Part shown: positions 1 to 64,000 of the stretch, piece after piece
How the letters are laid out: every line of letters starts with the position of its first letter
How positions within the stretch are numbered: position 1 is the first letter of the stretch
Notes under the pieces: generated by a model
Database searches by the model: none
What the model saw: only the letters and a program-made list of their open reading frames with translations
Told to the model about the DNA's origin: nothing
Position numbers and translations under genes: made by a program
Assembly (NCBI GenBank): GCA_963727825.1
Contig: CAVSHO010000011.1
Coordinates: 96,001 to 160,000 of the forward strand
Reading direction: 5' to 3'
From: Ignavibacteriota bacterium
GTDB lineage: Bacteria > Bacteroidota > Ignavibacteria > UBA10030
Length of the DNA: 64,000 nt

Positions 1-158
1 ATTGTATCGTTTTCGTGCTTTCAACGTTTGTTTTTTGAGTCGTTCCCTATATGTAATAATCTCACAATGCCTTCTATAATATACATCGGCTGGGGTGATA
101 CTCCAAACCTCTGATCGCATTATTTAACGCAGTAGAATATTTAATTACCAAATACAAA

Positions 159-1070
159 TTAATGGGTTGACGTATCACAAACTTCATTTTCTCTCTCAGT
201 TTCAAGTGTACTGTGGTGAATATTTTTATGCTCAAATTCGTGTCTCAGTTTGTATTTTATTTGCTGTTCCTGATCCACTGTTGTCTCTTGTGCCAACACT
301 AAATGAGCTGTTAAAGCATTTTCTGTTGTACTCATTGCCCATATGTGAATATGGTGCAAATCTTTCACCCCAGTAACTTTCATTGCGGTCGTTTTAATGT
401 CGTCGAGGCGGATGCTTCTTGGAACTCCATCAAGTGATAAACGCAGGCTATCTTTAAGTAGTCGCCAAGTGCTGAAAAGGACAACAACCGACATTATAAT
501 ACTCAAAACGCTGTCAATCCGAAACCAATTTGTGAAGAAAATCACGATGCCACCGATAACAAGCCCAAGGGAAATAATGGCATCGTTCACTAAGTGAAGG
601 TATGCGCTCTTGATATTGATGTCTTTGTCCTTATCACGAAGGAAGATAAATGCTGTTCCCGAGTTAATGATAATACCTATTCCTGCTACTATCGCAATCG
701 TTACTCCCGGGAGTGGTTCGGGATTTAAGAAACGGTGTACTGCTTCAGAAACAATTACACCGATTGAAACTAATAACAGCATTGCGTTAAAAAATGCAAC
801 AAGGATGGATGTTTTGCCATAACCGTAAGTGAACTCACTACTTGATTTTCTTTTCAAGAGTCGAAAGGCCAGTAACGATAGCCCCAATGCTCCCACATCT
901 GCAAGATTGTGTCCTGCATCCGAAAGCAATGAAAGTGAATGAATGAAAAGCCCGACGATGGCTTCGATTACTACAAACAATAAATTCAGGGAAATGCCAA
1001 TAATAAAAGCAGTGTTCACGTTTGTGAAGATGTTGGAAAGGCTATGTTGATATATGTGATTATGTTCCAT
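159..1070 (-). CDS. Cation diffusion facilitator (CDF) family transporter, CzcD/ZitB-like
   Basis: Six hydrophobic segments, SLSLLSDAGHNLAD motif, C-terminal HHIHIW...AHLV and HSTLE motifs. Confidence 0.92.
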   Translation of the reverse strand: MEHNHIYQHSLSNIFTNVNTAFIIGISLNLLFVVIEAIVGLFIHSLSLLSDAGHNLADVGALGLSLLAFRLLKRKSSSEFTYGYGKTSILVAFFNAMLLLVSIGVIVSEAVHRFLNPEPLPGVTIAIVAGIGIIINSGTAFIFLRDKDKDINIKSAYLHLVNDAIISLGLVIGGIVIFFTNWFRIDSVLSIIMSVVVLFSTWRLLKDSLRLSLDGVPRSIRLDDIKTTAMKVTGVKDLHHIHIWAMSTTENALTAHLVLAQETTVDQEQQIKYKLRHEFEHKNIHHSTLETERENEVCDTSTH

Positions 1071-1155
1071 CTTTTAATGTTGTGTTGTTGAAAAAATAAT
1101 TACTTAATTAATATGCATCATTAGCATTTCGTGTGTTCAAACAAACCGCGCTCCG

Positions 1156-1382
1156 CCCAATGATAAAAAAAAGCGGATAAAAAGCTGCGGCGTTGAAAAG
1201 TTCCGTAATGTACCCAAAGAAACATGTTCACGCTACCAGCCAAATTATTAAGCACCAGACCTCTACGCTCAATGTTGGTTACACTCACGCTTGCCTGCCG
1301 ACAGGCAGGCTCATTCCGTCAGCTTGTCCGAAGGACTCCTTCGGCAAAGCCATCCCTTCGGGAGGAGAGCCGCTGATTAGAC
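1156..1382 (-). repeat. Degenerate attC-like site carrying two inserted hairpins
   Basis: Left-arm remnant aagctgcggcgttga (~1182) and right arm ccgtcagctt..gagccgctgattagac match the other attC copies; core sites degenerate. Confidence 0.6.
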
Positions 1383-1404
1383 AGCAATCCATTGGGATCA
1401 GCCA

Positions 1405-1806
1405 TTACGCTACCAGCGTTGCAATCCACCATGTGTTGCCAGCAGGATCCTTGACGCCTCCTCGGCGATTGGGTTCCTCTTCTCTACGCTCCGGGGCCTG
1501 GACCGAGACTCCACCAGCCTCAAGTGCTCGTCGATAACAATCGTCGACATTCTCGACGTAGACATGCAAGTGTGCTGGAACAGGCGACCAATTCGTTCCC
1601 GCCTCGCCAATCATCACGACAGTATCGCCAATCTGCACTTCAGCGTGTGCGATAGAACCGTTTGGCATATCGAAGTGTTGCAATTCGCGAGCTCCAAAAG
1701 TCTTTTTAAGGAAGTCGATAATTTGCTGTGCGCCTGTCACGATCAAGTACGGCGAGACAGTGTTGTACCCTTTGGGTTTGAACGAAGCTTCCATACACGT
1801 CTCCAA
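1405..1806 (-). CDS. VOC/glyoxalase family protein (PhnB-like), probable gene cassette
   Basis: YNTVSPYL, HAEVQIGDTVVMI, GGVKDPAGNTWWIAT motifs; bounded by attC-like sites. Confidence 0.88.
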   Translation of the reverse strand: METCMEASFKPKGYNTVSPYLIVTGAQQIIDFLKKTFGARELQHFDMPNGSIAHAEVQIGDTVVMIGEAGTNWSPVPAHLHVYVENVDDCYRRALEAGGVSVQAPERREEEPNRRGGVKDPAGNTWWIATLVA

Positions 1807-1826
1807 GAATAATTAAATTGTTGTAG

Positions 1827-1963
1827 CCTAACGGGACCTCGCTAAGCTGCGGTACTAATAATTTTCAATATACACAAAACGAGACAAGTTCATTGAACAA
1901 TTGCTTCCCGATAAATCGGGAGTATTTTATTTACTGACTCTTTCCTTTTTAAACTGGTTATGT
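1827..1963 (-). repeat. attC-like site
   Basis: gcctaac (GTTAGGC on minus) + gctaagctgcgg arm at the left end, gttatgt core at 1957; the right arm is divergent. Confidence 0.65.
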
Positions 1964-1973
1964 TGCAATTGCT

Positions 1974-4160
1974 TTATCTTAGTAACACAAGTTTCTTCGT
2001 CTCATTAAATGAGCCAGCTTGCAGGCGATAAAAATAAACTCCGCTGGACATTGTTGTTGCATTCAATTGACGCGAATAATTTCCTGCCGACATTTCTTCT
2101 GAGACAATTGTTGTCACTTCTCTTCCCAACATATCAAATACTTTTAGTGATACAAACGATTTAGATGGAAGACTAAAGGAAATAGTTGTTGATGGGTTGA
2201 ACGGATTGGGATAATTTTGTGAAAGAACAAATTGTCTAGGTACTTCATTTTTCTCCTGTGGCACTGATACTTCATTATCTGAAAGAGGCCGTTTCCATAC
2301 ACCGCCAGCAACTGTGCCTACATAAATATTACTACCACTTATAACAAGTGTGTTTATACTGTCATTCATTAAACCGTTATTGAATTGAGTCCACGTAGTA
2401 CCATCGTTTATTGAACTAAACACACCGCCATCATAAGTACCTGCAAAGAGAGTGTCGTTCCTAACTGCAAAGGATGAGATAGTTTTATATGTTAAACCAT
2501 TATTGATAGCAGTCCAATTTGTTCCATCATTTGACGAAAGGAATACACCGGCATTACTAGTCCCCGCAAATAGATATGAGTTGTTTACTGCAAGACACCA
2601 TATACTTGTGCTGATTAATCCGCTGTCTATTTTCGCCCAGTTAGTTCCATTATTTATTGAAAAATATACCCCATACTTATTGTTGGATGCATAAATCTTA
2701 TTGTCCTTTACCACAATAGAATAAAATGTAGAAGTTGTATCTAAACCATTGTTGACTGTATTCCAACTGTCACCGTTGTCTGTGGATAGTTTTATCCCAT
2801 CATAAGAGCCTCCACCAGCAAAAATATTTGAGCCACCTGTCCCATTAGAGTTATTAGCAAGAGATAAGACGGATGAGCTCATGCTCATCGTATTCCAAAG
2901 TGGTTTCCAACTAGTACCATTATCTGTTGAACAAAATCCTCCACCTCCATCAGTCCCGATAAATATTTTGTTATCATTAGTAATAGAGATAGCTGTTATA
3001 GGGAAAAGAAAAGAATTGTCATTTATTTGCGTCCAATTCGTACCGCTATTAGTAGAAAGGAATAACCCACCATTTCCTGCACCTGCATAAAGATTCGTTC
3101 CATTTGCTGCCAAAACATTAATATATTGATGAGTTAATCCCGTATTTCTTTGGGCCCAGTTCGTACCATTATTCGTAGAAATAAATACGCCTCCCTCAGT
3201 TCCAGCGAATATGTTTGAGTTGCCAACTCCATTTGAACTTACGAACAAAGCATTAACCTCTAAATTCAGTAAGCCCGTATTTTTTTGTGACCAACTTTTT
3301 CCGCTATCGGCTGAAAAATAAATACCCGTCTGATTAGGATAAAGATTACTAGTACCAACAATCAGATTAATTCCTCCTGAACCATTTGGAGAAAAAGCAG
3401 CTGAATTAGATTGTGTGTTACCATTGGGAGTAATATTTTCCCAACTTATTCCACCATCACTTGAATAAATCACACCATCACCTTCAAAAGCAAGTATATT
3501 GTTTCCACTGACACTTAATTTGATGAAGTCTGAACCGCTCCAATCATAGCCGCCCGTAGGCGAATTAAGAATTTGCCAGCTTACACCCTTGTCAGTTGAA
3601 ATATATATTCCGCCCCCATTATATGTTGCGGCATAAATATTTGTATCGCTAACAGTTAGATATCTAATCCTCTTAGTGTTTAAACCGTTATTGACATTTG
3701 TCCAAGTTGCACCATTATTAGCAGAAAGAAACACACCCCTTTGATCTGTCCCCGCAAAAAGGTTTGTTCCCATAGTGACAAGTGTCATTATATGGTTACT
3801 TTCAAAATTATTGTCAACTCGTGTCCAGTTTGCTCCGTTATCGGTTGAAGAAAATATTAGGGCATAATTTCCATCATAATAATATCCTAATACAAAAAGA
3901 TTAGAGCCACTGACAGCAATTGAAAAAATATCATTAAAAGAGCCTATTCCGTTGTTAATCGCCTTCCATGTTGTACCATTATTAGTTGACAAAAAAACAC
4001 CGTCTTGATATGTCCCTGCGTATAGATTTGAACCGCTTTGAGCAAAACATTTTATATTGCTACTGGTAGGACCGGTAGTTTGTATCCATTGTGCAAAAGA
4101 TGGGATAGTGTTTGTGAAAATACATCCAATAAGAAGCAAAAACTGAGGTAACTTTTTCAT
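1974..4160 (-). CDS. T9SS-secreted beta-propeller protein with BNR/Asp-box repeats
   Basis: Signal peptide, many S-[TS]-[DN]-N-G-x-[NT]-W repeats, C-terminal LSQNYPNPFNP...SGVYFYRL...TKKLVLLR sorting domain. Confidence 0.9.
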   Translation of the reverse strand: MKKLPQFLLLIGCIFTNTIPSFAQWIQTTGPTSSNIKCFAQSGSNLYAGTYQDGVFLSTNNGTTWKAINNGIGSFNDIFSIAVSGSNLFVLGYYYDGNYALIFSSTDNGANWTRVDNNFESNHIMTLVTMGTNLFAGTDQRGVFLSANNGATWTNVNNGLNTKRIRYLTVSDTNIYAATYNGGGIYISTDKGVSWQILNSPTGGYDWSGSDFIKLSVSGNNILAFEGDGVIYSSDGGISWENITPNGNTQSNSAAFSPNGSGGINLIVGTSNLYPNQTGIYFSADSGKSWSQKNTGLLNLEVNALFVSSNGVGNSNIFAGTEGGVFISTNNGTNWAQRNTGLTHQYINVLAANGTNLYAGAGNGGLFLSTNSGTNWTQINDNSFLFPITAISITNDNKIFIGTDGGGGFCSTDNGTSWKPLWNTMSMSSSVLSLANNSNGTGGSNIFAGGGSYDGIKLSTDNGDSWNTVNNGLDTTSTFYSIVVKDNKIYASNNKYGVYFSINNGTNWAKIDSGLISTSIWCLAVNNSYLFAGTSNAGVFLSSNDGTNWTAINNGLTYKTISSFAVRNDTLFAGTYDGGVFSSINDGTTWTQFNNGLMNDSINTLVISGSNIYVGTVAGGVWKRPLSDNEVSVPQEKNEVPRQFVLSQNYPNPFNPSTTISFSLPSKSFVSLKVFDMLGREVTTIVSEEMSAGNYSRQLNATTMSSGVYFYRLQAGSFNETKKLVLLR

Positions 4161-4199
4161 GTAAACAAATCCTTATATAAGTTGTGGAGAGCAATTACA

Positions 4200-4418
4200 A
4201 CATAACGATGGCGCTAAGTTGCGGCGTTGATAAATTACGTGTTTTGCATCCAACAAGACAAGTTCCACGTAGATTCTTTCCAATTTCACCAAACTTCTGT
4301 TCGCCAAGTAATTTAGCACTCACGCCTGCCTGCCAGTAGGCAGGCTCATTCCGTTAGCCTGTGCGAAGGACCCCTTCTGGCAAAGCCATCCCTTCGGGAG
4401 GAGAGCCGCAGGTTAGGT
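4200..4418 (-). repeat. attC-like site carrying two inserted hairpins
   Basis: acataac..gctaagttgcgg left arm; ccgttagcct..gagccgcaggttaggt right arm; inserts nearly identical to those at 1291-1366. Confidence 0.75.
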
Positions 4419-4645
4419 GGCGGCGAAATTATCTTTTGGGCTTGCCAAATATTTTTTATCAATAGAATATTTGGGTCCCATATTCGACATTTGCCATCCC
4501 ATCACAACCCTAAAGACATCTGGCTGGATATCGTATGGGTTTAATATTTAATTGCTCTGACATCTTCTTACCAAACGAATGTTCGTCGCGGTCTCACACC
4601 TGTTCGCTGAAGCCGCGGGACAGCTTGAAAGTTATTGCGGTTCAG

Positions 4646-4921
4646 TCACGCTCCACCAGTTGTAGGATCAATGATCGATTTAATTTCTGATACTACATTA
4701 GCCGGAAAACCTCCCTGCTGAGCATGCTCACGCACCATCTGCTCGTCGGGGGCAATGTAGACACAGTAAATTTTATCCCCAGCGACATAACTTTGGACCC
4801 ACTGTATTTGTGGGCCCATCTTGTTGAGCACACTGCAAGACTTCTGCGAGATGGATTGAAGTTCTTGTTGGGACAGCTTGCTCGCTCCCGGAATATTGCG
4901 TTCAATGAGATATTTTGGCAT
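4646..4921 (-). CDS. DUF4242 family protein
   Basis: MPKYLIERNIPGA...IQWVQSYV..DKIYCVYIAP...HAQQGGFPAN pattern. Confidence 0.85.
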   Translation of the reverse strand: MPKYLIERNIPGASKLSQQELQSISQKSCSVLNKMGPQIQWVQSYVAGDKIYCVYIAPDEQMVREHAQQGGFPANVVSEIKSIIDPTTGGA

Positions 4922-5187
4922 AGAAAATCTCCTTTTGAGTGGATTATTAGATTAGTCTACTTGTTTTATCAACAGCGAATAAAAAACATTAGTTCCAAGC
5001 ATCCCATTCTATCATCATCACCCTCTTATACAATTTGACAAGATGACAATATGGTATAAGATAATGGTCATGCGATCATCACGTTTAGTGATACTCCTTT
5101 TCTTGAAGGCTTTTGGGGACTTAAAAAGGAACAAGCCTCAAATCTTTCTCAACCAATCAATTAACCAAAATCAAAGGAGTACTCTTC

Positions 5188-5397
5188 ATGAAGATCAAAG
5201 TATTGAAACTCGGTGAAGTTGCAACAGAAGTTGATACTGCTTCATGTGCAACAGTAGCAGATGTTATCAAGCAAACTAGCTATGGCGAGCACGGTTACAC
5301 GCGCACGCTGAATGGCCAGATCGTGTTTGATTCAACTCAGGTAAAAAACGGGGATGTGGTTACACTGGCTCCTAAGGTTGAGGGCGGAAACAATTGA
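5188..5397 (+). CDS. Ubiquitin-like (ThiS/MoaD-type beta-grasp) protein ending in GG+NN
   Basis: 69 aa, TVADVI, LNG, GDVVTLAPKVEGG; aggag RBS upstream. Confidence 0.8.
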   Translation: MKIKVLKLGEVATEVDTASCATVADVIKQTSYGEHGYTRTLNGQIVFDSTQVKNGDVVTLAPKVEGGNN

Positions 5398-5452
5398 ATT
5401 CAGAAAGGTGGACTCTCTCGGTTTCGCTTTTTTCATTTCAAGGAGCATACCT

Positions 5453-5794
5453 ATGGAACAACTTATCTGGAATATTCTGAATAAATGCTGGCCGAAAGAT
5501 GATTTCAATGTTGTGCCTGCAGAATATGGACAGTTAAAATCATTTCCTGATGATGAAGTCAGCGTTGTGTAGCCAATTCTTTCAAAGGATTTTCATTTCG
5601 AGATGATAGCGGGTGTTCGTACAAAGCACAGCTCTGAGATCTTCAAGAGCGATAAAGCTTATAATCATGAACACGAAGGATTGATACTAGCAAGGCTCAT
5701 CGGATCGACTATCTACATCCTCTTCTCGGCAAATGATGTACCTTTTCAGAATAACGACGTAAGAGCGATTTGTTCGAGTCTGTTCATTTCTTGA
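5453..5794 (+). pseudogene. Interrupted or truncated gene downstream of the Ubl gene
   Basis: aggag RBS + ATG at 5453; the ORFs ending at 5572 and starting at 5603 are in the same frame, separated by one TAG. Confidence 0.55.
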
Positions 5795-5812
5795 ACTAGA
5801 TAAAAAGATCAG

Positions 5813-5842
5813 AAAGCGGCGGCAATGGTTGCCGCTTTTTTA
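5813..5842 (+). terminator. Intrinsic terminator-like hairpin
   Basis: aaagcggc..gccgctttttt. Confidence 0.6.
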
Positions 5843-5916
5843 TCGCTTGAAATTCAAATAAATAAAGTGTAGTGTTCCGACATCCAATATATGAGTTAGC
5901 GGACAAAAGGATATCT

Positions 5917-6348
5917 ATGGATAGAACATCGGTATTTGTATTTATCTTAGTGTGTAGTTTTGGTAGTATAAGTGGATTTATATGGTCTCTAAGAAATCTT
6001 TGGCTAGGTATACGAAGTCAGTATTGGGATCGAGTTGACTGTGAGATTATTGAGTCTCGATTAAGCCTGTCTATTAAGCCTTATCCGGTCATTTCCTATC
6101 AATACAAAATTGATGGCATACCTTGCAAAGGGAAGAGGATAAAATATGGTGGCGTACGTCAAGGTTATTTCAGAGCAGGTGCTTATTGCGATCAATATGT
6201 CAAAGGTGAAACATATCAGGTAAGTGTTGATCCAAATAATTTTAAAAGAAGTGTGTTAGAACCCGGCCCTTCTTCGCAAATCTATGTGTCGATTTTCCTT
6301 TGTATACTTCTCGGATTAATAGGTTTAAATGGGTTACTAACATTCTGA
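5917..6348 (+). CDS. DUF3592-like membrane protein
   Basis: Two terminal TM segments around P.ISYQYKIDG...G.RI.YG and V.VDP.N..RSVLEPG; ATG 5917 preferred as start. Confidence 0.75.
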   Translation: MDRTSVFVFILVCSFGSISGFIWSLRNLWLGIRSQYWDRVDCEIIESRLSLSIKPYPVISYQYKIDGIPCKGKRIKYGGVRQGYFRAGAYCDQYVKGETYQVSVDPNNFKRSVLEPGPSSQIYVSIFLCILLGLIGLNGLLTF

Positions 6349-6734
6349 TGAACTCTTAAAACCTCTGCCTTCTGATTATTTGACTTTTCAACGTAAATAG
6401 AGTGTCTTTATAGCTTAGGAAACTGGGCTATTTTTATATATATCTATACGCGGATACATTTTCTGAATATTTCGGTAATTTGGTTGCTGATAGTTTATCC
6501 AGTCTCGGATAATTTTTTTGAATATATTGTTGATGTTGTGTATTGATGGCGGAACGCAGGTTCGGATACTTTTTTATTTCATATTGGCTGAAGCGATTTG
6601 CGGTCGGTGAAGCTGAAATCCGCCATTTCGACAACATCCCTATATTGTGTGACGAGATGGCAAAGTCCATATTTCTAGAGGGAATCGAACTAATTATAGG
6701 AACGCAAAGAATTTTTTCAGAATTACCCAAGCGC

Positions 6735-7041
6735 TGACTATTGCCGCGAATCCAGTTTGGCAACTGTTCCATCCCCCAGTGACTATTCATCATATCATAC
6801 ATAGTCACTAAAATCCATGATTCTGATTCAAATTCAAACAAATGACTATATTGACCATAATGTCCATACTTTTTCAAACTTTCTCTTATATATGTATATG
6901 TGTATATATCATTACTCTATCATAAATATTATAACTAACTAATAAAAAGTATAGTCAACATAGTCATTCCTTCAGATTCAGGCCATATTTGATTGCTTTT
7001 TGCTGACCATCTGTAAAGTGCAAATTTACAGTATAGTCATT
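6735..7041. repeat. TGACTAT/ATAGTCA direct and inverted repeats around an AT-rich core (possible origin remnant)
   Basis: Copies at ~6735, 6780, 6801, 6843, 6951, 6960, 7033. Confidence 0.5.
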
Positions 7042-7234
7042 TCATATACACGTAACCATTACCTATAGGGTGTATGGTTTTGTGTTTTGTTTAGATATAG
7101 AATCCATTTTTTCTCAAGATTAACTTGCGGAAATTATTATATGGTATTACCTTCTAATCAATAACTAACTAAAACTTTTGACAAAATTGCGTACAAATAA
7201 AAAAGGTGTCCGAAATTATCAGACACCTTACTTG

Positions 7235-7307
7235 TGGACAGGGAGGGAATTGAACCCCCGACACATGGATTTTCAGTCCATTGCTCTACCAACTGAGCTA
7301 CCTGTCC
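7235..7307 (-). tRNA. tRNA-Phe(GAA)
   Basis: Cloverleaf GGACAGG..., anticodon loop CT-GAA-AA, GTTCAATTCC T-arm. Confidence 0.97.
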
Positions 7308-7489
7308 GAAAATTCTGTGACTTAACGAGTAAAGCGAAGTTAAGTCTCTGAAATTTTCAGTATCCCGATGTTATATATCGGAACCTAATCCATCCATTTA
7401 TTTCTCAATAAAAATCCCGCCGGACCTCAGCGGGACCAAATATTTAATTAAAATTACCAGACTTTTTGTTGAAAGTCAAGATTTGATTC

Positions 7490-8632
7490 TTAGACCTTTC
7501 CGTTCTTCTTGATGACATCACGCGCTATCACAAGTCTTTGCACTTCACTCGTACCTTCAAATATCGGATTGATGCGAGCATCTCGGTAATAACGTTCGAT
7601 GGGAAGTTCTCGCGAATATCCCATTCCGCCATGTATCTGAACTGCCATATCAGCTACTTTAACGAGATTTTCTGATGCATACAGCTTTACGTATGCAGCT
7701 TGCCGGGAGACAGATTTTTTTTCATCATAATCTTGAGCTGTACGGTAGACCATCGATTCCAAAGCATAGATTGTCAATGCTATATCTGCAAGCATAAATT
7801 GAATCGCCTGAAATTGCGCGAGCGGTTCATTAAATTGTTTTCGTTCTTTTGCATATTTTGTACTAAGTTCTAAGAGTTCTTTCATAGCGCCAAGGCATGC
7901 CGCACCTAAACCAAGACGTCCGGCATCCAATGTTTTCATTGCTAGGAGAAATCCACGCCCGTCATCACCAATAATGTTGCCTTTTGGGACTCGAACATTA
8001 TCAAACGTCAACGCATTCGTCATACTCCCTCGAATACCCATTTTCTTTTCTTTCGGTCCGGCAGAAAATCCTGGTGTTTTTGTCTCGACTACGAATCCGC
8101 TAATGCCCCGTTCTGTCCGAGCAAAAACCGAAAGGACATCCGCCAAACCACCATTTGTGATCCACAATTTCTCGCCGTTAATAACCCATTCGTTACCATC
8201 AAGGTGTGCTTTCGTGCGTAAATTAAATGAATCTGAACCGGCAGTGGCTTCCGTCAAGGCAAAGCCCCCAATATATTTACCCTCGGCAAGCGGAACGAGA
8301 TATTTTTTCTTAAGCTCTTCCGATCCGCCAAGGTAAATTGCATTTGCACCTATCGATTGATGCGCTCCGATGAATGTGGATACCGATAAATCTCCACGAG
8401 CCATTTCTTCCTGCATCACACAATAACCAACTTCGCCAAATCCACCACCGCCATATTCTTGTGGGAATGAAGCACCCAGAAGACCCAGATCGGCAATTTT
8501 GCGAATTAATTCCGGTGGAATGCATTCTTCTTCATCTATTTTATGTGAAAGAGGCTTGATTTCCGTATTTACAAAATCGCGCACCATGCTGCGCAGCATT
8601 TTTTGTTCTTCCGTAAATTCAAACTCAAACAT
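7490..8632 (-). CDS. Acyl-CoA dehydrogenase
   Basis: FALTE..AGSD, NGEKLWITNG, QIHGGMGY, IFEGTSEVQR motifs. Confidence 0.95.
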   Translation of the reverse strand: MFEFEFTEEQKMLRSMVRDFVNTEIKPLSHKIDEEECIPPELIRKIADLGLLGASFPQEYGGGGFGEVGYCVMQEEMARGDLSVSTFIGAHQSIGANAIYLGGSEELKKKYLVPLAEGKYIGGFALTEATAGSDSFNLRTKAHLDGNEWVINGEKLWITNGGLADVLSVFARTERGISGFVVETKTPGFSAGPKEKKMGIRGSMTNALTFDNVRVPKGNIIGDDGRGFLLAMKTLDAGRLGLGAACLGAMKELLELSTKYAKERKQFNEPLAQFQAIQFMLADIALTIYALESMVYRTAQDYDEKKSVSRQAAYVKLYASENLVKVADMAVQIHGGMGYSRELPIERYYRDARINPIFEGTSEVQRLVIARDVIKKNGKV

Positions 8633-8665
8633 ATCAATATCCTTTTTTTCTAATTGATGTTGCGA

Positions 8666-9511
8666 TTATTTATTATCGTAATGATTCCGAATGTTGGCAA
8701 GTGCGGAAATATCTTCTCCTCCATCAACACCCAGAACATTGCCAGATATCCAATGTGCTTCATCTGAAGAAAGAAGAACAATTGCCTTAGCAATATCTTC
8801 TGGTGTTGTGAGTCGCCCGCCTGGATTCTTTCCACGCGCCACTTCAAGCATTCCAACATTTCCGGGAATTTTACGCAACGCAGGTGTATCTGTTACTCCA
8901 GCCATAATAGCATTTGCCGTTATGCCCATAGGCCCAAGCTCCATTGCAAGTTGCCGAATATGCGCTTCTAAACTGGCTTTTGCCGCTGATACAGCACCAT
9001 AATATGACATCGCCGTATGTCCGCCCGAACTTGTCATTCCAAAAATACGTCCGCCCCTTTTCATGAGATTTCGCGAGATCAATCCTTGCACCCAATATAC
9101 AAGACTATGGGCCATCACATTGACAGTCATTTCCATCTGTGCGGGAGTTATAGCATCTTCCGATTTCTTAGCGATGAATTGTTTTAACGTTCCAAATGCG
9201 AGTGAATGCAGGAGCACTCTTACTGTGTTCGAAGAATCGATAGCAAATTGTTCCTGAATATCATCGAGTGTTTCATCTTGTTTAATTTTGTCTGCTGCAT
9301 TGATATTATAGAACACCGTTTTGACGCCAGTGTGTTTGATTTCTCTGATGAGGTTCTGAACATTTGGCATCGTTGCTTGCCGATCAAGATGCACACCAAA
9401 AATATTCATCCCGTTCTCTGCCAATCTAATAGCAGTAGCCGCACCAAATCCACTGGAAGCGCCAAGTATCAATGCCCACTCATGCGATTTGAATTTCAAT
9501 TCTTGCTTCAT
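8666..9511 (-). CDS. SDR family oxidoreductase, enoyl-ACP reductase (FabL/FabI-like)
   Basis: GASSGFG nucleotide-binding motif, YxxxxxxK, TDTPALRKIP. Confidence 0.85.
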   Translation of the reverse strand: MKQELKFKSHEWALILGASSGFGAATAIRLAENGMNIFGVHLDRQATMPNVQNLIREIKHTGVKTVFYNINAADKIKQDETLDDIQEQFAIDSSNTVRVLLHSLAFGTLKQFIAKKSEDAITPAQMEMTVNVMAHSLVYWVQGLISRNLMKRGGRIFGMTSSGGHTAMSYYGAVSAAKASLEAHIRQLAMELGPMGITANAIMAGVTDTPALRKIPGNVGMLEVARGKNPGGRLTTPEDIAKAIVLLSSDEAHWISGNVLGVDGGEDISALANIRNHYDNK

Positions 9512-9578
9512 ACCTTAATACACTTTCCTTTGATAAACTGATATTAAAGATATAAGGAATTATCAGAAAAACAATTCT

Positions 9579-11417
9579 TCATTCTACTGTAACGCTCTTT
9601 GCAAGATTTCGTGGTTGGTCCACATTGCAGCCTCGCAATACAGCAATGTAATACGCCAGTAATTGCAGCGGGATAACGGAGAGTATCGGTGAGAACAAAT
9701 CAAGTGTTTGCGGAACGCAGATCAAATAATCAGCTAACTGGCTAATATTTTTCTCCTCTTCATTGACAATCGCTATCACTATTCCGCGCCGGGCTTTTAC
9801 TTCTTGAATATTGCTCATAATCTTTTCGTATGTTCTGTCGTGCGGAGCGATAAACACAACCGGCATTTTCTCGTCAATTAAAGCAATGGGTCCGTGTTTC
9901 ATTTCTGCAGCTGGGTACCCTTCTGCGTGAATATAAGAGATCTCCTTTAATTTTAGCGCGCCCTCGAGTGCAACGGGGAAATTATATCCTCTGCCAAGAT
10001 AAAGAAAGTTTTTCATTTCATTAAATTCACCTGCGATATATTCAATCTGCTTTGTATTGGAAAGGATTGTTAGCACTTTTCCCGGCAACAATTTCAATTC
10101 ATGAACGAGTGCTGCGCCTTCTTCCCGCGACATTCCTCTGCTTCGAGCTATCAAAATTGTCAAAAGCGCTAACACTGTCAATTGGGATGTGAATGCTTTT
10201 GTTGATGCAACACCTATTTCTGGCCCGGCATGAATATAAACGCCGCCATCGCTTTCTCGTGCAATAGAACTTCCTACAACATTGCATATTCCAAGAACAG
10301 TCGCCCCCTGTGCTTTCGCTTCTCGTAAAGCTGCCAGTGTATCTGCTGTTTCGCCACTTTGACTAATAAGAATCACGATATCATCTTTTGTCAGAATGGG
10401 ATTTCGATAACGGAACTCGGAAGCGTATTCCACTTCAACAGAAATATGCGCGTACTGCTCAAGCATATATTCTCCAATTAAAGCGGCATTCCACGATGTG
10501 CCACAAGCAGCAAGAATTAAACGCGGTGCACGCCCTATCTTCTCAAATACCCCCTCAAGCCCTCCAAGCTTTACATTGCCTTCCTCCTCCAGCACTCTGC
10601 CGCGCATTGCATTCTGAATCGACTCGGACTGCTCATGAATTTCTTTCAGCATGAAATGAGTGAATCCACCCTTTTCGATTTGCTCTAAATCGAATGTGAG
10701 TTCTTGAACCTCTTTCGTAATCTCAACATCGCTAAGTGTCTTTGTAACCACACTATTGGCTGTTAATTCGGCAACCTCGCCATCTCCCAGATATACAACT
10801 TGGCGAGTATGCTCTATAATTGCAGCCGCGTCAGCTGCAACAATATTTTCACCATCGCCAATCCCGAGAATAAGCGGACTTCCCATTCGAGCTGCGACTA
10901 TTCTATCCGGTTCACGAGTCGATAGAACAACGAGTCCATACGTTCCTGTTACCTCTTTCATCGCAAGGCGAACTGCATTAAAAAGATTAGGTGTCGATTT
11001 ATAGATTTCCTCGATTAAGTGCGCAATAACCTCAGTATCCGTGTCACTTACAAAGCGGTGCCCTCCTCGCAATAATTTTGTTTTAATAGCGACATAGTTT
11101 TCGATTATACCATTGTGGATTACGGCTATTTCATTCAGGCAGTCTGCATGTGGATGGGCATTAATATTATTAGGTTCACCATGTGTAGCCCAGCGAGTAT
11201 GTCCCATGCCAATATGTGCTTCTGGTTGACTGTTACCGTTATTAATCTTCTTTACAAGATCATCTACTTTCCCTGCCTGCTTTTGAATATACAAAGTTCC
11301 GTTACTACTAAGTGCTATTCCTGCTGAATCATATCCTCGGTATTCCATGCGCCTCAATCCTTCCAACAATATTGGAAGCGCATTATTTTTACCAATATAC
11401 CCAACAATACCACACAT
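9579..11417 (-). CDS. glmS: Glutamine-fructose-6-phosphate aminotransferase
   Basis: MCGIVG N-terminus, GHTRWATHG, PRNLAKSVTVE C-terminus. Confidence 0.98.
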   Translation of the reverse strand: MCGIVGYIGKNNALPILLEGLRRMEYRGYDSAGIALSSNGTLYIQKQAGKVDDLVKKINNGNSQPEAHIGMGHTRWATHGEPNNINAHPHADCLNEIAVIHNGIIENYVAIKTKLLRGGHRFVSDTDTEVIAHLIEEIYKSTPNLFNAVRLAMKEVTGTYGLVVLSTREPDRIVAARMGSPLILGIGDGENIVAADAAAIIEHTRQVVYLGDGEVAELTANSVVTKTLSDVEITKEVQELTFDLEQIEKGGFTHFMLKEIHEQSESIQNAMRGRVLEEEGNVKLGGLEGVFEKIGRAPRLILAACGTSWNAALIGEYMLEQYAHISVEVEYASEFRYRNPILTKDDIVILISQSGETADTLAALREAKAQGATVLGICNVVGSSIARESDGGVYIHAGPEIGVASTKAFTSQLTVLALLTILIARSRGMSREEGAALVHELKLLPGKVLTILSNTKQIEYIAGEFNEMKNFLYLGRGYNFPVALEGALKLKEISYIHAEGYPAAEMKHGPIALIDEKMPVVFIAPHDRTYEKIMSNIQEVKARRGIVIAIVNEEEKNISQLADYLICVPQTLDLFSPILSVIPLQLLAYYIAVLRGCNVDQPRNLAKSVTVE

Positions 11418-11431
11418 AATTCATTCTCCAA

Positions 11432-12199
11432 TTACGGGTTCAAACAAATGACAGCCATCATCCTGCCTGCACTTTTTCCATCCCGCCTATAGGAATGGAA
11501 TAAATGTTTCTCACAAATTGTGCAGTGCGTGCTGATTTCTATGTTCTCTGCGACTACTCCCAGCTGTGTTAGTTGGGATGCATTTTCTTTCTTTAGATCG
11601 ATAAATATCTTTGTAGTATTACAAGGTACGATTTTATTCTCGAACTTGACAGCGACTTCTTCATTCACTTCGTAACAACATACTCCAGCTGATGGACCTA
11701 TAAAGGCAAGCAAATTTTGGGTATCTGTTTTGAATTCCTCTTGCATCTTATATACCGCTCGCTTGACGATTTCATTTGCGGTGCCTCTCCATCCTGCATG
11801 TGCTATTCCTATCACATTTTGAATTGGATCAAAGAGCATAATCGGAACACAATCAGCAATAGTTATAAGCAATGCCACTTCACTTACGTTTGTAACAAGA
11901 GCATCGCAATTCTTATATTCACCAGGTGCATCAACCTTGCAAACATTGTTTGAATGAGATTGCAGTGGAATTGCAAGCTTACTACCGGATATCCCGAGCT
12001 GAGATAAGAACCATTTCCGATTCATTTCAACGCTTGCCGGATCGTCTCCAATGCCATAACCGAGATTCATCTCGAATCCATTGCGGCTTTTATTCCCGAG
12101 CTTAGTGCTCATTCCTGAATGCAACTTCGGATAATTAGAAAATATATCAGGGATTATTACAATCTTTTCTTGGATGTTAGATTGGAAGTCGGATTTCAA
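11432..12199 (-). CDS. pgeF: Peptidoglycan editing factor PgeF (YfiH family)
   Basis: ADCVPI, HAGWRG, FHSYRRDG..GRM motifs. Confidence 0.92.
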   Translation of the reverse strand: MKSDFQSNIQEKIVIIPDIFSNYPKLHSGMSTKLGNKSRNGFEMNLGYGIGDDPASVEMNRKWFLSQLGISGSKLAIPLQSHSNNVCKVDAPGEYKNCDALVTNVSEVALLITIADCVPIMLFDPIQNVIGIAHAGWRGTANEIVKRAVYKMQEEFKTDTQNLLAFIGPSAGVCCYEVNEEVAVKFENKIVPCNTTKIFIDLKKENASQLTQLGVVAENIEISTHCTICEKHLFHSYRRDGKSAGRMMAVICLNP

Positions 12200-15100
12200 A
12201 TGTCGTCCCTTTTCCGTGTTCGCTTTTACAGGTTATTTTCCCTCCATGATCTTCAATGACTCTTCTTGCTATTGCTAATCCAATTCCCATCCCTTCCGAC
12301 TTTGTTGAAAAGTTTGGTTCAAATATCTTTGAACGTATCTCTTCTGGAATTCCTAAACCTGTGTCAGAGATAGTAATAAGGCACAATCGCCCTTCTTGAG
12401 AAGTTCTAATAGTAATTGTTCCTGTTTTTTCGATTGCTTGAATAGCGTTTCTTATAATATTGATAAAGACTCCACGAAGTTGATCGCTATCTGCAATCAC
12501 TTTAACAGTCGGTGACGCAAGTTGATCGATAAAGCGGACTCCCTGAACCTCCCTGAATAAATTGATTATTTCCTTCAATAAATCATCAATGCTGACTCGT
12601 TCGAATCTTCTCTCCGGCATTTTAGCAAAGTGCGAGAATTCCGTTGCAATGCGTGATAGAGCTTCTATTTGATCGATCACAGTTTGTGTTACACGCTGGA
12701 GAATTTCTTCCCGTTCCGGTGCTTGATCTTTGAATGCCTGCCGCAAATGTTGAATGGAAAGTTTCATTGGCGTAAGTGGATTTCTGATTTCATGGGCGAC
12801 TTGCTTCGCCATTTCTTTCCAAGCATTCTCGCGTTCATGTTTGGCAAGTTCATCTCTGCTCGTGCGCAACTTTGAGATCATATCGTTGAATGATTGGGCA
12901 AGTGTTCCAATTTCATCACGTGATTTCACTGAAACATTTATATCGAGATTTCCGTCGGCAACGCTTTTTACGGCACCGGTCAGTTTATGCAGTGGACGTG
13001 CGAAACGTAAAGCAAGTATTCCACCGCCGGCTAATGCAAATCCAAATATAATAGCGTAAACTCCAAAGACATATACATTTTGCTGCGACAGTTCGGCTTC
13101 GATTTCTCTTTGTCTATTTAAGGTCGGTATAGCAAGCACCCCAACAACGCGTCCATTGATCGTAAGCGCAGAATAACCAACAACGTATTCAACAGAGCCA
13201 ATTTTTTCTTTTGCCAAAATGTACTTTTTTCCATCAAGTATTGTTGAAGCATATACTTTGCCATTAAGCCTTCCATCTAAAAGAGATGCTCTATAAAGTT
13301 CCGATCGGCTGCTTGCCTGAATTGTAGCGCCTCGATAAATCGAAAAATCAATTCCATATTCAGCGGCAAGCGCTTCACAGAAATCATCATCGACCCCTTT
13401 TATGAAATCCTCCTCATCAGTAACATAAGCGCTGATTCGATCCTGTAATTTAGCTAACTCACTGTAGAGTTCTATCTCACCTTGTTTTTGCACTCGTTCT
13501 GCAACGAGCTGTCTATTGTAGTAACTTAGAATCACAAGCGGTATAAGTGTTATGCATGCAAATCCGAATACGAGTTTACCTTTAAATCCAAATGCAGGCA
13601 TATTGTTCTGCTTAATTTTCCTAATGCATAAACATATACCGATTACAGCCATAATGGTAAGACAGATGAAGAATTCTTTCAGGTAACCAAACATATCCCA
13701 ACGAAAATCTAATTCTTCCAAACTGATTGCTGCAATTCTCTCAAACGAAGCAGGATCTCTCATAAACACTGTGTGCGTTTTATATCCATTAATCAGAATA
13801 TTTTTCCACAGAATATTATTTGCTGTCTTTTGAAGTTCACTATCTATCGCTGTAGTCAAAAAGTTCTCTGGATACAATTTTCTACCTGTTGAAAGTACCA
13901 GCGAATCATTTACAAATTCATGAACAGCAATTTCACGCACTGCATTATTTTCTAACCTATCCCCAAATTGCCGAAGCGGTTCTGTGTCTTCTTCATGAAA
14001 TATGGTTTTTTGATGTTCTGATAGAAGCAATGCAACACTGCCAAGTAATTGGCCGCTTGAATCTCTTATAGTAGTCCAAGCTCCATATAGTTTGCCTAAT
14101 ATTTTTGATTCTGTTCGATCAATGACGTGAACAGCATCTTCTTCACCTGCAAAGACTTTTGTGAGAATATTTTGTTGTTCTGGTTTATTCATGCCTACTA
14201 CAAACCGATCAACTTCGCTTCCTTGTTGATTATATAGAATAAGAGCAGAGTTGTATCCTTCTTTGCCGATAAGTGATTTTGTCCATAGAACAAAGGCCAA
14301 GTTATTTTCTTTTGCTGCTGAAATAGAATATGAGTTCAAATTATCTTCATAACTTTCGACAGTTGTTCGGAGCCCATCCTGCACAATATAAGTCAACCAA
14401 CTGTCTGATGGGCGCAAGAATTCGCTCTCTATCGATTCCACTTCTTTGCGCTCTCTTTGCTGAAGTTCCAGATGTAATAAAGGTGCTCCAATAACAAATG
14501 AACTCAAAGTTATCCACACTGCAAGCCTCCATTGCCGTGGCGTTAAACTAAGTCCTACGGTTTTCCAATAGACAATTAACTCATTGAAGGCAACACAAAT
14601 CGTAATGAAGAGAATTGAAAAAAGGAGTAAAATTATTTGAGTCCTATCTATGAGCGTAAATATTGGAATGCCGATAATTATAGAACTGATAAGGACAATT
14701 TGCAATATAGTCTTAGATTCAGAATAATGAGCAGACAGTAATTTTCTTACGCTATAGAGTAATACTATTGAGATACATATCAAAGAGATACCGAGCATGA
14801 GAATATTGGAATACATAAGCGCTGCAGCGTTGTCCGGCAATATCTCCGACGGATTGCTATATCTAATTGTTGAATCAAAAACAAAACTCCGCACTGCTTC
14901 ACCAAACCCCCGAAAGAGCCATAGGATCAGCATTGAAATAACAATAACGAATACTATAGAACCTATTCGTCCGACACGTAAACTAAGTCTCGTGGTTATT
15001 CCATTTTCTTTATACTTAAGGGTGATATAAGAAAACAAGAACCAAGATGAAACCACTGCTGTTAATCCCGTTAAAATAAGTTCGCCGAGTGAAGAACTAA

Positions 15101-16080
15101 ATCCAAAAATAAATGGGGATGCATATAAATTCGGATTGAAGAGCCATCCGCTAAAGATAGTAGCGGGAAAATTTAGTTCTCGCCATACCAGTCGAACAAA
15201 CCACAAAGAAAAAACGAATGTCGTGGATGTCATCCAACTGTTACTTTTTTTTGCGATCCATATTAAAAAGATACTTGTAAGGAACAGACAACTACATGCT
15301 AAACAAATGGAGATCAACATCATGCACGCGTCTATATCTGACGAAATCTTACCATTAAGAGTCATTTCTGTGACAAAGAATTCAGCCATCGTCTTATTTG
15401 CTTGATCGACCACTGGAATACTATACTCTCCCTGATGCGCTATATACGTGTGCGGTAGTTTGAAGGTAACTTGTGTCCCTAGTGCCTGCGAAAGTTCTGC
15501 GCATAAACTTACTTTCTGAACAAAGCGATTTGATATCGGAGAGTTTACTTCAAGCGGTTCACTTACCAATAAAGTCAATTTATCCGAAGATAATTTCTTT
15601 CCTACAGTTAAATAGGTGCGCAATCCGTTTTGTGTAATATAGATAAATGGTTCGCGGGAATTATTATCGTTCACCTGCTTGTATAATAAGTGCAATGCTG
15701 GGCCCATTCCATGCAAGGATATTTTCTTGAAAATCAATGAGGTCGATTGTTTGATCATCATTTAATCTATGCGAATTAATAGATTGAAATGCTTTAATCG
15801 CGGCAGGGATATCGTTTAGGCTTGAACTCGTGCATAGTGATGTATCACTGGAAGTAACATCGACAATTTTAGTCAGCTTTTCAATTCTGGTTTGAAATGC
15901 TTTACGAATTTCTAGTTCGGCTCGCGTGCGTTGCGCGGTGCGTTCGGCATCCCAACGATAATTTACAAATGATGGAATGGCAAGCCGTACTACCATTAGC
16001 ACTGCCGTTATGGCAATACAAATAAAAAAGCCCCACAGCGCGGGGCGGGCATACTTTATGTAATAATTTGTTATGCCCAT
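12177..16080 (-). CDS. Large membrane sensor histidine kinase (NtrY-like HAMP-HisKA-HATPase), split by one frameshift near 15685
   Basis: AWKEMAKQVAHEIRNPLTP H-box, GMGIGL G2 box; ORFs 15664..16080 and 12177..15761 overlap and join with a 1-nt shift. Confidence 0.85.
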
Positions 16081-16087
16081 TGCTTCA

Positions 16088-16555
16088 TTAATAGATATTG
16101 AATTGATTGATGACCCACCGAGAATCCTGCCGTGTCAGCGACACGTATACTTGCACTGATTCTTGATTCCCTTTTTTAACATAAACAAGACGGCCTGTCG
16201 CGTAAGGGGCGTTACCTTTTTCATGAATACGAGAAAACTCAAAGGAGATTGATTTGCGTCCTGAAAAATACCCAGATAACACCGAAGCTGCTTGATTCAT
16301 TGAGAAATATCCACGCTCACTTGAGCCTATGGCGATAGAAACTATAGCACCAAGGTCTCTTTGAAATCCTTCCACTGTACACATCCGTATACCGTACTCA
16401 ATGTTATGAAATATAGATAATACTTTGGAGTACTGCTGAATTAAGATAGTAGATTCTGTGCCGGATGCCTCTTTTATGAGATGCAACTCAGATTTTTGTT
16501 TCACCTGTGCTTGGGAAGAAAAAGAGAAAAGTAATATGACTAACAGCCATCTCAT
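16088..16555 (-). CDS. Secreted hypothetical protein (DUF4783-like)
   Basis: Signal peptide; GYFS.NQA..VL..YF pattern. Confidence 0.55.
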   Translation of the reverse strand: MRWLLVILLFSFSSQAQVKQKSELHLIKEASGTESTILIQQYSKVLSIFHNIEYGIRMCTVEGFQRDLGAIVSIAIGSSERGYFSMNQAASVLSGYFSGRKSISFEFSRIHEKGNAPYATGRLVYVKKGNQESVQVYVSLTRQDSRWVINQFNIY

Positions 16556-16703
16556 AGTTCGCGATCAAATTATCAGAAAACGTGGAGAAAGTCAATTAAT
16601 GCAAATGAATCAGCTTTACTTTTCAAAATATACATTAAAACTTCTATCAATATATCTGTGTCACCAAAATAAAATAACCAATAGATGTCCGCATATATAT
16701 ATC

Positions 16704-17990
16704 TTATTTTACGAAATACATCTTTCCATTATTTATAATACCGATTGCCTTTCCTTTCAATGCCCGTCCGTGAAATGGAGAGTTTTTAGATTTTGATTTG
16801 AATGATTGAATGTCCACTATCCATTCGATTGCCGGATCCAGCAATGTCAAATTCGCTATTTCGCCTTCCTGAATATTAATCGCCGGTAACGAAAGAATGT
16901 GACGCGGATTTACTGAAAGCTTTTCGACTAATTGAATAAGGGTGAGATATTTATGATTAACAAGTTCCGTGATAGACAATCCAATGGCAGTTTCTAAGCC
17001 AACAATGCCAAACGGTGCTTGTGCAAATTCAACTTCCTTTTCATCAATAGTATGTGGTGCGTGATCCGATGCAATGGCATCGATGATCCCATCGCGCAAC
17101 GCTTCTTTTATCGCTTGAACATCTTCTTTCGTTCGCAGGGGAGGATTCATTTTCATATTCGTATCAAAGCTTGCAACTGCTTCATCCGAAAGTGTAAAGT
17201 GATGTGGCGCAGCTTCGCAGGTTATATTTAACTTTTCTATTTTCGCTCGGCGTACGCAATCGATAGATCCGATTGTGCTTATGTGCGCAACGTGATATTT
17301 CGCCCGAGGGACATAACGCAAGAGAACAATATCCCGTGCAATCATCAACTCTTCGGCAATCGGCGGAATACCGGGCATGCCAAGCCGAGTAGATTCAAAT
17401 CCTTCATTCATCAATCCATTCCTTGTCATCGTGTGTTCTTCTGCATGTTGAATAATAGGCAAATTATACATAGATGAATATTCAAAAATTCGCCGCATTA
17501 ACTCTGCATTTGAAATCGGCGAGCCGTCATCTGAAAAAGCAACCGCACCGGCTTTTGCTAATTCAGCCATCGGTGATAATTCTTCACCTTTACGCCCTTT
17601 CGATGCAGCGGCAATCGGGTACACATCCACAAGTCCTCCGGTGGCGCGTCTTCCTTCTTCCTGAACATAGCGCGCAACAGATTCTTCATCAATTGCCGGA
17701 TTCGTATTAGGCATGCAACATACGGCTGTAAATCCTCCAGCGGCGGCAGAAGCACATCCTGTTTCAATAGTTTCTTTGTGTTCAAATCCCGGTTCACGTA
17801 GATGCACATGCATATCGATAAATCCAGGAGCAATGACTTTATTTTTCAAATCAATTACCTTATACGATTTATCGCTGGAAAGCGATGCGCCGATTCGTTC
17901 AATCTTTCCATCTACAATCAACATATCCATAATCGCATCTTTCCCTTTAATGGGATCAATTAAATGACCAGATTTCAGATGTAGTTTCAT
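16704..17990 (-). CDS. pyrC: Dihydroorotase
   Basis: DMHVHLREPG, KMNPPLR, ASDHAPH motifs; operon context. Confidence 0.96.
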   Translation of the reverse strand: MKLHLKSGHLIDPIKGKDAIMDMLIVDGKIERIGASLSSDKSYKVIDLKNKVIAPGFIDMHVHLREPGFEHKETIETGCASAAAGGFTAVCCMPNTNPAIDEESVARYVQEEGRRATGGLVDVYPIAAASKGRKGEELSPMAELAKAGAVAFSDDGSPISNAELMRRIFEYSSMYNLPIIQHAEEHTMTRNGLMNEGFESTRLGMPGIPPIAEELMIARDIVLLRYVPRAKYHVAHISTIGSIDCVRRAKIEKLNITCEAAPHHFTLSDEAVASFDTNMKMNPPLRTKEDVQAIKEALRDGIIDAIASDHAPHTIDEKEVEFAQAPFGIVGLETAIGLSITELVNHKYLTLIQLVEKLSVNPRHILSLPAINIQEGEIANLTLLDPAIEWIVDIQSFKSKSKNSPFHGRALKGKAIGIINNGKMYFVK

Positions 17991-18001
17991 GTTTAATTCC
18001 C

Positions 18002-18922
18002 TCAATTAGAAGTTCCAAGTAAGTAGAGTACCGCCATTCTGATGGCTTCACCGTTGGTTACTTGTTCGAGAATGACAGAATGAGGCCCATCTGCGAGATC
18101 AGCAGAAAGTTCAACATCACGATTAATTGGACCAGGATGCATTATGGTAATTGGTTTCAACGCACGATCAACTTTTTCTTTCGTCACACCGAAGTAACGA
18201 TGGTATTCACGAAGTGATGGGAAGAGCCCGCTTTTTTGCCGCTCCAGTTGAATACGAAGAACATTCAATACATCGACTTGAGGAATCACATCTTCTAATC
18301 TATGATATACATGCACGCCAAGATTTTCAATGTTCCGCGGGATAAGTGTTGCCGGGCCGCATACGGATATTTCTGCCCCCATAGTTCTTAATCCATAAAT
18401 ATTTGAAAGTGCAACACGGCTGTGTACAATATCGCCCACGATGCAAATACGCAATCCTTCGAGTGAGCCATGTTTCTCCCTCAGTGTCATCATATCGAGC
18501 AATGCTTGCGTAGGATGCTCATGCGCTCCATCGCCTGCGTTAATCACATTTGCCTTAACTACACGTGTCAGAAAGTACGGTGCGCCTGATGCTGAATGTC
18601 TAATTACAACCATATCGATTTTCATCGCTTCGATGTTGCGAGCTGTATCCTTCAAGGTTTCTCCTTTACTAACACTACTACCGGATGCGGCAAAGTTTAC
18701 TACATCTGCCGAGAGACGCCGCTCTGCAAGCTCAAATGAAATTCTTGTTCGAGTAGAACTCTCAAAGAATAAATTCACAATTGTTTTTCCTTGCAGCGGC
18801 GGAACCTTTTTAATCGGCCGTTCTAAAATCTCTTTGAATGATGCTGCTGTATCTAGTATAAGCGTGATATCTTCCTTGCTCATTCCTTCTAGTCCAAGTA
18901 AGTGACGGCTTTGCAATTTCAT
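18002..18922 (-). CDS. pyrB: Aspartate carbamoyltransferase catalytic subunit
   Basis: FFESSTRTR, HPTQALLD, MHPGP motifs. Confidence 0.97.
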   Translation of the reverse strand: MKLQSRHLLGLEGMSKEDITLILDTAASFKEILERPIKKVPPLQGKTIVNLFFESSTRTRISFELAERRLSADVVNFAASGSSVSKGETLKDTARNIEAMKIDMVVIRHSASGAPYFLTRVVKANVINAGDGAHEHPTQALLDMMTLREKHGSLEGLRICIVGDIVHSRVALSNIYGLRTMGAEISVCGPATLIPRNIENLGVHVYHRLEDVIPQVDVLNVLRIQLERQKSGLFPSLREYHRYFGVTKEKVDRALKPITIMHPGPINRDVELSADLADGPHSVILEQVTNGEAIRMAVLYLLGTSN

Positions 18923-19470
18923 TGCCCATCCTCCTTTTCATCATTATCTATGAGATAGACTGCGTCTTCTTCATCTGTTTCTGTCATAGCCACTTGTACT
19001 TTTTGCCCATGCGCAGTTGGTATATTCTTGCCGACAAAATCTGCTTTGATCGGTAGCTCACGATGCCCGCGGTCTATCAATACCAATAACTGAATCTCAG
19101 AAGGGCGCCCAATATCCATTAAAGCATTTAGCGCTGAACGAATTGTCCGTCCAGTAAAAAGCACATCATCAATTAAAACGATAACTTTGCCGCGAACATT
19201 AAAAAGAATTTCCGTGCTTTTCAATTCAGGTTGATCAAGACGCCCTCGCAGATCGTCACGATAGAGAGTAATATCTAATGTGCCAACTTGCACATCCATG
19301 TTTTCGATTTCTGCTATTTTCTTTGCAACGCGATGGGCAAGAAATTCACCGCGTGTTCTAATCCCAACAAGCACCACATCCTTCACGCCTTTATTTTTCT
19401 CTACTACTTCATGGGAGAGACGGTTGACAGTCCGCCGAAGACCATCGGCATCTAAAACTTTTGTTTTCAT
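18919..19470 (-). CDS. pyrR: PyrR regulator / uracil phosphoribosyltransferase
   Basis: LDITLYRDDL, DDVLFTGRT, DRGHRELPI; real start near 19470-19476 after the aaggtg RBS. Confidence 0.96.
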   Translation of the reverse strand: MKTKVLDADGLRRTVNRLSHEVVEKNKGVKDVVLVGIRTRGEFLAHRVAKKIAEIENMDVQVGTLDITLYRDDLRGRLDQPELKSTEILFNVRGKVIVLIDDVLFTGRTIRSALNALMDIGRPSEIQLLVLIDRGHRELPIKADFVGKNIPTAHGQKVQVAMTETDEEDAVYLIDNDEKEDGQ

Positions 19471-19492
19471 CATCATCCACCTTTCTTTATAT

Positions 19493-19637
19493 GAAAAAAC
19501 CCCCAGTTCCAGTAAATTAGGAAAAGGGGGGCAATTTTCAATCAGTAATGATGAGCGGTCATTCAACGTTTTTCATTCTTCATAGATCGCTAATCATTGA
19601 TCATCCCTTTCCTACCTCGCTGGATAGGAATTAAAGG
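19493..19637 (-). promoter_or_regulatory. PyrR-binding loop and attenuator terminator
   Basis: Minus strand CCTTTAA-TTCCT-ATCCAGCGAGGT-AGGAAAGG (19606-19637) resembles the PyrR binding loop; followed by CCCC..GGGGG-TTTTTT hairpin (~19493-19531). Confidence 0.8.
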
Positions 19638-19665
19638 AACATCTTCAAAGAACATCTTATATTTG

Positions 19666-19740
19666 TGGGCGCTGCGGGGATCGAACCTGCGACCTTACGC
19701 GTGTGAGGCGTACGCTCTGAACCAGCTGAGCTAAGCGCCC
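19666..19740 (-). tRNA. tRNA-Val(CAC)
   Basis: Cloverleaf, anticodon arm TACGC-CT-CAC-AC-GCGTA. Confidence 0.96.
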
Positions 19741-20080
19741 GCAATTTATTACCCTATTTGCATAATTACATTATAAGATAGAAAAAAATATGTTTTGGTT
19801 CAACCTGTATCTCTACCTAAATAAAAAACGCATACTGTCTCTTACCTTATTCAAATCAGAATCCGGCTTATAGCAACACACTAATAAACAGGCAATATAT
19901 GCATATCCTGTCAACATATATATTTACATTGTTGAATATTTGGATTGCATTATTCGAATGCATTAATTAACTTTGACGTTGTAATTAAATCGATATTCTA
20001 ACCATTCATATCTAAAAAACACTCAGAGAATAAAGACAGCCCATATAAAGCGAGCAATTCACAATTCAAAGGAGAAAAGC

Positions 20081-20318
20081 ATGGCAAAAAACGCAGACAG
20101 GTACTAATGCCGCTAATAATGCGACAGACAGTGTCACGTGTCCGCGATGTAATGGGACCGGTTTATCAGGCGAACATATGAAATGTAAGAATTGCAGAGG
20201 CTTTGGCTTCATCTCTCCTCGAACAATATCATGTCAATATTGCGGCGGTACCGGTTTCAAAAAAGCCCATGTAACTTGTGACCACTGTGGCGGCTTTGGG
20301 AACTTACCACAGAAGTGA
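20081..20318 (+). CDS. Stand-alone DnaJ-type zinc-finger protein (4x CxxCxGxG), frameshifted in an A6 run near the start
   Basis: aggag RBS; removing one A gives MAKTQTG...CPRCNGTG..CKNCRGFG..CQYCGGTG..CDHCGGFGNLPQK*; absent from the ORF track. Confidence 0.8.
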
Positions 20319-20671
20319 GTTGCTAAAATATGTGAATTATTTTTTTTCAGGTTAGCATTGCCGACGCGTCATTTGACTCTGTCTAATTCAATTCATAATT
20401 GATTCTATTTTGTAGTAATCTGATTTTTTTAAATAAATATTTCTAATATAGTTTGTCTATTCCTTTCTTAGAACCTAAGCGTTATCTTTAGCTATACTAC
20501 TTTTAATGTTTTCCAGAGCGGTTGAGGCCGAGCGATTCATAAATTGATTTGCAATCTGAAAATCCACGCAAGCTTCCTTGCGTTTCTTTAGTCCAATTTT
20601 TGTCATTCCTCAAAGAATTGGAACCTCTAATGTAGTCGTAAGATTTCAGTTGTTAGATGTAAACCGTTTAT

Positions 20672-21013
20672 TTATTGTTTTTGTTTATAACCGATGTTAT
20701 GAGCGAGGCAAATTGGACATTCACATAGATTTCTTAATATTTCCCACGTATATATACCAGTAGTATGTCCATCGCCCCACGATATCTGAATAGCATAATG
20801 ACCAACCTGTTGGATATCAGTTAACTTATATCTTCCAAGAAGATACTGCTGCGGTTCCGGCTTGTAAGTCTTGAGCAAAACTGTTTCACCTTGGCATCCT
20901 GCACACGGACAATTATCACGCAATGTACGAAGAGAGATGACACTTACATGCTCATCATCCCATTTTATGGAAATTTCGTCCGGTGAAGATAGTTTGATTA
21001 GTGTTGCAATCAT
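20672..21013 (-). CDS. DUF971 / gamma-butyrobetaine hydroxylase N-terminal-like protein
   Basis: LRDNCPCAGC, VGHYAIQISWGDGH.TGIYTW. Confidence 0.9.
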   Translation of the reverse strand: MIATLIKLSSPDEISIKWDDEHVSVISLRTLRDNCPCAGCQGETVLLKTYKPEPQQYLLGRYKLTDIQQVGHYAIQISWGDGHTTGIYTWEILRNLCECPICLAHNIGYKQKQ

Positions 21014-21070
21014 TTTCTTTCCTTCTTAATAATAATGAAAAAGGACAATCATTGTTGATTGTCCTTTCCG

Positions 21071-21144
21071 TGGACCGTACCGGGCTCGAACCGGTGACCT
21101 CCACAATGCCATTGTGGCGCTCTCCCATGCTGAGCTAACGGCCC
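21071..21144 (-). tRNA. tRNA-Ala(GGC)
   Basis: Cloverleaf, CCACA-AT-GGC-AT-TGTGG anticodon arm. Confidence 0.96.
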
Positions 21145-21299
21145 ATTACTGAATAAAATATACCCAAGGATCAAAGCAAAGTCAATTATAAAGACATTGC
21201 AGTATAAGGAAGTTTTTTATATTTTATTCTTGTAATTAATTACAAATAAGAACGGATGTAAATACGAAAACTCCAAAAAAATATCCGCTTGCATTATCT

Positions 21300-21695
21300 A
21301 TGCATATAATTGTTTTTTCTATTATATGCGCTTTTACTTTATTTTCATGTAAAGACCAAACGAATCAAAATCCTGCTTCCAATATCGTCTTTCCTGCTAG
21401 TGGAGTTAGTTTTAGTAAACAGGTTCAACCTCTCTTTCAACAAACATGTATTGCAGCAGGATGTCATGGCGGCAGTCAACCCGCAGCTAATTTAAATCTT
21501 GAAATTGACGTATGGCATTCTCTTATTGATTTTTTACCACAAATCGTTATTCCAAATCATGGAAGTACAAGCCCTCTTGTAATGTACCTTAACGGTGGAC
21601 TTGCTCCGCAAATGCCGCTCCGCCAGCCGCCGCTGACAACGAATCAGATTAATGGCGTCAAAACTTGGATTGATGAAGGTGCAAAGAACAACTAA
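21300..21695 (+). CDS. Lipoprotein with a c-type cytochrome domain (planctomycete cytochrome c-like)
   Basis: Lipobox LFSC, VSF...VQPLF..TC..AGCH, MP...WIDEGA. Confidence 0.75.
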   Translation: MHIIVFSIICAFTLFSCKDQTNQNPASNIVFPASGVSFSKQVQPLFQQTCIAAGCHGGSQPAANLNLEIDVWHSLIDFLPQIVIPNHGSTSPLVMYLNGGLAPQMPLRQPPLTTNQINGVKTWIDEGAKNN

Positions 21696-21706
21696 GCTTC
21701 AATGCT

Positions 21707-22588
21707 TTAAGAATTTCGCGCATCCTTTCCCCAATTAAGCTTTCTCCTTAGTACATCGTAATAACTTCTATTCTTTCGCTTTACAAGCTTAGTCGTAAGC
21801 GGTGATCGCTCAATAGTGATATCCACGGGTACCTGCAAGAATGACTGTTGTTGGCCATCAGCTGCAAGATGAATTTTTCCGGTTGCTGTTTCAACTTTGA
21901 GAGTGATAATTGACCCTTCCGGTACTACAACTGTTCTTGCTGTTAATGTATGCGGACAAATAGGGCTTATAAGAATCAATTGATTTGTAGGTGTCACAAT
22001 TGGGCCGCCATTTGAAAGAGCGTATGCCGTCGATCCTGTAGGCGTAGCAATAATAATGCCATCACCAATGAATTTAGATAGAAACTCACCGTTCACAAAT
22101 GTTTTTACGCTGAACATCCGCGACGAACCGGTCTGATGAAGAACGATATCATTTAATGCTTGTTCATTATTTTTTGATTTGCCAATTCGTGCTTGCAGCA
22201 TCATTCGATCTTCAATTATATAATCGTTGTTCATTATCTCGGTAAGACATTCGTCAAGTTCTTCGAGTGAAACTTCCGCAAGAAATCCTAATTTACCAAG
22301 ATTAATACCTAATATTGGAGTAGTCATACCGCTAACAAGCCTTGCCATACGAAGGATCGTTCCATCACCACCAAGTGAAATAAGAATATCACACGATGCC
22401 GGCAGCTTTTGTTCTGAAATAACAGGCGATTCACTAAGAAGTTGCTTATCTATCTTTCCACGCAATCCTTTTGCCATCGCCGCATGAAGAACGTACGGCA
22501 CTTCTTCCTTTTTAAACCTTGTGATTAGCCGTCCAACTACTTCAGGCAATTCTGTTTTATCTAAATTTCCTGCAATTCCGAATCTCAT
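21707..22588 (-). CDS. nadK: NAD kinase
   Basis: GGDGT, GINLGKLGFL, TPTGSTAY motifs. Confidence 0.95.
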   Translation of the reverse strand: MRFGIAGNLDKTELPEVVGRLITRFKKEEVPYVLHAAMAKGLRGKIDKQLLSESPVISEQKLPASCDILISLGGDGTILRMARLVSGMTTPILGINLGKLGFLAEVSLEELDECLTEIMNNDYIIEDRMMLQARIGKSKNNEQALNDIVLHQTGSSRMFSVKTFVNGEFLSKFIGDGIIIATPTGSTAYALSNGGPIVTPTNQLILISPICPHTLTARTVVVPEGSIITLKVETATGKIHLAADGQQQSFLQVPVDITIERSPLTTKLVKRKNRSYYDVLRRKLNWGKDARNS

Positions 22589-22596
22589 AGTGCACT

Positions 22597-22884
22597 CTAC
22601 TTTTTTTCCGTTGATGGCTTTTCTTTTGATATCTCGTCAACATAATTCAACTTCAATTCCTGCAGGATACCTTTTAGTAATTTAGTTTCATCTTCAGATA
22701 AATTTCCACGCGTTTTTTCTTCCAGCATATCGAGAATATCGATAGATAATTGTGCTTGCTGAAGATCTCGCTCAATCTTATCTGAAATAGGATTCTTTAA
22801 TTTTCCCATCTGTTGCATTGCCGCCGCCTGAAAAGTCATCACTAAACTAAAAAAAAGAGAAATATTCTTTTCTGTTGAAACCAT
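22597..22884 (-). CDS. DUF1844 family protein
   Basis: IDILDMLEEKTRGNL...ELKLNYV. Confidence 0.85.
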   Translation of the reverse strand: MVSTEKNISLFFSLVMTFQAAAMQQMGKLKNPISDKIERDLQQAQLSIDILDMLEEKTRGNLSEDETKLLKGILQELKLNYVDEISKEKPSTEKK

Positions 22885-22886
22885 AA

Positions 22887-23651
22887 TTATCTCCTTTCAT
22901 TTTTCCATAGTTCATGCAATTTTGCATATTTTAAAAATACTGCATGCGATGAAATCATACACACAACAAACCCATAATACCCATCTAAGAAACCGCATTT
23001 CAAAACATAATCACGAATGAACCTAAATCCGGGAGAAACGATTAATCGCACCACTGATGCCTTTTTCCCTTGTTCAAACAAAACATGCGCAGATATCTCT
23101 GTAAAATAATCTACCTGCTTGATATGATCAGAAATTGAATAATAACTGTAGTGCAGAATGTCTCCGTGCAAATATCCGACAATTGCATTAGATTCATTTA
23201 ATGCATATCTGTCATGCGGATTGACTCCAGTCCATTTCCCTTTTCGCCTATCGAATAAGCGTATCTTCCGATCCGGATACCAGCCACAGTGCTGAATCCA
23301 TGCGCCACAGTAATTCGTCAATCGGTTCATTTTATATCCATCATATTTCCATTCGGATTTTACCGAAGCGATGGATTTTCGCAATTCCTCTGAGAGAACC
23401 TCATCCGCATCTAGTGATAATGCGAAAGAGAATGAAGTCTTCTCTAAGGCATAATTTTTTTGTTGGATATGTCCTTCAAATTTGTGCTGAAATACTTTTG
23501 CGCCATGGGAATTGCATATTTCTACAGTCTTATCGGTAGAATATGAATCCACAACCACAATCTCATCCGCAATTTCTTTGATGGAATCGAGGCAGCGAGC
23601 GATGTTGCGTTCTTCATTATAAGTAATGATAACAACCGAAAGCTGAATCAC
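22887..23651 (-). CDS. Glycosyltransferase family 2
   Basis: VVIITYNEE, DSYSTD, LDADE, WYPD. Confidence 0.92.
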   Translation of the reverse strand: MIQLSVVIITYNEERNIARCLDSIKEIADEIVVVDSYSTDKTVEICNSHGAKVFQHKFEGHIQQKNYALEKTSFSFALSLDADEVLSEELRKSIASVKSEWKYDGYKMNRLTNYCGAWIQHCGWYPDRKIRLFDRRKGKWTGVNPHDRYALNESNAIVGYLHGDILHYSYYSISDHIKQVDYFTEISAHVLFEQGKKASVVRLIVSPGFRFIRDYVLKCGFLDGYYGFVVCMISSHAVFLKYAKLHELWKNERR

Positions 23652-23665
23652 TAATGAATCCCCGC

Positions 23666-26248
23666 CTAATTTCCAATTACGATATTAACCAGTTTATTCG
23701 GAATAATAATTATTTTAACAACGCGCTTACCATCAGTATAACGTTTGATATTTGAATCTTCAAAAGCCAATCGTTCTAGTTCCGCTTTAGAAGTATCCAT
23801 CGCTACCGCAATTTTCGAGCGCACTTTTCCATTGATCTGCAACACAACCTCTACTGTCGATTCAGCACATTTGGCTTCATCATAAATTGGCCATGGTTCG
23901 TATGCTGTTGATTTCGTGTGCCCGATTATTTCCCAAATTTCTTCAGCAATGTGCGGGGCAAATGGCGCGAGGAGCAGAACAAAATTCTCCATCAGCTTAC
24001 GCGGCCTGGTTTCTAACTTCATTGCCTCGTTCAGGAATATCATCATTTGCGAAATGGCGGTATTGAAACGCAAATTATCAATGTCATCGCCAACTTTTTT
24101 TATAGTCTGATGGTAAAGCCGTTCAAAGTCTATGGTTGGCTCAGCATCTTTTATGGCTATATCCAACATCCCATCTTCATTTACAAACAGGCGCCAGAAC
24201 CGATTGAGGAATCGAAATACACCTTCTACACCGCGTGTGCTCCACGGTTTCATTTCCTCCAATGGTCCCATAAACATTTCGAACAACCGCATTGCATCGG
24301 CGCCGTATTCTTTCACTACATCATCCGGATTGACAACATTACCGCGCGATTTAGACATCTTGCGGGAATCTTCACCAAGAATAATTCCCTGATGCCGCAG
24401 TTTTAGAAACGGCTCTTTTGTACTGACATAACCAAGATCGTTCAACACTTTGTGCCAGAAACGTGAATACATCAAATGTAAAACTGCATGCTCCGAACCG
24501 CCTACGTATAAATCGATAGGCATCCAATATTTTTCTTTCTCTATGCCGCAAAAGGTTTTTTCATTTTTTGGATCGATGAAGCGGAGATAATACCAGCACG
24601 AACCTGCCCATTGCGGCATTGTGTTCGTCTCGCGGCGCCCCTTCAGGCCTGTTTCTTTATCGATAATGTTCACCCAGTCAGTTGCAAGAGCGAGCGGAGA
24701 TTCTGTTGTTCCACTCGGCTGGAATTTTTCCAAATTCGGCAATTCCAACGGTAATTCATTTTCATCAATTGCTTTTAGGGTTCCATCTTCAAGATATACA
24801 ATTGGAATTGGTTCGCCCCAATACCGTTGGCGCGAGAAAAGCCAATCGCGCAATTTATATGTTATTGCCAATTTGCCAATTTTTTTCTTTTCTAACCAAG
24901 CGACGATGGTCTCCTTTGCTTCAGGTGTCGACAATCCATCCAGGGAAACCTCGTTATTTGCAGAGTTGATTGCGATGCCGTCATCAATAAAACACTCAAC
25001 ATCACCCTGTCCGCCGTCGACAACTTTTATTATCTCTAAACCGAATTTCTTCGCAAACTCCATATCGCGATCATCGTGACCCGGCACTGCCATGATAGCT
25101 CCAGTGCCATATCCCATCAGCACATAATCTGCAATCCATATAGGAATTTCTTTTCCTGTTGTCGGATTGATGGCATAGCCGCCAGTGAAGACACCGGTTT
25201 TTTCTTTCTCTGTTCCACGCTCGAGTTCGCTCTTTGATGCTGTTTCTTTTCTATATAGTTGAATCTGTTGTCTTTGTTGCGATGATACAACAACATCTAC
25301 CAGTGGATGCTCTGGCGCAAGTACCATATACGTCGCACCGAATAGTGTGTCCGGACGTGTCGTGAAAACACGAATATTTTCCGGTTTACCTTTGACTGCA
25401 AAAACGACATCTGCGCCTTCAGAACGTCCAATCCAATTTCGCTGCTGTTCAAGTGTTGAGATTGGCCAATCCAATTCCTTTGCATCTTCCAACAAACGTT
25501 CTGAGTATGCCGTAATGCGCATCATCCATTGGCGCATCGGTCGTCGCTCGACAGAGTAACCTTTCTCTGTCCATTCAGCAACTTCTTCATTTGCCAACAC
25601 AGTCCCTAATCCTTCGCACCAGTTTACCGGTATTTCAGCAACATAAGCAAGTCGGAATTGCGCAATGAAATCGTGCTTTTCTTTTTTTGTCTTCCGCTTC
25701 CATTCATCTGCATTGAACGAATGTTCAACTTTCAAATTCTCTGTTCCGTATGCAGTAAGTTCCTGTTCTAATGTTTCAATCGGGCGAGCTTTACGTTTGC
25801 GAGGATCAAACCACGAATTATAAATCTTCAAAAATATCCATTGAGTCCATTTATAATATTTCGGGTCTGTTGTATTGACTTCTCGTTCCCAATCGTAACT
25901 CAACCCAAGCATCTTGATTTGTCGCCTAAAGGTATCAATGTTGCGTTCCGTCGTCTCTTTAGGATGAATATTCGTCTGCATTGCATAGCGCTCGGCAGGC
26001 AGACCGAATGCATCCCAGCCCATCGGATGCAAAACAGCAAAACCTTTCATTCGCCGATAGCGGCAGAGAATATCAGTGGCTGTGTATCCTTCCGGATGCC
26101 CGACATGCAATCCAGCTCCAGATGGATATGGAAACATGTCCAGCACATACGATTTGGGTTTTTGTTGACTATCTAAAACACGAAAAGTTTTCTCGCACTC
26201 CCAATATTCCTGCCATTTTTTTTCGATACTGAGAAAATCATACTTCAT
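23666..26248 (-). CDS. leuS: Leucine-tRNA ligase
   Basis: MFPYPSG.GLHVGH, KMSKS, FTTRPDT editing domain. Confidence 0.98.
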
Positions 26249-26673
26249 TCTATATAAATCCTTTTATCATCATAGGAAACAATATGCATTGCTTTAATGC
26301 AGTCAGATAGAATTTACACAAAGTGTGCCCTATTATCAACGTGCGTAGAAAAGATTAAGAAAGGCATACAGAATTATCAGGATGGTAGTTCCTATATGGC
26401 TAATTGGACCCAGTCCTAGTGATCCACCATCTCCTCCTATTATTCACCCAATGCCAATTGCGGGACATGCACCAATTGTAACTCAACCAAATCCTTCATC
26501 TCCAACTCGAAATACAGGGTATCAACGCTCGGAGTAGTCAGAACCCACACAACCAACAAGCCCAGTTCCTGACAAACGGACAAGCGGTTTGATACGATGT
26601 GGACGATAAGAATCGAATAGGACTGTCAATGTTCTTAAATGCAGAATTTCAATGGGAAATATAATAGCGATTA

Positions 26674-28356
26674 TTACAACGTTTTGAGAACCAACAAAGT
26701 AATATCGTCGGATTGCGGTGTGGCTTGGGTATGAATCTCTAACTCTTTTTGAATTTGCCGAATAATTTCTTTAGCAGAGAGATTTGTAGATTCCTTAAGA
26801 ATATTTTCTAGGCGCTCTTCAGTAAACTGCTCATTGTTTTGATTCATTGCCTCACTTACACCGTCCGTGTACATTACCAACACGTCTCCCGATAAAAGAG
26901 TAACCGAAGCATCCGTATATGGTGTTGTTGTTTTGAAGATGCCAAGAATCAGACCACCCTCTTCTAACTTTTCTATCGTTCCATTTTTTCTCAACAAGTA
27001 TGGCGGATTATGCCCGGCATTTGTGTAACAGAATTTACGTGTCTGCGCATCGAGTATGCCCCAAAAGAACGTGATAAATTTGCTTCCTCCACGAGTGTTT
27101 GCGCAAGTGAGATCATTAATTTGCCCAGTCGTTTCAGAGACCGACGTACATAAAGGGACAAGTGCACGTAAAGCTGCTTGTACATTTGCCATCAGCAGAG
27201 CTGCTGGTGTTCCTTTACCTGAGACATCGCCGATTGCCAGCACATATTCATTCTTCTTGCGAGTTATTACATCATAATAATCGCCACCGACTTCTTTTGA
27301 TGAAATCGTGAGTGCAGCGATATCGAACTGCGGGATCGCCGGAAGTTTTTCTGGCAGAAGCCCCTGCTGAATTTCCCTTGCAATATTTAATTCATCTTCC
27401 ATCCTCTGTTTTTCGATAGCGGTCTTAAAGAGCCGTGCGTTTTCGATGGAGATGATAGCAAGATTACCGAGTGAGTATAGAAATTCGAGATCGGCTCGCA
27501 AATATATACCGCCGCGCAATTTTTCTCCAAGTAAAATCATTCCATTTGTTTTTTGTTGGATGTGCATCGGTACAACCGCGGTAATTCCCATTTTAATGAG
27601 TCTTGCCGCGGCAATGCGATATGCTTTCTGCTTTAACAAATCCTGTGTGGTAGCAGATTTTGTGAGATCGCATAGGTTAGGAAGAATTTCTTGCAGAGTT
27701 TCGCTTCCCTCCATCCGTGAAGCGATAATATTTAGTTCATCTTTATTCCGTATACAAATTGCATAACTCTTTACTCCAATTTGTCCGAGAAGTGCAAACG
27801 TGACGAGGCGAACTACTTTTTTTTCATCAAGCCCTATATTGAACTCTTTGCTTAAATCAAAGAGGGTGTTAAGCTCCTGAATTTTTCGATCGAGACTTCG
27901 ATTTGCATCCTTCACCTGATCAATGATAAGTGCCTTCTCTATTGCTGCACCAGATAGATTGACCAATGATTGAATGATTTTTTTATCCAATTCTGAGAAT
28001 GGAGATTTTGTCAACCTCTCGCTAAGTGTGATATATCCGACGATGCGTCTTTGAGAAAATATTGGAATTACAAGTGATTGCTGATGGTGATTAAGAAATT
28101 CTAACCATCGAGAACTTCCGTGAACCAGTTTTTTTGTCAGTTGAATAGAACGCATCGGTTGTTCGATTTCGATACTCTGTCCGACAGTGGAATTATCTAC
28201 TCCCTTTGCAGCAATTACTTTAAATATTTTTCCCGTATGCTTAAGAAGAATTATGCCGCGCGTAACGAGCATCTTACCCATTAGCGTTCTTAGAACTGTA
28301 CTGAGAATGAAATCAAGTTCGAGCGAGGAATTTATGATAGTGCTAAACTCGAACAA
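26674..28356 (-). CDS. GAF-containing PP2C/SpoIIE phosphatase (RsbU-like)
   Basis: VGGDYYD, GDVSGKG, YTDG, SDDIT motifs; start uncertain. Confidence 0.9.
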   Translation of the reverse strand: MFEFSTIINSSLELDFILSTVLRTLMGKMLVTRGIILLKHTGKIFKVIAAKGVDNSTVGQSIEIEQPMRSIQLTKKLVHGSSRWLEFLNHHQQSLVIPIFSQRRIVGYITLSERLTKSPFSELDKKIIQSLVNLSGAAIEKALIIDQVKDANRSLDRKIQELNTLFDLSKEFNIGLDEKKVVRLVTFALLGQIGVKSYAICIRNKDELNIIASRMEGSETLQEILPNLCDLTKSATTQDLLKQKAYRIAAARLIKMGITAVVPMHIQQKTNGMILLGEKLRGGIYLRADLEFLYSLGNLAIISIENARLFKTAIEKQRMEDELNIAREIQQGLLPEKLPAIPQFDIAALTISSKEVGGDYYDVITRKKNEYVLAIGDVSGKGTPAALLMANVQAALRALVPLCTSVSETTGQINDLTCANTRGGSKFITFFWGILDAQTRKFCYTNAGHNPPYLLRKNGTIEKLEEGGLILGIFKTTTPYTDASVTLLSGDVLVMYTDGVSEAMNQNNEQFTEERLENILKESTNLSAKEIIRQIQKELEIHTQATPQSDDITLLVLKTL

Positions 28357-28421
28357 TGGAATTAGATCTGAAGTTTGTTTTCGATCAACCGATTTTATTT
28401 GTAAGTTAGAGCGTTTCGTTG

Positions 28422-28874
28422 CTACCTCTCTGTAACCATGGATGCATCCGACAAATACTTGATAAGCCGTACTTCGTTCCGTTTTCCCTTATGAAAATTG
28501 TATTCCACCTTGTCCATCAATTTTTTCATCATATATACGCCAAGTCCACCCCGTTTGCGATGACCAATATGTTCTTTCAAATCCGGTTGACGAATTGTAG
28601 AAGGATTAAATGATTTGCCGCTATCATATATCCGGATTTCAAAGGAACGTTTTTGTGGAATAATTGAAACTTCAATTTCTTTATCTGTTGCATATTGATA
28701 TGCATGCTTAATAATATTTGTGCACGCCTCATCTACCGCTAACACAATATTAGCAGTGTCTTCTTCAGAAAAACCAAACGCACGTGCTGCTTCACCGACA
28801 AACTCTCTCACTTCATAAAGATAGTCTGTCTGACTTAGAATTCTTTTCGAACTATGTGATACCTGCGTTTTCAT
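28422..28874 (-). CDS. Anti-sigma factor kinase (RsbW-like)
   Basis: LAVDEACTNIIKHAY, GGLG..MMKKLMD. Confidence 0.9.
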   Translation of the reverse strand: MKTQVSHSSKRILSQTDYLYEVREFVGEAARAFGFSEEDTANIVLAVDEACTNIIKHAYQYATDKEIEVSIIPQKRSFEIRIYDSGKSFNPSTIRQPDLKEHIGHRKRGGLGVYMMKKLMDKVEYNFHKGKRNEVRLIKYLSDASMVTER

Positions 28875-28913
28875 TGGTTCTAGTTTTTACAAAACTGGAT
28901 TAGTTTCCAATTA

Positions 28914-29270
28914 TTATTTTTTTGTTTCATGAAATCGAACAACCGCCTCTTGTTCATCCTTAAATATTTCGTATAAGATTGGAAAGCCCAGCAAGTCAAA
29001 TACATTGTATACCTTCGGCGTCATATTAGTCAACTTGATGTCTCCTTTATTCTTACGCACGTCCTCGACATACGCCATAAATACTCCTAAACCTGCGCTG
29101 CTGATGTACGAAAGATCACGGCAGTTCACTACGATATTAAATTTGTTTTCTGTCATCAGTTTTTGGAAAGCATTTTCGAGATCAGGCGCAGTGTGAGCAT
29201 CAAGGTACCCCTTGAGTTCGATCACGCTAACATCCTCATTATCCCGTTGGTGGATTTTAAAATCAATCAT
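28914..29270 (-). CDS. STAS anti-anti-sigma factor (RsbV-like)
   Basis: GYLDAHTA, YISSAGLG phospho-site. Confidence 0.92.
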   Translation of the reverse strand: MIDFKIHQRDNEDVSVIELKGYLDAHTAPDLENAFQKLMTENKFNIVVNCRDLSYISSAGLGVFMAYVEDVRKNKGDIKLTNMTPKVYNVFDLLGFPILYEIFKDEQEAVVRFHETKK

Positions 29271-29330
29271 GGTGGTCTCCTTCTTGTCCTTCTCTCCTTG
29301 CAATCGATTGAATATGCATTATAACTATCC

Positions 29331-31427
29331 TTAAATATTTCCTAACCACTTCATTACAATGAGTGTTACATCATCATTATACGTTCCTTGACCGATAAAA
29401 GTTCGAACGCTGCTTAAAATCTGTTCTTTCATTTCGTTTGCTGAACAATCAGTGCATTTACCTGCTATTTGCATCAATCGCTCGTATCCGTATTCTTCCA
29501 TTTCTGCATTGCGCGATTCGGTGATGCCATCGGTATAGAAAATGCAAATGTCACCATGTTGAAGTACAATAGCGCGTTCCTCAATCGCTTGATCAAACTG
29601 AGACTTATCTGTCAATCCCAGCCCAATACCTGTTGGTCGTATTAATTCAACAGAATTGCACGAAGCATAAATCATTGGACAATGCCCCGCACGAGCAATG
29701 GTGAGTGTTGCGTTCCGAACATCAAGCACACCGTATATTGCACTAATAAACATATTCTTTTCTAAAGTTTCCATTAGTGCATCATTTGTCCGTGAAAGTA
29801 ACTCCTGCGGTGTCGTACAAATTTTACTTAACGACATTATGATTCCTTTTAACTCTGCCATATAAAATGCGGCAGAGACGCCTTTTCCCGACACATCGCC
29901 AATGACAATTCCAATACGCTCACCAGGAAGAGCAATGACATCGTAATAATCTCCGCCGACTTCCAACGAAGACTCAGACACCGCCGCAAATTCAGCTGAT
30001 GATAATTGTGGCAAAGATTGAGGGAGCAAACGTTTTTGCATCCGTTGTGCCACCATCATTTCTTGATGCAGTCGCTCTCTCTCGATTGATTTGGAAATCA
30101 AGCGTGAATTTTCTATTGCGATACTAACATGGTCTGCAAACGTTGTCATCACATCAATATCATCTTGATCAAATGCATTCTGAAAGTCTTTCGTAGCATG
30201 CAAAACGCCGATAAGTTTTCCATGGGATAGAAGCGGAATAGTGAGCAAAGAACCGCGTGCAAATCCCTTTTCTTTAAGATGTTTCGTCCTCCGATCCGAC
30301 CAAATATCTTCAATGAGCAATGCTTTGTGCGAATCAATAAGATAACGCATTAATTGTGTCCCATCATCCGCAGCTACAAGATCAATCTCATGTTGACTAA
30401 TGTTGCGCTTGGCTACTAATTCAACTGATATCTCGCCCGTGTTATCGTCTATAGAAAAAAGTTCCAACCAGACACTGCGTGCGCCGCATACTTCTGATGT
30501 CATCTGTGTAACAGTGTTTAACAAGTCATTGAAATCGAACACCTGGGTCACTAAACGGCTCAAGTTATGCAGCGACAACAACTCAGACTGTTTCCGTTCG
30601 AAGACTTCCGCTGTCGGTAAGTGAAATAATGTACTTATAAATGTAACACTAAAATAAATTGTACCGAATATTACATTTAACTGGATAAATGTATGCAGTG
30701 GCCCGCTGTATGCAACCAGATTTTCACCACCTCCCGATCTTTGAGCAAGATATACATCCAATATAACGAGAGTGATAAAAAGTAACATTGAATATATGAT
30801 TGAATATTTTTTTTCACGTTTCGAGAGATATACAATCCAATTTTGCTTAAACGAATTTATAATAATCAACACAACTGTCAATGAAAAGAATATCGAAGCT
30901 AATATATTACCCTCCGGTAGAAGAAAGGGAATATCAGCGGCGCATGCCGCAAAGAGAAGCAGAAGATAAGCAAAATAATATCGCCAGGTTGTTTTACGGC
31001 GTTTGAAAAGCACTAAGTCGTGGATAATAATCAGCAAATACAAAGACAGCACTCCAAGAACTAAAGCAATAAGAGTTGAAGCAAGTAGTACCAATGCTGA
31101 TTTGTGAATGTGGAAAGATTCATCTCCAAAGATATAATGAGGTTGGATAAATGAACAAATTGCTATAACAATCAAGGAAAGAACAACTGCAAAAAATACC
31201 CGTCCAATTTCTCTCGGAGCGTTGCGCTGTGACATTTTTCGTCGTTTTTCAAGGAACAACCCGATGAGTGTGAATGAGCCGAGAACGAAGAGTTCACGTA
31301 GGATAGTGACACTTGCGTTGTCAAACTCAACTGCAGCGCCTATAACGTCGTATATAAATACAAGTGGTAAAAGAATTGCCGGTATAACCAGTAACGCTAA
31401 TCTTTTTGTCGCAGATATATTAACCAT
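29331..31427 (-). CDS. Membrane-anchored GAF + PP2C/SpoIIE phosphatase
   Basis: N-terminal TM bundle, GAF region, VGGDYYD/GDVSGKG/YTDG/DDVT. Confidence 0.9.
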   Translation of the reverse strand: MVNISATKRLALLVIPAILLPLVFIYDVIGAAVEFDNASVTILRELFVLGSFTLIGLFLEKRRKMSQRNAPREIGRVFFAVVLSLIVIAICSFIQPHYIFGDESFHIHKSALVLLASTLIALVLGVLSLYLLIIIHDLVLFKRRKTTWRYYFAYLLLLFAACAADIPFLLPEGNILASIFFSLTVVLIIINSFKQNWIVYLSKREKKYSIIYSMLLFITLVILDVYLAQRSGGGENLVAYSGPLHTFIQLNVIFGTIYFSVTFISTLFHLPTAEVFERKQSELLSLHNLSRLVTQVFDFNDLLNTVTQMTSEVCGARSVWLELFSIDDNTGEISVELVAKRNISQHEIDLVAADDGTQLMRYLIDSHKALLIEDIWSDRRTKHLKEKGFARGSLLTIPLLSHGKLIGVLHATKDFQNAFDQDDIDVMTTFADHVSIAIENSRLISKSIERERLHQEMMVAQRMQKRLLPQSLPQLSSAEFAAVSESSLEVGGDYYDVIALPGERIGIVIGDVSGKGVSAAFYMAELKGIIMSLSKICTTPQELLSRTNDALMETLEKNMFISAIYGVLDVRNATLTIARAGHCPMIYASCNSVELIRPTGIGLGLTDKSQFDQAIEERAIVLQHGDICIFYTDGITESRNAEMEEYGYERLMQIAGKCTDCSANEMKEQILSSVRTFIGQGTYNDDVTLIVMKWLGNI

Positions 31428-31748
31428 TACTCGCTATCCATAATATATCTCAACATATTTTCAGAATAGACCAATGATTATGTTCTTCTGATGCACTATT
31501 AGATTGACAATGAGTTTGCAGCACTACTTGTTCTTCGTAATAATTGACTAAAAGTTGCGGAAAAGCAGCAATATTTTAAATGTGAATAATAGAATAATAA
31601 CAGGCATGACTGACATCCGATAACTTCATCATGGCATTCCTGGATTCACTCGCAACTTACAATTTACAGCGAATAAAAAACCGCAAATAGTTTCTATTTT
31701 ATATATATCATAGAAACACATTTACGGCCTTCTCGTTTGATAGAAAAT

Positions 31749-32438
31749 CTATATGCTATATTCTGCGATGAAACGATCAACATCGCGGGCATATGAGGAA
31801 GAGGGAAATTCTTTTTTTAGCGTCTGAAGAAGTTCTATAGCTTTTTCTTTCTTCCCAGCCGCCGCAAAGTTTACTGCCGATTTCTGTAAGTTTTCCGGCG
31901 TTTGTATCGTCGTCATATTTTTCGATGCCGCTTTTTCAAAATAGGAAGCCGCATGGCTGAAATCGCCTTTCGCTTCATAACAAGACGCCATTCCTGCATA
32001 GGCTGAGGCAGTAATCATTTTATCCGATACACTGATATCATCGTAGGTGCTCAGAGCTTTGTCATAATTTTTTAACGCGAAGTAGGAATTTGCTAAATAC
32101 AACTTCGCAATTTCACCTGCTTGTGTACTGCCATGCTCATCCACGATGGCTTGCAATCCTTGAGTGCCTTCTTGAGGAACGCCATTGACAGCAAGATCAT
32201 ATCTTCCTTCATCGTAGTATTGCGTTACCTTGGCGAGCATAGCCGTTGCCTTTTCATTTGAATCAGCTCGACTTTTACTCCAGAGAAAACCGACAACTAC
32301 AAGCCCTACAAGCCCGATTCCAACATAAGAAAGAATCTTTGTGTTTTCATCTATCCATTTACGCACTTCGAAGTATTTCGTTACAAGCTTATCTTCTTTG
32401 ATTTCTCTTTTGGAAATTTTTTTCTGTGGTTTAAGCAT
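31749..32438 (-). CDS. Membrane-anchored TPR protein (YfgM-like)
   Basis: Single TM followed by TPR-like helices. Confidence 0.75.
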   Translation of the reverse strand: MLKPQKKISKREIKEDKLVTKYFEVRKWIDENTKILSYVGIGLVGLVVVGFLWSKSRADSNEKATAMLAKVTQYYDEGRYDLAVNGVPQEGTQGLQAIVDEHGSTQAGEIAKLYLANSYFALKNYDKALSTYDDISVSDKMITASAYAGMASCYEAKGDFSHAASYFEKAASKNMTTIQTPENLQKSAVNFAAAGKKEKAIELLQTLKKEFPSSSYARDVDRFIAEYSI

Positions 32439-32476
32439 GTCAATTCCTAAATCAGTTAATAAATTAATTATTTCTG

Positions 32477-32550
32477 TGCGCCCGAGGCGATTCGAACGCC
32501 TGGCCTACAGCTCCGGAGGCTGTCGCTCTATCCAGCTGAGCTACGGGCGC
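32477..32550 (-). tRNA. tRNA-Arg(CCG), intact copy at the distal end of integrated element 1
   Basis: Cloverleaf, ACAGC-CT-CCG-GA-GCTGT anticodon arm. Confidence 0.96.
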
Positions 32551-33099
32551 AAGTTAAAATCCGTTATTTTCTACATTCGCCTTGTTCGAGTTGAGTGAAG
32601 TTTCGTTTTTATTTCACTCTGCAAGTGCTTAAAAAAGTACTCAATCTGCCACGAATAAAAAACGCCGAGCGAAACGAGGCTTCCGGTCTCAAAACACTTG
32701 GCGTTCTACTCTTTCGAGTAAATTTCTTTTTGTTATCTTCGGAAGCATGTTTCTTTAAGTTCGATATTAATATACGAAAAGAGGGAGGAGAATACAAGAG
32801 GGTCTAATTGAGGCAATTGGACTCAGATAATTTCAAAAACTTACCTTTTTGTAACAATTCCTGATTAGAAAATTTCTTAAAACTTAGTTTTCCTCTTTTG
32901 TTTTCAATACTTTTTCAATTTTGTTGCTGCTCAAAATATTTTTTTGTTTTAGCTGTCAAACGCTATTATATGGCTCCCTTTTAGATACTTCTCTGCTGTT
33001 TTCGTACTGTTTTTTGTGATTTTTCGTACTTTTTTTTCACTTTTTCGTACTTTTTTTTCAATGATAATCCATACTCTTTGTTCTCCATTCCTTATTAGG

Positions 33100-33260
33100 A
33101 ACTTTGACATTGACATTGCCTAAGGGAAAACGTGTCTAAGTCAAAGTGGTTAAGGAAAAAAGAGAGAGATAGACAAGAATTGTGTACCTATCTACTATCT
33201 TACTTTGACATTGACATCTTTCTGTATAGGGATTGTCAAAGTGTCGAAGTGTCAAAGTGA
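33100..33260. repeat. Iteron-like repeats (ACTTTGACA/TGTCAAAGT), putative origin of element 1
   Basis: actttgacattgacat at ~33101 and ~33202; gtcaaagtg at ~33140, 33235, 33251; directly downstream of the helicase gene. Confidence 0.65.
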
Positions 33261-34596
33261 GTAATAGCCATTTTTCGTTTTTTTCAATATTCCAGTATCG
33301 TTAGCTTTCTTTAACAATCGGTCAATTGTGCGTTCATTTGTACTCTAATGGCTTGCATCGCTCCTGAATTTCCTTTCGTGAAAGCTCAGTTGCATCACCA
33401 AAGATGCTCTTAAAATCAATGCTTTCTTGTGCTGTCTGTGTTTCCATTGCAATATGTTCTCCTTCGTCTGTTTCACCTTCATCCTTGAACCACAGATTTT
33501 CTGGGTCAAGCGAAAGCAATCTACACTTTCTCATATCATCCGATATATGTCTTCCTTTTAGAGGTTTGATAATCCTTTTTCCCTCATTGGATGACGAACG
33601 TCTGATTTGTAATGTAGTGTCTGCGCTACCACCAAAAACATTGGAGCCTCTCATCTGGTCATTGTGCATACGTTGATATTGTGAACCTTTCTTGGTGTGA
33701 TGAACAATCAACACAGCAAGCCCGTATCTATCCCGTAGAGTCATGAATTGCCTCATCAATGCTTTCATCTGGGAACTGTCATTCTCATTTTTGTTGTCAT
33801 AGGTAAAGTAGAGGCAATCTACCACAATCAAGCAGGGTTTTTCTTGTTGGCAGGTCTCATTCAAGGTCTCCCAGCAATTATCAAGTGCAGGTACTTCTTT
33901 AGGAATAATTATGTTTGAAATATCGCCAAGAGCTGGGAGTCTATCGACCATCTTTTGCAATCTCCGTGCAAAATCAGGGAAAGACAACTCATTATTTAAA
34001 AACAATACTTTGCCATGCTTTTCAATATCGTATGAAAGCCATTGCTTAGCACCTACCGCAATAGAGAGAGCAAGATTCATTGCAAGCAAGCTTTTTCCAC
34101 AACCTTCTTCACCCATCAAGAAATTTACTGACATGTCAGAAATAAGATTTTTAATAAGGAACGATTCTTTTGGTATTTCCATCATGGCAATATCCAGAGC
34201 AGTAAAATTCTCGAATTGGAAACACTGATTGTCTTTTGAGTAGGAAGAATTCAAGAGAGTCGTATTTTTTTCTTCTGATTCAATAGCAATCGGCTTATGA
34301 TTCATCAATCTAATAGCCGCCTCCCTGAACCCTCCATTCAAGGGGACAGCGGTATATGTAATATCATTAATCACGCTTGTTTGCTCTGGAAGATGTTCCA
34401 AGCATGCTTTAATGTCTAAAAGTGTGCTTGGTTTCTTCATTTCATCGTTCAAAGATTCAAACAGTTTTCTGTATTCCGGTAATTCAAAAGCATCACTGTT
34501 AAACCCTTCAGGCAATTCTTCAAATGTAGAGGGCATAAGTAGTAAGGTTGCCAAAACCTGCCGTTCTGCCATTTCTCTCCGTTCCATCACACTCAT
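33252..34596 (-). CDS. RecA/RepA-type AAA_25 helicase; last ~28 codons in another frame after an extra A near 33337
   Basis: Walker A GEEGCGKS, Walker B LIVVD, VHHTKK, RGS; removing one A extends the ORF with NERTIDRLLKKA...GYYSL. Confidence 0.85.
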
Positions 34597-35009
34597 TTGT
34601 GTACCTCAAACAAATCACCTTGACTGTGTAGTTGTTTCTCATAGTCCAAAGATTTCTTTTCCCCCCATAGGTCGAATGGAAGAAATACTTGGGTATCACC
34701 TGACTTTTCATATGTGAACACTTTCCCATAATTAAGGAGATACATTTTTGTTGTGAAGAGTTTCTGACCGCAATACTCGACACAAATCCATTTAAAATCG
34801 AAGCGTTGAAGCAATTCAAGATTCACACCAAGAGAATTGGTCTTCCGGTGCAAGTGTTTCTCCTTTCGTTTACAAAGGAATGTTCCTTCTCCAGCTTTGT
34901 CTAACTTGCCAACATAACGAGTCTCGAATGGTAAACGAAGTTCCACCGTCCAAATGCTCGATAATTTTGTTGGACTCAGGAAAATATTTTGTATATTGAA
35001 TTGTAGCAT
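34593..35009 (-). CDS. Hypothetical protein of element 1
   Basis: Overlaps the helicase start, RBS upstream. Confidence 0.65.
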   Translation of the reverse strand: MLQFNIQNIFLSPTKLSSIWTVELRLPFETRYVGKLDKAGEGTFLCKRKEKHLHRKTNSLGVNLELLQRFDFKWICVEYCGQKLFTTKMYLLNYGKVFTYEKSGDTQVFLPFDLWGEKKSLDYEKQLHSQGDLFEVHK

Positions 35010-35265
35010 AACAAAGTCCTTTCTGGATTTTAACGGGCTGAATCAAGGTCTGAACTTGAACAGCCCGTTTTTGTTACCTCGACGGTAACAAAATAAAAAG
35101 CCAATAATGAGAAGAAGAACCGCCAAGTTCCTTCTCGCTATCGGCTTCAAAAAAGCATTTATTATGTAAGCGGTTCTTTTGCACGCTTACAATTTATATT
35201 AATATAGTTCTATTCTTTAGGAAGAACACTTCCAAAAAAGGGAAGAACGCTTCCCCAATATTCAA

Positions 35266-35877
35266 CTAATCAACAATCGGCTTTGCCTTTCTTTTTTCAT
35301 TTAAGTGTCTTTTGCGATATTGCTTCTCAAAACTATCTCTATTGAAACGATATTTCAGAGCAACTTCATCAAGCGCTGAAGTCTGCTTGTAACTCTTCGT
35401 ACTCACCAAATCATCTACCTCTTCAAAATGCTTAGTTTCAAATTTCAAATTTGCTACTGGTCTATTATGAAGAAGATTTTCCGTCTTTTCTATTCTTTCA
35501 ATAAAGAATTGTCTGAACTGTCTTCCGTCTTCCTCATTCGGAAAGTTTACTATTTCTCCAGCTTTGTTTGCGTGCCGACATTCATCTGCAAGGAATGCAA
35601 CCCCTCTTTCAAAACATTCTTCTGCGACAAAATGCAAATCGTAAATATTCCTAAATACAACGTTTCCATTTTTTTTTATCAAGACTAATGGTTTCGTACT
35701 ATCGACGTTATAAACGTGATAATCGACTTTCAATTTTTTTTTCCATGCTTTTTTTTTATCTAAAGAACGGATAAACCTAATAAGTTCACGACCATGCTCA
35801 TAAAGAATGTCCCAGGTTTTCGCATTAATATCTATTTCTCGAAATTCCTTAATATACTCGTCACTCCATTGTTTCAT
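35266..35877 (-). CDS. Hypothetical protein, possible C-terminal HTH
   Basis: RBS aagga; C-terminal SALDEVALKYRFNRDSFEKQYRK helix pattern. Confidence 0.6.
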   Translation of the reverse strand: MKQWSDEYIKEFREIDINAKTWDILYEHGRELIRFIRSLDKKKAWKKKLKVDYHVYNVDSTKPLVLIKKNGNVVFRNIYDLHFVAEECFERGVAFLADECRHANKAGEIVNFPNEEDGRQFRQFFIERIEKTENLLHNRPVANLKFETKHFEEVDDLVSTKSYKQTSALDEVALKYRFNRDSFEKQYRKRHLNEKRKAKPIVD

Positions 35878-36061
35878 TGCAAATTCCTTTCTTTATTTCC
35901 TTTTACCTTTTTCACCTTATTACAAAAACAGAAAGCCCCAAGCGTCCGGTATAGGCTTCGCCAAAAGCCTTTCTTAACGCTCAGGGCTATCAATCTTCTC
36001 AATGAAGAGAAGTAAATCCTGTATTTTGTGTTGGCGAATTTCTACCGGAGAAAAAAATAAA

Positions 36062-36781
36062 TCAATTTATTTTCTTATAAAGTTTTGAATCAATTACATC
36101 TGCGTTCAACCAACCAAAATCAGTATATTTAGTGGCAGATTCAGAATAATCAGTACGCTTAAAGTATGTATCATATCGGTTCCAATTCTTAATCCATCCA
36201 TGTAATTCTATTTTTGCTTCATTAAATTCGTTAGCACATAGAGTGTTTATAAGAGATAATTCATTCCTTCCGTTATACTTTTTGATTATCATTCTTGCTG
36301 TATCAGGATTCGTAGTAAAGTTATAAAGTTGGAATGCTTGAAGAATTTTTTCTCGTCTATCTTGATTTTCGTAAGATAAGGTTGATTCATTTGAATAATT
36401 GTTCGATAAATAATTATCCATATCAAATAGATAAGATTCATTGTTTAATGCAAATTCCAAAAGATAGTTGAGTCTGCGTATTTCATTCACATAAATTCTC
36501 CTAAGAGAATCTTGTCCATATTTTTCAAAGTAGATTAATTTTTGTTCTAACGAATCAATAAAATATCCTCCACGATGTGCTTCTGTAACCATAAAACGCT
36601 TTTGTGTCAATTGATTCTCATATATATCTCCAACATCAACTTTCTGAAACCATGTGATATTTTCATACAGCCATTGACCACCTTGTATCGCAAGTGAGAT
36701 GCAATATGCGATTGCAACCATACCGAGGAAGGAGAATATTAATATTTTTGCTTCCCTCATGTTCATCTTACTAAATGTCAT
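36062..36781 (-). CDS. Hypothetical membrane-anchored protein
   Basis: N-terminal TM, AT-rich ORF. Confidence 0.6.
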   Translation of the reverse strand: MTFSKMNMREAKILIFSFLGMVAIAYCISLAIQGGQWLYENITWFQKVDVGDIYENQLTQKRFMVTEAHRGGYFIDSLEQKLIYFEKYGQDSLRRIYVNEIRRLNYLLEFALNNESYLFDMDNYLSNNYSNESTLSYENQDRREKILQAFQLYNFTTNPDTARMIIKKYNGRNELSLINTLCANEFNEAKIELHGWIKNWNRYDTYFKRTDYSESATKYTDFGWLNADVIDSKLYKKIN

Positions 36782-36809
36782 TTTCCCATTTTTGAGACAG
36801 CTTGTATTT

Positions 36810-37163
36810 CTAAAACCATCTGGTCACTAAAACACCGCTTGAATCATAGGTCATAGAGTTAGGCGTTATGCTAACATTAAATATTGTTGAAGAAGTACCA
36901 CCAGATTGTAGCGTGCCAACTTTCCACCCTATCATTGGGGTGGCATTCCATAATATATATATATTTGTAATTGGTATCGAAGCATTGTTTTTTACTAACC
37001 AGATATGTGCGCTTCCATCCAGCTTGGTTACCGTATCTCCTATACATGTAACTGTAATCGAGTAACCTGTTGTTGGCTTTTGCGCGTTAGTCTGCTCTAC
37101 TGGATTGCTCTTTTTACATCCAAGCAATAGTATTAATGGAATTACTAAATATAGGTGTTTCAT
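36810..37163 (-). CDS. Hypothetical lipoprotein
   Basis: Lipobox LLGC followed by KKSNPV. Confidence 0.7.
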   Translation of the reverse strand: MKHLYLVIPLILLLGCKKSNPVEQTNAQKPTTGYSITVTCIGDTVTKLDGSAHIWLVKNNASIPITNIYILWNATPMIGWKVGTLQSGGTSSTIFNVSITPNSMTYDSSGVLVTRWF

Positions 37164-37325
37164 AATATCTCTTAAAAATTAATGGTTCTGTATGTGGAAT
37201 TATACATATATATCTAAGAAAATCAATTAAACCCTCTTCAAATCACGTCACATTCTTCTATTAAGAAATAGAAAGCCGACCTCTTTGGGTCGCCTTGAAG
37301 CCTTAGCAATATTGCATTTGTCTTA

Positions 37326-38528
37326 CTATCTCAACAAAATCAGTTTTTTCGTTTCTGTAAATGAACAAGCTTGCAGACGATAGAAGTAGATACCACTCGA
37401 CATATTTGCAGCATTCCATTGACGCGAATAACTTCCTGCCGACATTTCTTCTGAGACGATAGTTGCAATTTCTCTTCCCATAATATCAAACACCTTCAAC
37501 GAGACAAAAGATTTTGATGGAAGATTAAATGAAATAGTTGTTGTAGGATTAAACGGGTTTGGATAGTTCTGGTCAAGACTGAAATGTGTCGGTAAGTCGG
37601 TGGAGAACCTCTCTACTGAGGTCATCTCTAACAACGGTCGTCTCCAAACGCCGAATAAATCAGTCCCAGCAAAGAGATTCGTGCCGCTTACGACAAGAGA
37701 CATGACACCATTGTAAGTAAGTCCTTGAGACTCCCAATTCCAGCTTGTGCCGTTATTAGTCGAAAGAAAGACGGCGTCGCCACCACAAGTCCCAGCAAAT
37801 AGATTTGTACCGGAGACAGCAAAAGCAGTGACAGGAAGAAGTTCCAATCTAAAACCGTTATTGACCGCAGTCCAGCTTGTGCCGTTGTTGGAAGAACGAT
37901 ACACACCACCATCGGTTCCTGCAAAGATATACGTGCTGGAGTTGGCAAGAACACGGACAGTCAAATTATTCAAACCAGTATTAACCGCAGTCCAACTCGT
38001 TCCGTTGTTAGTGGAAAGAAAGACGCCACCATTATTAGTCCCTGCAAAGAGATTCGTGCCGCTTACGGCAAGAGCATAGACAGTAGCATTAATTGTTCCG
38101 ACTTTAGTCCAGCTTGTGCCGTTGTTGGTGGAAAGGAAGACACCGCTACCTGCAGCAAAGAAATTTGAACCGGAAACGGCAAAACTCTGAACTCCATAAC
38201 CGTTTGGAATCCCATTGTTCACAGCGTTCCAACTTGTGCCATTGTTAGTGGAAAGAAAGACGCCACCGCCACCAGTCGCAGCAAAGAGTTTCGTGTCAAT
38301 AACGGCAAAAGCAAAAACGTTCGTTAATCCATCATTAATCCAGCTTGTACCGTTGTTGGTGGAAAGAAAGACGCCGTCGCCATAAGTCCCAGCAAATAGA
38401 TTTGTACCGGAGACGGCAAAAGCAGTGACATAAGTATTCGTGGAGACATGAATCCATTGGGAAAACGAAATATTCGGATTGATAAAGATAGCAAGTAGTA
38501 ACCAATAATGTCTTATTGAATTTTTCAT
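37326..38528 (-). CDS. T9SS-secreted BNR/Asp-box repeat protein
   Basis: Signal peptide, repeated GVFLSTNNGTSW, C-terminal QNYPNPFNP sorting domain. Confidence 0.9.
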   Translation of the reverse strand: MKNSIRHYWLLLAIFINPNISFSQWIHVSTNTYVTAFAVSGTNLFAGTYGDGVFLSTNNGTSWINDGLTNVFAFAVIDTKLFAATGGGGVFLSTNNGTSWNAVNNGIPNGYGVQSFAVSGSNFFAAGSGVFLSTNNGTSWTKVGTINATVYALAVSGTNLFAGTNNGGVFLSTNNGTSWTAVNTGLNNLTVRVLANSSTYIFAGTDGGVYRSSNNGTSWTAVNNGFRLELLPVTAFAVSGTNLFAGTCGGDAVFLSTNNGTSWNWESQGLTYNGVMSLVVSGTNLFAGTDLFGVWRRPLLEMTSVERFSTDLPTHFSLDQNYPNPFNPTTTISFNLPSKSFVSLKVFDIMGREIATIVSEEMSAGSYSRQWNAANMSSGIYFYRLQACSFTETKKLILLR

Positions 38529-38840
38529 ACGAAAGCTCCTTGCTATTATTGGTAAGAAGGCTGATAGGCATTTGTATTTTACTAAATACCAAAAATACAA
38601 GCAACTACTTTCAAGAGTGTACTTTTACAAAAAAAATATGAGTTATACACTTTCCGTATGAGGTGTATATTTATAGGCTTTACCCCTTGCTTATTAAAAT
38701 CTGGAGAGTTCTTTAACCCCTCCCCCTATTTTTTCAACTATATGCCGTTTAAAACATACCGCCTTTGGGGTTCGACGCTTTTCACTACTCACCCCAGTTA
38801 TTGCCATTATCTTTCCAAATTTGCATTAAGACTGACTTTC

Positions 38841-39927
38841 TCAGTTCATAGATACCGAAATCTTGTTCACCTCAGCATGTAGGCTCTCAGTCTGTAAATG
38901 GCTGTATATCTGAGTTGTTTTTACGTCTGAGTGTCCAAGCAAGTCTTTAATCACATATACAGAAGTACCATCCTGAGCAAGCCACGAAGCAAACGAGTGC
39001 CGGAGTGAATGAAAATGTATATCCTGATTGCTGAGGTTCGCAAGTCTCACATAGCGCTTGAACAAGTGTGTAATCCAATCGGCAAAGATTTGCTTGCCGT
39101 TCATTGTGAACACATAGCCGGAAGCATCTTTACCTTGTTTTGCTTGCAGAATGTAGAGAGCGGTATCGCTCAATGGTATTATTCTCATTCTACCGGCTTT
39201 TGTGCGAAAGGTTGGAGTGCTTTCGATGTATAGCAACTTCCGGCTGAGGTCAATACTATTCCATTTCAGGTTCACTAATTCCCCTCTACGTAGTCCGGTG
39301 CTCACAGCAAAGATAATGATTTCCTTCAACCAGCTTTCTTCAATCACACCTAACAATTTTTGAAATTCAAGTTTCGTGAGGAATGTCGGTTTATTCTCCG
39401 GTACCTTCACCAGTTGAATTTTGAATGGATTGCTTTCGAGTAGCTTCCACCTTACGGCTGTATTGAAGAAAGCCCTCAGCGTTCGGAGTTCGATATTTAC
39501 AGTTACCGGCCTCACAATTTTCTCTATCTCTGTTTTGTGTCCATCTTTAATCATTATTACCACCTTGACAGGCTTTTGTCTCTCTGTTTTGTATGCATCA
39601 AAATGCTGAGGTGTATAATTGGCAAGCGGAAAGTCTCCGATGTATTCTATAAAATTCCGGAGAGATGCCTTGTAGATTGCTACAGTGCCTTTAGAGAAGC
39701 TTCCTTCAGCATAGGCAAGGAAAGGTGCTGAGAAATTCAGATAAGAGCATATGCTTGGCTTTCTGCCTTCGTTCGTATTCATCACTTTTGAAAGTTTGAA
39801 GGAACTTGAGAGCATCGGTTTTGTATTGGCAATGAGTGGAAACCCGTTTCCTTTTCCCTTGTTCATTGAAATAGAAAAGGTAATACGTGCCATTGGAATG
39901 TTTGGAGAGGAACATCGGAAGCCCCAT
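38841..39927 (-). pseudogene. Tyrosine integrase of element 1, with a +1 frameshift near 39722
   Basis: STGLRRGEL, HFHSLRHSFASW, LGHS..TTQIY; its N-terminus (39706..39927) matches the intact paralog at 60610; the indel may be a sequencing error. Confidence 0.85.
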
Positions 39928-40005
39928 TTTCTGAGGCAGAAGGTGCTTAAATAAGTACTTACGAAGAAAAGAAATGCAGAAATTGAAATGCTTTGAAGGA
40001 AATTT

Positions 40006-40060
40006 ACGCCTGGCCTACAGCTCCGGAGGCTGTCGCTCTATCCAGCTGAGCTACGGGCGC
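40006..40060 (-). pseudogene. 5' fragment of tRNA-Arg(CCG) (att site)
   Basis: Identical to the first 55 nt of the tRNA at 32477-32550; ends at the first T of the T-loop. Confidence 0.93.
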
Positions 40061-40126
40061 AAGAATGCTGGTTCACTAATCTAATGTATTGAAGTTTTTA
40101 AAGAGATTCAAATGATAGGCAAATCC

Positions 40127-40237
40127 TGTAGTGTCTCAATTTAATATTACTGGCGATTGATGTCAGGAGTTTCCTCCTGACATCCAACAGGATCGGTCAG
40201 GACGTAAGTCCTGACCGCACGAAACTGAGACACTACC
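40127..40237. mobile_element. 111-bp MITE with (G)GTAGTGTCTCA terminal inverted repeats and two internal REP-like hairpins
   Basis: TSD gcaaatcc at 40119-40126 and 40238-40245; hairpins gatgtcagga..tcctgacatc and cggtcagga..tcctgaccg. Confidence 0.85.
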
Positions 40238-40323
40238 GCAAATCCTGTTTGTTGTCTTCGTGGATTCCTATCAGAACAATCTCTGCTATTTTGTTTCCTG
40301 ATACTCTTACAACGCATAAGAGA

Positions 40324-41349
40324 TTATTTGCACATATCCAAAGTATCCTGAGAGACATGATAACCAAGTTCTGTCACTTTCAAGAAGTCTCTTATGGCAT
40401 CACTCTTTTGGTTAACTATCAAGTATGTTCGTCCTCTACCATAGTATGCATCTATATAATCCGGCTTTAGCTCAATTGCATGGGTAAAATCGGTATTGGC
40501 TCCCTGATAATCTTTAAGGTCAGACTTTGCTATCCCTCTGCTGTTGTAGGCCTCTGCGTAATTCGGTTTCAGCTCGATCGCATATGTGAACCCGGCAATT
40601 GCTCCCTGATAGTCGTTAAGCTTATATTTTGTGCGCCCATTATTAAAGTGTGCGTCTAGATAATCCGGTTTCAGCTTGACTGCTTCTGTGTAATCGCTAA
40701 CTGCGCCCTGATAGTCGTTAAGCTGAAACTTTGCGTTCCCCCTATTATTATACGCGTATGCATTATCCGGGCTTAGTGCAATTAATTCCGTGAAATCTGC
40801 AATCGCGCCTTGATAATCTTTAAGTTCAATCTTTGCTTTCCCTTTGTCAAGGTAAGCATGCAAATTCTCTGGGTTCAACTTGATTGTTTCGATGTAGTCA
40901 GCAATAGCTCCTTGATAATCTTTAAGTACGAACTTTGCATGTGCCATATTATAGTAAGCGAATACATCGTCTGGTTTTAAACCGACTGCTTTTACGAAAT
41001 CAGCAATCGCTCCTTGATAATCTTTAAGTACAGATTTTGCATATCCCCTGTTGTCGTAAGCTTCTACATAATCCGGTTTCAGTTTGATTGTCTCGGTGTA
41101 GTCGGCAATTGTTCCTTGATAGTCATTAAGGCTTGCCTTTGCTTGCGCTCTGCCGTAGAAGGCGTCGGCATAATCCGGTTTTAGATTAATCGCCTCGGTG
41201 AAATCGGCAATTGCTCCCTTATAGTCATTAAGTTCATATTTCTTGTTTGCACTCCCAAACCAATCGGTTGCACTATTCTTTGTCTGAGATAAAGATATGG
41301 CTTGGAGACATGAAACCATTAAGACAAAAACAATCATCTGCTTCTTCAT
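40324..41349 (-). CDS. Secreted tetratricopeptide repeat protein
   Basis: Signal peptide and about nine 34-aa repeats DYQGAIADF..AI.LKPDY..AY..RG. Confidence 0.93.
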   Translation of the reverse strand: MKKQMIVFVLMVSCLQAISLSQTKNSATDWFGSANKKYELNDYKGAIADFTEAINLKPDYADAFYGRAQAKASLNDYQGTIADYTETIKLKPDYVEAYDNRGYAKSVLKDYQGAIADFVKAVGLKPDDVFAYYNMAHAKFVLKDYQGAIADYIETIKLNPENLHAYLDKGKAKIELKDYQGAIADFTELIALSPDNAYAYNNRGNAKFQLNDYQGAVSDYTEAVKLKPDYLDAHFNNGRTKYKLNDYQGAIAGFTYAIELKPNYAEAYNSRGIAKSDLKDYQGANTDFTHAIELKPDYIDAYYGRGRTYLIVNQKSDAIRDFLKVTELGYHVSQDTLDMCK

Positions 41350-41531
41350 TTTTATCCTTTCGTTAATTTAATATTTCCTATTGCCACTAAGAAAAGGTGC
41401 CTTTTTCAATTAGTATTCCTTTTCTCTTTGCTTCTTAATTAGAAATGTTAACAATTCATCATATGATTGTCAACATACTTGAAAATTGGGTAGTGGTGTC
41501 TTTTCGATTTTTTTAAAGTTAGGTAAAATTT

Positions 41532-41780
41532 ATGGATAAAAATAAAAAATTAATGTTTCAAATGAGTGTTGCAATGCCCAAGGCTGAAGCTTTGAGTTTT
41601 GGCAGAACTATGCCCAAAGGTGACAAATACTATATTTACAAGACCAAAGAGAACCCAAGGGCAAGGGACGCGTTTCGGCGGGAAAGCTGGGTATTACTTA
41701 GAGATTTACAAAAAGGCGAAATTGTGACGAGTGGGAGCGCGTTATTTGCAGATAAAAGACAATTACGGACGGTGTCTTAA
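41532..41780 (+). CDS. Hypothetical passenger protein
   Basis: ORF with aggt RBS just inside the left TIR. Confidence 0.5.
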   Translation: MDKNKKLMFQMSVAMPKAEALSFGRTMPKGDKYYIYKTKENPRARDAFRRESWVLLRDLQKGEIVTSGSALFADKRQLRTVS

Positions 41781-41791
41781 TTTGAATCATA

Positions 41792-42538
41792 TTATAATCC
41801 TTTTTGTTGCCGTCTTTTTGCTTTTATTTTTACTTCTTCGGAGATTTGTACGCGAGTATCAGGCGCATTTTTAATTAGCTCAATATTTAGCTCGAATATT
41901 AATTCGTCAATGAGACGCTTTGGATTCCAACGATTAAGTGCTTTGTTAATAATAAAATTACTTAAGTCAAGCTCCGGAGATAATTTTTCTGCTATATATT
42001 CAGATAATTCTTTCTCATCGTTTGGGCTGATTTTTTGAATATTAGCGATGCGTTTTTTACACCAATCCAAAATAAATGGATTAAATATTTTACAGGGTAA
42101 TAGTAGCTCCGAGCCAACTCTTTTTGCTGCCCTCTCGAATATTTGATGTGTTTCTTCGTTTAAAAAGTTCTCATATTTGATTCTGTCTTCTATTGAATTA
42201 ATGCCTTCAAATATCGAAGAATGAATAATTGAATGTCCTACTTCTTCGGCTATCGTAAATTGAGCAGATTTGTTTGACATTATATAGTGGTTTGCATCAA
42301 TAAATATTTCTATCCGATTTTCCTTTAGATTTTTAAAACCAATCCCGTACAAACCAAACAATTGAAGATCGTCTATAATATTAATAGGAATTCGAGCGCG
42401 TTGGGATACAATTTCAATGTTTATTACGGGAACGTTTGGAAGAGTTAGCCACCCATGACTATCTAAAAAAGCTTCTGCGATCTCCCTACAATGCACATAT
42501 GTATAATTTATGGAGCGACAACTTTCAATACCGTTCAT
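41792..42538 (-). CDS. ImmA/IrrE-like metallopeptidase (DUF955)
   Basis: VPVINIE, QFTIAEEVGH (HExxH-like), FE..A...SELLLP; coupled to an XRE gene. Confidence 0.78.
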   Translation of the reverse strand: MNGIESCRSINYTYVHCREIAEAFLDSHGWLTLPNVPVINIEIVSQRARIPINIIDDLQLFGLYGIGFKNLKENRIEIFIDANHYIMSNKSAQFTIAEEVGHSIIHSSIFEGINSIEDRIKYENFLNEETHQIFERAAKRVGSELLLPCKIFNPFILDWCKKRIANIQKISPNDEKELSEYIAEKLSPELDLSNFIINKALNRWNPKRLIDELIFELNIELIKNAPDTRVQISEEVKIKAKRRQQKGL

Positions 42539-42884
42539 TTATAAATGCTGTTACCTTCCGAATCTGTTCTTCTGTCATTTTTTTATTTGCCACTGTACGT
42601 AACAAAAGCGGAATTCCCACAATGTCTTTTATGTCTTTTGCAATATCTTTAGGAAATTGTTCGTTGTCTATAGATGCTTGATCCGCTAAGTTCTTTTTTT
42701 CTTCTATAGTCGCACCTATTCCGTCATTAATCGCATTTATCAATTCCGATTTTTGCGGTGGCGGGATCGTACATCTTTCAACCCGCGAAAGATATGCAAC
42801 GTCTATATCGCTATTATTTGCAAGTTCTCTTAGTGTTATTCCCTTTTGCGTGCGCAATTCGCGCAACATCTCACCATATTTCAT
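42525..42884 (-). CDS. XRE-family HTH transcriptional regulator
   Basis: GEMLRELR..KGITLRELA....VAYLSRVER...PP. Confidence 0.9.
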   Translation of the reverse strand: MKYGEMLRELRTQKGITLRELANNSDIDVAYLSRVERCTIPPPQKSELINAINDGIGATIEEKKNLADQASIDNEQFPKDIAKDIKDIVGIPLLLRTVANKKMTEEQIRKVTAFINERY

Positions 42885-42972
42885 GGCGCCTTCTCCTCAT
42901 GAATGACCTTGTTGTAGTATTACTACAACATAGACAAAGGACGCCATATTGTCAAGAAAAATCCGAGCGTAC

Positions 42973-43473
42973 TTATTCTATCTTTTCCGTATCAACAACG
43001 GTTTTCTCAACTTCTCCACCGTTATTCTTTTTTTCTCGTTCTTTAACCTTATCTGGATAGCGTTCAGCAAGTCCATAGGCTTTTCCATCTTGAGTATCAA
43101 ACTGTACAAACTCTCTGTTTGAACCTAAATAAATAGCCATGTTTTTCAAACTATGTTTTGCTTTCCATGTAGACGGAAATTGAAAATCTCCCTTAGTCAA
43201 TCCGTCCAAGATTTCTTGAGCCGTAGAAGCCCGTCCAGTTTTGCGTAAGAATTCCTTTGTTGAGTCTAACATTGATTTACCGACGAATTCTCTTGGTGGC
43301 GGCTCATATTTACCAATACTGCTATTTGACTGCTCAACATCGATAAATTCCGGTGGTAATCCATTTAAAGCCATAAGTTGATTAATGGCTTTTTTAATTT
43401 CCACTTGACGAACGTCCAAGTTGAGTAATTCGTTGTGTAGTGAATCAATCGCTTTATCTAATTCGTTTGGCAT
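42973..43473 (-). CDS. Hypothetical protein, N-terminal coiled coil plus probable winged-helix
   Basis: ggagg RBS; FLRKTGR..TAQEILDGL..G pattern. Confidence 0.6.
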   Translation of the reverse strand: MPNELDKAIDSLHNELLNLDVRQVEIKKAINQLMALNGLPPEFIDVEQSNSSIGKYEPPPREFVGKSMLDSTKEFLRKTGRASTAQEILDGLTKGDFQFPSTWKAKHSLKNMAIYLGSNREFVQFDTQDGKAYGLAERYPDKVKEREKKNNGGEVEKTVVDTEKIE

Positions 43474-43939
43474 ATATCCTCCGTTTATGTTAAATACACT
43501 ATACGAAATATTTTATTATCTGTCAAGTACTATTTTCTATTATTTTTTATCTTGCCGATATGATAAAAATATTTTCGTTAACCTATTGACAAGATAACAA
43601 GAATATGTTATCTTGTAGTTGTGATGAGCAACGAAAAGATAAATAAAAACCCGCTACCGATTGCAGTCGATATACGGGTATAATAAACGAATTGCACAAA
43701 CTTTTTAAAGAAGAAAGGAGGTCAATGTGGTAACAATTTGGAGCGAGAGAATGCTTACCTTTGCCGGATTCATTTTCTGCGCTCGTGCTATAATATAGTA
43801 CAACCCGCTTTTAAGGCGGGTCTGCAAGTGCTACTAACACATGCAAACCCTAAATCAATGCCCGCGTGAACGGACAAAGACCCTATTTCAATATACGTTC
43901 ATTGCGGGAAAAAATCAAGATCAAACTTGGAGTACCACA

Positions 43940-44773
43940 ATGAACACTTTATCCCTCGAAAAGAAAATCTTAATCCTTAATTCCCTCATTGAAGGAAACT
44001 CAATCCGTTCTACAGAACGACTTACGGGCGTAACTAAAAAAGCAATTTTAAAATTACTTATTAAAGCCGGAGAGCAAGCAAAAGAAATCCTTGACACTCA
44101 GTTAGTAGGCATTCAATCAAGATTTGTACAGGTAGATGAAATTTGGACGTATGTAGGAAAGAAACAAAGACAACTTAGAGAAAATGATTCAAAAGAATTA
44201 GGCGATCAATATGTATTTGTAGCAATGGACGCAGAAACTAAACTTGTTCCTGCTTACAAAGTAGGAAAGCGAACGATTGAAACTACGCGCTCATTCATTA
44301 AAGATTTACAGTACAGAATAATCGCACGCTTTCAACTCTCTACCGATTCATTCAAGCCGTATTTTAATGTTGTAGATGAAATTTTCGGAACTGATATTGA
44401 CTACGGACAGATTCACAAAGAGTATAAAGAAGATGGAAAGGGCGAAAAGCGATATAGTCCGGCTCAGATAATACGTGTAATAATAAATCCCTTAATCGGA
44501 AGTCCAAGTATTAAACATATCTCAACAAGTTTTATCGAACGACAGAACTTAACAATGAGAATGCAAATGAGAAGATTCACGCGGCTTACAAATGCTTTCT
44601 CAAAGAAGTTAAGAAACCTTGAAAGTGCCGTTGCATTACATTTTTATCATTACAACTTTATGCGTATTCATCAATCATTGAGAGTAACACCTGCAATGCA
44701 AGCAAATGTAACTCATAGATTGTGGACATGGGAAGATTTATTATTCAGCACACAGATGGAAAAAGTTGCGTAA
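43940..44773 (+). CDS. IS1-family DDE transposase
   Basis: N-terminal HTH (EGNSIRSTERLTGV), VQVDEIWTYVGKK, LSTD, STSFIERQNLTMR..RRFTR.TNAFSKK. Confidence 0.9.
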   Translation: MNTLSLEKKILILNSLIEGNSIRSTERLTGVTKKAILKLLIKAGEQAKEILDTQLVGIQSRFVQVDEIWTYVGKKQRQLRENDSKELGDQYVFVAMDAETKLVPAYKVGKRTIETTRSFIKDLQYRIIARFQLSTDSFKPYFNVVDEIFGTDIDYGQIHKEYKEDGKGEKRYSPAQIIRVIINPLIGSPSIKHISTSFIERQNLTMRMQMRRFTRLTNAFSKKLRNLESAVALHFYHYNFMRIHQSLRVTPAMQANVTHRLWTWEDLLFSTQMEKVA

Positions 44774-44963
44774 CAAAACTACACAGAGGTCTCTATTGCG
44801 TTCGTGTCCGTGTGTCATTAAATTTGTAGCGTGGAAACATACTTCATATATTTATTAATACTTGGTTTTATTTATTTGGTTATAGATCACCTAAGACTGA
44901 AAAAGAAAGTATTGTTTTTTATCCGCTCAACAAATGTTTGCGGTGATGCGGTTCGTAAATATA

Positions 44964-45197
44964 TTAGGGATGATGCATGCTTGCCTTTAGAAGGGCGGCA
45001 AGATTAGCTTGATGTTTCAAGAAAGAATCGTTCACCCGTTTTGCTGCTTCTTTTCCGGTAAGGCGATATTCTTTAACGAGAAGGGGAATAATTTCATCAT
45101 AAAGAGCGAGGGCAAGTGCGTGTATATCATTAATGCCATAAATAATATTAGACTTTTCCTCGTCAGCAGTCTTTTTCATGCTCATAATTATCCTCAT
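44964..45197 (-). CDS. Hypothetical passenger protein
   Basis: Short ORF inside the right TIR. Confidence 0.4.
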   Translation of the reverse strand: MRIIMSMKKTADEEKSNIIYGINDIHALALALYDEIIPLLVKEYRLTGKEAAKRVNDSFLKHQANLAALLKASMHHP

Positions 45198-45494
45198 ATA
45201 AATAGTTGTTGCATTGGTGGGTTATTAACAGCGAAAGAAACCTAAAGAATCTATGAATCATAGTCAAGATAGAAATAGTTCCCAAAACATAGAGAGAACA
45301 AATCAAGATGGAGTCGAAAAGACCCCACTACCGAAAATTGCTTTTAAATCATGCGTCAATCACTCATATCTATATTTTATGCAACGATCTTAATTTGATA
45401 AGGCAGCGGAAAGCGTCATCCGGAACAATCCAACAAGTGAATAAGTAGCGAAACGAAGTTTTTGAAGCAATTCAATTAGTTTTAGAAAATAAAA

Positions 45495-46545
45495 TTAAAT
45501 CTTTTCGCTCTCTAAGATTGACTTAACCTTGCTCACGACAATTTCCGGTGTAATCGATAGCATACATTCAAACGTTTTTATAGGACAGACATCGCCGCCA
45601 TGGATTGAACACGGACGACATTTAAGCCCTTTCATTTCTACCACAACATCACGGCGTCCGCGAGGTGCGAAACCAAATTCCGGGACAGTTGCCCCAAAGA
45701 TTGCAACAACTGGAGTTCCCACTGCAACTGCAAGGTGCATCGGAGCACTGTCGTTTGAGATCAATACTCTGCAGCGACGAATCAACTCAGCAGACTGAAG
45801 CAGTGATAACTTGCCTGCAATATTAAAAACATTTTTTGTCTGTGCAATCTCCATAACTTCCTTGCACAATATTTCATCTTCTTTTCCGCCAACAAGAACG
45901 ACAGCAATGCTTTCCGAAGTAATTTGTTTGCATACGGCAGCGAATCTGTCTGCAGACCAGCGCTTGGTATTCCAGATCGTGCCAGGAGCTACTGCAACAA
46001 TATTCTTATATCGATTCAATACATAATCATTTATAATCGAATCGATAATTTGCTTATCCTGATTTGAAGGATAAAGCCAAGGCAGGCTGGTCGTAACAGT
46101 AGGAAGTTTCAAGGGACTCAGCAACGAAAGGTTTCGTTCAATTTCGTGAGACGAAGGATTATAGCGCACATTTTTCTTGAACAACAAACGTCCAGCGCTT
46201 TTATCGAACCCAATACTGATTGTTGGTTTCAACAACCAAGTTAATAGCGCGCTTCGTAAAGATCGATGAGGAACAATAACCAAATTATAATTCTGTAATC
46301 TGAGTTTTGTCCTCATCCGCCATAAACCTTTTATTCCTTTATCGCTTCCGCGTTTATCATACTGAATTATTTTGGAGATGGCGGGATGATTTTCAAATAT
46401 TTCCGCTGTTCTGGGAACTACAATTATATCAATCGAAGATTGTGGATAATTTAATTTAAGTGTCATGGATAAGAGGCAGTGTTAGAATTGCGTCACCAAT
46501 GAATGCTGTCTGAATAACTAAGATTTTATTAAATAACTCAGCCAC
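45495..46545 (-). CDS. waaF: LPS heptosyltransferase II (GT9); N-terminus out of frame near 46470-46485
   Basis: KILVIQTAFIGD in an upstream frame; TKRW, SNDSAPMHLA, CRPCSIHG. Confidence 0.85.
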
Positions 46546-47450
46546 TACAACGCCTCCACTCGATCCGGGACATGCTTCCACCGTTTATGCATCCACATCC
46601 ATTGTTCCGGGAATTGTCTTATAATTTGCTCGGTCATATGAACTTGTCGTTGAGTCAGTTCAAGAACATTTTTATCCGAGAAACCAACTAAGTCATCACT
46701 CGATACATATTCCAAGTGCATTTTATAATTTCCATCTTTCTGTCGCACGGCGCATCCTATGACAATCGGTGCACCTGTCTTTAAGCAGAAAACAGCCGGA
46801 CCTTCAAAGGTGGGCACTTGCCGGCCAAAAAATTCTACTGCGATACTTTCTTTCGGAGCTGTTTGATCAGCTACGAGCGCAATAATTCCTCCCTGATGAA
46901 GTGTCCGTATAATTTCACGAACACTCATTCCCATTGACACTACTCTAACTCCGAATAATTCACGCCACTGATTTATGAGACGATCAACAAGTGCATTTGA
47001 TTGAGACTTTGCAATTGCACATACTGGCTCATTAGTATATACTGAGATCGCATGAGCCGACAGCTCCCAACTGCCGAAATGGGCAGTGACAAAAACAATA
47101 CCCTTCTTTCTCTTCAGAAATTCCGTTAATACATCAAGATTATCAATGCTAACTCTTTGCTCGATTATTTCCTTTGTATAATTCGGCGACCAGAGTAATT
47201 CAACAAATGTCGCAGTGATATTTTGGAATGATTGAAGAGCAATTTGCTCCAGTCTTTTTTTATCCATTTCTGGAAATGCGTTGCGAAGATTTCTGAGTGC
47301 TACTTCTCTACGCGATTTCAATATCGGATATGCTAATCGGGCAAGTGCAAAGCCGGTCTTGTGAACAAGTTGTAACGGCAGTAATCTGACAACAAAACCG
47401 AGGCATTGGAAAAAGATATATTCAATAACGTACACTTTTTTTATAGGCAT
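46545..47450 (-). CDS. Lipid A late acyltransferase (LpxL/HtrB family)
   Basis: TAHFGSWE, ADQ, FFG, PEQWMWMHKRWK. Confidence 0.92.
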   Translation of the reverse strand: MPIKKVYVIEYIFFQCLGFVVRLLPLQLVHKTGFALARLAYPILKSRREVALRNLRNAFPEMDKKRLEQIALQSFQNITATFVELLWSPNYTKEIIEQRVSIDNLDVLTEFLKRKKGIVFVTAHFGSWELSAHAISVYTNEPVCAIAKSQSNALVDRLINQWRELFGVRVVSMGMSVREIIRTLHQGGIIALVADQTAPKESIAVEFFGRQVPTFEGPAVFCLKTGAPIVIGCAVRQKDGNYKMHLEYVSSDDLVGFSDKNVLELTQRQVHMTEQIIRQFPEQWMWMHKRWKHVPDRVEAL

Positions 47451-47499
47451 AACATTTTAATTAATTTTGTTCGACTAATGGTTATTCGTTTTTATCGAA

Positions 47500-47913
47500 T
47501 CATTCGCCCATTACTTTAACGATTACGCGTTTCCGCCGCTGGCCATCAAACTCGGCGTAATAGATTTGCTGCCATGGCCCGAAATCTAATTTTCCGTCTG
47601 TTACAGGAACAATTACTTCATGATGAATAAGGAGGCTTTTCAAATGCGAATCGCCATTCGATTCTCCTGTACGATGGTGATTGTATTCTTGATTAAATGG
47701 TGCGAGCTTTTCCAACCACGTATCAATATCTTGAATTAATCCTGATTCCGCATCGTTTACATAGACACCAGCTGTAATATGCATTGCCGATACGAGAATC
47801 ATTCCTTCTTTAATTCTACTCTTTGCAAGAATTTGTTCCACTTCAGAGGTTATGTTAATATACTCGCGGTGTTTTTTTGTGTTGAACCAGAGATATTCTG
47901 TGAAAGATTTCAT
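47500..47913 (-). CDS. YjbQ family protein
   Basis: [27 protein letters not shown]. Confidence 0.92.
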
Positions 47914-47915
47914 AA

Positions 47916-49295
47916 TTATTCCTTTTCAGAAAACGGTTCCAGAGCCAGAAAGTCTAAAGGCAATATGGTTACGTTCAAACGCGAATTTTTGACTCTTATG
48001 ACGACACCTGAGAATTGATCCTGCCATATTTCAGATGCATCAACTGGCATCTGAATTTCCACTTCTTTCTTCTCATGAGCAAAGTTGACGATAATTAGAA
48101 CAGAGTCATTATCTGAAGAACGTAAGAAAGAAAATAGATAAGAGCTATCAGAATTCTTTACATTGCGATACGAACCATACTGCAATGCCGGATGGTTCCG
48201 GCGAAGTGTACATAAATATCCATATAATTTGCTGGATGAATTAAATTGTTTATTATTTTCAACTCCATTGTCATTGTAGAAAAGGGGTATACCCGGAAGA
48301 GTGAAGGCAAGAATTGAAATTGCTTTTTCCCCCTGCAAATTGGACTTCTCAATGCTCGCAGTATCTTCAATATATTCTCTATATTGTATGTTGCTGCGCA
48401 GGTGCAACGATCCTTTGGGGAATTTCAGGGATTCAGTGTTTAAAGAATCATTGATTATCGAAGCAGAAAGCTTACCATCGATGATGTCCGCAAATGCATT
48501 ATTTATATTCCATGAACAGGTTAGATCAAATGCCTTGATGTGGTGCTCTGGTCGCATACTTTCTGAAATCATAAGTACTGGCTTGATTTTGTCTAATTCG
48601 CATCGAGCAACATCCCAGAAGTCTGTTGGTATCAATTCCGCCGATCTGCACTGTAAACCATCTATGCCAATTTCCTGAATCCAGAATTTCATCATCGCAA
48701 TCATATACTTGCGTAACTCATGTTGATTGTAGTCTAGCTGCGCAACATCGTTCCTTTCAGAATTTGGTGCAACAATCGCGCCTTCTTCATTATGAACAAA
48801 CCAGTCAGGATGTTCCATCAAAAGCTGACTATCCCAAGCGGCTTGATTGGTAACAAGATTGATAATGATTTTCAATCCTTGTTGATGGGTTGTGTTAACT
48901 AACGATTTAAAATCTTCAAGTGTGCCAAATTCTGAGTTGACCGCATAAAAATCTTTTACAGCATCAGGGCTTCCAATTTCTCCACTCCTATTCAACTCAC
49001 CAATAGGGTGAATCGGCATCAGTGAGACAACGGTAATACCGAGCTTCTTTAATTCAGGAATTTGTGCTTCAAACGCTTTAAATGTTCCACCATTGGAAAA
49101 CGAATGAAGATCGACTTCATAAATGATCGCATTCTTTACCCAGTCTGCACTTAGGCGTGCGTCCAGTTCACTGAATTTCTTTTTCGTGCATCCAAAATAA
49201 GAAATTGAACTGCACACAAATACAATAATAATTGTGCTAAATAAAAATTTTTTATCCACAAAGACTTTTTTTATTCTTCTTAAATTAAAGCCCAT
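47916..49295 (-). CDS. GH13 alpha-amylase-like protein with degenerate catalytic motifs
   Basis: [20 protein letters not shown] present; conserved regions II and IV altered. Confidence 0.8.
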
Positions 49296-49352
49296 CTCAA
49301 AAATGATTATGAGTCAGTCTGACAGCAAGGATTATTTTAAGATAGCTTATAG

Positions 49353-51584
49353 TTAAATCGTACCAAATCTATCTTGCACAAGCATTTTACCTGTTTCGGT
49401 TTTTTCAACTTTGATCCTACGGTTGATTGACGGAAATTCCTCGCCAGGATTCCAGTTTCCCATAGCTCCGCTGTTTGTATATTTATATTCTATCTCAGCA
49501 CCAACTGGTAACTGGATTTCAACCGCCCAAATACTGTCATCAGCAATTACATCTCCATGCGTGCCGTCATTATATAATCGCACCTTATTCGGAATCCAAC
49601 TTCCTAATTCTTCATGATTCCCAACAATGTAAAGATACTTACGAACATATATTTCACGGGCATCGCATTGAAAAAGCACAGTGATTAAATCCTGCTGACT
49701 TTGTGCCATCGTGCCTTGTGCTTGCCGAATCGTTTTTTGAGAAGAATCAAATGTGATTGGTTTGAATTCCCGCTTTGGCATTTTTCCACCGGCAAGTATT
49801 GCATACTTGTAGATATTTTGAAGATGGGTTATATACGCATGGTCAAATGGTTTATCACCAGCAGGCGCATTCTGCTCTGTACCATACCACCAGAACCAGT
49901 CTGAACCTTCTGCGGCGTACATTGATTCCCACGCTCTATATGCAAACCATGCCTTGGTATTTTTCTTTGGTGCGGGCTTCTTTGGATCTGGCTGAATAAT
50001 GCCGGAAACTTCTAAATCTTTTCGAGCAGTCAGTAAATATTCCCACGCCCTGTTTTCTTCATCTTCACCAATCCACGTATCATAGTTTGCATTAATCCAT
50101 GAACCTGGATAGAGCCATTCGATCTTTGGAAATGTTTCGACTGGATGGGCTGGGATATTTCTTTGCGGGTTACCATTAATATATTCGGTAACATTTGTTG
50201 TTACAACTTGCCGAGTTTCAAATAATTTGGATAGTTTTCGATAAAGTGCATTTTGAAAACTCTTGCCATCGTTATCGTAACGATACCATTCCCAAGCGTT
50301 CTCTCCATCAAGAATAACAGTCAATAATCGATCCTGCTCGCCTTCTTCTGGTACATACTTTAAGACTCCTCTGATAAAGTCGTCCGCCGCGTCTTCACCT
50401 TGATAATTTTTATAAACGAATCCAATTTTGTCGGATAATTCGGTCTCTCTAAAAACAATTACAACGGCATCTTTGACTTTCGAATCATGCTCCGGGAAAA
50501 CAGCATATGGATAAAAACAAGGATTTGCCCCTGTTTTTGAACGTTCAAGTATCTTCTGGTCTGTTGCTATCCATTTGATTCCTTGGTGAGCAAAAACCGG
50601 AATAACGTCGTGGGCTACCGAACCCTCACCAGGCCACATACCTGTCGGCTTTGTTCCGAATATCTTCTTGAACTCGCTTACCGCTTTCGCTACTTGTGCC
50701 TCAGCATCTTTTGGAAAATGGAATCTCAATGGCATAATATCATTTGGCTGGCACAGCTTGGCAAGATCTGAATCATAAATCAGTGGTAAAATGGGATGAT
50801 AATACGGCGTTGTCAGTATTTCAATCTGCCCTTTGTGTGTATTAGGATGGTACATCAACTTCCTATGAATTGGAATAATAGCGGCAAGAACTTTGAATGT
50901 TTCCGCAACAATACGATTGCAGATTTCCTCAGTGATTTTTTCTTTCAGAGTATATGTTCCGTTGGCATTTTTCTGAATAATATCTGTGAGATTGATCGAT
51001 ACACCTGTGGTAAGTTTCTGCGGCTGATCAAAAAAATCCGGATCAAACGATGCCAGGAAAAACCAGCACTTGATTTCACGAATCTCTTGTTCAGATAATC
51101 CATCCTTACCGACTTGAGAGTACTTTTCTCTTAAAGATTTATACTCCGGGAATCTTGAAATGATTATCTCGCTCACGCCGAATGCATTCCAGACATTCGT
51201 AAGTAAGTATCTATAATCTTGCTCATTGAACTGAGCAGTCGGTTTGAGTGCAAGATCAATCCACGGGTCTGTTTTTCCCCCATATTTTGCAAAATATCTC
51301 ACTGCGTTTACGCGATTCTTTTTCACATCCACAAATGGCGCCAAACGCTCCACATAATATGTTTGTAATTGTGATAGTAGTGATGAGGTCAAATTAACTG
51401 TAAAATGAATATTTGGATATTGCTCAAGTACCGCCGCCATGTCATAGTAATCCTTGGTTCCGTGTGTACGCACCCACGGGCCTTGAAGTTGATCCGATTC
51501 TGGATCAAGATATAAAGGCTGATGTTGATGCCAAATAATATTTAAATAGAGTGTTTTGCCAGTTTTTGGATATATGTCATTCAT
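49353..51584 (-). CDS. GH57 glycoside hydrolase (amylopullulanase-like) with C-terminal CBM20-like domain
   Basis: WHQHQP, GMWPGEG, LDGENAW, AEGSDWFWW; IVGNHEELGSW..EYKY. Confidence 0.92.
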   Translation of the reverse strand: MNDIYPKTGKTLYLNIIWHQHQPLYLDPESDQLQGPWVRTHGTKDYYDMAAVLEQYPNIHFTVNLTSSLLSQLQTYYVERLAPFVDVKKNRVNAVRYFAKYGGKTDPWIDLALKPTAQFNEQDYRYLLTNVWNAFGVSEIIISRFPEYKSLREKYSQVGKDGLSEQEIREIKCWFFLASFDPDFFDQPQKLTTGVSINLTDIIQKNANGTYTLKEKITEEICNRIVAETFKVLAAIIPIHRKLMYHPNTHKGQIEILTTPYYHPILPLIYDSDLAKLCQPNDIMPLRFHFPKDAEAQVAKAVSEFKKIFGTKPTGMWPGEGSVAHDVIPVFAHQGIKWIATDQKILERSKTGANPCFYPYAVFPEHDSKVKDAVVIVFRETELSDKIGFVYKNYQGEDAADDFIRGVLKYVPEEGEQDRLLTVILDGENAWEWYRYDNDGKSFQNALYRKLSKLFETRQVVTTNVTEYINGNPQRNIPAHPVETFPKIEWLYPGSWINANYDTWIGEDEENRAWEYLLTARKDLEVSGIIQPDPKKPAPKKNTKAWFAYRAWESMYAAEGSDWFWWYGTEQNAPAGDKPFDHAYITHLQNIYKYAILAGGKMPKREFKPITFDSSQKTIRQAQGTMAQSQQDLITVLFQCDAREIYVRKYLYIVGNHEELGSWIPNKVRLYNDGTHGDVIADDSIWAVEIQLPVGAEIEYKYTNSGAMGNWNPGEEFPSINRRIKVEKTETGKMLVQDRFGTI

Positions 51585-51759
51585 TATAAATACCTTGATT
51601 GAAGAATAACTTCTTTACATAATAAATAAGAACATCTCCAATTTCAATAACTGATAGGAAAATAGGAATGGCTAACTAAAATGAGCTATGTGTATCAATA
51701 GAAAAAGGCGTCGAGTTCTTCTTTCCCGACGCCTTTATTTTTACATTCAAAAACTATTA

Positions 51760-52047
51760 TTAATGTTGAGCAAGGACAGCTTCTTTTGCAGCCTTCGCAA
51801 CACGGAACTTTACAACTGTTTTTGCAGGAATATTTATTTGCGCTCCAGTAGCTGGATTGCGTCCGATACGGGCTTTACGATCAACCAGAACCAATTTACC
51901 GATACCTGGTAAAGTAAAAGAGTTTTTTGCTTCCCGATACGCTAAAGCTGCAATCTCTTCTAATATCCCCACTGCATCTTTCTTCTTCAACTCAAACTTG
52001 CTTGCAAGATGAGCTGCAATCTGGCTTTTCGTCATTGCTTTTCCCAT
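51760..52047 (-). CDS. HU family DNA-binding protein
   Basis: RKARIGRNPATG..INIPAK.VVKFR; terminator hairpin at ~51702-51740. Confidence 0.95.
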   Translation of the reverse strand: MGKAMTKSQIAAHLASKFELKKKDAVGILEEIAALAYREAKNSFTLPGIGKLVLVDRKARIGRNPATGAQINIPAKTVVKFRVAKAAKEAVLAQH

Positions 52048-53118
52048 AGGAGTCCCTTTTATAATGATTAATTATTTGTGATTTGTTTGGTAAACTACAA
52101 ATTTAACAAGCGAGAACCGATATTCATTCTACCCTATCAGACAATTCTTAGGGAAATATATGTTGTTTTTCAATCAAATGTCAACAAAAAAATTCATTTT
52201 CTTCAATGTTTTCAACTTGTTCCGTTTGTCGTAGTTTTTCAAATATTTTGAAAAGAAACCTAACTCGGAATTGTGAGCTCTATTTTAGATTTAGATACAC
52301 AAGAATGTTCTTTCATTTTAAATTACTTGATCTTAGTATTGCACTAATTTTGCTTAATTATCGGTTAAATTAACAAATCCGATTTTTTATTTTGAATCTT
52401 TTTGTTAATCTTTTCTATCATAATAAAATAATCTTGCTTCGCGAGACATTATCCAATAACTTTATTAAGTAATAACAACGAGGTCGTAGCTCAGTCCCGC
52501 CAGAAAGCGGCGGGATGTCGTGAACCAGAAAACGTTTCACTCCACTTGGTTTAATTTACATATCGAGGTCGAAGCTCAGCCTGGTTAGAGCGACTGCCTG
52601 TTACGAAATTGAATTCCTTTCATAATTCGTCAAAACCTGTAAAAAAATACAAATTGTATATGAGCTGTATGTAAGTTTTTTACCTTTTTACAATCAGATA
52701 CAGCTTATTTTTATCTTGCCGTAGTATCTTCTTTTCAACGAGTTCTTGGGCGAATAACTTCCAGCTTTTATGATAGCCAGCACTAAATAGTGTAGCCATC
52801 TGTGTGTCGTGCGATTTTCTTTAAGAGATTTTCCTTCATTTCTGCTTTAGTCATCGTAGTAACCTTTCAGCAAGTGTTTATTGATTAGTGAAACAACTTG
52901 CGGACGGACTTCGTTACTTGCAATTTGCGTTTGTGTCCTCTAATATCTACCTTTCTACTGCCAACTTAATATCACTCGCAATACCAACGGAGAACCATCT
53001 TGAGGCATGCGATTTTATTCGTATTATTTCCTATTTCTGCATTTAAGCATTTTGAAAATTATCAACGTGGCAGCTTAGCCACCATCCATTAGATATATAT
53101 TTTTGATTACTAATTACA

Positions 53119-53487
53119 ATGATTTGTAAATACGAATATAAAAACGGTATCTTATTCCAGATATTTCCCGATGTTCTAAATTTTCATGACATTCATCCAC
53201 TTTCAATGGAGATGGATACTATTTACAAAGAATATTCCATTATGCCCAATTGTCTTGTTAATCTCCAAGCAATGAAATATTTTCAGGGAGACTTCAATGC
53301 AGTAATTGATTTAGCAGAGCTGCGTGGAGCAAAGAAATTCCCAAATCAAATAAAATCAGCATTATTAGTTTCAAATGATTTGCAATTAGGATTTGCCCGG
53401 ATGTATCAGACACTCAGCAAAAATCCACAAATAACGACAGAAATATTTAGGGATGAGCTAAAAGCTATTGAATGGTTAAGAATCTAA
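53119..53487 (+). CDS. Hypothetical protein (STAS/SEC14-like), inverted cassette
   Basis: ALLVS.DLQLGFARMYQ...IFRD...A.EWL; preceded by a plus-strand attC end. Confidence 0.65.
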   Translation: MICKYEYKNGILFQIFPDVLNFHDIHPLSMEMDTIYKEYSIMPNCLVNLQAMKYFQGDFNAVIDLAELRGAKKFPNQIKSALLVSNDLQLGFARMYQTLSKNPQITTEIFRDELKAIEWLRI

Positions 53488-53754
53488 TAATACTTCCCTG
53501 ACTGGCGGCTCAAGTTGAATACAAGAAAAATAGAAAGCCCAATATCTAACAGTATTGGGCTTTTCACTATAATAACGTAACCAGAATAAATTTATTGTAA
53601 CTCAGCCAGCGCTTGTTTTAACTATGAATCTTTTAACGATTGAGCAACGGCATAGCTTATACTGTTATCTAACATAGGCGATCCACGCTCATTCAGTCAG
53701 ATTAAGCATCTTGTTAAACAACATGTAATATAAATCTTTGTATACTAACCTAAA

Positions 53755-54021
53755 CTATTTCGCATCCGGTTCTTCTTGTTCTTTATCGTCTTTTTCCGCA
53801 AACCGTTCGATGAAATGGAAGAGATGGTAAGGACGTAGTATAAGATATAACCCGATGACAAGCTGAACACCAAAATGAATGATGGTATATTCATTTTGAA
53901 TAGATTGTGCTTTGTAATATCCAAGCCAGACGAAAATGATATTACATAATGATACAACGGCTCCAACCAATTGCCATACTCCCAAGAGACGAACACCAAC
54001 GACAAAAATATCTTTTCTCAT
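53755..54021 (-). CDS. Small two-TM hypothetical protein (cassette)
   Basis: aggag RBS; flanked by attC at 54070 and an attC remnant ending gttaaac at ~53719. Confidence 0.7.
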   Translation of the reverse strand: MRKDIFVVGVRLLGVWQLVGAVVSLCNIIFVWLGYYKAQSIQNEYTIIHFGVQLVIGLYLILRPYHLFHFIERFAEKDDKEQEEPDAK

Positions 54022-54069
54022 TTTGGTTCTCCTAATAGAATGGATTTATGTCTTTTGTTAATTTATGCG

Positions 54070-54226
54070 GCCTAACGTCCGTTGGCTAATCCACCGCACT
54101 GATAATTTTCAAATTGCACTAAACGAACCAAGTTCATTCATTGCACTTTCATATATGAAATAAATTTCTGAGTGTAATGCAAAATGCACCTACGCTCGTT
54201 CGGTTAGCTTGAGCGCTCGGTTAGGC
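54070..54226 (-). repeat. Complete attC-like site (157 bp)
   Basis: gcctaac ... gttaggc cores; right arm cggttagcttgagc has extra T and G relative to the left-arm consensus gctaagctgcgg. Confidence 0.85.
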
Positions 54227-54316
54227 ATAACGGCGCTCAGGGCTTGATTTAAGCGTTCTTTGACAAATAATTAATTATTTCCTTGACAAAGTTAATAATA
54301 ATAATATATTTGTAGT

Positions 54317-54395
54317 GTGTTTGTTTTAAAGACCCGCTCAACAAACGTTCCCCTGGGAACTTCCGAGAGGATAGTTAGAGCGGGTTTTGTTTTGT
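54317..54395 (+). ncRNA. Candidate small structured RNA convergent with the DUF3800 gene
   Basis: TTGACA-16-TATATT at 54283-54310; closing stem acccgctc-aac/gtt-a-gagcgggt, two inner hairpins (one with a GAGA tetraloop), T-rich tail. Confidence 0.6.
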
Positions 54396-55118
54396 ATATA
54401 CAACCCGATTAAAAATGTCTTGTATAAAAGATATTTTACTTTTTATTATATCATAATATTTTCTATCCGACCTCTCAAAAACTCCAGAAACCGCCCATCC
54501 GATATAGTCTGCAATTTGTAGCGCTGAATGACTATAATAGGGATTATGATAAAACTCTAATTTAGGATTGACTGTTATGCCGTATTTATTAAAAAATTCA
54601 ACTTTCAATCTTTCTATTTCTGCGTTTAAGTTTTTTTGAATGCCCAATTTTTTATCTTTTCTTGAAAGCACTATGTCACAATATTCGTGGGTATGTAATA
54701 TCCTTTTAAGTAACTCTCCGCACATTCCGTTATAAAATAGCTCTGGATTTCTTAGGTAACCTTCATAGGCTTTTAATTTTTCAGCCACAAGTATTAATGA
54801 TTTAAAATCGGACATAGAAGCTATTTCTTTAAAAAATATGTCTCTAAATATTACAGGGTCGTTAGAGGCGTGAAGAACTTCTAAGGAATCTCTCATTGTG
54901 ATATGGGGAATAATGTCAGCAGAGGTTAAACATTTTAACTTAAATTTAAGTACTTGCTCTTGAAGAATTATTGGAGTAGAGGTGGTAACAATGGAGATAA
55001 CTAAAAATTTGGATGTTTGATTAGTGGTAACAAGGTTTACCCCGCTTTTGGCAATAATTTCAGGTCTGCCCGATTCATCTAAGAAAATGTATTGCTTACC
55101 ACTTTTAGGTTCTTTCAT
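54375..55118 (-). CDS. DUF3800 family protein (RNase H-like fold), gene cassette
   Basis: YIFLDESG, LHAS, LQIADYIGWA motifs. Confidence 0.88.
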   Translation of the reverse strand: MKEPKSGKQYIFLDESGRPEIIAKSGVNLVTTNQTSKFLVISIVTTSTPIILQEQVLKFKLKCLTSADIIPHITMRDSLEVLHASNDPVIFRDIFFKEIASMSDFKSLILVAEKLKAYEGYLRNPELFYNGMCGELLKRILHTHEYCDIVLSRKDKKLGIQKNLNAEIERLKVEFFNKYGITVNPKLEFYHNPYYSHSALQIADYIGWAVSGVFERSDRKYYDIIKSKISFIQDIFNRVVYTKQNPL

Positions 55119-55134
55119 CCTCTCTCACCTTTAT

Positions 55135-55269
55135 GCCTAACGGACGGGTGCTAAGCTGCCGCGTTGATAATGTTCAATATGCACCCAAGAAAGTGAGTTC
55201 ATGCCGTAAAAGAAATTATTAAGACTGAGAACCTATGCCCACTCGCATTTTAAATAGCCGATGTTGGCA
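55135..55269 (-). repeat. attC-like site (hybrid arms)
   Basis: gcctaac..gctaagctgccgcgttgata left arm; gttggca core next to the upstream gene's stop codon. Confidence 0.65.
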
Positions 55270-55273
55270 GTAG

Positions 55274-56341
55274 TTAATTATTTCTTATTATTAATATCAA
55301 ATCTGCCGCATCTTTCATTTCTGCTTTGTTAGGTTCTTTAATAATCAGTGGTTTTACGATAATGTTCTTTTGTTCTATGTTTGCCAATAAATCCCACATA
55401 ATCTCATGATATAAAATAATTATAGCCTGTTCTTTATCTTTGAAGTTGTATTTTTTTATGATTTCATTAAATGAAATATTTGAAATTGTATTATCACATA
55501 TCTTAATTGATATTTGTTTTGAAAGCTGATATAATTTGTCCTGATTATTCTCGTCTATTATAGGAATTGTAACTTTACCTTGTTCATCAAATATATTATT
55601 CTTTCCATAAGCTTCCATAACTCTTGTGTCAGTCACCTTGCCTGACAATCTGATGTTTTTTAATAATAATTTTAGTAAATCATCGTCATAAAAAGATTTC
55701 ATCAATTTATATGGAGCACCATTAGTTATAGAAATAGTAACAGAGCTGTCAGTCTCCGTGTTTGTCCCATATTTTAAATTGCGCTGAGATGCTAATATCC
55801 AGAAATAACCAGTCCAAGGAGAAATATTGTCCTTTGAATCTAATGGTCTTATTATTTTCTTTTCTTCAAATTCTTTCCAAATCAAACCATCAAGAACGTA
55901 TGAAAATGTGATTGAAAAGGCGTTTTGAGAACGACCAATTGAATTTAAATATGAAACTATATCTTTTATATCTTTTTCAATAAGAGGTATTATTTTATCA
56001 GCTATCTGTTTTGATTGGATTCTCAACTGATTGGTTTGATTTTCATCAAGAATAGGAATGTTTGAATAATATTTATTATTTTCTTGCCGAATAAGATTAT
56101 AAATCTTCAATAACTTTAATTGGCTGTCCGTATATGGTATATGAAGGCTGTCTAAACCTTTTTTGCTTAATCCGTTAGAGAATAACATTGTCAATTGCAA
56201 ATTATTATCACGTGATATTACCCATTGCGGGGTCTCCCTACCAGAACAATAACAGGTCATATCATAATTATTAGGATTTATTTGACCCATTAATTCTCCG
56301 CAATAGAGTATCATATTTAAAATTAGTAATTTGTGTTTCAT
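55274..56341 (-). CDS. Secreted hypothetical protein (cassette)
   Basis: Signal-peptide-like MKHKLLIL; attC arm caccaac..gctaagctgcgg at 56366. Confidence 0.7.
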   Translation of the reverse strand: MKHKLLILNMILYCGELMGQINPNNYDMTCYCSGRETPQWVISRDNNLQLTMLFSNGLSKKGLDSLHIPYTDSQLKLLKIYNLIRQENNKYYSNIPILDENQTNQLRIQSKQIADKIIPLIEKDIKDIVSYLNSIGRSQNAFSITFSYVLDGLIWKEFEEKKIIRPLDSKDNISPWTGYFWILASQRNLKYGTNTETDSSVTISITNGAPYKLMKSFYDDDLLKLLLKNIRLSGKVTDTRVMEAYGKNNIFDEQGKVTIPIIDENNQDKLYQLSKQISIKICDNTISNISFNEIIKKYNFKDKEQAIIILYHEIMWDLLANIEQKNIIVKPLIIKEPNKAEMKDAADLILIIRNN

Positions 56342-56573
56342 TGTGTCTGTTTTTTTAAAAATTACCACCAACGTCCTGGTGCTAAGCTGCGGCGCTGATA
56401 GCTTTCCAATTGAATGAATTTAGAAACAGAAATTAGTACAAATAAAATCATATGCTTCAATATAGCTCTCCGTTGGTATTGCGAGTGATTTTAAGTAGCG
56501 GTAGAAAGTTAGGTATTAGAGAAGAAAAACGCAAACTAAAGATATAAGAAAGGTTGTAAGATATGAACCAGAG

Positions 56574-57590
56574 TTAGAACTGTATCTTATTTACAGAAGA
56601 AACGAGAGTGCTTGGCAACAAGTGGCTATACGTATTCGCTGTAAGATTGACACTGCTATGCCCCAGTATCTTTTGAATCTCAAATATAGAAACTCCGCTG
56701 GCACATAGTAATGAAGCAGCTGAGTGTCTCGTAGAGTGAAAATGTAAATCTTCATTCAGTTCTGCATCTCTCACACACTTCTTAAAGTATCTGCTCACGT
56801 AACTTGCCTCGTATTTATATGTGCCCTTGTTGAAAACATACTCTCCCATTTGTGCTCGTTTCTGTAATACAGATTTAACCAAGTCGTGCATCGGCACTAT
56901 TCTATTTTTGCCAGTCTTTGTTTGAAAAAGTTCATCGTTTATAATTTGAATGACCGATGCCTGGAAATCTATTTGATGCCATCTTAAATTCACAATTTCC
57001 GAAAGTCTTAGCCCAGTGAGACAAGCAACAAGATACAAGTGTTTTAAAGTATCATTCTTTACGACAGCCAGCAACTTCTCAATATCTCCCTTTTTCATAA
57101 ACGATATTCTCCGTTCGGCTTGTTTCACTTGTTGTGAATGTCTAAACGGATTCTTTAGCAGATATCCATTATTCACAGCGCATTGAAAAACTGACTTCAT
57201 AGCCCGATAATACATATTGACAGTAGTTGCGCTTTTCTTTTTCTGCAGGCAGTGGTTTTTGAATCGTTCAACGTCTTCCAAAGTGTATTGACTCAACAAC
57301 TTGTCACCAGTCGCGGCAAGAAAATATCTCTGCGCTGAATTGTGTATCTCAACTGTTTTGAATCGTAACAGACTAGATTTGAGTGATAAATACAAGCCGT
57401 AAAAAGAAGAAAGCGTGTGCATCACTGACATTGGTTCAACTGTATCTACTTTTTCATTTCTTATAAATGAAAGTGCGTCATTTTTCTTTTTACAGTGAGT
57501 AGATTTCCATTGAATCTTGCCGGTAGAATTTTTAATACCATAATAGTAAATCTTATTTTCAGAGCGTCTATTAAAATAAACCTTTGACAT
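56574..57590 (-). CDS. Tyrosine integrase of the tRNA-Asp island
   Basis: TGLRLSEI, HFHSTRH, LGHS..LT..TY; SAM-like middle domain. Confidence 0.93.
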   Translation of the reverse strand: MSKVYFNRRSENKIYYYGIKNSTGKIQWKSTHCKKKNDALSFIRNEKVDTVEPMSVMHTLSSFYGLYLSLKSSLLRFKTVEIHNSAQRYFLAATGDKLLSQYTLEDVERFKNHCLQKKKSATTVNMYYRAMKSVFQCAVNNGYLLKNPFRHSQQVKQAERRISFMKKGDIEKLLAVVKNDTLKHLYLVACLTGLRLSEIVNLRWHQIDFQASVIQIINDELFQTKTGKNRIVPMHDLVKSVLQKRAQMGEYVFNKGTYKYEASYVSRYFKKCVRDAELNEDLHFHSTRHSAASLLCASGVSIFEIQKILGHSSVNLTANTYSHLLPSTLVSSVNKIQF

Positions 57591-57719
57591 TATGAACTCC
57601 TTTCGTGATTGAAAAGAGCCCATATACGGTGTATATAAACTGTATATCTTTTACGAGAGATTCAGAAAATCAAACTTGAAATAGAAGTCTAAAACCATTA
57701 TATTATCTTATAATTTAAC

Positions 57720-57794
57720 GGGGTCGTAGCTCAGCTTGGTTAGAGCGCCTGCCTGTCACGCAGGAGGTCGCGAGTTCGATCCTCGTCGGCCCCG
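57720..57794 (+). tRNA. tRNA-Asp(GTC)
   Basis: Cloverleaf, CCTGC-CT-GTC-AC-GCAGG. Confidence 0.97.
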
Positions 57795-57933
57795 CAGAAA
57801 TGGAAAACCCCTTTATGGGGTTTTTTCATTTCTGTACCAGACACGAGAATGTGTCTCGCCTGTCCCGCCGCTTTTGGGCGGGATCGGCCCCGCAATAAAA
57901 GCCTATCTTATGATGGGCTTTTATTTTTACTAT

Positions 57934-58203
57934 ATGTCTCATTACACGTATATCATCCAAAGTCAAACAACCGATACATTCTACATCGGCTCAACACATA
58001 ATCCTTCCCTACGGCTTCAGCATCACAATAATGGATGGACAAAGTCTACCAAGTCCGGTATTCCTTGGAAATTAGTTTATCTCGAAGAACATCTCACAAA
58101 ATCCGACGCTATGCATCGTGAATATGAAATCAAGCGAATGAAAAGCCGTGTTTACATCGAGGGACTTATTCGGCACGCAGGAGGTCGTCCCGATGCAACG
58201 TAG
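57934..58203 (+). CDS. GIY-YIG nuclease family protein
   Basis: YTYIIQS....FYIGST....RL.HHN.G..KST...PWKLVY.E.....A..RE..IK..KSR. Confidence 0.92.
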   Translation: MSHYTYIIQSQTTDTFYIGSTHNPSLRLQHHNNGWTKSTKSGIPWKLVYLEEHLTKSDAMHREYEIKRMKSRVYIEGLIRHAGGRPDAT

Positions 58204-58232
58204 TTGTATCGGGAATCCTCGTCGGCTCCGCA
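58174..58232 (+). pseudogene. 3' half of tRNA-Asp interrupted by a TCCCG..CGGGA hairpin
   Basis: cacgcaggaggtcg[tcccgatgcaacgtagttgtatcgggaa]tcctcgtcggctccgca. Confidence 0.8.
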
Positions 58233-58498
58233 TAATAAAAAATCCCCAAATGGGGATTTTTTATTATGTAATAGCCATAAGTTTGTTCATCGCCTGTCCC
58301 GTTAATCGCCAGATTGACGGGATCGACCCCGTAAAAAACGAGGGTTTTTAACACCCTCGTTTTGTTTTATATAAGACCGTCAGTCAATACTCATTTTTAA
58401 ATGGAAACAATGCATCCTTGGAAATTTGTTGAATCCATGAGACAGGAGCAATCAGCAATGTTGAAAGTCCCTATCAAATTTGTACAATAATTCCGATC

Positions 58499-60038
58499 CT
58501 AATCCAACTCTAACATCACTACACATTTTGCCGGCAGGTTGACGTTGAGTATCCCTTTCTGTAAATGAGCTCCGGAAAAAGGCTTTATACTCACTTCTTC
58601 GGGCTTCCCAAAATCGTTATATGCATTCATTTTTTCAGCAGTAATGATTTCTCCGGAAACATTTTTCATTGAGGTGCCGAGTAATTCACAGCTTAGTTTC
58701 TTTTCTTTCACCGGATCTAAATTTGTTATGCTGATGTGTATCTTTCCGTTTTTATCCTTAGACGCTGAAACACTTAACGATTGTATTTTATCGGTTCCGT
58801 TAGAGTATTCTTCACTTATTAATTTGATAGGAAGCATTGTTGCTTCCTGATGCACTGAATACATTTTGAAGACATAATAGGTTGGAGTTAATACTATTTT
58901 GTCACCTTTCGTCAGGATTACAGACTGCAAGACATTTACCATTTGGGCAATGTTTGCCATCCTGACGCGGTCGCAATGGTTATTGAAAATATTCAGATAG
59001 AGCCCAGCCGTCACGGCATCGCGCAGCGTGTTTTGCTGATACAGAAAAGCCGGATTGTCGCCCGGTTCTGTATCGAACCAGTTTCCCCATTCATCTGCAG
59101 TTAATGCAATTTTCTTTTCTGGGTCATAACGATCCATAATTGCAGAATGCTGATTCAGGTTTTCATCAACGACCACAGTCTTTTGCATCGGTACTGAACC
59201 ATTCACTCTCGTCAAAATTGACCGCTGACCCTTTCTTTGTCCAGTTATGGCAGATCGTATAATAATGATAAGAATATCCCTGAATGAGATCGCTGTATTT
59301 TTTTGTGGCTTTCATAACGGTCTCTGTCCAATTGAGATCATCCGAAGTACCGCCTGATAGAATTTTGAATTTGCCCGGACAGAAAGTGGAAAATTGTTTA
59401 AAAATATTTGAATAAAACTCTGGGGTCATATTACCACCGCATCCCCAGGTCTCATTTCCAATTCCCCAGAATTTCACTTTCCATGGCTCGCTTCGCCCAT
59501 TGATACGGCGCAGGTTCGCCATCGGACTGTCGTTGTTAGAATTTACATATTCCACCCAATCACGTGCTTCTTTTATCGTTCCACTACCAACATTGATGGA
59601 AAGGTACGGTTCGGCACCGAGTAATTCACAAAAATCTAAAAATTCATGTGTACCAAAGCTATTATCTTCTACAACTCCACCCCAGGTAGTATTGACGAAC
59701 TTCGGCCTTTTTTCGACTGGACCAATACCGTCCATCCAATGATATGTATCAGCAAAGCATCCTCCAGGCCAGCGAACAACAGGAACGTGGATGGCTTTCA
59801 GAGCATCCAGAACATCATTGCGAATACCGCGCGTATTGGGTATTGGTGAATTTTTACCTACCCAAATTCCGCCATAAATACATCGGCCTAAATGTTCTGT
59901 AAAATGTCCGTAAATATATTTGCTGATTGTTATTTTGCCAGAATCAGCATTTACAATCAAAGTATTCGTCGATTGCTGTGCATTAACTTTCAATGTAATA
60001 ATGAGGATGAGACAGCATAGAGTGATAATCTTTTTCAT
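58499..60038 (-). CDS. Alpha-L-arabinofuranosidase (GH51), split by a +1 indel near 59190
   Basis: EHLGRCIYGG, RWPGGCFAD, GIGNE.WGCGG, DEWG.W, MANIAQ.VNVLQ. Confidence 0.92.
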
Positions 60039-60477
60039 TATGTCTATATCTCCGTATTCAAAATTCATATAGATAGTATGGATTTTATCCTAATTGTAAA
60101 TATACATAACATATTAAAATCTTCCTATTAATTCTTAGACTTTTCTGAATTTGAAACGATAAAAATCAGTTTCTTGCTTCCGTTTTCATCGTTTCGTATA
60201 TTAGTACATAATTAAGTAAATAATTTTGCACCCATAGTTCGAAAATTGCCTGCGAATGCATTTTATGAGCAGAAGCAATTTTCAGAATCTCCCGCTTTTC
60301 AGGATTCCGCTTTTGAAGCGGGATTCAAAAAGCGGAACCGCCGGTATTTGGCGGGACTTAATAATATTGTATTAGTTTGCACCCATAGCTTCCAAATCGG
60401 CCTGCGAGTGCAACGAGCAGCAGCCGATTTGAGAATCCCGTTGAACGAAGTGATAACGGGATCTTAATTTGATCTTT

Positions 60478-60532
60478 GCACCCATAGCTCAATTGGATAG
60501 AGCGGCAGCCTACGGAGCTGTAGGTTGGGGGT
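60478..60532 (+). pseudogene. 5' fragment of tRNA-Arg(ACG) (att site of element 2)
   Basis: gcacccatagctcaattggatagagc-ggcagc-ct-ACG-ga-gctgt-aggttgggggt, then no TTCGA or acceptor strand. Confidence 0.9.
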
Positions 60533-60609
60533 AAAAAGCTTTCAAAACATTTCAATTTCTACATTTCCTTCCTTCGTGGGTACTAATTTGGTGACCTTCT
60601 GCCTCAGAA

Positions 60610-61692
60610 ATGGGGTTTCCAATGTTCCTCTCCAAACATTCCAACGGTACCTATTATCTGTATTATTCCAACGAACAAGGCAAGAGAAAAAAGGTATCTA
60701 CTCATTGCCAATATAAAACCGATGCGCTCCAGTTTCTGCAATCGTTCAAAAGTGATGAACACGAACGGAGACAAAAAGCAAAGCATAAACTACTTTCAGA
60801 ACTCCAGAATGATTTTCTTCCTTATGCAGATGCTAACTTTAGCAAGGGAACGGTAGATATTTACAAAGCAGCACTAAAGAACTTTGTTTGCATTGTCGGT
60901 GATTTACCACTTTCATCATACACTCCTCAGCACTTCGATACTTACAAAACAGAGAGACAAAAACCTGTCAAGGTGGTAACGGTCAAAGATGGACATAAAG
61001 CAGAGACAGAGAAGATTGTAAAGCCAGTAACTGTAAACATCGAACTCCGGACGTTGAGGGCTTTCTTCAACACAGCTGTAAGGTGGAGACTACTCGAAAG
61101 CAATCCATTCAAAATTCAACTCGTAAAGATACCGGAGAATAAGCCAACATTCCTCACAAAGGAAGAATTTCAAAAGCTTCTTAATGTGATTGAAGAACAT
61201 TGGTTGAAGGAAATCATTATCTTTGCAGTAAGCACCGGATTGCGTAGAGGCGAATTAGTGAACCTAAAATGGAATTGTATAGACCTCAGCCGAAAGTTGC
61301 TGTATATCGAAAGCACTCCCACGTTTCGCACGAAGTCCGGTAAAATGAGAATAATACCGTTGAACGATACAGCTCTCTACATATTGCAAGCAAAGCAAGG
61401 AAAAGATACTTCTGAATATGTTTTTTCGATGAACGGCAAGCAAATCTTTGCCGATTGGATTACGCACTTGTTCAAGCGGTATGTGAGACTTGCGAACCTC
61501 AGCAATCAGGATATACATTTTCATTCACTCCGGCACTCGTTTGCTTCTTGGCTTGCTCAGGACGGTACTTCTGTTTATGTGATTAAAGACTTGCTCGGAC
61601 ATTCAGACGTAAAAACAACTCAGATATATAGCCATTTACAACCTGAGAGTTTACATAAAGAAGTGAATAGGATTTCGATACTTATGAATTGA
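60610..61692 (+). CDS. Tyrosine integrase, close paralog of 38841..39927
   Basis: Intact R-HxxR-H-Y catalytic motifs; long identical stretches shared with the element 1 integrase. Confidence 0.95.
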   Translation: MGFPMFLSKHSNGTYYLYYSNEQGKRKKVSTHCQYKTDALQFLQSFKSDEHERRQKAKHKLLSELQNDFLPYADANFSKGTVDIYKAALKNFVCIVGDLPLSSYTPQHFDTYKTERQKPVKVVTVKDGHKAETEKIVKPVTVNIELRTLRAFFNTAVRWRLLESNPFKIQLVKIPENKPTFLTKEEFQKLLNVIEEHWLKEIIIFAVSTGLRRGELVNLKWNCIDLSRKLLYIESTPTFRTKSGKMRIIPLNDTALYILQAKQGKDTSEYVFSMNGKQIFADWITHLFKRYVRLANLSNQDIHFHSLRHSFASWLAQDGTSVYVIKDLLGHSDVKTTQIYSHLQPESLHKEVNRISILMN

Positions 61693-61732
61693 ATGTGTTT
61701 TGAATAATAAATAAAAGAGCGTCGGTAGTGTC

Positions 61733-61882
61733 TTAATTTGGATGTGATGGAGGTGGAAAAATATCATCAATTAATGGTCTAAGCACATATCCAGCGGCAA
61801 GACCAACAATAAGTAATTGTCCACCCGATGGAAGAAAAAAGAATATAATAACGAGAATAATAAATATTACCATTTTTGCCAT
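61733..61882 (-). CDS. Small membrane protein
   Basis: ggag RBS, MAKMVIFIILVIIFF hydrophobic ORF. Confidence 0.5.
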   Translation of the reverse strand: MAKMVIFIILVIIFFFLPSGGQLLIVGLAAGYVLRPLIDDIFPPPSHPN

Positions 61883-62151
61883 TTTAATTTCTCCATAGAC
61901 ACTATTATGCGGCTTTCTTATTTTATCGTTTGACAACCAGCAACTCAAACTGACGCAGACCACATTGAAGGTACTGACTGCTGTTGGCAATGGCAATGAA
62001 TAAATATCATCAATCATAACACAGATGGCTCAATACGACTAGGAACAATTCAATTGTTTGTTGGGATTATTGGGATTTTTAAGAAAAACAACATCCATTA
62101 ATACCATCAAGATGGTAGTATCAGATTAGGTACAATGCGAGTGTTTTATCT

Positions 62152-62763
62152 TTACCCAAAATTATTTCTTAATATTTTAATAAAATATCCAAGAAAGTTA
62201 CCAGATAGCTTTCTTTCTTTCCATTGACTAAGTCCTGCGTTAAATGCTTCTTTTATTTTACCTTCTTCATACTTATCAATTACGTTAGAGAAGAATTTTC
62301 TAAAAGCGAATTCATCAAATTCTACTGCTTCTATTTTTAATATTTCCACCATTTGATCGATAATAACATTATTTCCATTATTAACATTATTGTTTGTCAC
62401 CGTTTTGTTCTCCGTCTGCTCTCCGTTCTGCTCTCCACCAATTTGATACCGTTTCCAATTTCGTATTGATATTATTGTGGTTACGTTATCAATTTTGGTA
62501 TCCACCATTTGCCGTGTTTCGAGATACGTAAGAAATTTTCTCACTGTTTTGAAATCCCATTTCCACCTATCCGCGAGAGATAATTGAGAATAGCATAATT
62601 CACCTGGCGTAATATGGATTTCATTACCGCGAATAATTACCATGTGCTCCCTATGGCTTGCCAATAATAGTAAATCTATCCAGGCTTGCAATCGTGTAAA
62701 ACGTTCGCTGAAATAAAGATCGTTCTCCATTATCTGGCGATGTAATTTTATATATCCTTGCAT
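62152..62763 (-). CDS. Phage-type replication initiator / replisome organiser
   Basis: GYIKLHR..AWIDLLLLA..LADRWKW..TIISI.NW..YQ; internal ctccgt(t)ctg repeats at ~62408-62437. Confidence 0.8.
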   Translation of the reverse strand: MQGYIKLHRQIMENDLYFSERFTRLQAWIDLLLLASHREHMVIIRGNEIHITPGELCYSQLSLADRWKWDFKTVRKFLTYLETRQMVDTKIDNVTTIISIRNWKRYQIGGEQNGEQTENKTVTNNNVNNGNNVIIDQMVEILKIEAVEFDEFAFRKFFSNVIDKYEEGKIKEAFNAGLSQWKERKLSGNFLGYFIKILRNNFG

Positions 62764-62767
62764 AAAA

Positions 62768-64000
62768 TCAGACGAGGTATTGTTTAGGTGACCAAGATTT
62801 AGATTGATAATCTCGAATTTCGGTTTCTTTCAAAGTTAAGGTTTCTGGGTTAAATAATAGACCAACTTTGTTATTTGTCAAATTCAAATTACGTCCCCAT
62901 TCTACAAATAGCTCGATATAAGATGGTTCTTCTTCAATCGGCTTCCATAAAAATATTCCGCAATCAGCATCATTAAAAAGTCTACCTGTGTCTCTGATGT
63001 CGGATGGAGAGGGTTTCCTATCAATCCTCATTCCTATTTGTTTACTTAAAACAGCCGCGATAAGAATTATTGGAATAGATAAATCAGTGGCTAGACCCTT
63101 CAACCTGCTAACAAAGGCATTAATCTCGTTTACTCTGTCCTTATTTGCGACCTCAATTAATTGCAAATAATCAATGATGAGTAATTTTATTTTTTTCTCA
63201 TGAAACATCTTTTGTGCAATAATAAATACTTTCTCTGGATTTGCTGAACCATCCCGAATAATCAAATCTTTCCCTTTTGATGTTTCTTGGAACTGGAGTA
63301 AACGGGTCAGACGATCCATAGGGTTCTGACCACTATGTACTCCTGCATATCGTTTTGCAATGTCAACGGCACGCATTTCCATTGAAATAATTCCAACAGA
63401 ATGTCCCTGAGTTGAGTTATAATATCCAATTTGGTTAGATAAAAAAGATTTGCCAATTTTGGCTTCAGCTGCAATACAATATAGACTACCCTGTTCAAAG
63501 CCATGAATGATTTTATCCAGCTTTGATATACCAGATGGAAGTCTTACAATTTCACCTGTAATCTCTTTCTCTGTTTCGTTGATCGCTTCGATAGTAGCAT
63601 CATCAAGGGTTATATATCCTTTCAGATCATGATCTTTCACGGCAAAGGAAATTAATTCTTGTGTTGCTAATTCAATTATAGTGCTAATTTCTTTCCCATC
63701 ATTTATCTCTTTATTGATATGGAGAAGTAATGTCCTCAATTGTGTTTTTCGAGCTTCCTCTTGAAGAAAACGACAATTAGCTGATAAGCTATTATGAACA
63801 CCTTCCTTTGTAATAAGTGTCGAGAGTTCAACGCTTCGTAGAACTAGATACTCCAGAACCTGTCGTTCATCAATAAATTCAGGATATATTTTTAAGTAGT
63901 GAGACAACATCAAACTATTCTGTTGTAAATAATTTTGTACTTCAATAAGATTAACTTCTTTTTGTAGTTCTACTAAGGCTTTGCACACTCCAAAGAGAAT
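62768..64000 (-). CDS. DnaB-like replicative helicase (5' end probably outside the window)
   Basis: SGISKLD, AKIGKS, SMEM, IIDYLQL, P.PSDIRDTG...DAD. Confidence 0.88.
   Translation of the reverse strand: MLFGVCKALVELQKEVNLIEVQNYLQQNSLMLSHYLKIYPEFIDERQVLEYLVLRSVELSTLITKEGVHNSLSANCRFLQEEARKTQLRTLLLHINKEINDGKEISTIIELATQELISFAVKDHDLKGYITLDDATIEAINETEKEITGEIVRLPSGISKLDKIIHGFEQGSLYCIAAEAKIGKSFLSNQIGYYNSTQGHSVGIISMEMRAVDIAKRYAGVHSGQNPMDRLTRLLQFQETSKGKDLIIRDGSANPEKVFIIAQKMFHEKKIKLLIIDYLQLIEVANKDRVNEINAFVSRLKGLATDLSIPIILIAAVLSKQIGMRIDRKPSPSDIRDTGRLFNDADCGIFLWKPIEEEPSYIELFVEWGRNLNLTNNKVGLLFNPETLTLKETEIRDYQSKSWSPKQYLV

Follow-up and report, generated by a model that had tools for sequence, protein, structure and literature searches.

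When an integrative element replaces the 5′ part of a tRNA gene, which promoter drives the rebuilt tRNA, and which promoter drives the integrase? This question is raised by a tRNA-Arg(CCG) locus in the window, by which we mean the whole 64,000-nucleotide stretch of an Ignavibacteriota bacterium contig that was analysed. From its sequence and that of related genomes, we find that a 7.5-kb integrative element has replaced the 5′ part of this tRNA, and we consider it probable that the integrase and tRNA promoters change partners at integration. The parts of this arrangement listed in a preliminary description of the locus (tRNA, 5′ tRNA fragment, two promoter-like sites, and a co-oriented integrase) were all found where that description had placed them.

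Element bounds and empty sites

The intact tRNA-Arg(CCG) is encoded on the minus strand at 32476-32550 (ARAGORN; Rfam, 67.3 bits). An exact 58-nt direct repeat (family D6) is found at 32496-32553 and 40006-40063, with a spacing of 7,510. Each copy contains the three upstream bases CTT followed by tRNA nucleotides 1-55, the last being the T that opens the T-loop. These direct tDNA repeats bracket the element, and one of them completes the intact tRNA; 7,452 bp lie between the repeats, and the element as a circle comprises 7,510 bp. The attL copy (40006-40063, minus strand) is the displaced 5′ fragment and is 100% identical to the attR copy (32496-32553, minus strand). It receives no tRNA call from ARAGORN and is scored by Rfam as a partial tRNA of 34 bits. 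As far as the crossover, the attL fragment would be of host origin and the 5′ part of attR would be of element origin. The last 20 nt of the intact tRNA and its downstream flank are host DNA, with downstream synteny at eight related loci (L002, L003, L007, L008, L010, L014, L015, and L016).

Our comparison set consisted of 17 loci found by the tRNA pattern. At seven of the 17, in related Ignavibacteriota genomes (L003, L007, L008, L010, L014, L015, and L016), the native promoter, the full tRNA, and the same downstream gene are present, forming a precise empty site. The closest relative, L015, also has the upstream gene of the window, and its alignment covers window positions 41480-40242 at 87% and 40127-40006 at 97%, then continues directly with 32553-32023 at 91%. 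The other six have the identical promoter block arrangement immediately 5′ of the full tRNA, which in L007 and L008 carries one base difference in its 3′ part. Because of these seven empty sites, the DNA from 40064 onward can be assigned to the native tRNA upstream region and 32554-40005 to the insertion, and this genome comparison shows that the tRNA 5′ part was replaced by the element. Replacement of the 5′ part had been proposed in the preliminary description, and it is borne out by the native upstream region standing at the fragment side in all seven empty sites. The sequence upstream of attR is unlike the native upstream region of these seven relatives, so that what lies upstream of 32550 is not native chromosome by comparison with seven of the eight related loci; the eighth, L002, is derived according to the tree. 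The genes that ancestrally lay upstream, in the order GH57, amylase, UPF0047, lipid A acyltransferase, and GT9, are found in the window at 45501-52047. No homologue of the integrase or helicase of the element was found among the 17 tRNA-pattern loci.

Both arms of the element carry a palindrome-like 17-nt motif that is a candidate arm-type protein-binding site. One copy, AGTACTTATTTAAGCAC, is in the integrase-side arm (39943-39959, minus strand), and the second, AGTACTTTTTTAAGCAC, is in the tRNA-side arm (32625-32641, minus strand). These are the only two copies, one per side of the core, when up to three mismatches are allowed on both strands of 32400-40200. An Rfam search of 32300-40400 found the tRNA and the tRNA fragment alone, with no match in the leader or the arms. 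Judged by sequence, an exact 58-nt repeat around an integrase-bearing segment that is missing from relatives is far beyond what chance would be expected to produce. A chance repeat, or a replicative partial duplication of the tRNA in place of site-specific recombination, would explain the bare existence of the repeat and nothing more. Such an origin is extremely improbable, since the integrase gene adjoins one repeat copy, the 58 nt are exact, the segment is precisely missing in seven relatives, and the arm motif is matched on both sides.

Integrase and other genes of the element

The tyrosine integrase gene (38841-39927, minus strand; PF00589, E 2.5e-35) is co-oriented with the 5′ fragment and starts at an ATG at 39927 or 39915, 78 or 90 nt past the fragment. 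Catalytic residues of the RKHRHY type are visible in its translation: R (GLRRGE), K (FRTKAG), HxxR (HSLRHS), and H...Y (GHSDVKTTQIYSH). Homologues are abundant, with 1879 proteins at E≤1e-3 among 2852 candidates, and the best one outside the window has 88% identity. A tblastn search against phage and plasmid collections returned distant matches only, with ≤31% identity. The N-terminal extensions of seven longer homologues contained no usable sign of an upstream tRNA fragment.

The integrase is read in two frames, with the N-terminal 60-odd codons in 39706-39927 and the remainder in another frame in 38841-39893. This frameshift, which had been missed in the preliminary description, lies near 39718-39722. 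It may be an assembly error, and it may also have made the copy in the window immobile. In the latter case the element could be a dead, fixed remnant, with a real frameshift and a locus that no longer excises, a possibility that we find doubtful. All six aligned homologues read LLSEFLxxFLSYAEG across the break, and the protein collection contains the integrase solely as a 313-aa truncated call (P0001), as would suit a dead remnant. However, the 100% identity of the 58-nt repeats and a displaced promoter that is one base from that of L015 point to a recent event, and the conserved host GT9 gene (~46468) in the window also looks frameshifted, as happens with assembly indel errors. Because of this GT9 gene, an assembly error is an equally possible source of the integrase frameshift.

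The remaining genes of the element are also on the minus strand. The cargo includes a BNR/Asp-box repeat protein with a type IX secretion C-terminal sorting domain (37326-38600; PF18962, 2.2e-11; PF02012; PF15902). Four ORFs in 34593-37163 (36810-37163, 36062-36781, 35266-35877, and 34593-35009) have no family match in Pfam or PHROGs at the thresholds used. A RepA/DnaB-like helicase (33334-34596), with an AAA_25 and a DnaB N-terminal domain (PF13481, 7e-30; PF00772, 9.7e-06) and matches to PHROGs primase/helicase families, is likely the replication protein of the element. Iteron-like repeats at 32999-33264, comprising three copies of TTTTCGTACTnTTTTTT with a spacing of 21-22 nt and several copies of ACTTTGACA / TGTCAAAGT, form a candidate origin or binding-site region. 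The sequence AAAAAGTAC occurs five times in the 64 kb compared with 0.76 expected, and three of the five occurrences are within 32632-33055.

Candidate promoters at the two ends of the element

The candidate native promoter of the tRNA-Arg(CCG), TTGAAT-17-TACATT (40083-40111, minus strand), now faces the 5′ fragment, at a distance of 22 nt, and the integrase. Across eight sequences (the window and the seven empty sites), 26 of the 31 positions in the block ATTTGAATCTCTTyrAAAACTTnnnTACATT are invariant and the flanks are unconserved; the window and L015 disagree at a single base, in one of the variable positions. On this alignment TTGAAT-17-TACATT is a real conserved element, in agreement with the promoter-like character given to it in the preliminary description. 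Between the native promoter and the integrase start no promoter-like match reaches 8/12, and no minus-strand terminator-like site was found from 40083 to 39894. The predicted transcript from the native promoter to the integrase is not unusual in structure (z +1.44).

The candidate element-borne promoter, TTGTAT-17-TATATT (32769-32797, minus strand), lies ~218 nt 5′ of the intact tRNA. Only one other site reaches 8/12 or better within the 300 nt upstream of the tRNA, and the last 215 nt contain none. Folding of the ~210-215 nt leader before the tRNA gave no significant structure (z -1.69). The conservation of this promoter is seen in one second sequence, L002, which has TTGCCT-17-TATATT at a matching distance from the tRNA (216 vs 218 nt), with an identical -10 hexamer and an identical TTG in the -35 hexamer. 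Homology between the window and L002 begins at about 32780-32800, and since the BLAST match starts inside the promoter spacer (32779), the common TTG could be due to chance. Conservation between the two is highest over the 100 nt next to the tRNA, where 17-20 nt are identical in each 20-nt window.

Both candidate promoters match only 8 of the 12 hexamer positions, and a generic sigma-70 scan found 24 sites with 23.0 ± 4.1 expected, which is chance level. The candidates carry weight because they are conserved in other genomes and not because of their hexamer match. Other tRNA promoters in the window are TTGACT-17-TATATT (Ala) and TTGAAA-17-TATATT (Asp). The Bacteroidota-type promoter has the form TTTG / TAnnTTTG. 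This reading of the native block was dropped, as the G of its -7 motif is unconserved and the other tRNA genes in the window have sigma-70-like hexamers.

We propose that the attP of the element would carry the first 55 nt of the tRNA-Arg(CCG) together with three upstream bases, and that it would recombine with the tRNA gene of the chromosome, where the most likely crossover site is the anticodon loop. The identity block extends 16 nt beyond this loop, to about the end of a core site, and leaves the T-loop outside. A crossover in the T-loop was rejected, as the block includes only the first base of that loop. Since the repeats are 100% identical the crossover cannot be placed at a single point, and it may instead lie in the D-loop, as reported for the Klebsiella arg2 islands. 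In the excised circle, TTGTAT-17-TATATT would be upstream of attP and the integrase and would drive the integrase; after integration it would drive the functional tRNA, ~218 nt downstream. The host tRNA promoter is left before a dead 55-nt fragment, with the co-oriented integrase 78-90 nt further on. Because the identity block runs to the 5′ end of the tRNA, the promoter would be exchanged, and a swap of partners between the two promoters at integration fits the sequence. The host would then need DNA of the element for the expression of a tRNA whose codon is in use: among the Arg codons of 26 long ORFs, 12.6% are CGG. Such reliance would be expected to favour keeping the promoter end as the rest of the element decays, and L002 fits such an outcome.

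The geometry could also stand with no functional exchange of promoters. The integrase would then be silent or have its own unrecognised promoter, and the tRNA would be made from another start, either a non-consensus promoter close by or one whose transcripts enter by read-through from the origin region or the helicase gene. Such starts gain from the chance frequency of hexamer matches, from the absence of any minus-strand terminator-like site that would part the tRNA from the helicase gene, and from the best-conserved 100 nt nearest the tRNA, which could hide a promoter missed by the consensus scan. We nevertheless regard a locus with no exchange as unlikely. Sites of at least 8/12 are absent from the 215 nt before the tRNA and the 78-112 nt before the integrase, L002 has kept the promoter-to-tRNA stretch although it has no helicase gene, and the element-borne promoter has a -10, TATATT, that the Ala and Asp tRNA promoters in the window share exactly.

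Known 5′-side elements and possible tRNA promoter turnover

A bacterial case of a 5′-integrating integrase is reportedly known from M. loti. The 5′ replacement layout is rare but already described, and the window adds a further case. The preliminary description overstated its novelty, since 5′-side integration that deprives a tRNA of its original promoter is already in print, in PMC8371274, PMC5495485 (S2 legend), and bioRxiv 10.1101/2020.11.02.365908. Classical islands and phages with an anticodon-loop crossover (Williams 2002 classification) are similar in having a tyrosine integrase, a tDNA block with a symmetric anticodon stem-loop, an integrase gene that adjoins the att core, and a tRNA gene that is restored after integration. 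However, their block extends to the 3′ end and leaves the tRNA on its own promoter, which is kept "with very few exceptions" (PMC8371274), whereas the block described here extends to the 5′ end.

A parallel in promoter exchange is offered by the pTN3-like/TKV4 elements of Thermococcales. In these elements, attB is a tRNA gene's 5′ half and the rebuilt tRNA is cut off from its original promoter, and this exchange of promoter partners is the one that we propose here. Their integrases differ in being SSV-type "suicidal" enzymes, with attP inside the int ORF and a gene that is split at integration. In the window the core ends at 40006, the int ORF runs from 39927 or 39915, and the whole gene is on one side. 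Their hosts are archaea with archaeal promoters, whereas the host here is an Ignavibacteriota-like bacterium. In Klebsiella pneumoniae, islands with integrases of clade I.d likewise integrate at an Arg tRNA gene, arg2, through its 5′ end and lie upstream of it, and are described as differing in side from all other islands surveyed (bioRxiv 10.1101/2020.11.02.365908). The recombination site given for arg2 is the 5′ acceptor strand, D-stem, and D-loop, whereas in the window the identity block also covers the anticodon arm and reaches the T-stem. Promoters go undiscussed for these islands in section 11 and the discussion of that preprint. Klebsiella belongs to another phylum than the host of the window.

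The locus provides a clean bacterial example of tRNA 5′-half replacement, empty sites included, in Ignavibacteriota, a phylum for which few descriptions of mobile elements exist. It also provides a concrete promoter pair for asking whether integration rewires the expression of integrase and tRNA. Where 3′ fragments are expected downstream of a tRNA, island finders and annotators can miss elements of this kind or set their bounds wrongly.

L002 may show the fate of an element end. L002 is nested in a clade (SH-aLRT 100, 5-row clade) whose other members and outgroups have the native promoter, and its state is derived for this reason. The 10 kb upstream in L002 contain no integrase, helicase, 5′ fragment, or native promoter motif, and word-7 blastn and tblastx found no more element remnant in the 2.8 kb beyond the homologous stretch (oriented 7000-9800). 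That L002 keeps just the promoter-to-tRNA stretch is suggestive of the dependence of the tRNA protecting the element end. A plausible alternative, though one that falls somewhat short of probable, is that this stretch is the attP-proximal module of a different, larger island, with an integrase end >10 kb upstream and galactan and lacto-N-biose genes as cargo. The upstream GH53, MFS, GH42, and lacto-N-biose phosphorylase genes of L002 have no counterpart in the window or the other 16 loci, stand in place of the ancestral gene order, and have a G+C content of 40.5% compared with 37.1% downstream; moreover, the contig (CAWHXW010000005.1) runs ~28 kb further upstream than the 10 kb examined. Against a larger island, an exact-match scan, to which mismatched copies are invisible, found the 55-nt tRNA part once on this 196,865-nt contig and not on the other contigs of the genome, and because only this one copy was found an intact second att copy appears to be missing from the L002 genome.

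More tentatively, elements that integrate at the 5′ side may take tRNA expression hostage and drive the turnover of tRNA promoters. The integrase promoter of the element would become the sole promoter of a needed tRNA, and in decay only the promoter-to-tRNA stretch would survive, beside unrelated genes as in L002. The element end would be kept and the displaced promoter would rot. L002, together with a decayed copy of the promoter block, offers natural comparisons on the question of whether such rewiring makes element ends more stable and supplants host promoters over time. This decayed copy is present in both the window and L015, where it has lost its -10 and occupies the ancestral position behind the GT9 gene (~45436-45475). 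An earlier round may have left it behind, and it is now set apart from the tRNA by a TPR gene and a newer copy of the promoter.

Replacement of the 5′ part of a tRNA-Arg gene

ARAGORN finds a single tRNA-Arg(CCG) in the window, at 32476-32550 on the minus strand, and a repeat search identifies a 58-nt direct repeat, identical in its two copies (32496-32553 and 40006-40063), with a spacing of 7,510 nt. Read on the minus strand, the repeat is CTT plus tRNA nt 1-55, comprising the acceptor 5′ strand, D arm, anticodon arm, variable loop, 5′ strand of the T-stem, and first T of the T-loop. ARAGORN makes no tRNA call for the 40006-40063 copy, which in Rfam gives a partial match of 34 bits versus 67.3 bits for the full gene. 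The inter-repeat segment is 7,452 bp long with every gene on the minus strand. These genes are a tyrosine integrase (PF00589 match, E 2.5e-35), a helicase that combines an AAA_25 domain with a DnaB N-terminal domain, a BNR-repeat protein bearing a sorting domain for type IX secretion, and four ORFs without a family match. It also contains a non-coding stretch of ~780 nt with iteron-like repeats.

The preliminary description had claimed that the element replaces the 5′ part of the tRNA, and a search of related genomes for an empty site bears this out. Scanning genome contigs with the 55-nt tRNA part yielded 17 loci, all from Ignavibacteriota/Bacteroidota MAGs. In seven of these (L003, L007, L008, L010, L014, L015, and L016) a full-length tRNA, with one substitution in its 3′ part in L007 and L008, immediately follows the sequence that precedes the fragment in the window, and the TPR gene downstream of the tRNA is the same as in the window. 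The closest relative, L015, shares 87% identity with window 41480-40242 and 97% with 40127-40006, after which its alignment skips straight to 32553-32023 (91%). Because of this jump from 40006 to 32553, we conclude that 32554-40005 is an insertion and that the upstream flank of the fragment is the native tRNA upstream region. At the sequence level the 5′ replacement is proven by these empty sites, and the intact tRNA gene is an element-borne 5′ part joined to the last 20 nt of the host gene.

That the repeats match perfectly and the displaced promoter has hardly changed speaks for a recent insertion. In all six aligned integrase homologues (66-81% identity; 356-361 aa) the segment ...LLSEFLxxFLSYAEGSFS... 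lies in one frame. The window integrase has a frame break near 39718-39722: its first 60-odd codons belong to ORF 39706-39927 and the rest of the gene to ORF 38841-39893. This break could be a real inactivation; an assembly indel error is a live alternative, since a conserved host glycosyltransferase gene likewise looks frameshifted near 46468. In that gene (GT9, a heptosyltransferase), residues 1-39 of the L016 homologue match one frame and residues 37-359 another, with the switch at ~46465-46472, reflecting either a pseudogene or an assembly indel.

Attachment-site architecture and known systems

Since the two repeats are identical, the sequence alone does not place the crossover; beyond its first T, the T-loop is outside the block. 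The distal end of the block lies 16 nt past the anticodon loop, as would be expected if the 7-nt anticodon loop were the overlap region and the stem plus flank the core sites; the crossover may instead lie in the D-loop. Relative to the classical anticodon-loop class, the anticodon-loop arrangement is a mirror image. A palindrome-like 17-nt motif, AGTACTTnTTTAAGCAC, has exactly two copies in 32400-40200, one 46 nt beyond the core on the integrase side and one ~71 nt before the core on the tRNA side. Related AAAAAGTAC words have 5 matches in 64 kb versus 0.76 expected for the whole window, and they are enriched in the element end, which holds 3 of the 5. Together, the copies and words are candidate arm-type sites.

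The system is of a kind already described, of which this element is a further case. A review of archaeal recombinases states that bacterial recombinant tRNA genes retain the original promoter "with very few exceptions" (PMC8371274), and the S2 legend of Cossu et al. describes a rebuilt tRNA parted from its original promoter (PMC5495485). A Thaumarchaeota survey, citing Zhao & Williams 2002 and four archaeal papers, reports 5′-distal recombination as considerably less frequent (PMC6563490). A Klebsiella survey describes islands at the arg2 5′ end (bioRxiv 10.1101/2020.11.02.365908), and the Islander filters permit 5′ fragments upstream of the tDNA (PMC4383910). The element resembles pTN3-like and other 5′ systems in geometry and predicted promoter consequence; however, in pTN3-like elements attP splits the integrase gene, which is unsplit here, so that it is not pTN3-like.

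Candidate promoters at the two ends of the element

We aligned the fragment flank of the window with the seven empty sites (n = 8 sequences) and found a 31-nt block, ATTTGAATCTCTTyrAAAACTTnnnTACATT, that is invariant at 26 of 31 positions; outside it there is one invariant position in the 47 preceding columns and one in the stretch between block and tRNA. The candidate native promoter TTGAAT-17-TACATT (40111-40083) falls inside this block, which ends 19-22 nt from the tRNA in seven sequences and 51 nt from it in L014 (stored ~10056-10110), where ~30 extra bases separate promoter block and tRNA gene. A sigma-70-like reading is reasonable because two further tRNA genes of the window carry like hexamers at similar distances (TTGACT-17-TATATT and TTGAAA-17-TATATT). 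By its hexamers the site is weak (8/12), and a generic scan returns 24 such sites versus 23.0 expected, which is chance level; what supports the putative promoter is the phylogenetic footprint, not the hexamer match. On the minus strand at 40150-40215, between the upstream TPR gene and the tRNA promoter, are two perfect short hairpins, ggtcaggacttacgtcctgacc and gtcaggaggaaactcctgac, which may be terminators that have no T-run, or else copies of a palindromic repeat element.

The integrase starts 78 nt (ATG 39927) or 90 nt (ATG 39915, the start in most homologues) from the fragment. Between native promoter and integrase we found neither a minus-strand terminator-like site nor a promoter-like site reaching 8/12, and the predicted transcript there is not unusually structured (z +1.44), so that transcription from the tRNA promoter may plausibly read through into the integrase.

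The 300 nt upstream of the intact tRNA contain just two sites of at least 8/12, one of which is TTGTAT-17-TATATT (32797-32769), 218 nt before tRNA +1. One of the 17 loci, L002 (contig CAWHXW010000005.1), has its full tRNA behind ~230 nt homologous to the tRNA-side end of the element. By BLAST the two share 83% identity over 1,034 nt, from 32779 through the tRNA and downstream gene; the homology starts at ~32780-32800 and is 17-20/20 per 20-nt interval in the last 100 nt of the element end. L002 has TTGCCT-17-TATATT at 216 nt, with the −10 hexamer and following bases identical and 10/17 of the spacer in common. In an excised circle, element promoter, leader, 58-nt core, and integrase gene would be contiguous and co-oriented, such that the element promoter would drive the integrase while the circle is free and the tRNA once the element is integrated, leaving the integrase to the host promoter. 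Provided that these two are active promoters, the geometry gives this exchange, as the preliminary description proposed; both promoter exchange and dependence of the tRNA on the element end are well-motivated hypotheses.

Related loci and possible remodeling upstream of the tRNA

Two comparative observations are worth following: L002 and a decayed promoter copy behind GT9. Upstream of the common ~230 nt, L002 carries GH53 (split into two ORFs), MFS, GH42, and lacto-N-biose phosphorylase genes; the ancestral order GH57, amylase-like, UPF0047, lipid A acyltransferase, GT9, present in nine loci and at window 45501-52047, is absent. In a 13-row tree of two proteins encoded downstream, restricted to loci that have both at the set length (L015 is among those omitted), L002 falls within a 5-row clade (SH-aLRT 100). 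Its state is derived, because the native promoter is present in its clade mates L003, L010, and L016 and in the outgroups L008, L014, and L007. Within 10 kb upstream of the L002 tRNA there is no integrase or helicase, no 5′ fragment or native promoter block, and no other element remnant. L002 may still be a larger island that extends past the 10 kb fetched, but a whole-collection scan for exact matches, which a mismatched copy would escape, found no second copy of the 55-mer in its genome. We therefore lean toward L002 being a decayed element that kept its promoter-to-tRNA end alone. Between its downstream TPR gene and a SpoIIE/GAF gene, L002 has BNR/type IX secretion paralogues (oriented 11212-13435, stored 10546-12199) with up to 47% aa identity to the cargo protein of the element.

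The decayed promoter-block copy lies directly behind GT9 (window ~45436-45475; L015 stored ~1830-1880), where L016 has its working promoter and tRNA. The −35 and spacer are recognizable and the −10 is lost; the local alignment score exceeds 200/200 shuffles in the window and L015, and does not in L003, L014, or L007. A TPR gene (40324-41349) and the intact promoter copy lie between it and the tRNA, suggesting earlier remodeling of the tRNA 5′ side in the common ancestor of window and L015.

A second insertion of 3,955 bp (41481-45435) is missing from L015 with a clean junction. It encodes an M78/IrrE-like peptidase with an XRE HTH partner (41792-42538, 42525-42884), a 166-aa ORF, and, on the plus strand, an IS1-like DDE transposase ORF (43841-44773). 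GT9 and the tRNA promoter flank a hot spot for gene insertion whose content differs among loci: an opposite-strand gene of 247 aa in L003, genes of 1108 aa in L007 and 227 aa in L014, the TPR gene (341 aa) in both L015 and the window, and none in L016, L010, or L008. Two short contigs of one MAG (JACVXU01), L001 and L005, both stop at the same tRNA and differ at 1 of 70 nt upstream; the pattern resembles an assembly break at a tRNA locus that is repeated or varies between strains, possibly another occupied site.

Follow-up and report, generated by a model that had tools for sequence, protein, structure and literature searches.

How do two closely related integrase genes come to lie 20.4 kb apart in an Ignavibacteriota genome, each directly behind the 5′ part of a different arginine tRNA gene, and at which point of those genes were the strands exchanged? 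We analysed a stretch of 64,000 nucleotides (GCA_963727825.1, CAVSHO010000011.1:96001-160000; hereafter the window) and consider it likely that the two genes mark two integrated elements of one integrase lineage, inserted with reversed (5′) geometry in the genes for tRNA-Arg(CCG) and tRNA-Arg(ACG); the best explanation of these elements is that they are small, integrative and self-replicating. They were compared with a family sample of 76 loci (given L numbers below) with at most 57% identity, drawn from metagenome-assembled genomes of Ignavibacteriota and Bacteroidota that do not include the window's own genome. The features of element 1, from its integrase end, are as follows.

40006..40060, minus strand: putative attL, the 5′ fragment (nt 1-54, standard numbering) of tRNA-Arg(CCG), from a partial Rfam tRNA match
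39928..40005, minus strand: leader and proposed P′ arm, with the motif AGTACTTATTTAAGCAC at 39943-39959, from alignment to the element 2 leader
38841..39927, minus strand: int1, an integrase gene with one frameshift near 39715-39725, from translation
37326..38600, minus strand: cargo, a protein with BNR/Sortilin repeats and a C-terminal sorting domain for type IX secretion (Pfam Por_Secre_tail, 2.2e-11)
33334..35009, minus strand: replication module, a 138-aa ORF overlapping a 420-aa AAA_25/DnaB-N helicase (Pfam, PHROGs)
32999..33264, no strand assigned: iterons, external to the helicase ORF, from a repeat search
32653..32751, minus strand: structured RNA-like motif near the right end (covariance model R1)
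32625..32641, minus strand: AGTACTTTTTTAAGCAC, a second copy of the 17-nt motif and proposed P arm, 74 nt away on the 5′ side of the intact tRNA
32476..32550, minus strand: putative attR, the intact tRNA-Arg(CCG) (ARAGORN; Rfam, 67.3 bits)

Element 1 is complete at about 7.5 kb (40060 to 32496, minus strand), and in it the geometry predicted from the first-pass annotation, with a tRNA fragment, an integrase and an intact tRNA at the far end, can be seen in full. The fragment comprises the first 55 nt of tRNA-Arg(CCG), ends in CCAGGCGT before AAA, scores 34.0 bits as a partial Rfam tRNA match (gathering cut-off 29), and is identical at 55/55 positions to the start of the intact gene (32496-32550). 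This repeat, together with a fragment upstream of the integrase gene and an intact tRNA at the far end, argues that the element supplies the 5′ part of the rebuilt gene. The 17-nt motif AGTACTTNTTTAAGCAC has two copies in the window, which mark the two ends of element 1: one is in the integrase leader and the other precedes the intact tRNA by 74 nt (0 expected from 100 shuffles); because it is confined to these two places, the DNA on the 5′ side of the rebuilt tRNA can be assigned to the element, as is also indicated by the RNA motif, which lies at a like place in L001, L002 and L021. Base composition did not distinguish the elements from their flanks. Int1, read in two frames, is 83% identical to Int2 over 69 N-terminal residues and 87% over 293 C-terminal residues, and its ORF matches Pfam PF00589 (E 2.5e-35); the frameshift, seen in one assembly, could be a sequencing error.

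The helicase ORF (33334-34596) matches Pfam AAA_25 (E 7e-30), not DnaB_C, and additionally the DnaB N-terminal domain, while the adjoining repeats consist of three 21-bp units at 32999-33060 and of TGTCAAAG/TTGACA repeats at 33101-33264. The same pair of small ORF and helicase recurs in L001, L002 and L021, where the gene order is that of element 1 and the RNA motif precedes the element-side tRNA segment by about 100 nt; a protein like the BNR/Sortilin-repeat cargo occupies the corresponding place in L002. The RNA motif shows a GNRA hairpin, a terminator-like stem and a possible pseudoknot, and model R1, with three seed sequences, also matched L002 (65.8 bits, E 3e-11), whereas Rfam returned nothing for it within 32551-33340 and tRNA matches alone over the whole window. 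Neither capsid nor conjugation genes were detected in the elements with Pfam and PHROGs. Element 2 begins at 60478 and continues past the window's last base (64000), so that 3.5 kb of it are visible.

60478..60532, plus strand: putative attL, the 5′ fragment (nt 1-54, standard numbering) of tRNA-Arg(ACG), from sequence and a partial Rfam tRNA match
60533..60609, plus strand: leader of 77 nt and proposed P′ arm, with the motif GGGTACTAATTTGGTGAC at 60578-60595, from alignment to the element 1 leader
60610..61692, plus strand: int2, an intact tyrosine integrase of 360 aa (Pfam PF00589, E 3.6e-38)
61733..62017, minus strand: small ORF of 94 aa, in no family
62152..62763, minus strand: DnaD-like helicase loader/replisome organiser (PHROG 2514, 3.2e-25)
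62768..64000, minus strand: DnaB-like replicative helicase, N-terminus past the window and ORF open at its end (Pfam DnaB_C, E 2.5e-35)

The fragment opening element 2 covers the first 55 nt of an ACG-anticodon tRNA and ends in TTGGGGGT before AAA (partial Rfam tRNA match of 32.1 bits, gathering cut-off 29); ARAGORN called neither this fragment nor the CCG one. Int2 scores 131.5 bits against the PF00589 catalytic-domain profile (cut-off 27.1) and 2.6e-75 against a PHROG integrase, and has 2261 relatives at E ≤ 0.001. Its residues R212, K242, H305, R308, H331 and Y340, which we take to be the catalytic Arg, Lys, His-x-x-Arg, His and Tyr of the tyrosine recombinase family, are invariant in an alignment of 21 sequences and have counterparts in Int1. 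Solved structures gave only generic Xer and Int relatives, and the best integrase match in the phage database was just 28.5% identical, leaving the lineage without a known phage relative. The arm-like motif GGGTACTAATTTGGTGAC has one copy in the window, which covers element 2 in part. The 94-aa ORF had no match in Pfam, PHROGs or NCBIfam. The loader ORF matches Pfam Phage_rep_org_N at 1.3e-3, under that family's cut-off, and contains internal tandem repeats (TRF; 62364-62391 and 62400-62436), and the helicase reaches 122.5 bits against DnaB_C (cut-off 27) and stays under the NCBIfam equivalog cut-offs. Upstream of the ACG fragment, short units at 60228 and 60379 repeat the tRNA's first 10-12 nt at their start; Rfam found nothing besides tRNA in 60228-60477, and neither a promoter role nor an origin in older insertions could be supported for these units.

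The first-pass annotation had described closely related integrases in two tRNA-Arg isoacceptors, fragments stopping at the same nucleotide, homologous leaders of about 75 nt, differing T-stems, and different replication modules, AAA_25 with external iterons in one element and DnaB with an internally repetitive protein in the other; all of these sequence-level statements were found as described. Both fragments stop at the first T of the T-loop, which is linear nt 55 and, by our own cloverleaf parsing, T54 in standard numbering. In a single pairwise nucleotide alignment of the two elements (A1), identity was 45/55 between the tRNA fragments, 63/78 aligned positions between the leaders (T54 to ATG) and 896/1082 nt between the integrase genes, compared with 34/96 aligned positions upstream and 16/38 after the stop codon, which we take as background. 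Homology thus extends from the tRNA start through the integrase stop codon only, and beyond the integrases no protein or DNA similarity was found between the elements; element 2 also departs from the element 1 type in gene order, its replication genes lying on the opposite strand. Four of the ten fragment differences fall in the 5′ arm of the T-stem (linear nt 48-53), while one of seven anticodon-loop positions and one of ten stem positions differ. In the integrase tree int1 and int2 are sisters with support 100. The first-pass annotation further proposed that the intact Int2 could act on element 1 in trans and that the 20.4 kb between the paralogues could invert.

Within the family sample, 14/76 loci carry a 5′ tRNA fragment immediately upstream of the integrase gene on the same strand (type A) and 28/76 look standard, a tRNA directly preceding the integrase gene; the 5′ layout alternates with three others, and given the well-supported branches among 64 integrases the 5′ state must have changed at least 7 times. 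Among the ten type A loci having at least 9 kb of downstream sequence, a cognate intact tRNA lies 7-10 kb downstream in five (L001, L013, L019, L021, L043) and is absent within about 10 kb downstream in the other five (L008, L022, L026, L041, L056); complete related elements span 7-10 kb. Some of these loci are irregular: L019, first counted as a clean 5′-fragment case, is ambiguous, with 460 nt before its intact tRNA-Lys that resemble the left-hand flank of the L002 tRNA; the L013 fragment is scrambled, its 5′ end being unrelated and 27 nt being inserted; and L022 has an intact tRNA-Asp upstream of the fragment and a complex repeat. Repeats resembling the arm motifs of element 1 were seen, as sequence repeats, in L001, L021 and L043.

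Where the strands cross is a separate question, on which the family is informative. Judged from sequence, strand exchange in the window's elements seems somewhat more likely to take place in the 7-nt anticodon loop, flanked by the stem arms, and T54 is probably the inherited end of tRNA homology in attP and not the crossover. The sole part common to 34 of the 35 mapped identity blocks is tRNA nt 32-38, which is the anticodon loop, and the outermost block boundaries coincide exactly with its first and last positions, nt 32 and nt 38. The ends of type A blocks lie at nt 38 (4), 39 (2), 40 (2), 41, 42, in the variable arm (1), and at 54 (3), 56 and 58, none before nt 38; reverse-strand 3′ blocks start at 32, 31, 31, 29, 29 and 28 or earlier, none after 32; and standard 3′ blocks start at 4, 9, 9, 24, 24 and 26. 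The one exception, L073, is a repeat from the T-arm to the 3′ end, beside a degraded integrase, that lacks the anticodon loop. In L043 a polymorphism at nt 27 maps the exchange, indirectly, to between nt 28 and 38, and the related elements L040 and L042, both in one tRNA-Thr, end at 41 and 38. The integrases of L042 and L043 are 93% identical in DNA, and their targets, tRNA-Thr(CGT) and tRNA-Ser(GCT), have a stem arm and most of the loop in common. Both window blocks likewise contain the anticodon loop with symmetric stem arms, and because loop and stem differ by one base each between the two Arg tRNAs, little retargeting of the core would be needed.

The first-pass annotation had instead placed integration at T54, with the differing T-stem as att core, and given the loop shared by 34 of 35 blocks this is probably wrong. 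A crossover at or just before T54, in the 5′ arm of the T-stem or at the first T-loop base, would make the fragment left of T54 host DNA and would mean that core specificity changed between the two T-stems; we regard it as unlikely, if far from negligible. Both window blocks stop at this one nucleotide and match their own targets over 55 nt, the four differences at nt 48-53 included, the simplest reading of which is a crossover at the block's 3′ edge, and a loop crossover has to assume an extra, unobserved step of homogenisation. T54 is also the block end in L013, with C56 in L001 and about A58 in L015, and a T-loop/junction site class appears in the Islander table (PMC4383910). However, the T-loop differs between fragment and intact gene (TAAATTT versus TTCGAAT) and so cannot be the identical overlap, the putative overlaps differ at 3/7 positions although the integrases are 87% identical, and we read no inverted repeat flanking T54 in the reconstructed attP. 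Moreover, the clade closest to the window integrases has block ends at 42, 54, 54, 56 and 76, and with ends at 56 in L001 and 42 in its sister locus L003, a crossover of this type must shift within one well-supported clade. The block ends of the family fall into two groups, 38-42 and 54-58, and could also represent two crossover sublocations rather than one.

In the reversed geometry, attP would carry the 5′ part of the tRNA (nt 1-54) and not the 3′ part. Its layout probably begins with the structured RNA motif and its terminator, followed by a first arm motif, a spacer of about 74 nt, tRNA nt 1-54, a second spacer of about 46 nt, the second arm motif and the integrase gene. After integration the host's own 5′ part would be left as a dead fragment beside the integrase gene (attL), and the working tRNA at attR would be rebuilt from element-supplied nt 1 to x and the host 3′ part. 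With a crossover in the anticodon loop, we infer that one change in the 7-nt overlap sufficed for the switch between the Arg isoacceptors; homologous exchange between the direct repeats, a process unable to shift the block's end, may afterwards have fitted the rest of the 54-nt block to its new target. Since the 5′ part of the rebuilt tRNA comes from the element, its transcription must start from element DNA, where the promoter would be expected. Sigma-70 promoter and terminator scans around both tRNA copies performed no better than shuffles, no promoter was identifiable for the rebuilt tRNA, and no common motif was apparent by eye when the upstream regions of all the window's tRNAs were compared. 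Read-through from an operon of the element was also considered, but the RNA motif, about 95 nt upstream, has a terminator-like stem that makes this less likely.

For element 2, this scheme predicts a rebuilt tRNA-Arg(ACG) at the far end. ARAGORN found no intact tRNA-Arg(ACG) within the 64 kb window, as would be expected if the fragment were a dead end, with this tRNA-Arg(ACG) destroyed by the insertion or by a later deletion and another copy serving the cell, and the lack of a cognate intact tRNA within 10 kb at half of the ten type A loci, as well as the divergent gene order and opposite-strand replication genes of element 2, would fit such an outcome. We nevertheless consider it quite improbable, because a rebuilt gene is present in element 1 and five related loci, int2 is intact behind a leader with an arm-like motif, as for a functional element, and the visible 3.5 kb fall short of the 7-10 kb of complete relatives. 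It is extremely improbable that the fragments are tRNA pseudogenes made by local duplication beside integrases that are mere neighbours, with no site-specific integration: the units at 60228 and 60379, with their copies of the tRNA's first 10-12 nt, do indicate that short duplications of the tRNA start happen here, but the 55/55 repeat encloses an integrase gene and a replication module, the arm motif sits at the two ends of element 1 only, and other tRNAs are juxtaposed likewise in 14/76 related loci.

More tentatively, the integration of both elements by the 5′ route may belong to a broader pattern, in which the attP of the whole family is built on an anticodon-loop crossover with a freely variable tRNA segment. 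This segment could comprise nearly the entire gene, as in L002, or no more than nt 1-38 or nt 32-76, and with such variation around the loop, lineages would flip repeatedly between restoring the 3′ and the 5′ part. Targets could hop between tRNAs with a common anticodon arm, as perhaps between Arg-CCG and Arg-ACG in the window and between Thr-CGT and Ser-GCT in L042 and L043. Where the 5′ part is restored, the element would take over transcription of an essential host tRNA, and the conserved, possibly pseudoknotted RNA motif with its terminator, about 100 nt upstream, might insulate or regulate that transcription.

Among known systems, pSAM2-like and P4-like elements are integrative plasmids or phage satellites with an integrase and a helicase or primase module. 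Element 1 resembles them in layout (about 7.5 kb, integrase gene at one end, helicase with iterons, few cargo genes), and the low identity of the best phage-database integrase match, 28.5%, sets the window's elements apart. Standard tRNA-gene islands and prophages reportedly carry a 3′ fragment and use an anticodon-loop attachment subsite (Williams, 2002). Like these, the window's elements have a tyrosine integrase adjoining att, a block that holds the anticodon loop with symmetric stem arms, and, in element 1, arm-like repeats on either side of the core; unlike them, the block spans the tRNA 5′ end to T54 and not the crossover to the 3′ end. A footnote to the Islander table (PMC4383910) names the anticodon-loop (A) class of attachment subsite. 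For a system from another domain of life, 5′-distal recombination is described as considerably rarer than 3′-distal; the integrase types differ, and the likeness lies in the rare 5′ orientation.

The kind of integration seen here is already known as a minority, and the window's elements are a further example of it; a Mesorhizobium loti element with a 5′ tDNA fragment layout is said to have been reported by Zhao and Williams in 2002. Table 1 of the Islander description (PMC4383910) counts 159 islands with a 5′ tDNA fragment among 3919, making 5′ replacement a minority mode at about 4% of catalogued islands, and the configuration filter outlined there takes an intact tDNA with an upstream cognate 5′ fragment in one orientation, the two enclosing an integrase gene. 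In element 1 the fragment, integrase gene and intact tRNA are all on the minus strand with the integrase gene between, and a 5′ fragment upstream of a rebuilt gene in one orientation implies, for the Islander 5′ type as here, that the element supplies the 5′ part. Such replacement makes the host depend on element DNA for transcribing the rebuilt tRNA. The window and its relatives form a compact natural series, one integrase lineage in both orientations on many tRNAs, with two pairs of near-identical integrases on different tRNAs, which should be useful for studying how tRNA-targeting integrases switch target, for asking whether the block end is as reliable a guide to the crossover as island-mapping software assumes, and for picking integrases whose target is predictable from the anticodon arm. 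Like the Islander 5′-fragment islands, the present elements are tyrosine-integrase elements in tRNA genes, and in element 1 the displaced 5′ part lies upstream of the rebuilt gene. They differ in the host group, which for the related loci consists of Ignavibacteriota and Bacteroidota metagenome-assembled genomes, in the occurrence of two related elements on two isoacceptors within one 64-kb stretch, and in a 5′ layout that is frequent in this family (14/76) and alternates with three other layouts.

ARAGORN located five tRNA genes in the window, among them tRNA-Arg(CCG), and did not find tRNA-Arg(ACG) within these 64 kb. Two 5' tRNA fragments, each comprising the first 55 nt of an arginine tRNA and scoring as a partial match at the Rfam tRNA gathering score, lie beside two related tyrosine integrase genes. 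The features of the element at tRNA-Arg(CCG) (element 1) and of the element at tRNA-Arg(ACG) that runs past the window end (element 2) are as follows:

32476-32550 (-): intact tRNA-Arg(CCG)
32625-32641 (-): second copy of a 17-nt motif, 74 nt upstream of the intact tRNA-Arg(CCG)
37326-38600 (-): cargo gene just after int1, BNR/Sortilin-repeat protein with a type IX secretion sorting domain
39927-38841 (-): int1, tyrosine integrase, reading away from the CCG fragment
39943-39959 (-): first copy of the 17-nt motif, inside the int1 leader
40006-40060 (-): tRNA-Arg(CCG) 5' fragment, ending in CCAGGCGT before AAA, the same break as in the ACG fragment
60478-60532 (+): 5' fragment with anticodon ACG, ending after the first T of the T-loop, in TTGGGGGT before AAA
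60610-61692 (+): int2, tyrosine integrase, reading away from the ACG fragment

The CCG fragment is identical to the start of the intact tRNA-Arg(CCG) at 55/55 positions and lies on the same strand, 7.5 kb away. The leader separating each fragment from its integrase gene measures 77-78 nt. In DNA alignments of element 1 with element 2, identical positions numbered 45/55 in the tRNA part, 63/78 in the leader and 896/1082 between int1 and int2, while the upstream flanks (34/96) and the DNA past the stop codons (16/38) were taken as background; homology is therefore limited to the stretch from the tRNA start through the integrase stop. The Int2 protein is intact (Pfam PF00589, E 3.6e-38), and its conserved catalytic positions are invariant across the integrase family alignment. 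One single-base frameshift interrupts int1 near 39715-39725. Since Int1 is 83% identical to Int2 over the 69 residues before this point and 87% over the 293 residues after it, the break is either recent or an assembly error.

Outside the integrase regions the two elements are unrelated. All genes of element 1 lie on the strand of its tRNA and include, besides the cargo gene, several ORFs without a family and a 138-aa ORF overlapping an AAA_25/DnaB-N helicase, together with three 21-bp iterons and TGTCAAAG repeats. The genes following int2 lie on the strand opposite to its tRNA and comprise a small ORF, a DnaD-like loader with internal tandem repeats and a DnaB-like helicase crossing the window end. 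The common end of both fragments at the first T-loop T, the homologous leaders and the differing replication modules had all been described in the first-pass annotation; each of its sequence-level statements was borne out, and the feature is real.

Several structured segments border the two fragments. Directly upstream of the ACG fragment are two tandem units (60228-60378 and 60379-60477, +), both opening with TTTGCACCCATAG, 13 nt identical to those spanning the tRNA start; they form long hairpins (fold z-scores -5.5 and -3.25) with a 9-bp stem carrying four compensated pair differences (GAAAAUUGC/GCAAUUUUC versus CAAAUCGGC/GCCGAUUUG) around a conserved loop, and gave no Rfam hit and no further copy in the window or in the 76 related loci. 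Between a TPR gene and the CCG fragment lies a 141-nt multi-hairpin structure (40110-40250, -), in which a long outer stem surrounds two perfect hairpins (MFE -64.4 kcal/mol, z -8.7); nothing in Rfam matched it at the gathering threshold. Left of the TPR gene, a run of small ORFs (41792-43473, -), one with a weak IrrE/Peptidase_M78 match below the cut-off (E 6.5e-4), may be a leftover of another mobile or regulatory module.

The duplicated tRNA piece of element 1 is the 5' part and its fragment stands upstream of the intact gene, so the attP of element 1 must carry tRNA nt 1-54, and the working tRNA at 32476-32550 is a composite, its 5' side supplied by the element and its 3' side by the host. 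The 17-nt motif AGTACTTNTTTAAGCAC occurs exactly twice in 64 kb, with 0 copies expected by chance; being common to the int1 leader and the region upstream of the intact tRNA, it assigns this upstream DNA to the element. The two copies look like putative arm sites flanking the core. A related GGGTACTAATTTGGTGAC-like motif occupies the same relative place in the element 2 leader (60578-60595), with its partner expected past the window end, and by our own count the arm motifs of the two elements match at 12/17 positions.

To the same element-side tRNA flank belongs a conserved RNA-like motif of about 96 nt, separated by about 95-100 nt from the element-side tRNA segment downstream, in the window (32653-32751, -) and in three related loci (L001 8400-8498, L021 16936-17031, L002 16826-16923). 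It contains a GNRA-capped hairpin (ACTC-GAAA-GAGT; in L002 ATCC-GCAA-GGAT), a terminator-like stem with compensatory changes (AACGCCAAG/CTTGGCGTT versus AAATCCCTT/AAGGGATTT) and a possible pseudoknot pairing CTTCC with GGAAG. The L002 copy, which was outside the seed, was found by the covariance model at 65.8 bits, and Rfam held no match to the motif.

Relatives of Int2 at E <= 0.001 numbered 2261, the closest of them being proteins of 73-83% identity. A profile of 21 sequences (Int2 and 20 relatives) was used to scan genome contigs; 602 stretches matched, 584 were confirmed, and the best 80 of these yielded 76 distinct loci outside the window's own genome, nearly all in Ignavibacteriota or Bacteroidota metagenome-assembled genomes, with integrases 29-57% identical to Int2. 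Loci were typed by the content of the ~450 nt upstream of the integrase gene, using ARAGORN, a search for exact repeats, and both a BLAST comparison with the recovered tRNAs and an HMM built from them. The window's layout, a 5' fragment on the integrase strand (type A), was present in 14/76 loci; 28/76 carried a tRNA on the integrase strand in the standard layout (type B), 12/76 an opposite-strand 3' fragment (type C, one tentative) and 3/76 an opposite-strand intact tRNA (type D), while in 19/76 neither tRNA nor fragment was recognised upstream of the gene. Ten of the 14 type A loci had at least 9 kb of downstream sequence; a cognate intact tRNA was present 7-10 kb downstream in five (L001, L013, L019, L021, L043) and was not seen in the downstream sequence of the other five (L008, L022, L026, L041, L056). 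Element 1 shares with L001, L002 and L021 the gene order integrase, cargo, small ORF plus helicase, tRNA segment, and a similar BNR/Sortilin-repeat cargo protein (~410-424 aa, type IX sorting domain) follows the integrase in both element 1 and L002 (11808-13037).

In a tree of 64 integrases, from which 14 loci were left out because of internal stops or an aligned length below 270 residues, the two integrases of the window pair as sisters (support 100) within a clade (support 99) that also holds the type A loci L001 and L003 and the type B locus L002. Counting well-supported branches alone, no fewer than 7 state changes are required by the 15 type A rows, so the layout flips often within this integrase family.

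Individual type A loci are more complicated. L019 is ambiguous: a tRNA-Lys 5' fragment (9675-9713) adjoins one integrase, and the intact tRNA-Lys 10 kb downstream is followed by leader sequence of an L002-type element (L019 19672-20250, L002 9374-9951). This one tRNA gene may thus have elements on both sides, but its upstream stretch of 460 nt is likewise similar to the flank in L002. In L022 (9235-9890), within 600 nt of an intact tRNA-Asp there follows a 3' tRNA-Asp fragment whose T arm holds a hairpin insert; next comes the 5' fragment beside the integrase gene, and a 66-nt repeat from this region recurs 2.8 kb downstream. The tRNA-Met fragment of L013 (255-325), beside the integrase gene, is scrambled: its acceptor/D-arm start is unrelated, the D loop holds an inserted GC-rich hairpin of 27 nt, and only nt 23-55 match the intact gene.

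To locate the crossover, we modelled attP as a tRNA segment from nt a to nt b followed by the integrase gene, with the crossover at any x inside the segment; type A results if a = 1 and b < 76, whereas b = 76 gives type B. What the identity block reveals is a and b, not x. Block boundaries, numbered by our own cloverleaf parsing, are given below.

Boundaries of the mapped identity blocks
Type A, 16 blocks including the window's two, b: 38 (L019, L026, L042, L043); 39 (L022, L056); 40 (L008, L041); 41 (L040); 42 (L003); variable arm (L021); 54 (both window elements, L013); 56 (L001); ~58 (L015)
Type B, 7 blocks with a visible far end, a: 4 (L002); 9 (L009, L017); 24 (L038, L054); 26 (L029); T arm (L073)
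Type C, 11 blocks, a: 32 (L075); 31 (L031, L065); 29 (L048, L066); 28 (L037); <=27 (others)
Type D, 1 block, b: 39 (L033)

The whole anticodon loop lies inside 34/35 mapped blocks; the loop (nt 32-38) is the sole segment common to the 34, and the extreme boundaries fall exactly at its edges. In L043, nt 27 is A in the fragment, pairing with T43 of the intact gene, and G in the intact gene itself; this polymorphism places the exchange between nt 28 and 38. The related elements L040 and L042, in the same tRNA-Thr, have block ends at 41 and 38. L042 (7518-7660) and L043 (5197-5344), whose integrase regions are 93% identical in DNA, are a second natural case of the window's situation: they occupy tRNA-Thr(CGT) and tRNA-Ser(GCT), which have a stem arm and most of the loop in common, both 5' fragments stop at nt 38, the last anticodon-loop base, and identical element sequence follows directly. 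Between the window's two arginine tRNAs, the loop differs in the first anticodon base alone and the stem in one position. Because of the shared loop, the boundary positions and these comparisons, we favour, with moderate confidence, strand exchange in the anticodon loop for the window's elements, and read T54, the first T-loop base, as the inherited end of tRNA homology in the attP of their common ancestor.

The first-pass annotation had identified the elements and their geometry correctly, and had placed the crossover at T54, where it probably does not lie. Each window block does equal its own target right to T54, even over the T-stem arm, in which the two tRNAs differ, and block ends among the loci fall into two groups, 38-42 and 54-58, which could represent two crossover sublocations. 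Against T54, fragment and gene do not have the T-loop in common, the putative overlaps would disagree at 3/7 positions, and the block ends of the sister loci L001 and L003 lie at 56 and 42. With exchange in the anticodon loop, fragment nt 39-54 would be element DNA and must have been adapted to the new target. If excision proceeded by homologous recombination between the 55-bp direct repeats in place of site-specific recombination, host sequence would enter attP anywhere within the block, and nt 39-54 could thus be adapted with the block end unmoved. A crossover at T54 is unlikely in our judgement yet stays live, because the full match requires this presumed adaptation step under anticodon-loop exchange and because the ends form two groups.

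Judged from sequence, Int2 could plausibly act on element 1 in trans, given the near-identical cores, the 83% identity of the 69 N-terminal residues and the 12/17 agreement of the arm motifs. The 20.4 kb separating the divergent paralogues are unlikely, in our judgement, to invert: inversion would require either that two attL sites recombine despite a mismatched overlap, or homologous recombination over 1.2 kb at 83% DNA identity.

The arrangement has a counterpart in the Islander catalogue, whose algorithm explicitly admits islands in which a 5' fragment precedes the tDNA and whose description separates anticodon (A) from T-loop/junction (J) subsites (PMC4383910). Its Table 1 gives 159 islands with a 5' fragment versus 3760 with a 3' fragment (PMC4383910); this layout is thus an established but infrequent one, of which the window's elements are new examples.
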